Below are positions 1-46,909 of a DNA stretch of 46,909 nucleotides, piece by piece. The notes under the pieces are model-generated. The model was given only the letters and a program-made list of their open reading frames with translations, did no database searches and was not told the origin of the DNA. Each line of letters opens with the position of its first letter. Within the stretch, counting starts at the first letter, position 1. The translations under genes were made by a program, and so were the position numbers. This DNA comes from Rickettsiales bacterium (GTDB taxonomy: Bacteria; Pseudomonadota; Alphaproteobacteria; Rickettsiales; UBA1997), in contig CANEUK010000001.1 of the NCBI GenBank assembly GCA_947441695.1, forward strand, positions 1 through 46,909, read 5' to 3'.

Positions 1-283
1 AAAAACTTAATTCAATTAGCGGATAACGCAGAGAAATTTTTGCACAACAATTGCTGCATTTGCCTTTTTGAAAAATCCAAGAAAAAAGTGGAACTAAATT
101 TTTAATCTTTAACTTTGTCCCGCAAAACAAACATTTAGAACGACCAAAAACAATAGCCTCTTTGGTGAAAGCACGGTGGCTAATTAAACTTGCAAAGCTG
201 CCAAAAATTAAGGCAAAAAACGAGACAAAAAAAATTTGAATTTCTACCGTGAAAGCTTGGTTAAAAAAAGAAAAAAAATCCAT
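1..283 (-). CDS. Prepilin (type IV leader) peptidase, A24 family, N-terminal part; the gene continues beyond the left edge
   Basis: Absent from the ORF track because there is no stop inside the window. Minus-strand translation from the ATG at 283 gives MDFFSFFNQAFTVEIQIFFVSFFALIFGSFASLISHRAFTKEAIVFGRSKCLFCGTKLKIKNLVPLFSWIFQKGKCSNCCAKISLRYPLIELSF. This is a TM helix followed by CxxC...CxxC and RYP.IE, the pattern of the PilD/A24 N-terminal domain. Confidence 0.7.
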   Translation of the reverse strand, partial: MDFFSFFNQAFTVEIQIFFVSFFALIFGSFASLISHRAFTKEAIVFGRSKCLFCGTKLKIKNLVPLFSWIFQKGKCSNCCAKISLRYPLIELSF

Positions 284-474
284 TTATTAAAGTCTTTTGA
301 GTTGCTGATTTGGGTTTAATTTAGATCAAATTTAGTTGAAGCTTTGCGATTTTTTAAAAAAAACAAAATCTATTGCGAATGCAACGATTTATTCGTTGCG
401 TAAGCAATTTAAAACTTAATAAATTCGACTATAAGGCTAATTTTTTTGAGTCTAACTACCAAAACTTATTTAAA

Positions 475-1464
475 ATGAAATTTGTTATAAAATTTCTAAT
501 GATTTTTTTATGCTTTTCTTGCTCACAAAAACCTGCTTTGGTGCTTAATAAAAGCAAAAATTTTTATTCTAAAAACAGCCAAATAAGCAAAAAAAAATCT
601 TTCAAAAGCTCTTCTGATAATTTTTCTGCCAACGAAATTAAACCTGAAAGCAAAATAGTTCTGAAAAATAACGATAATTTGCACAACGTGGCAAAAAAAT
701 ATCAAGTTAGTCAGCAAGATTTAATTTCTTTGAACGGATTAAAACCTCCTTACATCTTAAAAGGCGGCAGCGTTTTAAAAATTCCCAATCCAAAAATTCC
801 TCAATATCACGAAGTAAAATCGGGCGAAACTCTTTATGCAATTTCGCGTATTTACAACATGAAAATTGATAAATTAATTGAAATTAACGAATTAAAAGAG
901 CCCTACGGCGTGAAGGTGGGGCAACAAATAAAAATTACTAAAATTGAAAATATCGAACCAATAAAACCTGAATTGGCTAAAAATTCTGAAAATAAAAATG
1001 AGCAACCAAATAACTTGTCGCCAAACAAAGAAAATTTATCCAAAAAAGAATCTGAAAAAATTTCAGACAAAATTTCGGATAAGTTTTTTTCTGGTCAATT
1101 TTCTTGGCCAATTCGCGGCAGCATAATTTCTAAATTTGGCCCTAAATCTGGAGGTCTTTACAATGACGGAATCAACATTAAAGCCAAAGAAGGTGCCGAA
1201 GTTAAAGCTTCGCAAAGCGGTTCTGTGGCTTATGTTGGTAACGAATTAAAGGGCTACGGAAATTTAGTAATTATCAAACATTCCAACGGCTGGATTACGG
1301 CTTATGCGCATTTGCAAAAAACCTTTGTGAAACGCGGTCAAAAAATTGCCAAAGAAGAAAAAATTGCCACAGTTGGCGCAACCGGAAATGTTGCTTCGCC
1401 TCAACTTTATTTTGGGCTAAGAAAAGGTCGCGACGCCGTAAATCCACAAAATTACTTAAAATAA
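475..1464 (+). CDS. NlpD-like lipoprotein: two LysM repeats plus a degenerate M23/LytM domain (probable amidase activator, not an active peptidase)
   Basis: Track ORF 373..1464. I place the start at Met35 (ATG 475) because MKFVIKFLMIFLCFSCSQ is a signal or lipoprotein-like leader. LysM-like repeats are present (NLHNVAKKYQVSQQDLISLNGL and ETLYAISRIYNMKIDKLIEINEL). The C-terminal M23 fold (GYGNLVIIKHSNGWITAYAHL) has its metal ligands replaced: NDGINI instead of HxGxD, and PQLYF instead of PHLHF. Confidence 0.8.
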   Translation: MKFVIKFLMIFLCFSCSQKPALVLNKSKNFYSKNSQISKKKSFKSSSDNFSANEIKPESKIVLKNNDNLHNVAKKYQVSQQDLISLNGLKPPYILKGGSVLKIPNPKIPQYHEVKSGETLYAISRIYNMKIDKLIEINELKEPYGVKVGQQIKITKIENIEPIKPELAKNSENKNEQPNNLSPNKENLSKKESEKISDKISDKFFSGQFSWPIRGSIISKFGPKSGGLYNDGINIKAKEGAEVKASQSGSVAYVGNELKGYGNLVIIKHSNGWITAYAHLQKTFVKRGQKIAKEEKIATVGATGNVASPQLYFGLRKGRDAVNPQNYLK

Positions 1465-2391
1465 ATGTCTTTTTTTAAAATTTTTTCAAAAGCCAAAATT
1501 GGCGATCAGCTAAAAAACAGTTCTAGCAAAATTTCGGCAGCAATTACCCAAATTTTTACTCACAAAAAACTTGATTTTTCAACGCTCGAAGAGCTTGAAG
1601 AAACCTTGATTTTAAGCGACATGGGAAGCGAATTTGCCAGCAAAATAATTGCCGAATTGCAGAAAAAAAAATTTGAGAAAAATATTGACGAACACCAAAT
1701 CAAAAATTTTTTAAGCAGCGAAATCGAGAAAATTTTAAAACCTTGCCAAAGCACCTTAAATCTGGACGAAAGCAAAAAACCGCAAGTAATAATTTTTAAC
1801 GGAGTTAATGGCGCTGGCAAAACCACAACTTTAGGAAAAGTTGCGCAAAGTTTAAAAAATCAGAATAAAAAAGTTTTAATTGCCGCTTGCGATACTTTTA
1901 GGGCTGCGGCTTCGCAACAATTAGAAGTTTGGGCAAAAAGAGTTGGTTGCGAAATTATTTTGCCACTAAAAGAAGGCGAAGACGCTGCGGCGGTTGCTTA
2001 TCGCGCCCTAGATTTTGCTGACAAAAATAACTTTGACATATTGCTTATTGACACAGCCGGACGATTGCAAAACAAACAAAATTTGATGGACGAGTTAAAA
2101 AAAATTAACGCAGTTTTAAAAAAAATTGACGCCAGCGCACCGCACGAAAATCTGTTAATTTTAGACGCTACAATTGGGCAAAATGCCAAAAATCAGTTAG
2201 AAGTTTTTAATCAAATTGTTGGTATTACTGGATTAGTTATTACAAAGCTTGATGGCTCGGCGAAAGGTGGAATTGTGGTGGCTTTAGCACAAATTTTTGG
2301 CAAGCCAATTTATGCCATTGGCGTTGGAGAAAAATTAGAAGATTTACAAGAATTTGATGCCGCTAGTTTTGCCCAAAGTCTGATTTTTTAA
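1465..2391 (+). CDS. ftsY: Signal recognition particle receptor FtsY (NG domain only)
   Basis: SRP-GTPase motifs GVNGAGKTTTLGK, DTAGR and TKLDG. The ATG directly follows the nlpD-like stop (taaATG). Confidence 0.93.
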   Translation: MSFFKIFSKAKIGDQLKNSSSKISAAITQIFTHKKLDFSTLEELEETLILSDMGSEFASKIIAELQKKKFEKNIDEHQIKNFLSSEIEKILKPCQSTLNLDESKKPQVIIFNGVNGAGKTTTLGKVAQSLKNQNKKVLIAACDTFRAAASQQLEVWAKRVGCEIILPLKEGEDAAAVAYRALDFADKNNFDILLIDTAGRLQNKQNLMDELKKINAVLKKIDASAPHENLLILDATIGQNAKNQLEVFNQIVGITGLVITKLDGSAKGGIVVALAQIFGKPIYAIGVGEKLEDLQEFDAASFAQSLIF

Positions 2392-2473
2392 AATTTTTTA
2401 GCTGAACTTCAATCAACAAACAAAAACCCGTCGCGCCCAATGAATTACTTGAAGCGCGACAGAAAATGATTTT

Positions 2474-3292
2474 TTATCTTCTTTGATTTTGTTGGTTTTG
2501 ATTTGGATTTAACGAAGTGCTGCTTTGGCTTTGTGGTGTGGTTGAAGGAATGTTTTGACTGGCAGAATTATTGCGCAATGCGCTGGCTGTAAGCCTTATT
2601 TCTCTTGGTTCCAATGGACTTGTTAAGTGAGTAGAGCTGTTTTCACTTTCATTAAGTTTGCTCAAACCAGCTTTCAATTTATCAATAAACCATGGTTTAT
2701 ATCTTAAACTTTCTTCAAGTTCTTCTCTATCTTCCAATCCTCCTTCTCCCTTACCGATCCTAACAAAACATCTTATCTTTTCTATTGCGGGGTTTCTTTT
2801 TAAATACGGAATAAACAATTTGCTGCTTGTAAGTTCAGCTCTGTTAATTTTTTCTATGTCATCGAATATCTTCTCATAGGCAAGCCTCTTATCCATCAAT
2901 TCTGGTCTTGAGGCTTCTCTAATTCCTCGAACACCATATGCTAAACCTCCGACAACAAATGGTGCTGCAATTGGAGTCATAAAACCCGATGATGCAATTG
3001 AAGAAAAAATACCAGCCCCCGCAAGACCAATACTTAAGGGGGTACCAACTAATAAATTGGTCAACGTTTTTCTTCTACTGCTGGGTTTAGAATTTTCCAC
3101 GTATCGGTCAAATCTTGATGCCAATTCGCGACAAAGATCTTCGTTGCTCATTTGAATATTATTTGTTTGTTGGTTATTAGTAACTTCGGGGCTATCGCTT
3201 TGCATTTCTGAGATACTGACTTCCGTTTCTTGATAATTTGGGCGCATAAATAAATTTGTTTGATTGTTTTTAATTGAATTGTTCAGCTTCAA
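2474..3292 (-). CDS. Hypothetical protein with a central long (bilobed-looking) hydrophobic segment and N/Q/S-rich tails
   Basis: 272-aa ORF. It has a ~40-aa Gly/Ala-rich hydrophobic stretch (LLVGTPLSIGLAGAGIFSSIASSGFMTPIAAPFVVGGLAYGV). Both termini are low-complexity and Q/N/S-rich. I recognise no family. Confidence 0.5.
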   Translation of the reverse strand: MKLNNSIKNNQTNLFMRPNYQETEVSISEMQSDSPEVTNNQQTNNIQMSNEDLCRELASRFDRYVENSKPSSRRKTLTNLLVGTPLSIGLAGAGIFSSIASSGFMTPIAAPFVVGGLAYGVRGIREASRPELMDKRLAYEKIFDDIEKINRAELTSSKLFIPYLKRNPAIEKIRCFVRIGKGEGGLEDREELEESLRYKPWFIDKLKAGLSKLNESENSSTHLTSPLEPREIRLTASALRNNSASQNIPSTTPQSQSSTSLNPNQNQQNQRR

Positions 3293-3450
3293 TTCACCTT
3301 GAATTTGACAAATCCAAAGCAGAATTTTTACTTTTTTTTCAAAGTCAAATTATTTTAATTAGCTTTAAGCTCGAAGGCTTTTTTAGCCAGCAACTAGCTT
3401 TATTTGGACTTGGTTTTGGCTGGTTTTTAAGCTTTTTTTGGCAAAATAAA

Positions 3451-4521
3451 CTACCTTGTTTTTTCGCGTTTTGAGTCAGATTTTAATTGACCACAAGCCG
3501 CCAAAACGTCGTTGCCACGGGTTTTTCTAATTGGCGCAACTAGTTGGGCATTTTTGAGAATTTTTTGAAATCTCACAATCTGTTCAATACTCGAGCATTC
3601 ATATTCGCAGCCTTGCCACGAGTTAAAAGGAATTAAATTTATTTTGGCGTTTAAGTTAAATTTTTTAATCAAATTAACCAGCTCGCGGGCGTGAACTTCT
3701 TGGTCATTTATGTCTTTTAACATCACATATTCGAAAGTGATTTTTTGGTTAAGATTTTTGCCGTTATAGATTTTGCAAGCCTCGAGCAAGCTTTTCAGCG
3801 GATATTTTTTGTTAATCGCCATAATTTTGCTGCGAAGCGAGTCGTTGGTTGCGTGCAACGAAATTGCCAAATGAGTTCTTAGTTCTTCGGCGCTGCGCAA
3901 AATTTCTGGCACCAAACCCGAAGTCGAAATGGTGATTTTGCGCGTCGACAGATCAAGTCCGTTAGCGTCGTTTAAAATTTTCACCGCAGCCGCCACGTTT
4001 TCATAATTAAAAAACGGCTCGCCCATTCCCATAAAAACAATGTTGGTAATGCGGCGCGTCAGCTTTTGCCAATCGTTGATTAGGTCTTTGGCAAGCAAAA
4101 CTTGCGCCACAATTTCGCCAACTTCTAAATTTCTTACCAAAGTTTGGGTTCCAGTATAACAAAATTTACAGGCCAAAGTGCAGCCAACTTGCGACGAAAT
4201 ACAAAGCGTGGCGCGAGTTTCTTCGGGAATAAAAACCACCTCAACTTCGCGACAATCTGAAAATTTAGCCAAAAATTTGCGCGTTCCGTCAAGCGCGGTT
4301 ATGTCTTGCGAAATTTGCGGGCGATCGAGAGAAAAATTTTGCGCCAAAATTTGGCGCGTTTCTTTCGAAATATTGCTCATTTCTTCAAATGATTTTGCGC
4401 CGCGAGCATAAATCCAATTCCAAATTTGAGCAGCGCGAAATGGCTTTTCGCCCAACTTGGCAATGGCTTGGCTAAATTCTTCTTTGGTTAGATTGGTTAG
4501 ATTTTTTTTAGCTTCGATCAT
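3451..4521 (-). CDS. rlmN: 23S rRNA / tRNA adenine-C2 methyltransferase RlmN (radical SAM)
   Basis: Radical-SAM CxxxCxxC motif (GCTLACKFCYTG) and RlmN-type N-terminus (FRAAQIWNWIY). I prefer the start at Met29 (ATG 4521, MIEAKKNL...) over the track start at 4605. Confidence 0.9.
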   Translation of the reverse strand: MIEAKKNLTNLTKEEFSQAIAKLGEKPFRAAQIWNWIYARGAKSFEEMSNISKETRQILAQNFSLDRPQISQDITALDGTRKFLAKFSDCREVEVVFIPEETRATLCISSQVGCTLACKFCYTGTQTLVRNLEVGEIVAQVLLAKDLINDWQKLTRRITNIVFMGMGEPFFNYENVAAAVKILNDANGLDLSTRKITISTSGLVPEILRSAEELRTHLAISLHATNDSLRSKIMAINKKYPLKSLLEACKIYNGKNLNQKITFEYVMLKDINDQEVHARELVNLIKKFNLNAKINLIPFNSWQGCEYECSSIEQIVRFQKILKNAQLVAPIRKTRGNDVLAACGQLKSDSKREKTR

Positions 4522-5578
4522 AATTAAATTGTTTATCAAAATTATTTTTAAGGCTGGCAATAGCTTTTGGAACGATGCTGGACGAGGGTTTTGTAGTATA
4601 AGCAAGACTTAATAAACGACGCGTAGATGATAAATATTCTTCAGAAACACCAACTTGATCTCTGCCATGAAGCTGGTTTTTGAAACATAAAACATCCATG
4701 TCTCCAATGTAATATTGGGTTAGTTTGTTTTGGCGGTAAATATCTAAAATTGCGCGCTCAATATCACTTATTGCCGCATTAATATCATCTTTTGTAAGAC
4801 TTTTATCGTTGATTTTATTGAGATTAACGCGCAAAGGCTGGTCTTTTTTTTCAGTTGAAAAATTGATGTCGTAATTACCTTTTCCAAGATCAATCAATAT
4901 TGGTTGAGGTTTGTAGTTCTCAAAAAAATCTTGAAAAATTGGCTCTTGCAAAACGGTTTTTGATTTTTTTGATAATTTTTCCACCACGTTTTTGTGATTG
5001 AGAATATAGGTTCTGTAATTTTTGTAAGGTGCCTCAATTCCAAGAAAGGTTAAAAATTTTAGAGGCTTGTCATCGGCAAAAAGATCGTCAACGTGCGGAA
5101 GTAATCTTGGCAAAGATTCTTCTAATCCGTTTTTATTTTTTATTCTGGTGTTAATTTCAATGCAATTATCCTCAAATTGCCTTGTATAGCCTGAAATATT
5201 GGCGGTCATATTGCTTAAAAAACACAAAAAATCTGCTCTTTCTTTGTCACTTTTAAAACTACTTTTTTCTATTCCCTGAAAAAAAATTGATTCGGCGTTG
5301 GTTTTATAAAATTTATCCAAACATCTTAAATAAAGACCAAGATTATCTTGTTTATTTTGGGGTTTGCCAACGAGATTAGAAAAATATCTTTGCGCCAAAT
5401 TGCTAACACCTTCTTCTGATTTTTGTTGCTGGTTAATCAATTCGTGATTTTGCAAAAAGAAATCAACCGCTTCTTTAGGAGTTGGAGAAACCAAAGCAGA
5501 AAAGCATTTAAAGCTAGTTTCTGGCTTAGAAACGCTTCTAAAAATTTTGTTTTCTAATTTTCGACTAATTCTCCACAT
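4508..5578 (-). CDS. Hypothetical protein (orphan, no recognisable domain)
   Basis: 356-aa ORF between rph and rlmN. It overlaps both neighbours slightly. Its composition is consistent with coding sequence, but I see no family signature. The start codon is uncertain. Confidence 0.45.
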   Translation of the reverse strand: MWRISRKLENKIFRSVSKPETSFKCFSALVSPTPKEAVDFFLQNHELINQQQKSEEGVSNLAQRYFSNLVGKPQNKQDNLGLYLRCLDKFYKTNAESIFFQGIEKSSFKSDKERADFLCFLSNMTANISGYTRQFEDNCIEINTRIKNKNGLEESLPRLLPHVDDLFADDKPLKFLTFLGIEAPYKNYRTYILNHKNVVEKLSKKSKTVLQEPIFQDFFENYKPQPILIDLGKGNYDINFSTEKKDQPLRVNLNKINDKSLTKDDINAAISDIERAILDIYRQNKLTQYYIGDMDVLCFKNQLHGRDQVGVSEEYLSSTRRLLSLAYTTKPSSSIVPKAIASLKNNFDKQFNYDRS

Positions 5579-6288
5579 GCATTTGCAATTGCATTTTGTT
5601 GAAGCTTAAAAATCTCTTTGGCAGCCGTTTTTGATAATTCATACATTTGCGAAATATTGGCAAAGCTCATGGCGCCGTTTTCGGCGGTTCCTTGAATTTC
5701 AATTAAGTCAAAATTTTGGTTAAGCACAAAATTGCTATCGACTTCGCATTTGCTGTCTTCGGCATAGTCTAAATCTGCCACAATATTGCCGTTAAAAATT
5801 CCGCAAGAAATGGCACAAACTTTTCCAATTAGCGGATTTTGGTTAATAATTCTTTGGTTGATGATTTTTTTTACTGCAATTGCCAAAGCAACATAACCGC
5901 CAGTTATTGCGGCACAACGTGTTCCGCCGTCGGCTTGCAAAACATCGCAATCAATAATTATTTGACGTTCACCCAATTTTCTAACATCAATTACCGAGCG
6001 CAAACTGCGACCAATTAGCCGTTGAATTTCAATTGATCGCCCGTTTGGTTTCATTGGATCGCGACTATTTCTTTGGTGGGTTGAACGCGCCAGCATGTTA
6101 TATTCTGCGCTAATCCAGCCCAAACCTTTGCCGCGCAAAAAGTGCGGCACTTTTTCGTCAATTGACGCGGTACATAAAACGTGAGTATTACCAAATTTTA
6201 TCAAACAAGAGCCTTCGGCGTAAGCGTTAACGTTAGTTTGAATTGAAACTTGGCGAATTTGATCGAAAGCTCTTTTTGATGGACGCAT
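5554..6288 (-). CDS. rph: Ribonuclease PH
   Basis: MRPSKRAFDQIRQV...AEGSCLIKFGNTHVLCTASI...GWISAEYNMLARSTHQRN...CDVLQADGGTRCAAITG aligns along its length with RNase PH as I remember it. The start is chosen at MRPS (ATG 6288) rather than the track start at 6321. Confidence 0.92.
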   Translation of the reverse strand: MRPSKRAFDQIRQVSIQTNVNAYAEGSCLIKFGNTHVLCTASIDEKVPHFLRGKGLGWISAEYNMLARSTHQRNSRDPMKPNGRSIEIQRLIGRSLRSVIDVRKLGERQIIIDCDVLQADGGTRCAAITGGYVALAIAVKKIINQRIINQNPLIGKVCAISCGIFNGNIVADLDYAEDSKCEVDSNFVLNQNFDLIEIQGTAENGAMSFANISQMYELSKTAAKEIFKLQQNAIANACGELVEN

Positions 6289-6423
6289 GAATAATTTTAA
6301 ATTCGAATCAAAGCCCGACAAAACCTGCCAAAGCCTGAATTTATTTAAGAAACCGTTTCTAAATCTTTTTTGTCCTTAGATACGCTTAATCAAATTCAAA
6401 CTTAGTTTGAATGAGGTGATTTT

Positions 6424-8268
6424 TTAATCTTGAACAAAGTCGAATTTAGCTTCTTTGCTTCTTCCCAAACGTTTGCGATCGTTTGAATCCAAAAATTTCT
6501 TACGCAAACGCAAAGATTTTGGAGTGACTTCAACCAATTCATCTTCGCCAACATAAGTAATCATGTCTTCAAGCGTTAATTCACGAGGCGGAATTAGGCG
6601 AATTGCTTCGTCAGTTCCCGAAGCTCTAACGTTAGAAAGTTGTTTTCCTTTCAAAACATTCACTTCTAAATCGCCTTGTTTTGAGTTTTCGCCAATCACC
6701 ATGCCAGAATAAACTTTTTGTTGTGGCTTGATAAACATTGTTCCGCGCTCTTGAAGGTTCCAAAGCGCATAAGCAACTGCTTCACCCGGATCGGTAGCAA
6801 TTAGCGCGCCATTTTTCTTAAAAGAAATTTCGCCTTTATAAGGAACGTAAGCGTGAAAAATTCTGTTCAAAACCCCCGAACCTTTGGTATCGGTTAAAAA
6901 TTCGCTTTGATAGCCAATAAGACCGCGCGATGGAACATAAAACACCAAGCGAGTTTTACCGCCAGTTGATGGTTTCATTTCAATCATTTCGCCTTTGCGC
7001 GAAGAAACTTTTTCAACAACCACGCCGCTAAAGGCGTCGTCAACGTCAATAACAACTTCTTCAACTGGTTCCAAAATAGCGCCATTAACATCTTTTTTGA
7101 AAAGCACGCGAGGTCTTGAAACTGAAAGCTCGAAACCTTCACGACGCATGTTTTCAATTAAAACTCCAAGCTGCAATTCGCCTCTTCCGCCAACTTCAAA
7201 AGCGTCTTTTGATTCAGATTCTTTCACTTTAATTGCTACGTTAGTTTCGTTTTCGGCAAATAAACGGTCGCGAATCATGCGCGAAGTAACTTTTGAACCT
7301 TCGGTTCCAGCAAGCGGAGAATCATTTACGCCGATGGTGATTGCCATTGTTGGCGGATCAATTGGCGTTGATTTGATTGGTTCTAAAACTGAAAGCTCGC
7401 AAAGCGTATCGGCAACCGAGGCTTTTTCTAAACCTGCAATCGAAACAATGTCGCCCGCAATAGCTTCTTCAACCGGAACTTTTTCAACGCCGCGAAACAC
7501 GTGGAGCTTGGTTAGACGACCTTGTTCAACAACTTCGCCATTCAAATTAATCGCTTTAAAACTCATCAAATTTTTGGCTTTTCCTGAATAAATTCTGCCA
7601 GTCAACATGCGACCAAAATAAGGGCTGCGATCAAGCAAAGTTGCCAACATTTTGAACGGGGCATTTTCATCAAATTTTGGCGGATTTACGTGTTCTAGAA
7701 TTAAATCAAAAAGCGGAGATAAATCTTTACGCTCGTCTTTATCCATATCGCGCACGCACCAACCATCACGACCCACGGCATAAAGAACTGGAAAATCGAG
7801 TTGCAACTCATTGGCATTTAGCGAAACAAAAAGATCAAAAATTTCATTTAAAACTTCATCGGGACGAGCGTCGCCGCGATCAATTTTATTGATAATTACA
7901 ATTGGTCTTAATCCAAGAGCCAAAGCTTTTGAAAGCACAAATTTGGTTTGCGGCATCACGCCTTCGGCAGAATCAACTAAAAGCAAAGTACTATCAGCCA
8001 TTGAAAGCACGCGCTCAACTTCTCCACCAAAATCGGCGTGACCGGGCGTGTCAATTACGTTAATCTTTTGATCTTTCCACATCAGCGAAGTGCATTTGGC
8101 TAAAATTGTAATGCCACGCTCTTTTTCAAGATCGTTTGAATCCATCACGCGATTTTCAACTTGTTGGTTGGCACGAAAAGTGCCGCTTTGATGTAACATT
8201 GCATCGATCATTGTGGTTTTGCCGTGGTCAACGTGAGCAATAATGGCAACGTTTCTGAAGTTGGTCAT
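6424..8268 (-). CDS. typA: Translational GTPase TypA/BipA
   Basis: 614 aa. G-domain motifs AIIAHVDHGKTT, DTPGHADFGGEV and NKID. The length and C-terminal domain are typical of BipA. Confidence 0.93.
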   Translation of the reverse strand: MTNFRNVAIIAHVDHGKTTMIDAMLHQSGTFRANQQVENRVMDSNDLEKERGITILAKCTSLMWKDQKINVIDTPGHADFGGEVERVLSMADSTLLLVDSAEGVMPQTKFVLSKALALGLRPIVIINKIDRGDARPDEVLNEIFDLFVSLNANELQLDFPVLYAVGRDGWCVRDMDKDERKDLSPLFDLILEHVNPPKFDENAPFKMLATLLDRSPYFGRMLTGRIYSGKAKNLMSFKAINLNGEVVEQGRLTKLHVFRGVEKVPVEEAIAGDIVSIAGLEKASVADTLCELSVLEPIKSTPIDPPTMAITIGVNDSPLAGTEGSKVTSRMIRDRLFAENETNVAIKVKESESKDAFEVGGRGELQLGVLIENMRREGFELSVSRPRVLFKKDVNGAILEPVEEVVIDVDDAFSGVVVEKVSSRKGEMIEMKPSTGGKTRLVFYVPSRGLIGYQSEFLTDTKGSGVLNRIFHAYVPYKGEISFKKNGALIATDPGEAVAYALWNLQERGTMFIKPQQKVYSGMVIGENSKQGDLEVNVLKGKQLSNVRASGTDEAIRLIPPRELTLEDMITYVGEDELVEVTPKSLRLRKKFLDSNDRKRLGRSKEAKFDFVQD

Positions 8269-8545
8269 TTGGTAAATTTAAATTTTTTTAAGAGAATTTT
8301 TTTAAAGACAAGAAGGCGAGGAAGCGAGCCATCCAAAAAGGCGAAAAATGCTCGAGCAAAGTAAAAAGGCAAAACTAACTGTCAACTTATTAAAAACCTG
8401 CTTGCGAGCTCGATTTTAGAGGGTTTTTTAGCTGAAGTGAAAATCTTTATCAAAAATCTTGAAATTTACTTTTGACTGATTTTTATTATCACAAGTTATT
8501 TTTGCTTAACTTTTCTCAAAAAAAACTTTCTCGCAAAGACAAAAA

Positions 8546-9490
8546 ATGGTACAAAACTTGTTTAAGAAACCGTTCCAAATCTTCATTTTCTGCGTTTTAG
8601 CTTTTATTTCATTTGGCGCAAAAGCTGGTGAGCCGCCATTTGGCTTTATTTATACCACCGACTTAAATCCGAAAGGCACTTACGAATTTGAACAAAAAGT
8701 AAATTACCAACGCGGTCAAGCCCACGGAATATATAACAATTTTGAAATACAAAGTGAGTTTGAATATGGCGTAACTAACGACTTTCAGGCAGCTTTTTAT
8801 CTAAATTATGACTATATCGCCGCCAAAAATAATGACGCACGCGGCAAAACAACTTCTAACAAAATTCCAGCACAACATAATCCAAACGAGTCTTATCGCG
8901 CTTTGCTTTATCGCGGAATTTCGACAGAATTTATTTACCGAATTTTAAGTCCTTACAAAGACTCTTTTGGTTTAGCGTTTTATGTGCAACCAAGCTATGG
9001 ATCTCAAGAAATTGGCTTAGAAAACAAAATAATCATTCACAAAAACTTTCTTGACGATCGCTTGGTTTTGGCTTCGAACATCAATTTAGAATATGAAAAA
9101 GAGCGACAAGGCGCAGTTTTTGGTTCGCAAGCAGGCGATACAGATTTTAGCTCGGGCTGGTCAAAAGAAACTCACTTAGATTTTTTATTTGGCGCATCTT
9201 ATCGCTTTTTTTCTAATTGGTCTTTTGGTTGGGAACATCGTTTGCACAACGATTTTGATGGTCATAAAATTGCCCGTTCTAAACATACCCAAATTGTCAA
9301 CTTTACAGGACCCGCAATTCATTATGGTGGCAAAAATTTCTTCGCTACTTTGTCAGTTTTAAAACAAGTTTCTGCCAAAGCCTTAACCAGTGATGAAAAA
9401 CAAAATTACGTTGGCGACAAAATTTACGGCGACCACGCTAATTACGACGGTATTCGCCTGATAATTGGCATTCCTTTTCAAACTAATTAA
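8546..9490 (+). CDS. Predicted outer-membrane beta-barrel protein (unknown family)
   Basis: Signal peptide (FIFCVLAFISFGAKA/GE). The sequence has an alternating aromatic/hydrophilic beta-strand pattern and a C-terminal aromatic-rich strand (GIRLIIGIPFQTN). It is the first gene of a four-gene same-strand cluster. Confidence 0.55.
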   Translation: MVQNLFKKPFQIFIFCVLAFISFGAKAGEPPFGFIYTTDLNPKGTYEFEQKVNYQRGQAHGIYNNFEIQSEFEYGVTNDFQAAFYLNYDYIAAKNNDARGKTTSNKIPAQHNPNESYRALLYRGISTEFIYRILSPYKDSFGLAFYVQPSYGSQEIGLENKIIIHKNFLDDRLVLASNINLEYEKERQGAVFGSQAGDTDFSSGWSKETHLDFLFGASYRFFSNWSFGWEHRLHNDFDGHKIARSKHTQIVNFTGPAIHYGGKNFFATLSVLKQVSAKALTSDEKQNYVGDKIYGDHANYDGIRLIIGIPFQTN

Positions 9491-9501
9491 ATTTTTAAAA
9501 T

Positions 9502-10038
9502 ATGTCTTCAATCAAATGGAATTTACTTCCAGGCCTTGCAATTGTTGCAAGCACGATTGTTTCGCAAAGTGCTTTTGCCACAGTTTATTTTAACGAACAA
9601 CAAGCCGCTCAAGCAATTTTTGGCAACAAAAAAATAACCAAAAATTTTGTCAGCGTTTCTAAAGAACAAGCCAAATCAATTGAGAAAATAAGCGGCGTAA
9701 ATTTTAGAAATTCTGAAATCAAAATGTGGAATGTTGAAGGTTGCGGAACTTTTATTGTTGACGAAGTTTTGGGCAAACACGAATTCATTACTTACGCAAT
9801 TGGAATCAACCAAGACGGCACTATAAAAGGAATTGAAATAATGAGTTACAACGAATCTTACGGATATGAAATTCGCGACGAAAAATGGCGCGAGCAATTT
9901 GTTGGTAAAAGCGTTGCGGATAATTTTAAACTCGATTCTGACATCAAAAATATTAGCGGCGCTACTTTGTCGTGCCGCCACGTTTCTGATGGCGTGAAGC
10001 GCGTTTTAACCACTTTAGAAATTTTGGCGCAAAAATGA
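9502..10038 (+). CDS. Periplasmic FMN-binding domain protein (predicted ApbE substrate)
   Basis: Signal peptide (AIVASTIVSQSAFA/T). The FMN_bind-type motif ISGATLSC is present; the Thr of the [S/D]GAT motif is the usual covalent flavinylation site. Confidence 0.75.
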   Translation: MSSIKWNLLPGLAIVASTIVSQSAFATVYFNEQQAAQAIFGNKKITKNFVSVSKEQAKSIEKISGVNFRNSEIKMWNVEGCGTFIVDEVLGKHEFITYAIGINQDGTIKGIEIMSYNESYGYEIRDEKWREQFVGKSVADNFKLDSDIKNISGATLSCRHVSDGVKRVLTTLEILAQK

Positions 10039-10853
10039 TTGAAAAACCTTCGCAAATTCGTTGTAAGCCTCTACTTGGAACTTTTGTTGAAATAAAAGTT
10101 TTTAGCAAAAATTCTGTCGCCTATTTGGCGGTTGAAAAAGCTTTTGACGAGATTGCTAAAATTCACAACTTAATGAGTTTTTTCAACGAAAAAAGTGAGG
10201 TTTCTAAACTTAATCGCGAAGCCCACAAACAAAGTGTTGGCGTTGAGCGGCGTTTGTTTGAAGTTTTAATTTTGGCTCAAAAATTATTCAAAATTAGTGA
10301 TGGAATTTTTGACGTTAGTTTGCATCGCAGCCAAAAAAATTCTTCTTTTGCCCATATTGAACTTGGCGAAAATTACCAAGTAAAATTTAAACAAAATTTA
10401 CAAATCGATTTAGGCGGAATTGCCAAAGGCTACGCGGTTGACGCGGCGGCTAAAATTTTAGAAAATCACGGTGTTTTAAACTACATAATCAACGCTGGGG
10501 GCGATTTGCGCGTAGGAAAATTGCCGCAAAAAATTGGAATCAGAAATCCTAAAAAACCAGGCGAAATAATCTGCAAAACCGAAATTTGTAATCGCTCTTT
10601 AGCCACAACTTCAGGCTATTTTTCTTGTCAAAAAATTGGTAAAAAAACAATTTATCCAATTTTTCAACCAGGTTTGGGCGCTTTAGAATATGACAATGAA
10701 AGCGTTTCAGTTTCTTGCGAATCTTGCGCCATTTCTGACGCTTTGACAAAAATTGTTGCCATCAAAAAAGAAGATTCGGCAGAAATTTTACAGCAATTTG
10801 GGGCGCAAGCAATGTTGGTTTCTTCAACAAATCAAGTTAGTTTTTTAAATTAA
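10035..10853 (+). CDS. apbE: FAD:protein FMN transferase (ApbE family)
   Basis: ApbE-like motifs (LGGIAKGYAVD, INAGGDL). There is an ATGA start/stop overlap with the upstream FMN-binding gene. Confidence 0.8.
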   Translation: MIEKPSQIRCKPLLGTFVEIKVFSKNSVAYLAVEKAFDEIAKIHNLMSFFNEKSEVSKLNREAHKQSVGVERRLFEVLILAQKLFKISDGIFDVSLHRSQKNSSFAHIELGENYQVKFKQNLQIDLGGIAKGYAVDAAAKILENHGVLNYIINAGGDLRVGKLPQKIGIRNPKKPGEIICKTEICNRSLATTSGYFSCQKIGKKTIYPIFQPGLGALEYDNESVSVSCESCAISDALTKIVAIKKEDSAEILQQFGAQAMLVSSTNQVSFLN

Positions 10854-10861
10854 ATCCAAAA

Positions 10862-11293
10862 ATGAAACTCACCTTAATTCAGAGATTTTTCTGCCACTTA
10901 ACAATTTTTATTCTGCTTTTTAGCGGCTTAGTTTGGCTAATTTTCAACTTTGCAATTGAACCTAATTCGCCATTTCGTTTTTTAAGCACTTGGTCTTTGC
11001 GACTTCACGGCGCGGCTTCTTATGGATTTTTAATTGTCTTTGGAATGCTGCTTTCAACCCATATTTCGTTCAATTGGCAAGTCAAAAAAAACCGCCGCAA
11101 GTCAGGAATAGTTTTGGCAGGAATTTTTGTGATTTTAATTACCAGCGGCTATTTGCTTTATTACGCTTCTGGTGAAAATTTTCGTGCTTTTATTAGCTAT
11201 TTGCATTGGATTTTAGGAATTTTGGCAACGGCAATTTTTGTGGCGCACTTTTTATTTTCGCCTTCAAAAAAACCAAAAATACCGTTGGTTTAA
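10862..11293 (+). CDS. Small 4-TM membrane protein with conserved-looking intramembrane His residues (cytochrome-b-like, DUF4405-like guess)
   Basis: 143 aa with four hydrophobic helices. His residues sit within or next to the helices (LRLHG, STHI, YLHW, VAHF). It is the last gene of the OMP / FMN_bind / ApbE cluster. Confidence 0.5.
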   Translation: MKLTLIQRFFCHLTIFILLFSGLVWLIFNFAIEPNSPFRFLSTWSLRLHGAASYGFLIVFGMLLSTHISFNWQVKKNRRKSGIVLAGIFVILITSGYLLYYASGENFRAFISYLHWILGILATAIFVAHFLFSPSKKPKIPLV

Positions 11294-11361
11294 AAAACTT
11301 TCTTAAAAACAAAAAATCTATTGCGAATACGCCAATTCTCTTGGTTTGTAGCAATTCAAAA

Positions 11362-12192
11362 TTAAATCAAATTGCTTTTTTCAGGAAATTTTTTTGCCCG
11401 CACATCGGCGCAAAAATTTTTCACCGCAATAGCAATTTCATTGGCCAGATTGGCGTAATTTTTCACGAAACGCGGCTTAAATTCTTGATTTAAACCAAGT
11501 AAATCGTCGATTACCAAAACTTGTCCATCGCAATTTTGCGAAGCGCCAATGCCAATTGTAGGAATTTTTAGAGCGGCAGAAATTTCGTCAGCCAAAATGG
11601 CTGGAACCGCCTCAATCACTATTCCAAAAGCACCCGCCTGTTCGAGCATTTTTGAGGTTTCTAAAATTTCTTGCGCTTCTTTTTGCCCCCGACCCTGATA
11701 TTTATAGCCGCCAATTTTGCGCACGCTTTGGGGCAATAATCCAACATGCGCCATTACTTTAATTTTGTGGTCGACCAAAAATTTAGTTGTAGCAACTAAA
11801 TCGCGCGAAGTTTCAATTTTAATGGCGTGACAACCGGTGCTTTCAATTACTTTTTTTGCCGATTCAAGCGCTTGTTCTTTAGAGTTTTCGTAAGTGCCAA
11901 AAGGTAAATCTACTACTACCAAAGATTTTTTAGCTGCGCGCATTACCGCTTTTGCGTGATTAATCATCATTTCCAAACTTACGTCAACCGTGTCGGCAAG
12001 CCCGTAAATTGTCATTCCAAGTGAATCTCCAACCAAAATGATGTCGCAAAATTCGTCTAAAATTTTTGCCATCCCAAATGTGTAGGCGGTAAGGCAAATA
12101 ATTTTTTCACCACCTTTTTTGGCTAAAATATTTTTAATCAAATTCGACGCTTCATCGAGTTTGGGCGTGTTTTTTTCTGAAAGATTTGGCAT
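11362..12192 (-). CDS. panB: 3-methyl-2-oxobutanoate hydroxymethyltransferase (ketopantoate hydroxymethyltransferase)
   Basis: LTAYTFGMAKILDEFCDIILVGDSLGMTIYG and the remainder align with PanB. The start overlaps the upstream stop (TAATG). Confidence 0.9.
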   Translation of the reverse strand: MPNLSEKNTPKLDEASNLIKNILAKKGGEKIICLTAYTFGMAKILDEFCDIILVGDSLGMTIYGLADTVDVSLEMMINHAKAVMRAAKKSLVVVDLPFGTYENSKEQALESAKKVIESTGCHAIKIETSRDLVATTKFLVDHKIKVMAHVGLLPQSVRKIGGYKYQGRGQKEAQEILETSKMLEQAGAFGIVIEAVPAILADEISAALKIPTIGIGASQNCDGQVLVIDDLLGLNQEFKPRFVKNYANLANEIAIAVKNFCADVRAKKFPEKSNLI

Positions 12193-15100
12193 TACTGATT
12201 TTCTGAAGGTTTTTGATTAGAAGCTTGCGGCGGAAGTAAAATTGATTTTAGCCCTGTTTTTGTATCCAACTCTTTTTCTTTTTTGGGCGAGTCGTCGGAA
12301 TCGTTTTTGTTTTCAACATTTGCTGACTTGGAACTGACAATTGGCAAGCCTAAATATTGCCTTACTTGATCAAGGTTGGTGCTTTGCAAAAGGTTATCTG
12401 TTTTGCCTTTTAGATTAGTGGCAATGTTGATTGGGGTTTGTTTTTTGCGATTTCCGGTAAGAAAAATTGTATTAAACGAGGCATCAACGGTTTTATTTAC
12501 AACATCAAGCGATCCAGACAAAATTCCGTTAATTGCCAACGCTTCGGTTTTAATGTTAATTTTTCCGCCCTTTACGTTGTTAATTTCAATCGATCCAACT
12601 GCTTGTTTAAATTCGGTTTTGGTTTCTTGGTTAAATAAAATTTTTTCTGGCTCGCTTAGTTCTTGCGAATAACTAAGCGGCGCAAACATTTTTACTACTA
12701 AATCTTTTAAGCCGTAGCCTTCAACTATTGGTTTGGCAACGTTAAATTTAAAATTGCAGTTAAGTTTTTTAAAAAATTCTTGCGAGTTTTCGGCAACCGA
12801 AGAAATGTTGGCGCTGATATTTGCGGTTCCCAAAACCTGATTAATATCAAATAAATCAGATAAAAGAGGCTGAATATTAGTGTTTTTAAAAGCCAAATTT
12901 CCGTTGATTGTTTTGTTGATTTTGATGCCAATCAAGCCTTTAAAATTAAGATCTCCTTCGTAAATGCTGCCAATATTTAGTTCGGCATTTTTAATGTCGC
13001 CTTCGTTAAGATTTCCAATTAGTTTTAAATTTTTAACTTCACGGTTATTCAAGCTTAAATTATCAAGATTTAAGGCAACTTTTCCGTTAAATCCATCAAG
13101 CGAAGGCAAAGTAAAAAATTGCTCAAACAAGGTTTGTTTAGAATTTTTTTGATCTTGGTATTGAAGATTGTCAACGTTTAGATTTAGTTCAAAACGCGGA
13201 GTTTTATTTGTGATGTCGATTAAAATGGCACCTTCAAAATTAGAATTTTGAGAATTTAGTTCAAAGTTAGAAATTTCGAAATAACCGGGTTTTATTTTTA
13301 GTTTTAGGTTTTGTTCCAAAAAATTTTCACTTCTATAGACCAAGTCTTTAAAGTTAAAATCTAAATCTCCTTCAAAAGAAATTTCGTTAAGCCAAAAAAG
13401 CTTTTTTAGAAGCGATCCGGGCAGTAAATAAATATTTTTTTTCGAAGTTAAAAAAAACCGATCAAAATCAAAATTATTAATGCTAAAACTGCCGATAAAG
13501 AAAGGTAATTTGGTGCTGCTGTCAATTTTTAAATCACCTAAAATTTCACTTTTTTCGTTGCCCAAATTAAAGTAAAAATTATCAAAATAGATGCTATTTG
13601 GAAGAAGCATCAAATCAGAATAAGCGTTATATCGTTTAAAATTTTCGAGACGCAAATTTGACGATTCAATTTTTAGCCAAACAAGAATTTCTTTTAAATT
13701 TTTGCCAGCTGCGTCGAATTTACCGATAAATTTTGGCAAATCCTGACTATTATCCAAAACTCCGTTGATACGGAAAATTCCCTCACCCGGAAGTCGAAAA
13801 GTCATTGGCAAAAACAAAATCTCGCCTTCTTTGGCAATACTTAAATAACAATCAAGATCGCTTATCTGATTATTTAAATATTTAATGTTTTTGATTTTTA
13901 TTTCGGCAGATAAGTCAATATTTTTAATTGAGCTAGGAATAAGTTTTATTTGGCTTGAAGCTTGTTTTTGAACATCGTTTTTTTGAAAGTTTGCCTCGTT
14001 TTTTGCTGCCAATTTTTTTGGTAAAGTTTCAACGGTATCATTGCCAAAATATTCGGGTAAATTTTTTTGGACAACTTGACCAACTTCAATTGGCTCATCA
14101 GACCAAATAGATTGCAGATCTAAATCTGACAAATCCAAGTTGACGTCGATTATAGGAATTCTTTCAAAAAAACTAAAATTAATATTGCCTTTGCCATTAA
14201 CTAATTCAGAAGAAACCAGCAAATTTTCAAAAGTTATTTCGGCAGATTTATTTTCAATTTCGCTGCTAATTTTAATCGATTTAGAGGTGGGTTTTATCTT
14301 TTTTGAAACTAGATTTTCAGAGCTTATATAGGCTTTGTAAAAAGTTTTTAGGTCAAAAATTTCTGCTAAAATTTTACCTTTAAATTCATTATTTAAAATT
14401 CCTTGGTTTTGCGACGGAAAATTACCCGTAATTTTTAGTGAAAGAGCTGGCGAATTTAGCTCAAAATAAGAGTTTTCGTTTGCTTTGTTTTGTTCAAATT
14501 TGATTAGCAATTTAAAATCGCTAATCACGCCTTGAGAAGCAAAATTGCCGCTTGCCCAGATTTTTTTTGGGTCAATTTTTAACTCGCCAACCAAGTTTTC
14601 AATTTGATTTTTTTTATTAAATCGGTCGTAAAAAGTTGCTTGAGCATTTTTGATTTCAATTTTAGGCAAATTTTTTGATGAAAATTCCGACTCTTTCAGA
14701 TTAGAAATGCGAAATAATTTAGAACTTATTTGGCTTGATTTTGTTTGCTGCGGTTTTTCTTCTGATTTTTTTAAAATTTCATCAGCAAATAAAGCTGTTA
14801 TTTCTTTGATTTTGTCTTCGCGTTCTAAGTTTTTTGAGCCTTCGTAATAACTGTTTAAAGTGGCGTTATGTAAAATTATTTTTTTAATTAAAGAATCCTT
14901 AGGAGCTCTAAAAATTGCTAAATTAATTTTTAGAGAATTGGCGTGTAAATTGTAAATTTTTCCAGAATCGCTTTGATAATTTTGTAAAAAAACATCTTTG
15001 GCAATTATTGCGGGCGAAGGCAAAAAAGCTATTTCCACGCCGCCTTTAATGATAAAATTAGCTCCTGAAATTTGACTAATTTTTTGTGAAATTTCAGATT

Positions 15101-15296
15101 TTAAATCTGAATTATCAAAAAAACTCGGGATAAGAATTAGCAAAGCAACAAGGGCAATTAAAACGCTAGAAGCAATTTTTAAAACTTCTGAATTTGCTAA
15201 TCGCTCTTTAAAGTTTTTTAAAGTTTGAAAAATTTTAATTACTCGGCTTTCGTCAATTTCAAATTTTTGCTTATCAGATTCTTGGTTCTTTAGCAT
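12192..15296 (-). CDS. AsmA-family large envelope protein
   Basis: 1034 aa. It has a single N-terminal TM anchor (ASSVLIALVALLILIPSFF) followed by a long, repetitive, beta-rich, low-GC body. The architecture is typical of AsmA/TamB-like proteins. The family call rests on architecture only. Confidence 0.6.
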   Translation of the reverse strand: MLKNQESDKQKFEIDESRVIKIFQTLKNFKERLANSEVLKIASSVLIALVALLILIPSFFDNSDLKSEISQKISQISGANFIIKGGVEIAFLPSPAIIAKDVFLQNYQSDSGKIYNLHANSLKINLAIFRAPKDSLIKKIILHNATLNSYYEGSKNLEREDKIKEITALFADEILKKSEEKPQQTKSSQISSKLFRISNLKESEFSSKNLPKIEIKNAQATFYDRFNKKNQIENLVGELKIDPKKIWASGNFASQGVISDFKLLIKFEQNKANENSYFELNSPALSLKITGNFPSQNQGILNNEFKGKILAEIFDLKTFYKAYISSENLVSKKIKPTSKSIKISSEIENKSAEITFENLLVSSELVNGKGNINFSFFERIPIIDVNLDLSDLDLQSIWSDEPIEVGQVVQKNLPEYFGNDTVETLPKKLAAKNEANFQKNDVQKQASSQIKLIPSSIKNIDLSAEIKIKNIKYLNNQISDLDCYLSIAKEGEILFLPMTFRLPGEGIFRINGVLDNSQDLPKFIGKFDAAGKNLKEILVWLKIESSNLRLENFKRYNAYSDLMLLPNSIYFDNFYFNLGNEKSEILGDLKIDSSTKLPFFIGSFSINNFDFDRFFLTSKKNIYLLPGSLLKKLFWLNEISFEGDLDFNFKDLVYRSENFLEQNLKLKIKPGYFEISNFELNSQNSNFEGAILIDITNKTPRFELNLNVDNLQYQDQKNSKQTLFEQFFTLPSLDGFNGKVALNLDNLSLNNREVKNLKLIGNLNEGDIKNAELNIGSIYEGDLNFKGLIGIKINKTINGNLAFKNTNIQPLLSDLFDINQVLGTANISANISSVAENSQEFFKKLNCNFKFNVAKPIVEGYGLKDLVVKMFAPLSYSQELSEPEKILFNQETKTEFKQAVGSIEINNVKGGKINIKTEALAINGILSGSLDVVNKTVDASFNTIFLTGNRKKQTPINIATNLKGKTDNLLQSTNLDQVRQYLGLPIVSSKSANVENKNDSDDSPKKEKELDTKTGLKSILLPPQASNQKPSENQ

Positions 15297-15298
15297 TT

Positions 15299-15787
15299 TT
15301 AATTATCAATATTTTCCAATTCTTTTATCAAATTTTTATTTGTGATTTTGGCACCATTATTTTCGCAAGAATTGAACAAAGAAAGCAAAACCAAAAAAGC
15401 CAAAATCGAGATTAGTAAAAAATTAAAAAAATTATCTTTGCTCGGGGATAATTTAGCGTCTTCGCCAACATTTAAAAGCTGATGATCTTTGTTTTCGGTA
15501 TTAGACTTGATTGATAAAAATTTGATCTTTTCTTCAATAGTTTTTTCGTTAATTTTCAAAAATTTAGCATAAGAATGAATCAATCCTAAGACATATAAGT
15601 GCTTGGTAATATTGGACAAATTGCCACTTTCAATTGCTTCAATATCGCGCGATTTTATTTTTAGGTAGGAACTAACTTCCAAAACCTCCATTTTTAAATC
15701 TTGCCTTTTTATTCGCAAAATTTCTCCCAATTCAAATGCTGAATTAGAGCTTTCGCAAGCAACTTTGGTTTGATTATCTTGAGTCAT
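15299..15787 (-). CDS. Helix-turn-helix plus TM protein (RodZ-like)
   Basis: N-terminal XRE-type HTH (LGEILRIKRQDLKMEVLEVSSYLKIKSRDIEAIESG) and a later TM helix (FFNFLLISILAFLVLLSLF). The 4-nt overlap with murG suggests co-translation. Confidence 0.6.
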   Translation of the reverse strand: MTQDNQTKVACESSNSAFELGEILRIKRQDLKMEVLEVSSYLKIKSRDIEAIESGNLSNITKHLYVLGLIHSYAKFLKINEKTIEEKIKFLSIKSNTENKDHQLLNVGEDAKLSPSKDNFFNFLLISILAFLVLLSLFNSCENNGAKITNKNLIKELENIDN

Positions 15788-16953
15788 TTGTATTTAGTTA
15801 AGTTTGCTAAGTTTTTGGTTGCATCTAGTTGCGCCAATCTTGCAGCGTTGTCCGACATTTTTTGCAAAATTGCTTGGTTGTTAATTAAATTTTTAAGCAA
15901 TTGCGTAATTTTGCTAATCGTAAATTCGCTTTCTTTGATTAGAATTGCCGCTTTATTTTCTTCAAAATAGCGAGCGTTTTTTTCTTGATGATTATCTGCT
16001 GCCAAAGCGAACGGAACTAGAATCATTGGCTTTTTTGCGGCACAAAATTCAAAAACCGAAGATGATCCAGAACGAGCAATTACAAGGTGCGAATTTTTGA
16101 TTATTTCTGGCATATCTTTAAAAAAAACATCGATGGTTGCGCTAAGGTTAAAAGATTTATATTGAGCGAATGTTTCACCAACCAATTCTTGGCGACATTG
16201 TTGAGTTATTTTAATTTTTTCTTTGAAATCTTCGCTCATGTTGAAAAAAGCTTTGGGCAAAATTTCACTAAAAATTTTTGCTCCGCCCGAACCACCAAGA
16301 ACTAAAATATTAAAATAATCCAAATTTTCTTCACTTTCTTCTTGGTTAAATTCTGAAGCTAAAGACAAATTATAGCCCATTTTATTGTTGGGTTTAGCGG
16401 TTTTAATTTTTGGCATTGGCAAGCAATAAGAAATTTTATTTAAAGCTAAAATTTCTTCGCGAACTGGGTTGCCCGTAAAAAAGGTTTTAGGCAAATAATC
16501 AGCATCAATTCCCGAAGTTTGCTCAAAAGATAGGGCAATTTTTTTGGCATATTTAGCAAAAATTCGGTTCACTTTTCCCAAGTGAGAATTTTGCTCGTGC
16601 AAAATAATTGGTGTTTTGGTTAAAACCGCCGCAATCAAAGTAGGAAAGGTTGAATAACCACCAAAAGCCACCACAAATTGTGGACGAATTTTCAACAAAA
16701 AATAACCAGATTGCAAAATTCCTAAGGCAATTTTTATTACCGCTTTTGTTAAAAAAACTGGCGATTTTTTAAATTGCGACGAGCTAATAATTTTAGTTTT
16801 AAAAGCATCGTTTGTTTGAATGTAGCTGCAATATTTTTTATCGCCTAAAAAAAATACTTGGCAATTTTTCGCTGCCAAATCTTTAGCCAAACAACGCGCT
16901 GGAATTATATGACCGCCAGTTCCACCACTTGTAATAAAAATTTTTTGAGACAT
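15784..16953 (-). CDS. murG: UDP-N-acetylglucosamine--N-acetylmuramyl-(pentapeptide) pyrophosphoryl-undecaprenol GlcNAc transferase
   Basis: GGTGGHIIPA N-terminal motif and a GT28 C-terminal domain (LGGSGGAKIF, ARSGSSSVFE). Confidence 0.9.
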   Translation of the reverse strand: MSQKIFITSGGTGGHIIPARCLAKDLAAKNCQVFFLGDKKYCSYIQTNDAFKTKIISSSQFKKSPVFLTKAVIKIALGILQSGYFLLKIRPQFVVAFGGYSTFPTLIAAVLTKTPIILHEQNSHLGKVNRIFAKYAKKIALSFEQTSGIDADYLPKTFFTGNPVREEILALNKISYCLPMPKIKTAKPNNKMGYNLSLASEFNQEESEENLDYFNILVLGGSGGAKIFSEILPKAFFNMSEDFKEKIKITQQCRQELVGETFAQYKSFNLSATIDVFFKDMPEIIKNSHLVIARSGSSSVFEFCAAKKPMILVPFALAADNHQEKNARYFEENKAAILIKESEFTISKITQLLKNLINNQAILQKMSDNAARLAQLDATKNLANLTKYK

Positions 16954-17039
16954 TTGATATTTTTTTAAGTTGCAAATCTTGACAATTTAGCAGTGCGCGC
17001 GCAAGTTCGCCCGCTTTCTTAAATTTTCAAAACAAATTT

Positions 17040-17999
17040 ATGCCAAAACATTTTTCAAAAAGCTTTCCAAAGGTTTTTCCCAAACATTTTATCGATCTAA
17101 ACCAAATCTCTGACGACCAATTACACAAAATTTTGGCACTAGCAAAAAAACTCAAGAAACAAAAAAATCAATTGGCTCAAGCCAAAATTTTGCCAAAAAA
17201 AAATTTGGCAATGATTTTTGAAAAAACTTCAACCAGAACCCGAGTTTCGTTTGAAGTTGCCATCAATCAACTTGGTGGTTGTGCAATTGTGATGAATAAA
17301 AATGACATGCAACTTGGAAAAGGCGAATCGGTTGCCGATACTGCCAAAGTTTTGTCGCGTTTTGTTGATGCAATAATGATTCGCTCAAACTCGCATCAAA
17401 CAATTTTAGATTTAGCCGCCAATTCAAGCGTGCCAGTAATTAACGCACTTTCTGATTTTTCTCATCCATGTCAAATTATCGCCAGCATTTTAACCATCGA
17501 AGAACATTTAGGTTCAATAAAAGGTAAAAAATTGGCTTGGTTTGGAGATGCTAATAATGTTTTAAATTCTTATATTCACGCCGCCAAAGCCTTTGATTTT
17601 GAATTGGCAATTGCCACTCCAAAGGAATTAGATTTTTGCAACGAAGAAATAAAAAAGATGCAAAAAATCGGTGCCAAAATCAGTCATTTTTTTGATGCCA
17701 AAAAAGCTGCCAAAAACGCTGATGTTTTAATTACCGACACTTGGTTTTCAATGGGCGACGTGGCAGAAACAAATGATGCCGCAAGACAAAAAAAAATAAA
17801 TTTATTACAACCTTTTCAAGTAAATAAAGAGCTAATGAAGCTAGCCAAAAAATCTGCTATTTTTACACATTGTTTGCCAGTTTATCGAGGTTTTGAAGCG
17901 GTTGAAGAAATTGTTGATTCAAAAAAATCGGTAATTTTTGATGAAGCCGAAAACCGACTTCATGCACAAAAAGCAATTTTAGCTTGGACTTTAAAATAA
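17040..17999 (+). CDS. argF: Ornithine carbamoyltransferase
   Basis: Motifs STRTR, SDFSHPCQ, DTWFSMG and HCLPVYRG. Confidence 0.9.
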   Translation: MPKHFSKSFPKVFPKHFIDLNQISDDQLHKILALAKKLKKQKNQLAQAKILPKKNLAMIFEKTSTRTRVSFEVAINQLGGCAIVMNKNDMQLGKGESVADTAKVLSRFVDAIMIRSNSHQTILDLAANSSVPVINALSDFSHPCQIIASILTIEEHLGSIKGKKLAWFGDANNVLNSYIHAAKAFDFELAIATPKELDFCNEEIKKMQKIGAKISHFFDAKKAAKNADVLITDTWFSMGDVAETNDAARQKKINLLQPFQVNKELMKLAKKSAIFTHCLPVYRGFEAVEEIVDSKKSVIFDEAENRLHAQKAILAWTLK

Positions 18000-18031
18000 A
18001 ATTAAACCTCTTTTTGATTTATAATCCTAAG

Positions 18032-18059
18032 CCAAAACTCAATTGAAGAAGTAGATTTT
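18032..18059 (+). repeat. Copy of a dispersed repeat core, CCAAAACTCAATTGAAGAAGT[A/C]GATTTT, which contains the palindrome TCAATTGA
   Basis: It is near-identical (one substitution) to 43634..43661. It matches 43067..43093 and 43190..43221 in reverse orientation. It lies in the argF/grpE convergent spacer. Confidence 0.75.
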
Positions 18060-18083
18060 CCGACATCAAAAATCGCAAAAAAG

Positions 18084-18638
18084 TTAATTTATTTTTGGTT
18101 TTGCTACACCAACCAAAGCTGGTCGAATCAACCGATTAGCAATTGAATAACCAGCTTGAATAACTTGAACAACCGTTCCTTCTTCAGCTTCGCTTTCAAC
18201 TTGAGCCAAAGCTTCGTGAAAATTGTGGTCGAATTTTTCGTTTAGTGGAAAAATTCTTTTTACCTGATTTTTTTCTAAAACTTTAATCAACTCTTTTTTA
18301 GTCATCTCAATGGCGTTAGCATAATTTTTCATCTCTTGGCTTTTTTCAATTTCTTCTTTTGGAGCGTTGTTGCTGGCTAAAAAAAAGTTTTCAGCAACTA
18401 AAACTAAATCGCTGGCAAAGTTTGAAATGGCAAATTTTGCTGATTTTTCAATTTCTTCGCGAGATCTACGGCGCACATTTTCTAATTCGGCAAAGGCGCG
18501 CAAAAGTTTGTCATTTGATTCAGAATTTTTTTGCTCTAATTGCGAAATTTTGTTTAATAAATTTTCTCCATTTTCTAATAAATCTTCTGTTTGGTTTTTT
18601 GCTGTTTCGAATTCTTGGTTATTTTTTTCTTCTGACAT
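18084..18638 (-). CDS. grpE: Nucleotide exchange factor GrpE
   Basis: Coiled-coil N-terminus plus the GrpE signature region (LRAFAELENVRRRSREE ... GYSIANRLIRPALVGV). Confidence 0.9.
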   Translation of the reverse strand: MSEEKNNQEFETAKNQTEDLLENGENLLNKISQLEQKNSESNDKLLRAFAELENVRRRSREEIEKSAKFAISNFASDLVLVAENFFLASNNAPKEEIEKSQEMKNYANAIEMTKKELIKVLEKNQVKRIFPLNEKFDHNFHEALAQVESEAEEGTVVQVIQAGYSIANRLIRPALVGVAKPKIN

Positions 18639-18823
18639 TTTTTCTCTCCAATCAATTAAATTTAAAAAAAAATCGTGACAAAAAAGTTATTAATACATCA
18701 TCGCCTTTTCAATAGATAAGATTTACTTTAATTTTTTTAAAACCTAGTGTTGCTCGCAACAAAAAAGTTTTTAACTTTGCTTCTATAAATTTCTTCTTCC
18801 ATAAAATTTCTTCTCAAAAAAAC

Positions 18824-19441
18824 ATGTCTGAAAAAATACTTGATCAAGCTAATTACTTGATTCCGATGGTTGTTGAACAAACTGCAAAAGGTGAAAGATC
18901 TTTTGACATTTATTCGCGCCTTTTAAAAGAAAGAATCATCTTTTTATCTGGGCAAGTTAATGATCAAATTTCTTCTTTGGTTGTAGCTCAATTGCTTTTT
19001 TTAGAATCAGAAGATCCAAAAAAAGATATTTATTTTTACATTAATTCGCCCGGTGGAATTGTAACTTCTGGTCTTGCTATGTATGATACCATGCAATATA
19101 TCCGCCCAGATGTTTCAACCCTTTGTATTGGTCAGGCTGCATCAATGGGATCTCTACTTTTAGCCGCAGGAGCCAAAGGAAAAAGATTTTCTTTACCAAA
19201 TTCACGCATCATGATTCATCAACCTTCTGGCGGTTATCAAGGTCAAGCAACTGACATTGAAATTCACGCTAAAGAAACATTAAGTTTAAAAAAAAGACTC
19301 AATGAAATTTACAGCAAACATACTGGTCAAAAAATTGAAGTGATTGAAAAAGCAATGGAGCGCGACAATTTTATGTCACCGCAAAAATCTCTAGAATTTG
19401 GCTTAATTGACGAAGTAATTGAAAAAGCTAAATCTCAATAA
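18824..19441 (+). CDS. clpP: ATP-dependent Clp protease proteolytic subunit
   Basis: [32 protein letters not shown] (active-site Ser) and IMIHQPSGG. Confidence 0.95.
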
Positions 19442-19462
19442 AAAAATAAAAATAAAAAATTT

Positions 19463-20776
19463 ATGGTTAAAAAAACCGATACCGAAAAAGATCTTTGCTG
19501 CTCTTTTTGCGGAAAATCTCAAAACGAAGTAAAAAAATTAATTGCTGGTCCAACTTCTTTAATTTGCAACGAATGCGTCGGAGTTAGCGTAGATATTTTG
19601 CGCGAAGAGCAAAAAAAATCACCTTTACAAAAAATTGATGGAACCAAACCAACGCCAAAAGATATTTTAAAAATTCTCGATGAATATGTGGTTGGACAAG
19701 AATATGCTAAAAAAGTTTTATCAGTTGCGGTTTATAATCACTATAAACGAATTGACAATTCGAGCTTCACTTCAAAAGAACAAGTAGAACTTAGTAAGGC
19801 CAATATTTTAATGATTGGACCAACCGGTTGTGGAAAAACCTTATTAGCGCAAACTTTGGCAAAAATTTTAGATGTCCCTTTTACAATGGCTGATGCAACT
19901 TCTTTAACTGAAGCTGGATATGTGGGAGACGACGTTGAAAATATTATTTCGCGCTTGCTACAGTCAGCAAATTACGACATTGAAAAAACTCAACGCGGAA
20001 TTGTCTATATTGACGAAATCGATAAAATCGCTCGCAAATCTGAAGATAATACACGTCGAGATATTTCTGGAGAAGGTGTTCAACAAGGGTTGTTAAAAAT
20101 TATTGAAGGAAGCGTTGCTTCTGTTCCAACCCAACCAGGCAGAAAAACTACCCAACAAGAATATGTTCAGGTCGATACTCGAAACATTTTGTTTATTTGC
20201 GCTGGTGCTTTTTCTGGTTTAGAAAAAATTATTATTAGCCGATCAAAAGGCTCTAGTATTGGATTTGGTGCCGATGTTCGCAATAAAGATGATGCAGATA
20301 AAAAAGATATTTTTAATCAGGTTGAACCAGATGATTTGATTAAATTTGGTCTAATTCCAGAAATTGTTGGAAGATTACCAATCGTCGCTCCGCTTGAAGG
20401 ATTAACTCAAGAAGATTTAACTAGAATTTTATCCGAACCAAAAAATTCAATCACCAAACAATATCAAAAACTTTTCGAATTAGATAAGGTTGAATTAGAA
20501 TTTGAAAAAGACTCTTTACAAGAAATTTCAAAACAAGCTATCGAGCGAAAAACTGGAGCCAGAGGTCTTCGAGCTATTACTGAAAATATTTTACTAAATG
20601 TGATGTTTGAAGCTCCATCAGAGAAAAATATTAAATCAATAATGGTTACAAAAGATGTTTTGGTTCACTCAAAAGAGCCTAAAATTACTTATTTAAGCAA
20701 AAATGAAATCGAAGAAAGAGAAGAAAAAAAGACTATTTCAGCAGTTCCTCAAAAAGAAAAAAAGATAACTAGTTAA
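19463..20776 (+). CDS. clpX: ATP-dependent Clp protease ATP-binding subunit ClpX
   Basis: N-terminal zinc-binding domain CSFCGK...CNEC, Walker A GPTGCGKT and Walker [10 protein letters not shown]. Confidence 0.95.
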
Positions 20777-20837
20777 TCACAAAGAACATTTTTTATAAAA
20801 AATATCTCTAAATAACTTGAATAAAAAATATTTCGCG

Positions 20838-20874
20838 GTTGGTGAAAAATATTTATTTCTAGTTTTTCACCAAC
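20838..20874. terminator. Hairpin between the convergent clpX and bolA genes (likely a bidirectional terminator)
   Basis: Perfect 12-bp stem GTTGGTGAAAAA / TTTTTCACCAAC with a 13-nt loop. The stem contains A/T runs and is followed by TTT on the plus strand. Confidence 0.5.
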
Positions 20875-20898
20875 TTTAAGAAATTTAACCATTCTTCA

Positions 20899-21150
20899 TT
20901 AATTCAAAATTTTAATCTCCAGAGCGTGCAAACCTTTTTCAAACTCATTTTTTAAGAGAGATTTTACCTTTCTATGCGCATTTAGTGTTGAAATATTTTT
21001 CAGATCCAACGCCTTAATCAAAACCTTAAAATGCGTTTCACCAGATTCATTACTTTCTTCATGACCTAAATGAAGATATGAATTATTTTTCACCTCCAAA
21101 AATTCTGGATTTAAATTTTCTATAAGCGTCTTTTCTATTCTTTGTTTCAT
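20899..21150 (-). CDS. bolA: BolA-family protein
   Basis: 83 aa. The pattern FLEVKNNSYLHLGH...THFKVLI...HRKV matches the BolA fold signature. Confidence 0.8.
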   Translation of the reverse strand: MKQRIEKTLIENLNPEFLEVKNNSYLHLGHEESNESGETHFKVLIKALDLKNISTLNAHRKVKSLLKNEFEKGLHALEIKILN

Positions 21151-21412
21151 GTTAAAAAAATATGTTAATAAAATGTTGAAAAATTATCACTTATCCACCG
21201 ATTAATTTTTCAATGAAAACTTATTAAAAATCTTAACATTTTTTCCACAGATTTTAATTAAGTTAATTGAAAAAATTAAAAAAATTTCATCTGTTAATAA
21301 CTTTTTCAAATCCTTTATTAACAAGGTTTTGATTAGTTTTTTAATGTTAATAAATTGTTAAAAAGTTTTAATTAAATAATTCACAAGACTAATAAAATAA
21401 TCTAAACATTAA
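21151..21412. promoter_or_regulatory. Candidate chromosomal replication origin (oriC) in the bolA-hemE spacer
   Basis: Very AT-rich 262-bp spacer next to hemE. It has two 8/9 matches to the DnaA box TTATCCACA in the same orientation: TTATCCACC at 21191..21199 and TTTTCCACA at 21241..21249. There is one TTAA-N7-TTAA (CtrA-type) match at 21347..21361. The 9-mer TGTTAATAA occurs three times (21163, 21292, 21345). Confidence 0.5.
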
Positions 21413-22456
21413 ATGAATAAGTTAATAAACACTCTTATTAAAAAAGAAAAATTTTCGACCCCTCCAATTTGGATAATGAGACAAGCTGGAAGATACTTAC
21501 CAGAATATCGTGAGATTCGCTCAAATGTAAAAAATTTTTTAGATCTTTGTTATAATCCAAAACTAGCTTGCGAAGTTACCCTTCAACCAATTCAAAGATT
21601 TGGTTTTGATGCGGCAATTATTTTTTCAGACATTTTAGTAATTCCTGATGCCTTGGGTGTTAAAGTTGAATTTGTAAAAAACAAAGGTCCAAAATTACAA
21701 AAAATTTCTAACCAAGAAGACCTAAATCAGCTCAAAATAAACAACATTAAAAACCATTTAAACCCAGTTTTTGAAGCGATAGAACTAACAAAATCAAAAC
21801 TTGATAAATCTAAATCTTTAATTGGTTTTTCAGGTTCTCCTTGGACGCTGGCTTGTTATATGATTGAAGGAGGTGGATCAAAAAATTTTGAATCGGTTCG
21901 CAAAAGTGCAATTCAAGATGAAGAATTTTTTTCCCAGTTAATTGAAATTTTAACTCAAAGCGTAATTGAATATTTATCTTATCAGATAAAAGCTGGCGCT
22001 GATGTAGTGAAACTTTTTGATTCTTGGGCATCTGTTTTACCACCCTCTGAATTGCAAAAATGGGTTATTGAACCGACTAAAAAAATTGTTTTAGAACTCA
22101 AAAAAATTCATCCAAATATCCCGATAATTTGTTTTCCGCGTGGCATTGGCGTAAATTATTTAGAATTTACGCGTCAGGTAAAATGTGACGCAATTGCGAT
22201 TGATCAAACAGTTGAAAAAAACTGGGCAAAAAAAAATCTTCAAGAAGATTTTGATGTAGTTTTACAAGGAAATCTTGATAATTTTCTATTAGCTTTTGGC
22301 TCAAAAAAAGAAATTGAAAGAGAGATTTTTCAAATTTTAAAAGTTTTTTCTAACAAACCTTTTATTTTTAATTTAGGTCACGGAATTCTTCCCCAAACCC
22401 CAATTGAAAATGTAGAGCTTATTTTAAAAATAATAAATAACCCAAGCCTTACTTAA
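21413..22456 (+). CDS. hemE: Uroporphyrinogen decarboxylase
   Basis: PIWIMRQAGRYLPEYR N-terminal signature and full-length URO-D-like sequence. Confidence 0.93.
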   Translation: MNKLINTLIKKEKFSTPPIWIMRQAGRYLPEYREIRSNVKNFLDLCYNPKLACEVTLQPIQRFGFDAAIIFSDILVIPDALGVKVEFVKNKGPKLQKISNQEDLNQLKINNIKNHLNPVFEAIELTKSKLDKSKSLIGFSGSPWTLACYMIEGGGSKNFESVRKSAIQDEEFFSQLIEILTQSVIEYLSYQIKAGADVVKLFDSWASVLPPSELQKWVIEPTKKIVLELKKIHPNIPIICFPRGIGVNYLEFTRQVKCDAIAIDQTVEKNWAKKNLQEDFDVVLQGNLDNFLLAFGSKKEIEREIFQILKVFSNKPFIFNLGHGILPQTPIENVELILKIINNPSLT

Positions 22457-22523
22457 TTAAGATTTTCAAGATCTTTATCTTACAAATTTTGATTAAAATT
22501 TCCTTTTAAAAAAGAGATTTTTT

Positions 22524-24410
22524 TTAACAACAACTCGCACCAATTTCAAAATAAATCATCTTATTTTCTTTAATATTTGAGGTAATAAGTTTCGATTTTT
22601 GCAACGCTTGTGAGTAGGTGATTGAAGCGTTGAAATATTTGCTGTCGAAAATGGTTTTAATTCCAGCACCCGACATGCGACCGCTACTATTGTCATATTT
22701 ATTTTGGGCAAATCCATAATCATAAAAAGGCTCGAGTCTGATTTTGTTGAGACGACTGGTATTTTTAGCAATGTTTTTGGTGAAAAAATTTTCTGAATTT
22801 TTTTCCGCGCTTTTATCTTCATTTTTTTGGTCAAAAAGCGGCATTAAAATTGAACCCAAACTAAAACTAATTTTGTTTCTAAAGTTATATCCGTTGTCGC
22901 CCGTGATGTAATTTTCTCTGAAACCCCGCACCGAATAATATCCGCCAACCGAAGTTTGTTCTGAACCAAAAAGAGTTTGCTTGGAAAATTGGCTATCTAA
23001 TTCGCTAGTTAAAAATATTGGTGCATTAATTTTTGGTAAGGTGAATTTTTTTGAAGCCGAAGCATAAAGTTTAAAAACCTCGAATTGTGCTTTTGGCGTT
23101 GAGTTGTTGACGTTTTTTTGATCTTGTTTGGCGTTAAAAATTTTTAATCCTTTTGTCCAAGAAGGCTTAAAATAAATGCTGGTTGAATCGTTTAAGTAAG
23201 AAGAAATTGTTAATCCTAAATTCGCAATCGAAAGACTTCTTTGTGAAGTGGTGATTTTTTCGCCATTAGAATAGCTAGCGGTTGATTTGTCGGTTAGTGA
23301 AGCTGTGGTTGAAATTCTTAAATTGGTTTTGCTTAACAAAACTCGATCGAGAGTAATTTTTGAAGATTGAGAAAAACCACTAGAAATTATTGCTCCGTTT
23401 TTTCCAGAATTTTGCCCTTTAAATTGGCTGCGAGAATAGTCGTAAGTAAGTGTGTTATGTTTAAGCGGAATTGAAAGGCTGCCCGAAAATGATTTAATGT
23501 CTTTGATTTGGTTATTGTCGTGAAGGTTGGTAGAGTAGCTCAAATTTAGGTTATCGTTCAAAAAAAGTAAGTTGTCTAAACTGGCAGAAAAGTTGGTTCG
23601 CTGAATTCCAGTAAATTTGTTGCCCAAATTGTCTTTTCCAACCGTAAATTTGGCAGGGAATTTTTTATTATTGTCAATTTTTACAATGCTTTCACCAATT
23701 TCACTTCCTGGTTCAATTTTCATGACCGCAGAATTTGATTGTAGGCGGTTGATTTGATACATTCCTTGGTTGATGTCGTTGAGGTTTAAAACATTGCCTT
23801 TAGCAATTCCAAAAGCGGTTAATTCTTGCATTTTTTCAACGAAGCGATCTTTGCCAAAAGAGATTTTTTCAATTTTACCTTCGATAATTTGCAGCTCAAA
23901 AATGCCGCTTTGTAGATTTTGTTTTGGAACCAAAACTTGAGTTGAGGCGAAGCCTTGGTTTTGGTAATAATCATTCACCGCTTTGATAATTGAAGCCAAA
24001 ATTTCTGCTTCCACGCACTTGCCAATAAAAGGCGAAACAATTTTTTGCTGACGAAAATTTGAAATTGATTTGGCGTTAAGCAGATTTATTTCTTTAATTT
24101 CAACGCAAGAAGGCATTTTGCCGCTGATTAGGCTTTCAGTTTTTTTAGATTGTTTTTCATCTTCTTCTTTTTTATTGCGTTCGCGTTCTTTGGAAATCGC
24201 GTCAAATTCGCGCTCGCGTTTTTTTTCTTCTAAAATGTTTTGTTGGTTGCGGGTTATCCAGTCTTGTTGGTCGATGATTTGGGTTTGGGCTTTGGCTTTG
24301 TGAGTAAAAAAAGATGTCGCAACAAAAAATGAAGTAACAAAAAGAAGGCTGCCAAAACAGAAATTTTTAAAATAAGACGTAAATGTGGGTTTTTTGGGTG
24401 ATTTATTCAT
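22524..24410 (-). CDS. Two-partner-secretion outer-membrane transporter (ShlB/FhaC/HecB family, TpsB)
   Basis: 628 aa. It has a signal/TM, a charged linker, a POTRA-like region (CVEIKEINLLNAK..., FELQIIEGKIEKISF) and a long beta-barrel ending in an aromatic-rich strand. Confidence 0.75.
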   Translation of the reverse strand: MNKSPKKPTFTSYFKNFCFGSLLFVTSFFVATSFFTHKAKAQTQIIDQQDWITRNQQNILEEKKREREFDAISKERERNKKEEDEKQSKKTESLISGKMPSCVEIKEINLLNAKSISNFRQQKIVSPFIGKCVEAEILASIIKAVNDYYQNQGFASTQVLVPKQNLQSGIFELQIIEGKIEKISFGKDRFVEKMQELTAFGIAKGNVLNLNDINQGMYQINRLQSNSAVMKIEPGSEIGESIVKIDNNKKFPAKFTVGKDNLGNKFTGIQRTNFSASLDNLLFLNDNLNLSYSTNLHDNNQIKDIKSFSGSLSIPLKHNTLTYDYSRSQFKGQNSGKNGAIISSGFSQSSKITLDRVLLSKTNLRISTTASLTDKSTASYSNGEKITTSQRSLSIANLGLTISSYLNDSTSIYFKPSWTKGLKIFNAKQDQKNVNNSTPKAQFEVFKLYASASKKFTLPKINAPIFLTSELDSQFSKQTLFGSEQTSVGGYYSVRGFRENYITGDNGYNFRNKISFSLGSILMPLFDQKNEDKSAEKNSENFFTKNIAKNTSRLNKIRLEPFYDYGFAQNKYDNSSGRMSGAGIKTIFDSKYFNASITYSQALQKSKLITSNIKENKMIYFEIGASCC

Positions 24411-24420
24411 GGTGTTTTTA

Positions 24421-24459
24421 GAAATAAAAAAGCCCCGCGAAAAATCTCTTCGCGAGGCA
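24421..24459 (-). terminator. Rho-independent terminator downstream of the frameshifted OMP gene
   Basis: On the minus strand, GCCTCGCGAA-gagattt-TTCGCGGGGC forms a 10-bp stem with one mismatch, followed by TTTTTTATTT. Confidence 0.65.
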
Positions 24460-24482
24460 ATTTTTAAGAAACTTTTTTAAAG

Positions 24483-25176
24483 CTAGAAATTGTATGAAAG
24501 TCCAACTTTAAAGACGTCAACATTGGTATTAGCAACTATTGTTCCGTGGTTTAATATTGTTGCTCCTGAGACAGATTTTATTCTAAGCTTTGATAGTCTG
24601 TTATACTCCAAATTGATGCTGATTTTATCGATAGGTGAAAAAGCAAATCCTAAACCGTAAAAATAACCAGCTTTTCTTCCGGAATGTTTAGAACTTAAGG
24701 TTTTGTATCCGAAGTCAACTTCATTAGAATCTGAAGTTTTTAAATCATAGCTGACAAAGTTTACGCCAACCGGAATGTAAGCAGAAAAGTTGTTAGCAAT
24801 GTCATAACCAAAATCAGTTTTAAAACCCAATCTGTCTTTTAGATTAACTGATTGATTATATGCGTCATATTCATTTGTAGAATATCCAGAGTTGGCTTTG
24901 GTTCTAAGTCTTTGATAAAAAACCCCCAGGGGCAATAAAAAAATTGTTAAAATTGAAGGCGTGTTTGTAATTAACGCCAATACCAATAGCAGAGTCTTTT
25001 TTATTGTGGCTGTAGTATTCAGATAAATCAGCGTCTTTAGCTGAATTTGAAAAACTTTTAGAAACGGCGTTTGTCTTAAGAACATCAATTCCAACATAAT
25101 TTCCCTCGGTTTTTGCCAAAGCAGATGATGTTGACAAGGTTGCCAAAATTGCGGCAAGAGCGATAAATTTTTTCAT
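24483..25176 (-). pseudogene. Small surface beta-barrel OMP (porin / opacity-like family) split by a +1 frameshift in a homopolymer cluster
   Basis: Track ORF 24904..25176 carries the signal peptide and first strands (MKKFIALAAILATLSTSSALA/KTEGNYVGID...). Track ORF 24483..25157 carries the remainder in the +1 frame and ends ...VFKVGLSYNF (terminal Phe). The frames meet at minus-strand CCCC-T-GGGGG-TTTTTT (24917..24932). Removing one base there restores a single ~230-aa ORF. Confidence 0.7.
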
Positions 25177-25235
25177 AGTTTTTTTGGTTTATTAATTAAT
25201 GGTGAATTTTAGTTAAGAAAATTTAACTAACTTAA

Positions 25236-25258
25236 ATCAAAGCTTGAGCAGCTTTGAT
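25236..25258 (-). terminator. Hairpin downstream of waaA (possible terminator)
   Basis: Perfect 9-bp stem ATCAAAGCT / AGCTTTGAT with a 5-nt loop. The minus-strand sequence after it is only moderately T-rich, so support is weak. Confidence 0.3.
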
Positions 25259-25413
25259 GCTTAAAAAAGCAAAGACTTTTTTTATTTTAACAAAAAAAAA
25301 TTCAAGAGTTTTGTTTAATTTGATTAAAAAATTAACCAACAGTCTTTTTAAAGGAATGATATATTTTTGCCCATAAAAGCAGAGTTTTTTGACTCGTGGA
25401 AAAATCAATAATC

Positions 25414-26682
25414 TTAAGATTGATTGGCGGTTAAAACTTCGTCCATTTTGTCTATCACTTTTGTTGCGATATTTTCTGAATTTTCAATCAACTGCAAAGA
25501 ATCGTCAGCCAAAAAATTAGCAAGATCTGGGTTTTTTAAAAATTCTTTTACCACTTCAATTAGCTGCTGCGAAGAATTTATGGTCACGCAAGCATGTTTT
25601 TGTGATAATTCTTTGTAAATTTCTTTGAAGTTAAAAACGTGCGAGCCACTAATTACGGCGCATTTTAGTTTTATTGCTTCAAAAGGATTATGCCCGCCAA
25701 TTGGTAAAAGCGAGCCACCTAAAAACGCGAATTTAGCCAAAGAATAGAAATCTCCAAGCTCGCCCAAACTATCGGCCAAATAAATTTCTACAAAATTTTC
25801 GATATTTTGGTTTTTGCTTTTTTGGGCAAATTTTATATCTCCAAACAAGCCAATAATTTCATCGGCTCGATTTGGATGGCGCGGCACAATTATTGTAAGT
25901 AAATCACTAAAATCTTTTTTTAGCTCGCGATGAGTTTGTAAAATAATTTCCTCTTCGCCCTTGTGCGTGCTGGCAGCAAGCCAAAATTTGCGATCACCAA
26001 TTTGCGATTTTAATTTTTCTAAATTTTTTTCATCTACCTCCAAATTCTGGGCTTGCGATTTAAGATTTCCAAAAAAACTGACTTCGTTTTTTGTTAGATT
26101 TTGCAGAAGTTTTTGGCTTTCTAAGCTTTGAGCAAAAATGGCGTCAAAATAGTCAAAAATCTTAAATCCAAAAAATTTAGCATATTGCCATTTTTTTGCC
26201 GATTTTTCTGACATTCTAGCATTGACTAAAAAAGTTGGAATTTGGTTTTCTAAGGCAACAGAAATAAGGTTTGGCCAAATTTCTGATTCGATAAAAATTA
26301 CCTTTTTTGGCTGCCAAAAAGCAAAAAAGTTTTTTACGCAAAAATAAGAATCAATTGGCAAAAATTGATGAACCACTCGTCCGCCAAATTGGGGCAATTT
26401 TTTAGCAATAATATCGGCCGAAGTTAAAGTGGTTGAAGTAAGTAAAATTGTGCTTTGCGAAAATTTTTCAAGCAGACCGTCAATTAAAATAAAAGCCGAA
26501 TTAGTTTCGCCAACGCTAACGGCGTGAAGCCAGATTATATCTGATTTTGGGCGCAAAATTGTTGAAGTTCCAAAACGTTCTTTAAGTCGTTTTTTATCCT
26601 CTTTTTTTTTGTAAACGCGCCAAAAAAGATAAAGTTCTAAAATTGGAAAAAGCGCAATTGAAAGCGCGCGATAAATTAACAC
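25414..26682 (-). CDS. waaA: 3-deoxy-D-manno-octulosonic acid (Kdo) transferase
   Basis: N-terminal membrane anchor, the WLHAVSVGE motif and a GT30-like C-terminal half. Confidence 0.88.
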   Translation of the reverse strand: MLIYRALSIALFPILELYLFWRVYKKKEDKKRLKERFGTSTILRPKSDIIWLHAVSVGETNSAFILIDGLLEKFSQSTILLTSTTLTSADIIAKKLPQFGGRVVHQFLPIDSYFCVKNFFAFWQPKKVIFIESEIWPNLISVALENQIPTFLVNARMSEKSAKKWQYAKFFGFKIFDYFDAIFAQSLESQKLLQNLTKNEVSFFGNLKSQAQNLEVDEKNLEKLKSQIGDRKFWLAASTHKGEEEIILQTHRELKKDFSDLLTIIVPRHPNRADEIIGLFGDIKFAQKSKNQNIENFVEIYLADSLGELGDFYSLAKFAFLGGSLLPIGGHNPFEAIKLKCAVISGSHVFNFKEIYKELSQKHACVTINSSQQLIEVVKEFLKNPDLANFLADDSLQLIENSENIATKVIDKMDEVLTANQS

Positions 26683-27867
26683 TTAAAAACCCCCAGCATT
26701 TTTGATAAAAAATTTTTTTAAAGTTGAAATTTTGTTGACAAATCCAAGTCCTAAATTGCGCGCCAAGCAGATTGAAAGGCTTTTTGTTTCAAAAATTGAA
26801 TTCAAAATATCAGTAGCAATCAGCATTTTTTTTGCACCAATTTTGGCTTCTTTATTATAAGCCAAAATTAAGCTTTCGCTTGAAATATCTAGCCCGTTTT
26901 TTATTTGATTTTGAATTAATTGGCGCAAAATTTTAATTCCCGAAATTGCCAAATTAAAACCTTGTCCCGCAATTGGATGAACGCCAGCGGCCGCGTCGCC
27001 AATTAAAAGCATTTTTTCGTAATAAAATTTATCAGCTTCAACCAAATTTAGCGGATAAGAAAATTTTTCAGAAATAACTCTGGTTTTACCAAAAACATTT
27101 TCCATTTTTTTGGTTAATTGTTGCACAAAATTTTCCTCATCTAGGCTCAAAATAGCCTGCGCCAATTTATCGGTCGCAATCCAAACAATTGAAGATTGAT
27201 TGGGATTTTGTAGCGGCAGAATTGCCAGCGGGCCTCCGGGCAAAAACTTTTCGTAAGCGGTGTTTTGATGTTTTCGCTCATGTTCAACATTAAAAACAAT
27301 GGCAGTTTGGTAATATTTTTTTTGTGTAGTATGAATGTTAAAGTTGCTACGAAGGTGCGAAAATCTTCCGTCGCAGGCTAAAATAAGCTTTGAAGTTAAA
27401 GTTTTTTGGTCATCAAGTTTTATTTCAACATCATTTTTAAACTCAATTTTTTCATAAAAATTTGGCGCGAAAACCGAGATGTTTTTTTGCTGAAAAACTT
27501 GGTTTTTTAGCGCATTAAAAATGTGATAATTTTCAATTATACTACCGAGTTGCGAATTTTTTTCATCAACCTGCGAGCCAATAAAATCAAGAATGAAGGG
27601 CGATTTATAATCAGTAATTTTGATGTCCGAAATTTTTCCCGCTTTTTTGGCGGTTTCGTCAAAAATTCCAATTTCTTGAAAAAATTTTAACGACGCCGCT
27701 GAAATCGCATAAGCTCGACCATCGCTTTTGCGGTCTTGATTTAAAATGTTTTGCCTTTCAATTATGGCAATTTTCAAGTCTGGCGAAATCTTTGCCAAAG
27801 CAAGTGCCGCGGTCATTCCCGCAAAAGATCCTCCAATTATTGAGATGTCAAAATTTTGGTTAGTCAT
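26683..27867 (-). CDS. FAD-dependent ubiquinone-biosynthesis hydroxylase (UbiH/UbiF/VisC/COQ6 family)
   Basis: GGSFAGMTAALALA dinucleotide fold, CDGRFSHLR and GDAAAGVHPIAGQGFNL motifs. Confidence 0.85.
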   Translation of the reverse strand: MTNQNFDISIIGGSFAGMTAALALAKISPDLKIAIIERQNILNQDRKSDGRAYAISAASLKFFQEIGIFDETAKKAGKISDIKITDYKSPFILDFIGSQVDEKNSQLGSIIENYHIFNALKNQVFQQKNISVFAPNFYEKIEFKNDVEIKLDDQKTLTSKLILACDGRFSHLRSNFNIHTTQKKYYQTAIVFNVEHERKHQNTAYEKFLPGGPLAILPLQNPNQSSIVWIATDKLAQAILSLDEENFVQQLTKKMENVFGKTRVISEKFSYPLNLVEADKFYYEKMLLIGDAAAGVHPIAGQGFNLAISGIKILRQLIQNQIKNGLDISSESLILAYNKEAKIGAKKMLIATDILNSIFETKSLSICLARNLGLGFVNKISTLKKFFIKNAGGF

Positions 27868-28086
27868 AATCTTTAAGAATGCGATAAAATTTGAATACAG
27901 GCTCTAGGAACTTAAAAAAACTTCAATTGGTTTAAGTGTAAATCGCAAGAATTAAACCCAAGAGCCTGTTTGTAAGTTTTTTTTAATACTAGAGAAGAAT
28001 CTAGTTTTGGCTAAAACTTTCTTGCTTAAAAAGCTGACAAAAATAGAAAGTTTTTTCTTTTTAAACTTCTTTAATTTTTCTGCTAA

Positions 28087-29049
28087 ATGACCAATATAAT
28101 CAATTTTAACGATCCCAAAAAAGAAGCAATTGCTCCAACTAACAACATTTTGTTACAAAAAGAAAAAAATCGCCAAGAGTGGGTTAAAAAAGCAGAAATT
28201 CTCTGCGAAGCTTTGCCTTACATGCGAAAATTCGCTGGAGAAACTTTTGTAATTAAATTTGGCGGTTCGGCAATTGGCACCAGCAACGATTTGAAAAATT
28301 TTGCCAAAAATGTTGTTTTGCTAAAACAGGTTGGAATCAATCCAATTGTAGTTCACGGCGGCGGGCCACAAATTGGTCAAATGCTAAATAGGTTGAATAT
28401 AAAATCTTCTTTCATTGATGGTTTGCGCGTTACAGATTCTGATACTGTTGACGTGGTTGAAATGGTTTTGGCTGGCTCAATTAACAAAGCCATTGTCAAA
28501 GAAATTAATGCTGCGTCTGGTAAAGCAGTTGGAATTTGCGGAAAAGATGGAAACTTAATTCGCGCCAAAAGATTAACTCGCACCAAAAAAGATCGCGATT
28601 CTAATGTTGAGCAAATTCTTAATATGGGCTTTGTTGGCGAGCCTTATTTAATTGATCCAGAAATTTTAGTTCTATTCGAAGATTCAGACATTATTCCAGT
28701 AATTGCTCCAATTGGAATTGGAGATAATGGCGAAACTTTCAACATCAACGCCGATACCGCAGCTGGCGCAATTGCCGGAGCTTTGCAAGCTTCTAAACTG
28801 ATAATTTTGTCCGATGTTGATGGCGTAATGCTTCCAAATGGCGAGTTGGTAAGTCATTTGAACATTTCAACCGCAAGACAAATGATTATTGACGGCGTGA
28901 TAACCGGCGGAATGATTCCCAAAATAGAAACTTGCATTAACGCTCTCGAAGCTGGAATTGGTCACGCCCACATTTTAAATGGCGGCGTCGATAATATTTT
29001 GTTGATGGAAATTTTTACCGAAAGCGGCGCGGGAACCATGATTTTGTAG
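28087..29049 (+). CDS. argB: Acetylglutamate kinase
   Basis: EALPYMRKFAGETFVIKFGGSA, VVHGGGPQI and the remaining AAK-fold motifs. Confidence 0.9.
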   Translation: MTNIINFNDPKKEAIAPTNNILLQKEKNRQEWVKKAEILCEALPYMRKFAGETFVIKFGGSAIGTSNDLKNFAKNVVLLKQVGINPIVVHGGGPQIGQMLNRLNIKSSFIDGLRVTDSDTVDVVEMVLAGSINKAIVKEINAASGKAVGICGKDGNLIRAKRLTRTKKDRDSNVEQILNMGFVGEPYLIDPEILVLFEDSDIIPVIAPIGIGDNGETFNINADTAAGAIAGALQASKLIILSDVDGVMLPNGELVSHLNISTARQMIIDGVITGGMIPKIETCINALEAGIGHAHILNGGVDNILLMEIFTESGAGTMIL

Positions 29050-29065
29050 CTCAATTTAAGCCTTA

Positions 29066-30607
29066 TCAATGCTTAAAATGGCGCGTCTTAACAAAATAAA
29101 GCGCAATTCCTTTTTCATCAGCTTTGGCAATTACTTCTTCATCGCGCATTGATCCGCCGGGCGCGATGATCGCTTTGATGCCAAAAAATGCGGCAATTTC
29201 GATATTATCGGCAAATGGGAAAAATGCGTCAGAAGCCATAAATCCGCCTTTCGCTTTATCAATTTTTTTCTCACCATCAAAAAATTCCGCCGCTTTTTTG
29301 CAGGCAATTTCGCAAGAATCAACGCGACTCATTTGTCCCGCGCCAATTCCCACAGTTTGAAAATCTTGTACCACAATTATCGCGTTTGATTTCACATGTT
29401 TGCAAACATTCATCGCAAAAATTAATTGTTCGATTTCAGTTTCGTTGGCGGCTTTTTTTGTGACTAATTTTAAGTCATTTTTAGTGATGTTTTTTTGATC
29501 TAATTCTTGAATCAAAAACCCGCCCGATATTGATTTTACTTGAATTTCCGCCGATTTTTTAAAGTCGGCAATCAAAACTCGTAAATTCTTTTTCGCAGCT
29601 AAAATTGCTTGCGCTTTTTCATCGATTTCGCGCGCAATAATCACTTCAAAAAACATTTTAGAAAGTTCAAGCGCCAAAGCTTCGTCAATTTTTCCGTTTA
29701 GCGCCACAATGCCGCCAAAAGCCGATTTTGAATCAGACGAAAGCGCGCGCGCGTAAGCTTCAAACAATGTTTCGCCAATCGCAGTTCCGCAAGGATTGGC
29801 ATGTTTAATAATCGCGCAAGCTGGTTTTTGAAATTCCAAAACCAAATTATAAGCCGCGTCCGAATCATTTAAATTATTATAGCTCAATTCTTTTCCTTGT
29901 AGCTGTTTGGCGTTTACAATTCCCGAATTTGAAGTTGAAAACACGGCCGCTTTTTGGTGCGAATTTTCGCCGTAGCGCAATTCTTGTTTTAAGTTTCCGC
30001 GAAGTGAAAAATCGCTTTGGTTAAACCAGTTTGAAATTGCCAAATCATAATCGGCAATGTTTTTAAAGGCTTGCGCCGCCAGTTTTTTTCTAAATTCAAA
30101 ACTTGTCGCGCCCGAATTTTTTTCTATTTCCGCCAGCAAATTTTGATATTGTGCCGACGATGTAATTACAGTTTTGTAACCAAAGTTTTTTGAAGCCGAA
30201 CGCACCATCGCCGGCCCGCCAATATCAATGTTTTCGATGATTTCTTCTTCGTCAGAAGTTTTAGCAACCGTTTCAACAAACGGATAAAGATTGATTATCA
30301 GCAAATCAATTGCATCAATTTCATGTTCAGCCGCCGCCTTCACATGTTCAACATTATCCAGCACCGCCAACAACGCGCCGTGAACTTTCGGATGCAAAGT
30401 TTTCACCCGCCCATCCATCATTTCTGGAAAACCCGTAAAATCAGAAATATCTTTATTGGCGATATTATTTTGCGTTAAAAGTTTGGAAGTTCCGCCCGTA
30501 GAAATTATTTCAACACCGCGCGCAGCCAAATTCTGCGCCAGCTCAACAATTCCCGATTTATCCGAAACTGAAATTAAACAACGTTTTATTTTTTGTAGAT
30601 TTTGCAT
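29066..30607 (-). CDS. purH: Bifunctional AICAR transformylase / IMP cyclohydrolase
   Basis: CLISVSDKSGIVELA, VKTLHPKVHGALL and full-length PurH-like sequence (513 aa). Confidence 0.93.
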   Translation of the reverse strand: MQNLQKIKRCLISVSDKSGIVELAQNLAARGVEIISTGGTSKLLTQNNIANKDISDFTGFPEMMDGRVKTLHPKVHGALLAVLDNVEHVKAAAEHEIDAIDLLIINLYPFVETVAKTSDEEEIIENIDIGGPAMVRSASKNFGYKTVITSSAQYQNLLAEIEKNSGATSFEFRKKLAAQAFKNIADYDLAISNWFNQSDFSLRGNLKQELRYGENSHQKAAVFSTSNSGIVNAKQLQGKELSYNNLNDSDAAYNLVLEFQKPACAIIKHANPCGTAIGETLFEAYARALSSDSKSAFGGIVALNGKIDEALALELSKMFFEVIIAREIDEKAQAILAAKKNLRVLIADFKKSAEIQVKSISGGFLIQELDQKNITKNDLKLVTKKAANETEIEQLIFAMNVCKHVKSNAIIVVQDFQTVGIGAGQMSRVDSCEIACKKAAEFFDGEKKIDKAKGGFMASDAFFPFADNIEIAAFFGIKAIIAPGGSMRDEEVIAKADEKGIALYFVKTRHFKH

Positions 30608-30642
30608 TTTTTTAAGAGTTGGTTTTGAAAATTTTTTAAGAT

Positions 30643-31017
30643 TTAGTTTGAATAAAATTGCTGATTTATAAATTTCATTGCTTCTTCTTCCGATTCTTCA
30701 ATCGCCATTTCAACCGCTTTTTTGGCAAGTTCGAGCAATTTTTCACTTTTAGATTTTAGGGCGAAACTTTCTTGAATAAGCAAAGAAATTTGCGATTGGG
30801 TTTTTGGGTCGATTAGCGGCAAAGGAATTTTTAAAAACTCATCCTTGTTAATCGCGGTAAGAATTGTTCCAGAACAGCTTTGTTTTAAGATAATTTTAAT
30901 TTTTTTACGCGACACGAGTTGCGCCCCCTGCGTTGCTGGGAACTCCAATCTCATAAGAAAACTTCGGTCGAGTTTGAAGTAACTTTGGTATATAAAATTA
31001 TTTTTTGATAAGCCCAA
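30643..31017 (-). pseudogene. C-terminal fragment of a type I restriction-modification specificity subunit (HsdS-like)
   Basis: 124 aa, compared with roughly 400 aa for an intact HsdS. It retains the end of a target-recognition domain plus the conserved helix (LKIPLPLIDPKTQSQISLLIQESFALKSKSEKLLELAKKAVEMAIE). No HsdM or HsdR is nearby. Its 5-prime end overlaps the ParA-like gene. Confidence 0.55.
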
Positions 31018-32107
31018 TTAAGCCATCCACAATTTTACTATAGGAATCACTTATGCTTTTAAATGAAATCGCATATTGTCCTTTTTCTTTTGTTATATCA
31101 ACCACCATGGTTTTTGAGTCCTTATATTTGTTGCATAGTTCTTGGGTTAGATAGACAACTGGAACACCAGCTTTCTCAGCTATTGATCTTAATTGCGAAG
31201 TAAAATCACAGCATTTTTGAATTATAAAAGGATTGGAGTTAGCGCCAAAAATATCTCTAAATTCTTCTTCTGATATTGAAAGATTCCCGCGCGAAGCATA
31301 TTGCTGAAATTTTCTTACACTAGTATTTACGTCCTCTATCCATTTTTCAGCTGATCTTGAAAAAGATGTGCCTTCTTTTACACTTCCTCCATTAAATCTT
31401 TTAGCCATTTGCACCACCAAACCCAAAAACTTTGGTTGGAAATTTACACCTTTAAAACTTTTTGTTGTTTCATAATCTCTAAGCAACCTAATCCAATTCT
31501 GAAAAATAGAGCTTAAATTATCTATTGCCTGTAAAGAGAAAAATGCTGGGGAAACTGGTGCTATAAAGTAATCACTCGTCATCATTATCATAGCATTAAT
31601 TATACTGCTAGCGCTTGGCGATGTATCAACTAGGATAAAATCGTAATTATTTTTTTGTTTTCTAAAAGCATGTTCAAATTTACCAGGTATGTCATTAGTA
31701 AATTCGTTTCGGTTTTTAATTATTCCATAAAGATCAGCTTCTATATTTGAGAGATTTATGGCTCCAGAAATTAGATCAACATAACCTTTGTTGGCATACC
31801 TTGATTTAACTCTATATATATCCTTATCAGAAGATTGAGATTTCATTTCAACATCAAGATATTCTGAAAGAGAAATATATTTTTTAACATTCTCACTCCA
31901 TTTAGAATCTTCTTCTGTTGAGTATTCAACACTTGTTGAAAGCCCATATACTGCTGCCGTAAGATTCATTTGAGGATCGGCATCTATCAGCAATACTCTA
32001 TATCCTTTATCCGCTAGAATAAAACCTAAATTATGAACTAAGGTTGTTTTTCCAACTCCGCCTTTGTGATTAAAAAAAGTTATAATTTTTCCCATATTAT
32101 CTAACAC
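30998..32107 (-). CDS. Orphan ParA/MinD-superfamily ATPase with a long C-terminal extension
   Basis: Deviant Walker A NHKGGVGKTT, LLIDADPQ and a Walker B-like ILVDTSP. At 369 aa it is about 100 aa longer than the chromosomal ParA at 43892. There is no adjacent ParB. Confidence 0.75.
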   Translation of the reverse strand: MLDNMGKIITFFNHKGGVGKTTLVHNLGFILADKGYRVLLIDADPQMNLTAAVYGLSTSVEYSTEEDSKWSENVKKYISLSEYLDVEMKSQSSDKDIYRVKSRYANKGYVDLISGAINLSNIEADLYGIIKNRNEFTNDIPGKFEHAFRKQKNNYDFILVDTSPSASSIINAMIMMTSDYFIAPVSPAFFSLQAIDNLSSIFQNWIRLLRDYETTKSFKGVNFQPKFLGLVVQMAKRFNGGSVKEGTSFSRSAEKWIEDVNTSVRKFQQYASRGNLSISEEEFRDIFGANSNPFIIQKCCDFTSQLRSIAEKAGVPVVYLTQELCNKYKDSKTMVVDITKEKGQYAISFKSISDSYSKIVDGLIGLIKK

Positions 32108-32116
32108 AATTATTGA

Positions 32117-32470
32117 TTAATTTTTTAAATATAAATTCACTTTCTTTGCTGCTGAAGCGCCGTCAGAAACCATCCAAATATCTGAGTAAACATGTCAATA
32201 TTTTTCATCACAATATCAGCTCAAAGACTTAAAGTTCAATTTCTTATTGCTTTTTTCGAGTAGTTTTTAGTTCTTACTTTACATCTCTCTAAATCATTCC
32301 AATCAAGCATTCTTTATCAGTTCCGCGAACTCTTTTGATTATCAGGAAATTATCGCTATTTCTTCTTTAGTCGCCCCAATATAAGTTTCGTCGACTTCAA
32401 TAACTGCTCAAAAGTTCGTCAATTTGGTTTTAGCAAATAAATCTTGACTGATTTTGTATTTGGTTTGCAT
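32117..32470 (-). mobile_element. Decayed IS1595-family (ISXO2-like) transposase remnant
   Basis: Minus-strand translation across at least three frames gives AVIEVDETYIGATKEE / KRVRGTDKECLIGMI / ERCKVRTKNYSKK / HVYSDIW. These correspond to the (V/I)E(V/I)DETY(I/V)GG...KRGRGT...TD signature of the IS1595 DDE domain. Multiple stops and frameshifts are present, and I saw no intact inverted repeats. Confidence 0.55.
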
Positions 32471-32473
32471 TTC

Positions 32474-32646
32474 TTAAGAATTAATTATTTGTAAAATTTT
32501 GTGAAAACCCTCGTCAATCGTGAGATTGTCGTTGTTTATTACAATTGTGTCTGGGGCGATTTTTAGTGGTACGAAATTTTTTGTAGGTTGGCATTTTTTT
32601 GAGATTTTTTTTAAAACTCCAGCTGCCTTTAAGTAATTTTTTATCA
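32474..32646 (-). pseudogene. Possible C-terminal remnant of a nucleotide kinase (cytidylate kinase-like)
   Basis: A stop-free 57-codon stretch with no ATG ends ...FVPLKIAPDTIVINNDNLTIDEGFHKILQIINS. This resembles the Cmk C-terminus (PL..A.DA..ID...L.I.E....I). Upstream sequence is degenerate. Confidence 0.3.
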
Positions 32647-32771
32647 ATCAAACAATATTTTTACCTTAGTTTTGAACTTAAATTTTGATCAAATTTTGCG
32701 ACAAAGAATAAAAAATGTATTAAGAATATTGTAGTTAGAATGATTTTCGATTTCTTATTCAAGTTGCGCCA

Positions 32772-34313
32772 TCACAATTTATTTTCTGCGAGTTTTTCTA
32801 AATTTTTTTGCGCTTGCGACAAAATTTCTTGAAGTTTTGATTTTTCCATTTTGCGCAAATTGGCGTAAGCAAAGGTTAGACGCTGATTATTTTTAAGTTG
32901 CGCTTCATTTTTTTGTAAAAAATTCCAATAAAGCGCGTTGAAAGGGCAGGCTTTTTCACCAACCATAATTTCGGGGTCAAAGCGGCAAGATTTACAAAAA
33001 TTCGACATGCGCGAAATATATTTTCCGCTCGCCGCATAAGGCTTGCTTGCCATAATTCCGCCATCGGCGTGCAACGCCATTCCAATTGCGTTTGGAGCTT
33101 CAACCCACTCAAAAGCATCAGCATAAACTGCTAAATACCATTCATGAACTTGCTTGGGATTTATGCCAGCAATCAAGGCAAAATTTCCGCTAATCATCAG
33201 TCGTTGAATGTGGTGCGAATAAGCGTTTTCTTTGGTTTGTTTGACTACTTCGCTCAAGCAAAACATTTGGGTTTTTGCGTTCCAATAAAATTCGGGTAAA
33301 TCTTTTTTGGCGTTAAGAAAGTTGCTTTCTAAATATTGCGGCATGTTCAACCAGTAGATTCCGCGCACATATTCGCGCCAACCAAGAATTTGGCGAATAA
33401 ATCCTTCAACAGCATTTAGTGGCGCTTTGCCTGCGTGATAAGCGGTTTCCGCCATTTTGCAAATTTCAAGCGGCTCAAGCAATCCAACATTAATATAACA
33501 AGAAAGCAGCGAGTGATAAAGATAAGGCTCATTTGAAAGCATCGCATCTTGGTAATCGCCAAAATTAATCAGCAATTCGTCAATAAAATGTTTGGCTTCA
33601 ATTATTGCTTGATCGCGAGTTACAGCAAAATGAAAAGGCAATAAATCGCCAAAATTTTTTGGAAATTTTTCGGCGACTAAATCTAAAACTTCTGAAGTAA
33701 TTGCGTCTTTTTTGTGACTGATTCTTGGCGGCGATTTCATGCCAGTTTTTGGTGCTTTGCGATTTTCGATGTCGTAATTCCATTTGCCGCCAATTGGCTT
33801 ATTTGTAGCATCAAGCAAGATTTTATGTTTTTTGCGCATCTCGCGGTAAAAAAACTCTAAGCGTAATTGTTTTTTGCCTTTTGCCCAATTTCTAAACTCA
33901 ACTTGGCTACATAAAAAACGAGTGTCGGGAAAAATTTCGAAAGTGATTTTATAAATTTTTTGCCAGTGCAAAACTTTTTGCCAAACCCGATATTCTGAAG
34001 GTTCGGTTAAAGAAACTTTTTGCGGCTGATATTTCTCAATTGCTCTTTTTAGCTCTTCGTCAAACGAACCAGAATTTTTTGCGTCATCAAGTTTTACGTA
34101 ATCAACTTTGAATTTTTTATCGCGTAATTCTTGGGCGAAATGACGCATTGCTGTAAAAATAAAGGCGATTTTTTTCTTGTGATGGGCTGCGTAAGTTGCT
34201 TCTTCACTAACTTCGCACATTAAAATCACGTCATTTTCCTTATCAGTGTGCTGTAAATTAAGCAGCGAATGCGACAACTGATCGCCAAAAATAAAATGTA
34301 GATTTTCAGTCAT
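32772..34313 (-). CDS. Cryptochrome/photolyase-family protein of the FeS-containing bacterial type (FeS-BCP / (6-4) photolyase-like)
   Basis: COG3046-type sequence (HFIFGDQLS N-terminus). The C-terminal four-Cys pattern (FCLSEV ... FCKSCRF ... KACPFNALYW) is as in iron-sulfur photolyases. The start is chosen at MTENLHFIFGDQL (ATG 34313) rather than 34370. Confidence 0.8.
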   Translation of the reverse strand: MTENLHFIFGDQLSHSLLNLQHTDKENDVILMCEVSEEATYAAHHKKKIAFIFTAMRHFAQELRDKKFKVDYVKLDDAKNSGSFDEELKRAIEKYQPQKVSLTEPSEYRVWQKVLHWQKIYKITFEIFPDTRFLCSQVEFRNWAKGKKQLRLEFFYREMRKKHKILLDATNKPIGGKWNYDIENRKAPKTGMKSPPRISHKKDAITSEVLDLVAEKFPKNFGDLLPFHFAVTRDQAIIEAKHFIDELLINFGDYQDAMLSNEPYLYHSLLSCYINVGLLEPLEICKMAETAYHAGKAPLNAVEGFIRQILGWREYVRGIYWLNMPQYLESNFLNAKKDLPEFYWNAKTQMFCLSEVVKQTKENAYSHHIQRLMISGNFALIAGINPKQVHEWYLAVYADAFEWVEAPNAIGMALHADGGIMASKPYAASGKYISRMSNFCKSCRFDPEIMVGEKACPFNALYWNFLQKNEAQLKNNQRLTFAYANLRKMEKSKLQEILSQAQKNLEKLAENKL

Positions 34314-34336
34314 GTGAGAAGTTTGGATTGTTTTGT

Positions 34337-34765
34337 TTAGCTTATTTTGATCAGTGCCAGAGATATACAAACAATCATGGTAACGTTGATACGGGTTTGA
34401 AAATATTTTGCCTCGATTAAGTCTAATTGTTTGAGATGATAATCGACCGCAAGCAAAGACAAAAAGCTAAAAATTAAATTCAGAAAAAACCCAGAACTGC
34501 TAATTAAAAAAAACGAAAACCAACACAACAAAGTGATAATATTGCTGATTAAAAATAAGTTTAACTTGGGCTTTTGTTTAAAAGTTAAATATTGCCCCCA
34601 ATTAACGCCCGCCATGAAAGAAATAATTGCTAGGCCGTAAGATTTAATAATATTTTCAAAAAAAATTTCTGAAGAAAGTTGCAATTTTGCGCTAAAAAAA
34701 ATTGCTGCGACGATAAAGGGAATACATCCCAAATAAGCTAAAAAATGATTAAGATTTTTATTCAT
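34337..34765 (-). CDS. DUF3429-like small polytopic membrane protein
   Basis: 142 aa with four hydrophobic helices. The N-terminal [10 protein letters not shown] motif is typical of DUF3429, a family often found near photolyase genes. Confidence 0.6.
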
Positions 34766-34910
34766 TTTGGTTTTTATTTTTACGACATTTGTCAGAGCAA
34801 TATTTCACCTGATCCCAAACCTTCTGCCACTTTTTTCGCCAAGTAAATGGTCGATTGCATTTTATGCAAATTTTTTGCGGTAAATTTTCTTTTTTAACTT
34901 TGTTTTTCAT
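34758..34910 (-). CDS. DUF2256-like small zinc-binding protein (not in the ORF track, 50 aa)
   Basis: Hand translation gives [50 protein letters not shown]. The C..C...F.WRKKW...W..V.YCS..CR pattern matches DUF2256. The stop overlaps the DUF3429 start (ATGAATAA). Confidence 0.7.
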
Positions 34911-34949
34911 TGGCTATTTTGGCTTTTTAAATGGTTTTAGGCCTTACAA

Positions 34950-35309
34950 TTAAGCTCTATTTAAATCGCCGCGTTTCTGTTCAATAATTTTGGTTTTTTT
35001 TGGCTCGAAAAATTTTTGCAAAACCGGAATCGATTTGTGTGCGTCGCAAGAGCCGCAAACAAAAATATCAAGAGCGGCGTAATTAAATTCTGGCCAAGTG
35101 TGAATGGTAATGTGCGATTCGGCAAGAATTGCCACGCCGGTAATGCCGCAATTTTCTCCGAAAGAATGTAATTTAGTTTCAAGAACTGTCGCGCCGCAGG
35201 CTAGAGCCGATTCGCTTAAAGCTTTGAGAATGTGTTTTTTATCTTGCAAATTTTTGGCCTCAAAAAAATCGATTAAAAGGTGAGTTCCTGGAGTAAAATT
35301 TTTGCTCAT
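34950..35309 (-). CDS. speD: S-adenosylmethionine decarboxylase proenzyme, small pyruvoyl type (Bacillus/Thermotoga class)
   Basis: 119 aa. GTHLLIDFFEAKNL, the self-processing site LAESHITIHTWPE (Glu-Ser cleavage) and AALDIFVCG are present. Confidence 0.85.
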   Translation of the reverse strand: MSKNFTPGTHLLIDFFEAKNLQDKKHILKALSESALACGATVLETKLHSFGENCGITGVAILAESHITIHTWPEFNYAALDIFVCGSCDAHKSIPVLQKFFEPKKTKIIEQKRGDLNRA

Positions 35310-36385
35310 AATTTTTTTGATAGATTAAAAAATAAAATTTTCTTCCAATTGGCGTCGTCTTTTAATCGCCAAATAAAGGCGTCCAAAATGTAGTGAGTGG
35401 CTTGGGGCAAAGCAAGCAGCGGAACTAGCCAAACTAAAAATGCGTCGGATGAAATTGCGGGAATTTGAAAAATCAATTGATGTTCATGCCAAATAAAACC
35501 GTCCCACAAAGCTTCTTCTGCAAACGCCAAAAGCAAAACTAAAATTAGATAAAAAGGTAATTTTTTGTAGGTAAAAAAGTTTTTTAACCAAGGAAAAACG
35601 TAAGAATTTTTTATTTTAGATTGATTGAAAGAATAAACCCAAATCAAGGCAGAATAAGCGATTCCGTGGGCAATAATATTGCTGGCACTAAAAATTAGGT
35701 CGTTGTTGAAAAAAACAATACCAACAAACCACGAAGAGGCGGTGCTAAAAAGGAGCAGATTTTTTGGCCAGTTAAAAAATTTATTGGTGGCAAGTAAAAA
35801 AATTTCTTTCACGAAATAAGCCGCAAACACTCCAAAATAAAGGGCTTGCGCTGTATAAAAAAAGATTCCTGCGTTAAATGAAAAAAAATCTCCCTCAATA
35901 AACCAATTAAAATCTCGCGCGTGGCAATGCCAATAAATCAGCGGATAAATTGTTGCTAAATAAATTGCTGTCTGATCAAGAATTTTAAATTTTTTTGCAT
36001 CAACGCGCGCGTAAATCATCATGAATCCATATTGCTGGCGCACAAAATGAAGCACCGCGAAATAAGCAAGAACCCGCCAAAATAACAAAGCATCAATTGA
36101 ATAAAGAAAGCAGCCAGAAATCCAAGCTAACAAAGGAACCAAAGTGTAAAGCGTTGCTCTTTTATTTAATTCGTCTCGATCCAAATAAGTGCGAAAAATT
36201 GTGCTATAAACGTGTCCGGCGTCAATACCAACCACCAAAACAAACCAAATCCACAAAGGCATTTCGCTGATTGATTGAATTTGCTGATTAAAAATCAAAA
36301 CCATCGCCGTGATGAAAATTGCGGGGCCAATTATTAGCCCAAGATCAAAGCGGGGAGAAAAAATCCAAGGCTGGGTTTTGTTCAT
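35306..36385 (-). CDS. Polytopic (about 9-10 TM) membrane protein with several conserved-looking His motifs; unknown family
   Basis: 359 aa and highly hydrophobic. Motifs are DAGHVYSTIFRTY, LHFVRQQYG, WHCHARD, AHGIAYS, WHEHQ and ATHYILDAFIWR. It has ATGA-type 4-nt overlaps with both neighbours. Confidence 0.6.
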   Translation of the reverse strand: MNKTQPWIFSPRFDLGLIIGPAIFITAMVLIFNQQIQSISEMPLWIWFVLVVGIDAGHVYSTIFRTYLDRDELNKRATLYTLVPLLAWISGCFLYSIDALLFWRVLAYFAVLHFVRQQYGFMMIYARVDAKKFKILDQTAIYLATIYPLIYWHCHARDFNWFIEGDFFSFNAGIFFYTAQALYFGVFAAYFVKEIFLLATNKFFNWPKNLLLFSTASSWFVGIVFFNNDLIFSASNIIAHGIAYSALIWVYSFNQSKIKNSYVFPWLKNFFTYKKLPFYLILVLLLAFAEEALWDGFIWHEHQLIFQIPAISSDAFLVWLVPLLALPQATHYILDAFIWRLKDDANWKKILFFNLSKKL

Positions 36386-37992
36386 AAAATAAAAGATAAA
36401 ACCTGACGCGAAACTTCAACGCTGCGCGTATAAGCCTCTTCAAAAATTGAAATTCCACTCATGTCGGAATTAGCAAAAAAAATTGGCGGATGTTGTTTTA
36501 GTGCGTTTTTGCGATCTTTGCCCCAAATAAAACCCGTTGTTGGTCGAGCCATTGCATGACCCCAAATTTTGAGGTCTAAACGTTTTACCGCTCCTTTTAA
36601 TTCGGGGTGGATTGAAAATAATTCGCCAAGAAAAATTTTTTGCCATTCTTCGTAAGAGCGTGCAATTGCTTCTTTTCTGGCTTCTGCTGGTTTTAAATGA
36701 GTTAGCGGCCAGTAATAAGTAATTACGGTTTGAGTTGGATTCATTTGCGAAATTTGATGGGTTGCCACCACATATCCAAGCAATTCGCTGTTAAATACCA
36801 CATTGTCCCAACTTAAATTGGCACCAATGCCGCGAGGCATTTTGTCGAGCGTAATATTTGCCACCGCCCAAGGTGTGTAAGAAAAATTATCAGCAGAAAT
36901 TTTAATATCTTTTGAATCAATTAGGCGATTTGCAATAAAGCGTGGAGTCGCAACCAGGGCGGCTTTGGCGTTGATGCGCACCGACTGATTTTTTTCTACA
37001 TCAAAATAATCAACATCCACCGATCCGTCGCTTTGATTGGCAATTTTGTAGGCTAAAGCGCGATTGGTAATTTGGTTTTTAATTGGCTCTTCCAATTTTT
37101 TTGCAAGCCAGCCATTTCCTTCAGGCCAAGTAATTACATTATCGGAGTCAGTATTTGCCGCTTTTCCGCAACGCGCTGCAAAATAATGAATTCCGGCCCA
37201 AGCAGAAGTTTCATTTGCTTTTACGCCAAAATCGTCGCGACAACAATAATCAACGTACCACTGCAAATTAACTGAAGAAAAACCTTGTTTTTGCATCCAC
37301 GCTGTCATTGTGATTTGGTCGAGTTCTAACCATTTTTTATCTTGAGAACTTTTGTCGAGCGGAATGGCAAAAACTTTTTTGCCGTCGCGACCTTTGGCTT
37401 TTTTGTAATTTTTTATTAAAGCAAAAAATCTCTGATATTGTTCTTTCTCATTTGAATCAATTCCAACTGGCGGAATCAGGCCTTCAAACCATCTGCCATA
37501 AATAAAAAGGCGTTCGTTGGGGTCGGCGCAAATGTAAAATTCATTGTAAATTGGCAGGCCGTTTTTGTAGCCAGTAATTATTCCAAAATCTTCGAAAAGT
37601 TTTTTTACCTCAATTGATTCTTCGTTGAGAAGCGGCACATAATGCGCGCCCCAAGGATAAGCCGAGATTTCATTTTTGCCGCTTGAAGAATTGCCGCCCG
37701 TTTCTTTTTCTAAATCAAGTAGCGCAAAGTTTTTTACGCCTGATTTGAAGAAATTGTATCCCGCTCCAAGCCCCGCAATGCCGCCGCCAATAATTACAAC
37801 GTCTTTTTTTAGAAAAATTGTTGGAGCAGGAAAATCTTTGCCACGCAATTTATGACCAATTTGAGAAGAAGCGCCAAGAATTTCTCCGGGTATTTTTTTT
37901 TCAGAAAAAACTTTCTTGAAAGCGGGGGTTAAAACAAGAGCCAGAGCAGATGCGGCACTTCCTACGATAAATTTTCGCCGCGTGATTTTCAT
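36382..37992 (-). CDS. Tat-exported FAD/NAD(P)-binding oxidoreductase (amine-oxidase / desaturase-like fold)
   Basis: Twin-arginine leader MKITRRKFIVGSAASALALVL. Dinucleotide-binding fold VVIIGGGIAGLGAG...LLDLE. 536 aa. Confidence 0.7.
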   Translation of the reverse strand: MKITRRKFIVGSAASALALVLTPAFKKVFSEKKIPGEILGASSQIGHKLRGKDFPAPTIFLKKDVVIIGGGIAGLGAGYNFFKSGVKNFALLDLEKETGGNSSSGKNEISAYPWGAHYVPLLNEESIEVKKLFEDFGIITGYKNGLPIYNEFYICADPNERLFIYGRWFEGLIPPVGIDSNEKEQYQRFFALIKNYKKAKGRDGKKVFAIPLDKSSQDKKWLELDQITMTAWMQKQGFSSVNLQWYVDYCCRDDFGVKANETSAWAGIHYFAARCGKAANTDSDNVITWPEGNGWLAKKLEEPIKNQITNRALAYKIANQSDGSVDVDYFDVEKNQSVRINAKAALVATPRFIANRLIDSKDIKISADNFSYTPWAVANITLDKMPRGIGANLSWDNVVFNSELLGYVVATHQISQMNPTQTVITYYWPLTHLKPAEARKEAIARSYEEWQKIFLGELFSIHPELKGAVKRLDLKIWGHAMARPTTGFIWGKDRKNALKQHPPIFFANSDMSGISIFEEAYTRSVEVSRQVLSFIL

Positions 37993-37999
37993 TTAGAAA

Positions 38000-38106
38000 C
38001 TGTTAGCTAATTAATTTTATTTTAGATTTTGACATATTTTGAAAAATTTTACTAAAAAATAAGCCAAAATAGGGTGAAATATGGAATAAAATTAATTAGC
38101 TAACAG
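38000..38106. repeat. Perfect 22-bp inverted repeat with a 63-nt spacer, filling the only sizeable gap inside the gene array
   Basis: CTGTTAGCTAATTAATTTTATT at 38000..38021 is the exact reverse complement of 38085..38106. Confidence 0.9.
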
Positions 38107-38110
38107 CGTT

Positions 38111-39613
38111 CTAATAAATCAAATATTTTGACCATTCGTCGTCAAAATATCTGACTAAAACTTGGTCATCGAGACGTTGAATTTTGGTGCTGATTTGCGA
38201 CATATCATGAGCAAAATGAAACATTTGGTTACTGGTTTCAAGGCTGATATAGCGAAGTTTTGCGGGATATTTTTGCGGCGCAATATAGGGCTTCATTGAA
38301 GCAATAATAAAACCCCATTCGCCAAAAGATGGCACAAAAGTGTGGTAAGGCGCGGTATAAAATCCAGCGGCGTTTAGCGTGTTGTTGACGCACCAAAATG
38401 ATTTTCTGGCAACCAGCGGAGAAGTGCTTTGAACCACTACCAGCGAGTCGCGCGACATGATGTTTTTAAGCTGCTTGAAAAATGAAACGGAATAAAGTTT
38501 GCCCACCGAAAAATTGGAAGGATCGGGAACGTCAATAATTAAAGCGTCAAAAGTAGCGTTTTGAGTTTCTTTCAACCATAAAAAAGCGTCGCGATTAATG
38601 ACGGTAAGTTTTGGCGAGAGCAAAGAATTTTGATTGAGATTGGTGAGAATTTGATTTGAGGAAAAGAGTTTTGTCATTGCGGGGTCAAGATCAACCAGTG
38701 TTACTTTTTCAACCGACGGATATTTTAAAATTTCGCGCAAAGCTAAACCATCGCCGCCGCCAATAATTAAAATATTTTTTGGCGTTTTAAGTGCTGACAT
38801 CACGGGGTGAACCAGCGATTCGTGGTAGCGATATTCGTCAAGCGAGCTGAATTGTAAATTGGAGTTTAAAAAAAGCCGTAAATCGTCTTTTTCTTTGGTG
38901 ATTGTTATTCTTTGGTAGGGCGTGGATTCAGAAAAAATAATGTTTCCTAAATAAGCGGAGCTTTCAGAAATGCTCATTATTTTTTCGCTGTAGCAAAATC
39001 CCAACATTAAAAAAATCAGCGAGATAATCGCGAAAGCTTGGTTGAAATAGGCGTGTTTGAAATCTTTTTTGAGAGCGTAAATTAGCCAAATTGCAACCAG
39101 AACATTCAAGACACCAAACAAGAAACTAGATTTTACTAGCCCCAAATGCGGCACTAAAACTAGCGGAAAAATAATTGAGGCAAAAAGCGCGCCGATGTAA
39201 TCGAAGGTAAAAACTTTCGAGACTAAATCTTTGAATTCAAAACGATCTTTTAAAATTCTAAGTAGCAGCGGAATTTCAATTCCAACCAAAATACCAATGA
39301 CGCCAACTACAAAATAGAGCATCAAGCGAAAAGAATAGACATGTTCAAACAGCAAAAAAAGCAGCGCCGCAGAAGATCCGCCAATCAGACCGACTAAAAT
39401 TTCAACCCGAATAAATAGGTTCAAAAGATTGCGTTTAACATAACGCGAAAACCACGAACCAATGCCCATCGCAAAAAGGTAGCAGCCGATGATGGTAGAA
39501 AATTGGGTAATTGAGTCACCCAAAAGATAACTGGCGAGAGTTCCAGCAATTAGCTCATAGATTAGCCCGCAAGTTGCGATTACAAAAACCGAGATGAATA
39601 GAAGTAGAGCCAT
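38111..39613 (-). CDS. Membrane-anchored spermidine/spermine-synthase-like aminopropyltransferase
   Basis: The N-terminal ~200 aa have about 7 TM helices. The C-terminal SpeE-like domain shows SPYQRITIT, YHESLVHP, ILIIGGGDGLALREILK, VTLVDLDPAM and LIIDVPDPSN. Confidence 0.8.
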   Translation of the reverse strand: MALLLFISVFVIATCGLIYELIAGTLASYLLGDSITQFSTIIGCYLFAMGIGSWFSRYVKRNLLNLFIRVEILVGLIGGSSAALLFLLFEHVYSFRLMLYFVVGVIGILVGIEIPLLLRILKDRFEFKDLVSKVFTFDYIGALFASIIFPLVLVPHLGLVKSSFLFGVLNVLVAIWLIYALKKDFKHAYFNQAFAIISLIFLMLGFCYSEKIMSISESSAYLGNIIFSESTPYQRITITKEKDDLRLFLNSNLQFSSLDEYRYHESLVHPVMSALKTPKNILIIGGGDGLALREILKYPSVEKVTLVDLDPAMTKLFSSNQILTNLNQNSLLSPKLTVINRDAFLWLKETQNATFDALIIDVPDPSNFSVGKLYSVSFFKQLKNIMSRDSLVVVQSTSPLVARKSFWCVNNTLNAAGFYTAPYHTFVPSFGEWGFIIASMKPYIAPQKYPAKLRYISLETSNQMFHFAHDMSQISTKIQRLDDQVLVRYFDDEWSKYLIY

Positions 39614-39614
39614 T

Positions 39615-39842
39615 TTAGCCGTGAATTGCCGAAGAAATGATTAGCGCAATGCCAACCACCACGCCGCACATAAAAACCCCAAGTGCCACATTTTGTTTTT
39701 CGACTAATTCTTTCCAGATGCTGACTTTTGGCGTGAGTATATCAAACAAGACGAAGCTGATGATAAAAATTAACAGACCAATAAAAGTGTAAAGCAAAGA
39801 TCCTACAACATATTTCATTTCGATTAGTTCCATGATTCCCAT
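39615..39842 (-). CDS. DUF350 (YjfL-like) small membrane protein
   Basis: 75 aa with two or three TM helices and the central motif ELVEKQNVALGV typical of DUF350. A GGAG RBS sits 6 nt upstream. The stop is 1 nt from the SpeE-like start. Confidence 0.7.
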   Translation of the reverse strand: MGIMELIEMKYVVGSLLYTFIGLLIFIISFVLFDILTPKVSIWKELVEKQNVALGVFMCGVVVGIALIISSAIHG

Positions 39843-39850
39843 ATTTACTC

Positions 39851-39988
39851 CTATTTGTGATATTGTTTGGCAGATTTAGATGCTGTTTGAGTGCCACTCA
39901 AAAAGCCTAGTAAAGTGTAATGATTGTAGGTGGCTGCACTTGTCAAAAGAGCAATGACAACGCAGTAAATACTAAATTTTATAGGCAT
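39851..39988 (-). CDS. Small (45 aa) ORF with an N-terminal hydrophobic helix; not in the ORF track
   Basis: MPIKFSIYCVVIALLTSAATYNHYTLLGFLSGTQTASKSAKQYHK. It is preceded by GAGGAA 7 nt upstream of the ATG. It exactly fills the gap between the DUF4178 and DUF350 genes (21-nt and 8-nt spacers). Confidence 0.4.
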   Translation of the reverse strand: MPIKFSIYCVVIALLTSAATYNHYTLLGFLSGTQTASKSAKQYHK

Positions 39989-40009
39989 TAATTATTCCTC
40001 ATTATTTTG

Positions 40010-41311
40010 CTATTCGACAAGATTACTATTTTCCCAACGTTTTGTTTCAAAGCTTTTTGTTTTAAGAAAAAGAATTATCGGATAGGCAAAAATTAAAACT
40101 AACGCTATCCAAAAATTTCCCCAATAAGGCACGTCACGCTTGATTGTAGAATAAAGTTGTAAAATTCTTGAGCCTCCTAATTCATAATCAAACAAAAGGT
40201 GGTATTTTCCTTTTGGAATCAAGTTGGTAATACTTGATTTAGTTCGTCCACCCTCGCTCCAATCGCCATCACTGTCGCGTCCGTGATAATATTCTATTGC
40301 CTGCGAGACATCAAAAGTTTCGTGGGTTTGCGAATTGACTAAAGAAAAATTTAACTCGACCCAACTATTATCCACCGAAACGTTGCTGGTAATTTTGACA
40401 TTGCCATCTTTTGGTAGGTCAATATCAGCAATTTTAATTGTGGTATTTTTGGCTATTCTTGAAGGGTCAAGATAAAAACCGATATTTTTCACTTCGGCAT
40501 TATCAAGCGAACAATTTATCAAAATCTGTAGCAGCAAAAGAAACGCAAAAGCAATTAAGGCAACTCGAGTTGATACTTTGAATTTTTGTTCGTGGGGCGA
40601 AGGTTGGTTGCAAGCAACACTAATTGGGTAAGGAATTGATTCTAACTTGAAGGCTTCTTGCACTTCTTTTGCAGAAATATACTGGCATTGCGAGACGTTT
40701 ATTTCGTCTTTCAAAACTTCGCATGAAAGCATAAAAGGTGGCGCGATGTAATCAAAAACCTGCGCGCTGTCACCTTTTTTTATGCGCCAGTAAAACTCAC
40801 CTTTAACATATTCAACTACCGCAATACCAGTGAGAAATGGTTGGTAGTTTTCACCATCAAAATCAATGTTAGAGCCTTTATTTAAACCAGAAATATCACG
40901 CTGCAAAACTTTAGCAAAACTCCAATGTCCCAAAGATTGAATCAAAAATCGAAAGCCGTGGTAAGGATTGTAAAGCAAATATTCATCCCAATCATAAGCA
41001 TCTCCATCATTTTTGCGCACAAATCCAATTGCCTCCCAATTAACGCCAAAAAGTACGCCGCGCGCGCCAATTTCAATAGTGGTGGGGATGATTTTTTTAT
41101 TGGCTTTTTCGATAATTTGGTAATTTTCGTTTTTTACATCAATCACCGAAGAGCAACTGTTGCAGATCGCGGTAATTGCATGACCAAGAGACTTGATTAA
41201 AATATTACTGCCGCAAGCAGGACAATTAAAAATTTTTGGATTTTGGTTGGCAGAATTTTCGATCACCAGCCCTCCAAAATACGAAAGTTTTGGCAGTGTA
41301 AATTTTCCCAT
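40010..41311 (-). CDS. Zinc-ribbon + DUF4178 protein with a TM helix, an extra-cytoplasmic beta-rich domain and a C-terminal TM helix
   Basis: CPACGS...CNSC ribbon. DUF4178-like core (GVNWEAIGFVRKNDGDAYDWDEYLLYNPYHGFRFL). TM helices are VALIAFAFLLLLQILI and FWIALVLIFAYPIILFL. Confidence 0.65.
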   Translation of the reverse strand: MGKFTLPKLSYFGGLVIENSANQNPKIFNCPACGSNILIKSLGHAITAICNSCSSVIDVKNENYQIIEKANKKIIPTTIEIGARGVLFGVNWEAIGFVRKNDGDAYDWDEYLLYNPYHGFRFLIQSLGHWSFAKVLQRDISGLNKGSNIDFDGENYQPFLTGIAVVEYVKGEFYWRIKKGDSAQVFDYIAPPFMLSCEVLKDEINVSQCQYISAKEVQEAFKLESIPYPISVACNQPSPHEQKFKVSTRVALIAFAFLLLLQILINCSLDNAEVKNIGFYLDPSRIAKNTTIKIADIDLPKDGNVKITSNVSVDNSWVELNFSLVNSQTHETFDVSQAIEYYHGRDSDGDWSEGGRTKSSITNLIPKGKYHLLFDYELGGSRILQLYSTIKRDVPYWGNFWIALVLIFAYPIILFLKTKSFETKRWENSNLVE

Positions 41312-41943
41312 TCAACATATCGCCCAAGATAAACGCGGCGCTGATAATTTTCGATTTCAATTGAGGCGAATTCTCCCGATTTTCCCACCAAATCAAGCGA
41401 TTTAGTTTTGCGGCCAATTGGTGCAACAAAAGGCAATTCACCTTCGCAGCCAACGCAAGTTGCTTCTTTGATGTCGACAATTTTTAAAAGGTTTTTGGAT
41501 AATTCTAAAAACGATCCAACTTCAAGAGAATTAAGATTTTTTGCTTCGAGTTTTTTGTTTTCGGCAATTTCAAAGCTCACTGCGTAAAAGCCTTGGGCTT
41601 CCGCCAGCCAACCTTTGCGACCATCTTCGCTGACAATAAACCATTCATTCCAATTGCCATCATCCCAAGATAATTTCATGCGACCGATAATGCCAAAACC
41701 CACGCCGTCAAACTTGCCTTGGGTGCCAATTTGAAAAGGACTCATGTCTTGTGGCAGCGCGGCCATAGTGCCAATTGATTCAACATCCAAATCATGACGC
41801 ACCACCATCGAGCTACAATATTTACAAATTGCATAAACCGACAGGCTCGACATAAAAGCAATGTTGGCGCCACATGAAGGGCAGTTGCAACTCTTCATTT
41901 GGTTATTTGATTTTGGATAGTAATTCAGATTTTTTGGCGTCAA
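41263..41943 (-). CDS. Zinc-ribbon + DUF4178 protein (soluble paralog)
   Basis: CPSCGA...CKYC ribbon. DUF4178-like core (GFGIIGRMKLSWDDGNWNEWFIVSEDGRKGWLAEAQG). An alternative start at Met16 (41898) would remove the overlap with the SPFH gene. Confidence 0.65.
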   Translation of the reverse strand: MTPKNLNYYPKSNNQMKSCNCPSCGANIAFMSSLSVYAICKYCSSMVVRHDLDVESIGTMAALPQDMSPFQIGTQGKFDGVGFGIIGRMKLSWDDGNWNEWFIVSEDGRKGWLAEAQGFYAVSFEIAENKKLEAKNLNSLEVGSFLELSKNLLKIVDIKEATCVGCEGELPFVAPIGRKTKSLDLVGKSGEFASIEIENYQRRVYLGRYVEWENLHCQNFRILEGW

Positions 41944-42889
41944 ATTCTTGCTTAGTCAAAATGCCTTTAGCGTGAAGTTCGCCTAATTTTTCTAACATTT
42001 TGATTGGATCTTCTTGCGTGGTGGAAAAATTATTTTGCTCCATATTTTGCATCATATTTTGTCCTAAAACTGCGCCAGCACCAATTGCAACACCTGCTCC
42101 CGCCGCACCATTTTGATTGGCAGCAGCAATTGAAATAGAATCGGCACTTTGAAATTGGGTGTATTTTTGAAAGTCACCGACAATTCGCATTGAGCTTGAT
42201 TTATCTAAATGTTTTTCAAGTTCTTCGGGTAGCGACAAGTTTTGCACATAAAAACTACTAAGTTCCAAACCGTAATTTAAGAATGCTGGCGCAATTGCCT
42301 CTTGAAGTTTTTGAGAAAAAGCGCCTTGGTTTGCAGCCATGTCAATAAAGGCTACGTCGCTCTTGCTTAAAAATTCTGAAATCGATGTTAAAATTATCGA
42401 CTTCAATTGCCCTTCAATATTTTGCACCGAATATTTTTCAGCGGTGCCGCAAAGTTTAGTCCAGAAAGTTTCAATATTTTTAATGGCATAAGAATAGCTA
42501 CCAAAAGACCGAATGCGAAGCGCGCCAAACTCTTTATCGCGAATTGTAATTGGTTGCGTGGTGCCCCATTTTTGATCTAACTGCTCGCGAGTACTTAAAA
42601 AATAAATGTCAGATTTGAACGGAGATTCAAAAAATTTATCCCAATTTTTTAGCGAAGTTAAAATTGGCAAAGTATTGGTTTGAAGCGTGTAAGTTCCAGG
42701 TAAAAATTGATCAGCAAATTTTCCTTCGTTGAAAAAAACCGCCATTTGAGTTGGTCGCACAATCAGCTGCGAACCATTTTGAATTTCCATGTCATACATT
42801 GGGTAGCGATAAGCTAGCACGCCACTTTCAGACTCGGTCCATTGAATGACATCAACAAATTGCTTAGAGATAAAATTTTTTAGGCTCAT
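41903..42889 (-). CDS. SPFH/Band-7 superfamily protein (COG4260-like) with a C-terminal SHOCT domain
   Basis: 328 aa. The N-terminal two-thirds are SPFH-like (FVDVIQWTE...VAFIDMAANQ...). A Gly/Ala linker follows. The terminal DPIKMLEKLGELHAKGILTKQEFDAKKSELLSKI matches the SHOCT bihelical motif. Confidence 0.7.
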   Translation of the reverse strand: MSLKNFISKQFVDVIQWTESESGVLAYRYPMYDMEIQNGSQLIVRPTQMAVFFNEGKFADQFLPGTYTLQTNTLPILTSLKNWDKFFESPFKSDIYFLSTREQLDQKWGTTQPITIRDKEFGALRIRSFGSYSYAIKNIETFWTKLCGTAEKYSVQNIEGQLKSIILTSISEFLSKSDVAFIDMAANQGAFSQKLQEAIAPAFLNYGLELSSFYVQNLSLPEELEKHLDKSSSMRIVGDFQKYTQFQSADSISIAAANQNGAAGAGVAIGAGAVLGQNMMQNMEQNNFSTTQEDPIKMLEKLGELHAKGILTKQEFDAKKSELLSKIK

Positions 42890-42917
42890 GCGAATTTTAA
42901 AAAAGTTGGAGTAAGAT

Positions 42918-43097
42918 TATACTGAATCAAATCCGACTTGTGGTCGAACTTGGGTAATTTCGAATTACTACTCGCCAACGACTAAATACTCACAAGGTTA
43001 TTTTCTTTTAAAGTGAGTTTTGCTTGGTGTCGCAAGCATCCGCAACAGATTTTTGGTTTTTACTAAAAATCAAATCTTCAATTGAGTTCTAGTATAA
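42918..43097. repeat. Left arm of a ~180-bp imperfect inverted repeat
   Basis: By hand alignment, its reverse complement matches 43630..43810 at roughly 70-75 percent of positions. Long identical blocks include AATACTCACAA.GTTATTTTCTTTT.AAGTGAG, ATCCGCAA.AGATTTTTGGTTTTTA and TTCTTCAATTGAGTT. Confidence 0.85.
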
Positions 43098-43189
43098 AAG
43101 GAGTTTTTCTTTTGTTCGAATTAAAAATGCTAGAAAAATATGATGTCATGTTAGGCCTAGCACCTGCAATAGATTTTATTTTTTTATGA

Positions 43190-43221
43190 AAATCGATTTC
43201 TTTAATTGAGTTTTGGTATAT
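43190..43221. repeat. Third, partial copy of the repeat core (same orientation as the left arm)
   Basis: AAAATCGATTTCTTTAATTGAGTTTTGGTATA compared with the reverse complement of 43630..43661 (AAAATCGACTTCTTCAATTGAGTTTTGGTATA). Confidence 0.8.
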
Positions 43222-43517
43222 TTTGCTGAAGCCATTATTTTGAAAGTCTAACAAGAATTCGATTTGTCGCTTTAAAAGAAAATCTTTGCTTTGAAGTTTT
43301 GGCTGTTAATAAAGACAGGCTCTAGTTCGAGAAATTAATATTTTAGAGTAAGAATTAGGTTTACTGATTGCAGACGATTTTTTTGACGAATGATTTTATA
43401 TCAAATTTAGAAGGTAGAAAGTGTCTTAAATTTAGGGGTATTACCCTCTTGTTTTTTTGTGGTCAAAAAGCCAAGAAGATTATCGCGCTAATTAACTGAT
43501 AAATTTGAATTTAAAAA

Positions 43518-43533
43518 GTTTCACATGAAACAA
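43518..43533. promoter_or_regulatory. parS-like centromere site
   Basis: AGTTTCACATGAAACA matches the parS consensus TGTTTCACGTGAAACA at 14 of 16 positions. It lies ~360 bp upstream of parA. Confidence 0.6.
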
Positions 43534-43629
43534 AGTGTTTTATAGCAAAAAAAACACTAGTTAATCGAAAAATTTACTTGAATTAAAAAATTGCAAAATC
43601 TTACATTGATAGGGTTTTGGAACCTTAGA

Positions 43630-43810
43630 TATACCAAAACTCAATTGAAGAAGTCGATTTTTATAAAAACCAAAAATCTTTTGCGGATTCTCGAAAAAAA
43701 GAAGTGCAGCTCACTTGAAAAGAAAATAACTTTGTGAGTATTCATTCTTTGACAAGGTAGTAATTCAAAGATTGCCAAATTCGAGATAAGTCGAATTTGA
43801 TTAGTTATAT
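43630..43810. repeat. Right arm of the ~180-bp imperfect inverted repeat
   Basis: See 42918..43097. It begins with the dispersed core CCAAAACTCAATTGAAGAAGTCGATTTT (43634..43661). Confidence 0.85.
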
Positions 43811-43891
43811 ACCAAAGTCTTTTGGACTTCGATATATTTTAATTTTTTACGCCGAATTAGCGGCGCCCCCCCAATTAAAATTATAAATTTA

Positions 43892-44677
43892 ATGCCAATT
43901 CACCACAAAAGAGCTAAAATTTATTCTGTTGTTAATCAAAAAGGCGGTGTGGGAAAAACTACTACCGCAATCAACGTAGCAGCTGCTTTTGCTTCAATGA
44001 AAAAAAAAGTTTTACTAATTGATTCTGATCCCCAAGGCAATGCCAGCACTGGATTTGGAATAGCTCAATCTCAAAGGCAAAAAACGATTTACGAACTTTT
44101 AATCGGCGAATGTCATATTTTAGACACAATAATTCCAACCAAAACTCCAAATCTAAAAATCATCACTTCTACAGTTGATTTATCGGCTTGTGAAATTGAA
44201 TTGGCCAACATTAGCAAAAGAGAGTTTTTGTTGCGCCAAGCTATCAAATCGATAATTTTTGATTACAATTATATCATAATAGATTGTCCTCCTTCACTTG
44301 GTCTTTTGACCATAAACGTCTTAACCGCTTCTGACTCGGTTTTGATTCCGATGCAATGTGAGTTTTTTTCGCTCGAGGGTCTTAGTCATTTACTCACAAC
44401 TCTAGATTTGATAAAGGAAAACCTAAATCACGAGTTAAAAATAGGTGGAATAATTCTAACCATGCGCGACATGCGCAATAAACTAACTCAACAAGTCGAG
44501 ATTGACGTGCGCAGTTTTCTAAAAGAAAAAGTTTTTAAAAACTCTATTCCAAGAAATGTTAGATTGTCCGAGGCTCCTTCTTATGGCATTCCGGGAATAT
44601 TTTATGATTCAAAATGCTTGGGTTCAAAGTCTTATATGAAGCTTGCTAAAGAAATTTTACAAAAAGAATCCAAATAA
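43892..44677 (+). CDS. parA: Chromosome partitioning ATPase ParA/Soj
   Basis: NQKGGVGKTTT, LLIDSDPQGNAS and IIIDCPPSLG. A parB gene directly follows. Confidence 0.93.
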   Translation: MPIHHKRAKIYSVVNQKGGVGKTTTAINVAAAFASMKKKVLLIDSDPQGNASTGFGIAQSQRQKTIYELLIGECHILDTIIPTKTPNLKIITSTVDLSACEIELANISKREFLLRQAIKSIIFDYNYIIIDCPPSLGLLTINVLTASDSVLIPMQCEFFSLEGLSHLLTTLDLIKENLNHELKIGGIILTMRDMRNKLTQQVEIDVRSFLKEKVFKNSIPRNVRLSEAPSYGIPGIFYDSKCLGSKSYMKLAKEILQKESK

Positions 44678-44688
44678 TTTAAAGAAAT

Positions 44689-45597
44689 ATGACAGAGAAT
44701 AATCAGGAGCAAAAATTGGGCAGAGGTCTTTTGGCTCTAATTGGAGACAGTAAGTCAAAAAAAGAAACATTGCGAGATTTAGACCAAAATTTTAAAAAAA
44801 TTGAGTCAATTAATCTCGATCAAATTATTGCTGGGGTTTATCAACCAAGAAAAAATTTTGATAAAACTGAATTACAAGAATTAGCTGATTCTATCAAAGA
44901 AAATGGACTAATTCAGCCGATAATTTTGCGAAAAGTTTCTGACGAAGATCGTTATGAAATAATTGCTGGAGAGCGTAGATTTCGTGCCGCAAAATTGGCC
45001 GAACTAAAAGAAATTCCTTCAATTGTAAAAAAAATTAATAATCACGAAGCCCTAGAGTTGGCGATTATTGAAAATATCCAAAGAACCGACTTATCTTTAA
45101 TTGAAGAAGCTAGCGGTTACCAACAATTGATGGTGGAATTTTCTTATAAACAAGATCAGGTTGCTAAAAAAATTGGTAAAAGTCGTAGCCATGTTGCTAA
45201 TCTTTTGCGATTACTTAGTTTGCCAAAAAATGTGCAAAAATTTCTTGATAAAAAACAAATTTCAATGGGTCATGCTCGAGCCATAATTAACTCTCGCGAT
45301 CCAGAAAAGCTGGCAAAACAAATTATCGAAAATTCTTTAACTGTTCGCGATGTCGAAGATTTGGTAAGAGATGAAAAGGTTGAAAAAATTAAAAATAATC
45401 TAACTTTTGTTAAAACCGAATCAAAAATAAAACTTATTGACCCAGAATACTTAGCGTCTTTAGAAAAAAAACTTTCTGAATTAAGCCAGATGGAATCAAA
45501 AATTTCGTATAACTCTTTTAAAAATAGCGGACAAATAAAGATTAAATTTGATGATTTTAAAAAAATTAAAACACTGCTCGAAAAGCTAGAGAAATAA
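44689..45597 (+). CDS. parB: Chromosome partitioning protein ParB/Spo0J
   Basis: GLIQPIILR, IIAGERRFRAAKLA and an HTH region (QDQVAKKIGKSRSHVANLLRLL). Confidence 0.93.
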   Translation: MTENNQEQKLGRGLLALIGDSKSKKETLRDLDQNFKKIESINLDQIIAGVYQPRKNFDKTELQELADSIKENGLIQPIILRKVSDEDRYEIIAGERRFRAAKLAELKEIPSIVKKINNHEALELAIIENIQRTDLSLIEEASGYQQLMVEFSYKQDQVAKKIGKSRSHVANLLRLLSLPKNVQKFLDKKQISMGHARAIINSRDPEKLAKQIIENSLTVRDVEDLVRDEKVEKIKNNLTFVKTESKIKLIDPEYLASLEKKLSELSQMESKISYNSFKNSGQIKIKFDDFKKIKTLLEKLEK

Positions 45598-45688
45598 CGG
45601 TTTCTAACTAACTACGTGAGTTTTTGGTTTTTTTTAATCCAAAGTAATTTTATCAATCAAATAACATAAAATTCTATAGCCCACTAGC

Positions 45689-45822
45689 CCAATCTTGCAT
45701 ATTTGTAAAAAAGAAGTTTTTAAGAAAATGCGATAAAAAATAAAAGCTACATCAAGCGATGCAGCGTTATTATTCGAGTAAATTTTTACCAAAAATTTGA
45801 ATTTAGAAATATGCAAGATTGG
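45689..45822. repeat. Perfect 16-bp inverted repeat with a 102-nt spacer in the parB-hisC spacer
   Basis: CCAATCTTGCATATTT at 45689..45704 is the exact reverse complement of AAATATGCAAGATTGG at 45807..45822. Confidence 0.9.
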
Positions 45823-45854
45823 ATTGGCATGCTATTTCAACCAAAACTTCTCAA

Positions 45855-46909
45855 ATGAAACTAACAGCGCATCCATATCTTTTCGAGATTGACAATTACA
45901 AGCCAGGAAAGGCAAAAGTTGAAACTCAAAAAGTTATCAAACTTTCTTCAAATGAAAATGCTTTGGGAGCAAGCCCAAAGGCAATTGAAGCTTATAAAAA
46001 TCATGTTGAACGAGTTTTTCGTTACGCCGATGGATCTTGTTGTGACTTGCGTAATTCTATCGCGGATAAAAATGGAATTGATGCTGAAAGAATAGTTTGC
46101 GGGGCTGGTTCAGATGAAATTTTGGCATTTTTAACCGCAGCTTTTGCCAAAGCTGGCGATGAAATAATTTATAGTCAGTATGGTTTTTTAATGTATCCAA
46201 TTTCTGCCAAGCGCGTTGGCGCTAAGGCAATTGCCGTTAAAGAAAATAACTTAAAATCAGATGTTGAGGCAATTTTGGCATCAATAACAAAAAGAACAAA
46301 AATCATTTTTATTGCCAATCCCAACAACCCAACTGGTTCTTATTTAAATAAAGCGCAAATAGAAAAACTAATTAACGGAGTGCAAAAAAATATTTTGATT
46401 GTTTTGGACAATGCTTACGAAGAATTTGTTGATGAAGCTGACTATCCAAACGCAATCGAATTGGTAAATTCTAATGAAAACGTTGTTATGACTCGAACCT
46501 TTTCAAAAATTTACGGATTGGCATCGTTAAGAATTGGTTGGTGCTATTCTTCAAAATACGTTTCTGAAGCCTTAAATAAAGTTCGTGGACCTTTTAATGT
46601 TGGGGGTCCAGCCCAAGTTGCGGCGATCGCAGCTTTGCAGGATGATGACTTTTTTGAAGCCTCTAAAAATCACAATAAAAAGTGGCTGAAAATCCTTTTT
46701 GCCGAGTTTGCCAAAATTGATGGATTAAAAACCTATCCGTCAATTGCCAATTTTATTTTGCTTGATTTTGGCAACTCTGAAATTTGTCAAAAGGTGAATG
46801 AAAGTCTTTTGAAAAAAGGTGTTATTTTTCGTGAAATGACGGCTTATGGATTACCAACTTGCTTGCGCATGAGTATTGGAACCGATGAAGAAAATTTAGT
46901 AGCTTTGCA
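45855..46909 (+). CDS. hisC: Histidinol-phosphate aminotransferase; runs off the right edge
   Basis: Not in the ORF track (no stop in the window). Translation from ATG 45855 gives MKLTAHPYLFEIDNYKPGK...KLSSNENALGASPKA...IANPNNPTGSYL...TRTFSKIYGLASLRIGW..., which are class-II aminotransferase / HisC motifs including the PLP-Lys in SK. Confidence 0.9.
   Translation, partial: MKLTAHPYLFEIDNYKPGKAKVETQKVIKLSSNENALGASPKAIEAYKNHVERVFRYADGSCCDLRNSIADKNGIDAERIVCGAGSDEILAFLTAAFAKAGDEIIYSQYGFLMYPISAKRVGAKAIAVKENNLKSDVEAILASITKRTKIIFIANPNNPTGSYLNKAQIEKLINGVQKNILIVLDNAYEEFVDEADYPNAIELVNSNENVVMTRTFSKIYGLASLRIGWCYSSKYVSEALNKVRGPFNVGGPAQVAAIAALQDDDFFEASKNHNKKWLKILFAEFAKIDGLKTYPSIANFILLDFGNSEICQKVNESLLKKGVIFREMTAYGLPTCLRMSIGTDEENLVAL

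Follow-up and report, generated by a model that had tools for sequence, protein, structure and literature searches.

Class-1b S-adenosylmethionine (AdoMet) decarboxylase genes (speD) are reportedly clustered with genes for a membrane-anchored SpdSyn-like protein and DUF350, and Li, Kurihara, Kim, Liang and Michael are said to have proposed in 2019 that the membrane enzyme aminopropylates something other than putrescine. The locus described here shares SpeD, a membrane SpdSyn-like protein and DUF350 with these clusters, the tested proteins of which may not be of the PRK03612 7-TM type. The link between AdoMetDC, membrane-SpdSyn and DUF350 is attributed to Li et al. 2019 in a passage of Ravi et al. 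2024 (mSystems, PMC11237479), and a 2025 paper of the Michael laboratory, with reference to Li et al. 2019, reports that in experiments membrane-APT fusions of bacteria made no spermidine or spermine. The architecture of our array is already known from comparative genomics. Ravi et al. 2024 (PMC11237479), where they treat CesT/Tir and band-7 operons, devoted a sentence or two to a Band-7/SHOCT variant that also encodes AdoMetDC and polyamine oxidase, described computationally and without a function; sister operons with PspA or from mycobacteria were covered as well. Like our locus, this variant comprises a band-7 protein with hydrophobic segment and SHOCT, DUF350/YjfL, a 7-TM spermine/spermidine-synthase-like protein, DUF4178, AdoMet decarboxylase and polyamine oxidase, and lacks PspA and CesT. 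Unlike our array, the text makes no mention of the 10-TM protein M359 or of the His-Lys peptide. An initial sequence-only reading of our locus had regarded the combination as uncharacterised. No experimentally defined function of this variant was found in the literature, but the combination itself has been described, and the suggestion that SPFH stands in for the absent PspA was likewise made by these authors. New here are the His-Lys peptide, the M359 family, a palindromic insertion and a prediction of the transferase topology.

The Shewanella oneidensis SO_3765-type and the mycobacterial operons share with our locus the core of DUF350, 7-TM spermine-synthase-like protein and DUF4178. Where our array has SPFH-SHOCT, CesT/DUF2170-PspA is found in Shewanella and DUF4247 (CCP45395.1)/DUF2617 (CCP45394.1) in mycobacteria. 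The Shewanella operon also encodes, directly upstream of DUF350 and thus where our array has the His-Lys peptide, a small exported protein composed of lipoprotein Ctha_1186 and a low-complexity region. Unlike our array, these operons are not stated to contain SpeD, oxidase or M359. Two further parallels, named in the initial reading, were both confirmed in the literature. The Escherichia coli operon yjfIJKLMC resembles our locus in that DUF350 (YjfL) lies beside a small exported lipoprotein, a polyamine-type enzyme and a membrane-remodelling protein. However, its enzyme is an ATP-grasp glutathionylspermidine-synthase-like ligase instead of an aminopropyltransferase, its scaffold is the PspA-family protein YjfJ, and SpeD, oxidase and DUF4178 are absent. 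In Bacillus subtilis pspA-ydjGHI (samGHI), a zinc-ribbon membrane protein and its partner bring the cytosolic SPFH protein YdjI to a membrane-stress complex, which makes this operon a model for our SPFH/DUF4178 part, the SPFH proteins being likened here by role and domain. It differs by the presence of PspA and a TPM-domain protein, by the absence of polyamine enzymes, and by the YpeB/NTF2-like globular domain of YdjG in place of DUF4178. Pseudomonas aeruginosa speD2-speE2-PA4775 (PA4773-PA4775), likened here by description only, also has a dedicated second SpeD/SpeE pair plus a third gene and yields an envelope-protecting surface polyamine, but it is controlled by PmrAB, adjoins pmrAB and has no described scaffold genes.

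The window, a stretch of 46,909 nucleotides, belongs to a freshwater Rickettsiales-like alphaproteobacterial MAG lineage and provides a fresh example of the array. Checking of its ORFs revealed nine co-directional genes on the minus strand from position 42889 to 34950, arranged head-to-tail as had been read from the sequence, with overlaps or gaps of at most 21 nt and a single gap of 118 nt. One detail of the spacing had to be revised. The longest ORF of the second gene begins at TTG 41943, which had suggested an overlap with the SPFH gene, but the most likely start is ATG 41898, as in the gene call (211 aa), and therefore lies 4 nt past the SPFH gene. The neighbours of the cassette in the window are housekeeping genes, and its G+C content (0.38-0.40) slightly exceeds that of the surroundings. 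On the same strand, 39 nt past the array, follow genes for DUF2256, DUF3429 and a photolyase-related protein, a trio which accompanied the array in no other sampled locus.

Conservation was studied in loci anchored on M359, for which the best 80 of 228 matches were kept. Since the sample is M359-anchored and restricted to the closest matches, its co-occurrence figures are biased towards relatives. Within this sample, 45 of the 59 assessable species genomes carried both halves (SPFH/DUF4178/DUF350 and transferase/oxidase/SpeD) in the same order, which affirmed that the halves belong together, and in 31 of the 59 all detectable genes were colinear. Loci with both halves came from Alpha-, Beta- and Gammaproteobacteria, Bdellovibrionota, Verrucomicrobia and Myxococcales. 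The nine-gene order, micro-ORF included, recurred unchanged between unrelated flanks in Labrys okinawensis and a 3.3-Mb MAG. Among the sampled loci, 11 with the full upstream set lacked an adjacent SpeD, and methanotrophs possessed the pair of oxidase and M359 without the rest. The arrangement, colinear in dozens of genomes of several phyla, is far beyond chance. Gene order and spacing indicate that the nine genes are one real operon and a conserved unit in several bacterial phyla, which, given its patchy distribution, was apparently transferred horizontally.

Profile searches upheld all domain calls of the sequence-only reading (Band_7/SPFH, SHOCT, two DUF4178, DUF350, Spermine_synth, NAD_binding_8 and AdoMet_dc). 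The first gene (41903..42889, 328 aa) matched Pfam Band_7_1 (256 bits, 4.4e-76) and, at the C-terminus, SHOCT (8.5e-09). In its product, a hydrophobic stretch rich in Ala and Gly (aa ~249-279) is conserved, and 89 positions are at least 95% conserved in 44 homologs; the protein is predicted to be a scaffold at the cytoplasmic face of the membrane, and the gene was first in order in 42 of the 59 assessable loci (best 80 of 228 M359 matches). The following two genes encode zinc-ribbon proteins with DUF4178 (45 and 57 bits). In the soluble one (41263..41898; 1.5e-11), C6, C9, C25 and C28 are invariant in 49 homologs. The second (40010..41311, 433 aa; 3.7e-15) gave weak zinc-ribbon matches, and its residues C30, C33, C50 and C53 are invariant. 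Its TM helices 246-267 and 397-415 bracket a loop of 129 aa and are followed by a short basic tail; the N-terminal ~245 aa are predicted to be cytoplasmic and the loop, which is acidic (mean 8.6 K+R vs 16.9 D+E in 46 homologs), periplasmic. The DUF350 (YjfL-family) gene (39615..39842, 75 aa) matched half of the Pfam model (3.3e-13), and its 2-TM product shows two hydrophobic helices around a K/R-bearing loop. It was present in 45/45 loci with both halves (best 80 of 228 M359 matches).

Between the membrane DUF4178 and DUF350 genes lies a micro-ORF of 45 aa (39851..39988), whose product is named in public records only 'hypothetical protein'. All 56 sampled loci having this junction contained the micro-ORF, and the family was found nowhere else in the sampled loci. 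The C-terminal residues were HK in 50/50 distinct sequences (YHK in the window), vs 0.3% of background ORFs, and 49 of the 50 obeyed the -3/-1 signal-peptidase rule in one aligned column. The product is predicted to comprise a Sec-type signal peptide, cleaved after Ala19, and a peptide of ~26 aa. Its description as a hydrophobic ORF thus missed its probable nature; the pattern indicates a real, conserved gene for a secreted-peptide precursor in every junction-bearing locus.

The transferase gene (38111..39613, 500 aa) encodes a 7-TM domain fused to an aminopropyltransferase domain of the PRK03612 type. Besides Pfam Spermine_synth, it matched NCBIfam NF002956 (PRK03612 polyamine aminopropyltransferase) with 650 bits vs a cut-off of 472, and remained under the cut-off for 'fused MFS/spermidine synthase' (36 vs 40 bits). 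Its best PDB relatives are 7xif, the Thermus enzyme 1uir and thermospermine synthase 6bq2, the nearest solved enzymes being those for long or bulky substrates. In 54 homologs, 171 of the 500 positions are at least 95% conserved, among them Q234, D259-E265, GGGDG 285-289, D310, D342, D361 and D364, as well as the intramembrane residues E20, D33, E71, E113, R119 and D138. Every aminopropyltransferase motif is thus kept, the active site is intact, and the seven-helix membrane domain is acid-lined, in line with the membrane-anchored SpeE-like enzyme that had been recognized. From the bias of K+R, loops 2, 4 and 6 are predicted to be cytoplasmic and the catalytic domain periplasmic. With this topology, decarboxylated AdoMet would have to cross the membrane, a step for which we know of no precedent. 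The decarboxylase gene itself, the last of the array (34950..35309, 119 aa), matched Pfam AdoMet_dc (1.2e-32) and TIGR03330 (118 bits vs a cut-off of 75.65). It is of the class 1b pyruvoyl SpeD/SpeH type and aligns to Thermotoga maritima AdoMetDC 1tlu, with which it shares the motifs ESH(I/L)TIHTWPE and F-x-CG. Conservation of E64, S65, H66, H70 and C85 in all 45 homologs, including the Glu-Ser self-processing site, agrees with the initial assignment and shows an intact, probably active cytoplasmic pyruvoyl enzyme.

The 118-nt gap between transferase and oxidase (37993..38110) had been taken as part of the array. It contains a 116-nt palindromic insertion with 51-nt arms, 78% complementary and with 21-nt perfect termini, whose RNA folds with -32.7 kcal/mol (z = -8.9). 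In the three closest relatives (L006, L007, L008) the palindrome is absent and 2 nt separate the two genes. This comparison identifies the sole large gap as a recent lineage-specific insertion outside the conserved system.

The oxidase gene (36382..37992, 536 aa) matched Pfam NAD_binding_8, and homologs carry PF01593 Amino_oxidase. Its product has an N-terminal twin-arginine motif (TRRKF; R5 and R6 conserved to at least 90% in 31 sequences), and was modelled by AF2 with a pLDDT of 85.7. Foldseek returned as top matches MAO-A/B, putrescine oxidase and the P. aeruginosa spermidine dehydrogenase SpdH (E 1e-21 to 1e-23, TM ~0.6). By its model the protein is a flavin amine oxidase/dehydrogenase, predicted to reach the periplasm by Tat export, as had been proposed. 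Its stop overlaps by 4 nt with the start of M359 (35306..36385, 359 aa), which overlaps by 4 nt with speD. M359 gave zero matches to Pfam and NCBIfam, even at E up to 10, and its AF2 model (pLDDT 70) matched no fold in the PDB. Over 3,700 homologs, which fall into 1,756 clusters when grouped at 50% identity, make up the family; D55, H58, H113, R116, Q117, H153, E194, N236, H240, E290, E291, H331 and D335 are invariant, and the distribution of charges agrees with 10 TM helices and both termini inside. Because M359 adjoins, independently of the array, SpeD in Verrucomicrobia and a glutathionylspermidine-synthase-like gene in Armatimonadota, it is probably tied to amine chemistry.

Several explanations of the array were weighed. 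It might be an ordinary polyamine operon, in which SpeD and SpeE make free spermidine, norspermidine or thermospermine for export to the cell surface and the oxidase yields 1,3-diaminopropane or recycles the product, the scaffold genes being accessory. The invariant transferase motifs, among them D-x-x-D-P with its distal Asp for binding a second amine, and the similarity of the oxidase to putrescine oxidase and SpdH point this way, as does P. aeruginosa speD2-speE2-PA4775, whose PmrAB-controlled products make surface spermidine/norspermidine protecting the outer membrane. We nevertheless consider it unlikely, as membrane-APT fusions are, in the 2025 paper mentioned above, reportedly uninvolved in spermidine/spermine synthesis, and as the near-invariant 7-TM domain, the obligatory secreted peptide and the fixed order of DUF350, DUF4178 and SPFH across phyla would be left unexplained. 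The separation into two independent co-travelling modules, one of membrane-stress scaffolds (SPFH, DUF4178, DUF350) and one of polyamine enzymes, appears very unlikely. Oxidase and M359 do occur alone in methanotrophs, M359 alone or with SpeD/GspS-like genes elsewhere, and the first half without oxidase, M359 and SpeD in the sister operons. However, the order is fixed and the spacing tight or overlapping in 45/59 loci of distant lineages with unrelated flanks. Moreover, any split does not run between scaffolds and enzymes, because the transferase always accompanies DUF350 and the peptide within the 'scaffold' half.

A rather improbable alternative is that the secreted ~26-aa peptide is itself the acceptor, its C-terminal Lys receiving one or more aminopropyl groups, much as in hypusine or silaffins, before the oxidase processes it. 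The peptide gene accompanies the DUF4178-DUF350-transferase half in 56/56 loci and in none with only oxidase and M359; the HK-COOH end is invariant; signal peptide, Tat oxidase and predicted transferase topology all indicate the periplasm; and sister operons hold a small exported lipoprotein in the same position beside DUF350. Yet all of this support is positional, D364 as the conserved distal Asp fits a cationic diamine better than a carboxylate-bearing residue, and the peptide could as well be a regulator or structural subunit. To our knowledge there is also no periplasmic AdoMet-dependent enzyme, which counts against this idea. A role of the array in anti-phage defence or as a toxin system, with the SPFH protein at its core, for which the patchy, apparently horizontal distribution and the slightly raised G+C content might speak, is barely credible: PADLOC gave no matches beyond methyltransferase-fold and FAD-motif noise, nuclease, ATPase and abortive-infection domains are absent from the cassette, and it is located among housekeeping genes.

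With belief and doubt about evenly balanced, we favor a horizontally spread nine-gene envelope-stress module for aminopropylation of an acceptor other than putrescine at the membrane, the Band-7/SHOCT variant of operons combining DUF350 with a membrane aminopropyltransferase, which elsewhere contain PspA. As to the type of product, a modified lipid or envelope molecule versus a free polyamine, we infer rather than observe it. Against this reading count the predicted periplasmic location of the transferase domain, the score of the transferase under the 'fused MFS/spermidine synthase' cut-off, which makes its tie to the proteins of Li et al. less certain, the 11 upstream-complete loci without an adjacent SpeD, and the bias of the sample towards relatives. 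In this module SpeD, by sequence an intact pyruvoyl enzyme, would make decarboxylated AdoMet in the cytoplasm, and the 7-TM transferase would aminopropylate, at the membrane, an amine acceptor probably other than putrescine, since the literature argues for this, as do the bulky amines used by the nearest solved relatives. On the periplasmic side, the cationic product may join the secreted His-Lys peptide and DUF350. There the Tat-exported oxidase, for which fold and signal were demonstrated, may act on it as substrate, oxidising or cleaving it for turnover or maturation, presumably with participation of the translationally coupled M359. By analogy to B. subtilis YdjG/H-YdjI, the soluble zinc-ribbon DUF4178 protein and its membrane-anchored counterpart, the acidic loop of which is predicted to face the periplasm, would recruit SPFH-SHOCT to the cytoplasmic face and, together with it, may organise or gate the complex under membrane or envelope stress.

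Profile searches bore out the family assignments that the sequence-only reading had made for nine minus-strand reading frames running from 42889 to 34950, all of which were found as placed. They encode a protein with Band_7_1 and SHOCT domains, two DUF4178 proteins, a 45-aa ORF, a DUF350 protein, an aminopropyltransferase (Spermine_synth), a FAD/NAD-binding oxidase, the 359-aa membrane protein M359 and the AdoMet decarboxylase SpeD (AdoMet_dc). The spacing was also as described, save for two points: the 118-nt gap has to be read differently (see below), and for the first DUF4178 gene the most probable start is ATG 41898 (211 aa, as in the gene call), which puts this gene 4 nt from the SPFH gene. 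At two junctions, oxidase/M359 and M359/SpeD, the genes overlap by 4 nt.

This gene set corresponds to the Band-7/SHOCT operon variant reported by Ravi et al. 2024 (PMC11237479), who described operons in which CesT/Tir-PspA comes together with a 7-TM spermine-synthase-like protein, DUF350, a lipoprotein and DUF4178, as well as a mycobacterial variant, and who proposed for these systems a role in monitoring polyamines, or aminopropylation of other substrates. In the window, a Band-7 protein with a C-terminal hydrophobic (2TM) segment and SHOCT replaces the CesT-PspA dyad, DUF350/YjfL, the 7-TM spermine-synthase-like protein and DUF4178 share the operon, and genes for an AdoMet decarboxylase as well as for a polyamine oxidase are present. 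The idea of one system joining these parts was largely right and the observation behind it correct, but the combination had already been published as an uncharacterised operon type, and the window brings no new architecture. A literature search on the Band-7/SHOCT variant returned no experimental work, and searches on Rv2597-Rv2601 and on DUF350 gave nothing further of use. As far as we found, what is undescribed are an obligatory His-Lys peptide, the M359 family and a transferase predicted to face outward.

To judge the conservation of the array, M359 was used as bait, as it is the least annotated gene. One genome per species was scanned, and of 228 relatives the best 80 were kept, whose loci were searched by tblastn with the window proteins; 59 loci had enough flank to be assessed. 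This sample is anchored on M359 and biased toward its closest relatives. All eight detectable genes were present and in order in 31 of the 59 loci, every one except SpeD in a further 11, while three loci did not contain the SPFH gene, one of which keeps SpeD. The suspicion that the SPFH/DUF4178/DUF350 half and the SpeE-like/flavoprotein/SpeD half might never co-occur elsewhere is clearly contradicted by this neighbourhood mining, which found both together in 45 of the 59 assessable loci. Labrys okinawensis and a 3.3-Mb MAG possess the identical nine-gene order, including the call of a 45/46-aa gene, within unrelated flanks. Among the best 80 of the 228 relatives, proteobacterial carriers include Rickettsiales, Labrys, Mesorhizobium, Asticcacaulis, Acetobacteraceae, Burkholderiales, Gallionellales, Thiobacillus and Methyloglobulus; Bdellovibrionota, Verrucomicrobia and Myxococcales are among the others. 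A gammaproteobacterial variant (locus L030, 5970-6632; L033) is devoid of the SPFH gene and the adjacent SpeD and carries an extra 220-aa gene, without a Pfam match, between DUF350 and the transferase.

The window itself, part of a freshwater metagenome contig, is an ordinary chromosomal stretch encoding FtsY, RlmN, BipA, PanB, AsmA, MurG, ClpPX, HemE, KdtA, PurH and ParAB, and its closest relatives (91% identity) are lake MAGs assigned to Rickettsiales or to 'uncultured Alphaproteobacteria'. The G+C content is slightly higher in the array (0.38-0.40 at 36001-42000) than across most of the window (0.29-0.37). This fits a horizontal acquisition, though it could as well reflect strong constraint at the protein level. 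On the same strand, 39 nt downstream of the array, genes for DUF2256 (50 aa), DUF3429 (142 aa) and a DPRP photolyase-related protein (513 aa) were found at 32772-34910; they were rejected as members, since no other locus keeps any of them together with the array. A parA-parB pair lies upstream (43892-45597) and a second, orphan ParA-like ATPase gene about 2.8 kb downstream (30998-32107); in locus L001, a TrbL conjugation gene lies beyond parB. PADLOC detected no component of the array that fits a defence-system model, only fold-level matches to methyltransferase and FAD motifs.

SpeD scored 118 bits with TIGR03330 (cut-off 75.65), the profile of class 1b AdoMet decarboxylases, and aligned over its full length with the Thermotoga maritima enzyme 1tlu, matching the ESHITIHTWPE and FVCG motifs. 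The Glu-Ser self-processing site as well as the His and Cys residues are retained, E64, S65, H66, H70 and C85 being invariant in 45 homologs. Neofunctionalisation has turned some SpeD homologs into arginine or ornithine decarboxylases (PMC10407285); AdoMet is the predicted substrate here, favoured solely by the family score and by the adjacent aminopropyltransferase gene.

In the transferase (500 aa, 38111-39613), a complete aminopropyltransferase domain comes after seven hydrophobic helices. The protein gave 650 bits with NF002956 (PRK03612; cut-off 472) over residues 3-497 and remained below the cut-off of TIGR00417 speE (131 versus 250). The motifs checked were the Gln, D-E-x-x-Y-H-E, GGG(D/E)G, the ribose-binding Asp and D-x-x-D-P; in 54 homologs the residues binding decarboxylated AdoMet (dcAdoMet) or taking part in catalysis (Q234, D259-E265, G285-G289, D310, D342, D361, D364) are at least 95% conserved. 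The same threshold is reached by 171 of the 500 positions in these homologs, which come from several phyla; these motif residues are among them, as are the charged intramembrane residues E20, D33, E71, E113, R119 and D138. Such conservation far exceeds the needs of a membrane anchor. Of the solved structures, 7xif, the Thermus enzyme 1uir and the thermospermine synthase 6bq2 are the nearest, and the domain could be aligned to 7xif and 1uir. The Thermus and thermospermine enzymes take amines larger than putrescine. According to a 2025 paper from the same laboratory, Li et al. 2019, which is also cited by Ravi et al. 2024 (PMC11237479), showed bacterial membrane-aminopropyltransferase fusions to have no part in spermidine or spermine synthesis; the subfamily concerned may differ from the PRK03612 type. 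A dedicated SpeD/SpeE pair able to serve the envelope exists in Pseudomonas aeruginosa (speD2-speE2-PA4775).

On which side of the membrane the transferase works was judged from the charges of its loops. The mean number of Lys and Arg residues in the 54 homologs was 2.0, 4.3 and 2.7 in loops 2, 4 and 6, versus 0.0, 0.0, 1.0 and 1.0 in the N-terminus and loops 1, 3 and 5, and the 15 residues behind helix 7 had a net charge of -1.8. By the positive-inside rule, this pattern predicts a periplasmic catalytic domain, on the same predicted side as the Tat-dependent oxidase, the small peptide and the acidic loop of the second DUF4178 protein. We treat the outward orientation as a prediction and not as a finding because it conflicts with the cytoplasmic origin of dcAdoMet.

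The most informative new detail of the analysis is the 45-aa ORF, which public records list merely as 'hypothetical protein'. A profile built from it hit each of the 56 loci with a DUF4178-DUF350 junction once and detected no copy elsewhere in the loci; near loci containing only the oxidase and M359 genes, a His-Lys peptide was sought and none was found. All 50 distinct sequences end with His-Lys, mostly Tyr-His-Lys, compared with only 0.3% of the ORFs that this DNA contains. Ahead of a hydrophobic core of about 15 residues there is on average 1.0 Lys or Arg, and small residues occupy positions -3 and -1 in one aligned column (49 of 50 sequences; Ala at -1 in 43 of 50). The N-terminus is thus predicted to be a signal peptide of the Sec type carrying a site for signal-peptidase I, cleavage of which would release a periplasmic peptide of about 26 residues, whose N-Y-x-G-Y start is conserved and whose HK-COOH end is invariant. 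The analysis shows the transferase to have two obligatory partners, DUF350 and the predicted secreted His-Lys peptide. In the sister operon of Shewanella, a small exported lipoprotein is encoded at the same position upstream of DUF350, and the yjf operon of E. coli has a gene for a small lipoprotein between DUF350 and the ATP-grasp ligase gene.

The 328-aa SPFH protein unites Band_7_1 (4.4e-76) and SHOCT in one chain and possesses a conserved Ala/Gly-rich segment (residues 249-279). Both DUF4178 proteins open with an invariant four-Cys zinc ribbon, and the second has two TM helices around an acidic loop of 129 aa; a solved relative of DUF4178 was not found by sequence. In Bacillus subtilis, the cytosolic SPFH protein YdjI (SamI) is recruited to the membrane by the membrane proteins YdjG/H (SamG/H), and YdjG contains two zinc ribbons (Ravi et al. 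2024, PMC11237479). By analogy, YdjG/H-YdjI would be the best model for the SPFH/DUF4178 part. As had been supposed, PspA is absent, both from the array and from the window ORFs of 150 aa or more. The array is not a phage-shock (Psp) system, although it may work like a Psp-associated one.

The oxidase (536 aa, 36382-37992) begins with MKITRRKF; in its N-terminus (MKITRRKFIVGSAASALALV) a hydrophobic stretch comes after a twin-arginine motif. With R5 and R6 conserved to at least 90%, this motif is near-invariant, and export by the Tat pathway is predicted from it. The glycines of the GxGxxG FAD site (G69, G71, G74) are invariant. The only Pfam match of the protein itself was NAD_binding_8, while homologs matched PF01593. 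Its confident AF2 model (pLDDT 85.7) has the two-domain fold of flavin amine oxidases; the best Foldseek matches were monoamine oxidases, putrescine oxidase and the P. aeruginosa spermidine dehydrogenase SpdH (E 1e-21 to 1e-23).

M359 (35306-36385) belongs to a family of more than 3,700 homologs (1,756 clusters at 50% identity), 26 members of which matched nothing in Pfam or NCBIfam, even at E values up to 10. Within the ten predicted helices of M359 lie thirteen His, Asp, Glu, Asn, Arg or Gln residues that are invariant. No fold relative in the PDB was found with the AF2 model (pLDDT 70; best E 1.3), and hhalign revealed neither a relation to the 7-TM domain of the transferase or to DUF350 nor an internal repeat. 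Two long 'fusions' of M359 (to Peptidase_M1 and LptD) have the appearance of merged gene calls, and neither was used. In Methylococcaceae and Methyloglobulus, the oxidase and M359 genes occur as a pair without the His-Lys peptide and the rest of the array (L005/L024, 8370-11110; L013, 7725-10456), which shows them to be a second module that can be separated from the first. In Verrucomicrobia, SpeD alone follows M359, the transferase being absent within 10 kb, and in Chthonomonas an M359 homolog overlaps a gene for a GyrI-like ligand-binding protein, itself downstream of a glutathionylspermidine-synthase-like gene. These independent contexts (L076, 8367-11074; L074, 9061-10643; L082, 5066-6541) tie M359 repeatedly to amine-handling enzymes. 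The protein could transport a cationic amine or dcAdoMet, or it could assist the oxidase as a redox or anchor partner; a transporter fits the oxidase-free contexts better.

The 118-nt gap between the transferase and oxidase genes (37993-38110) is filled by a 116-nt palindrome with 51-nt arms and perfect termini of 21 nt, whose RNA would form a hairpin of -32.7 kcal/mol (z = -8.9). A regulatory element was considered and rejected, since the palindrome is an insertion missing from the three closest relatives, in which 2 nt separate the transferase stop from the oxidase start. The gap is an accident of the window's lineage; the element, single copy within the window, resembles small insertions of the MITE or RPE type. 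Between the array and the divergent parA gene, a gene-free region of 1 kb (42890-43891) contains nested inverted repeats (42944-43096 versus 43629-43784, 79-85% complementary) and a 62-nt unit whose third copy lies at 43159-43220. The region may be the remnant of a mobile element, or else structured DNA with a role in regulation or partition, and the array promoter should be located there. Promoter and terminator scans were uninformative as the sites were no more numerous than in shuffled sequence, and an Rfam search of the window gave no matches.

The most likely function of the array, to which we give an even chance, is an aminopropylation linked to envelope or membrane stress, in which an acceptor other than putrescine is modified at the membrane and then processed oxidatively in the periplasm. 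A much bolder proposal, which we think improbable, names the acceptor: the invariant C-terminal Lys of the secreted 26-aa peptide. The transferase domain would then be periplasmic and fed with dcAdoMet through its own acid-lined 7-TM domain, or would act on the peptide prior to export, and the product would be a ribosomally made, polyamine-tailed peptide matured or recycled by the Tat oxidase and M359. Should this hold true, it would set a first precedent both for peptide polyamination in bacteria and for extracytoplasmic transfer of an AdoMet-derived group, and the purpose of 'polyamine-independent' AdoMet decarboxylases would be explained.

Thousands of bacteria retain an AdoMet decarboxylase and a membrane-bound aminopropyltransferase and reportedly do not make spermidine with them; which acceptor is aminopropylated is a question of polyamine biology that the analysis sharpens. 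The same genes recur beside membrane-repair scaffolds, PspA or SPFH, also in mycobacteria. The analysis defines a minimal conserved gene set, and a catalytic domain predicted outside the cytoplasm poses a testable topology problem. With Labrys okinawensis, Asticcacaulis benevestitus and Mesorhizobium, culturable carriers are at hand, and the peptide, the M359 family and the putatively outward-facing transferase make the question of the acceptor directly testable.
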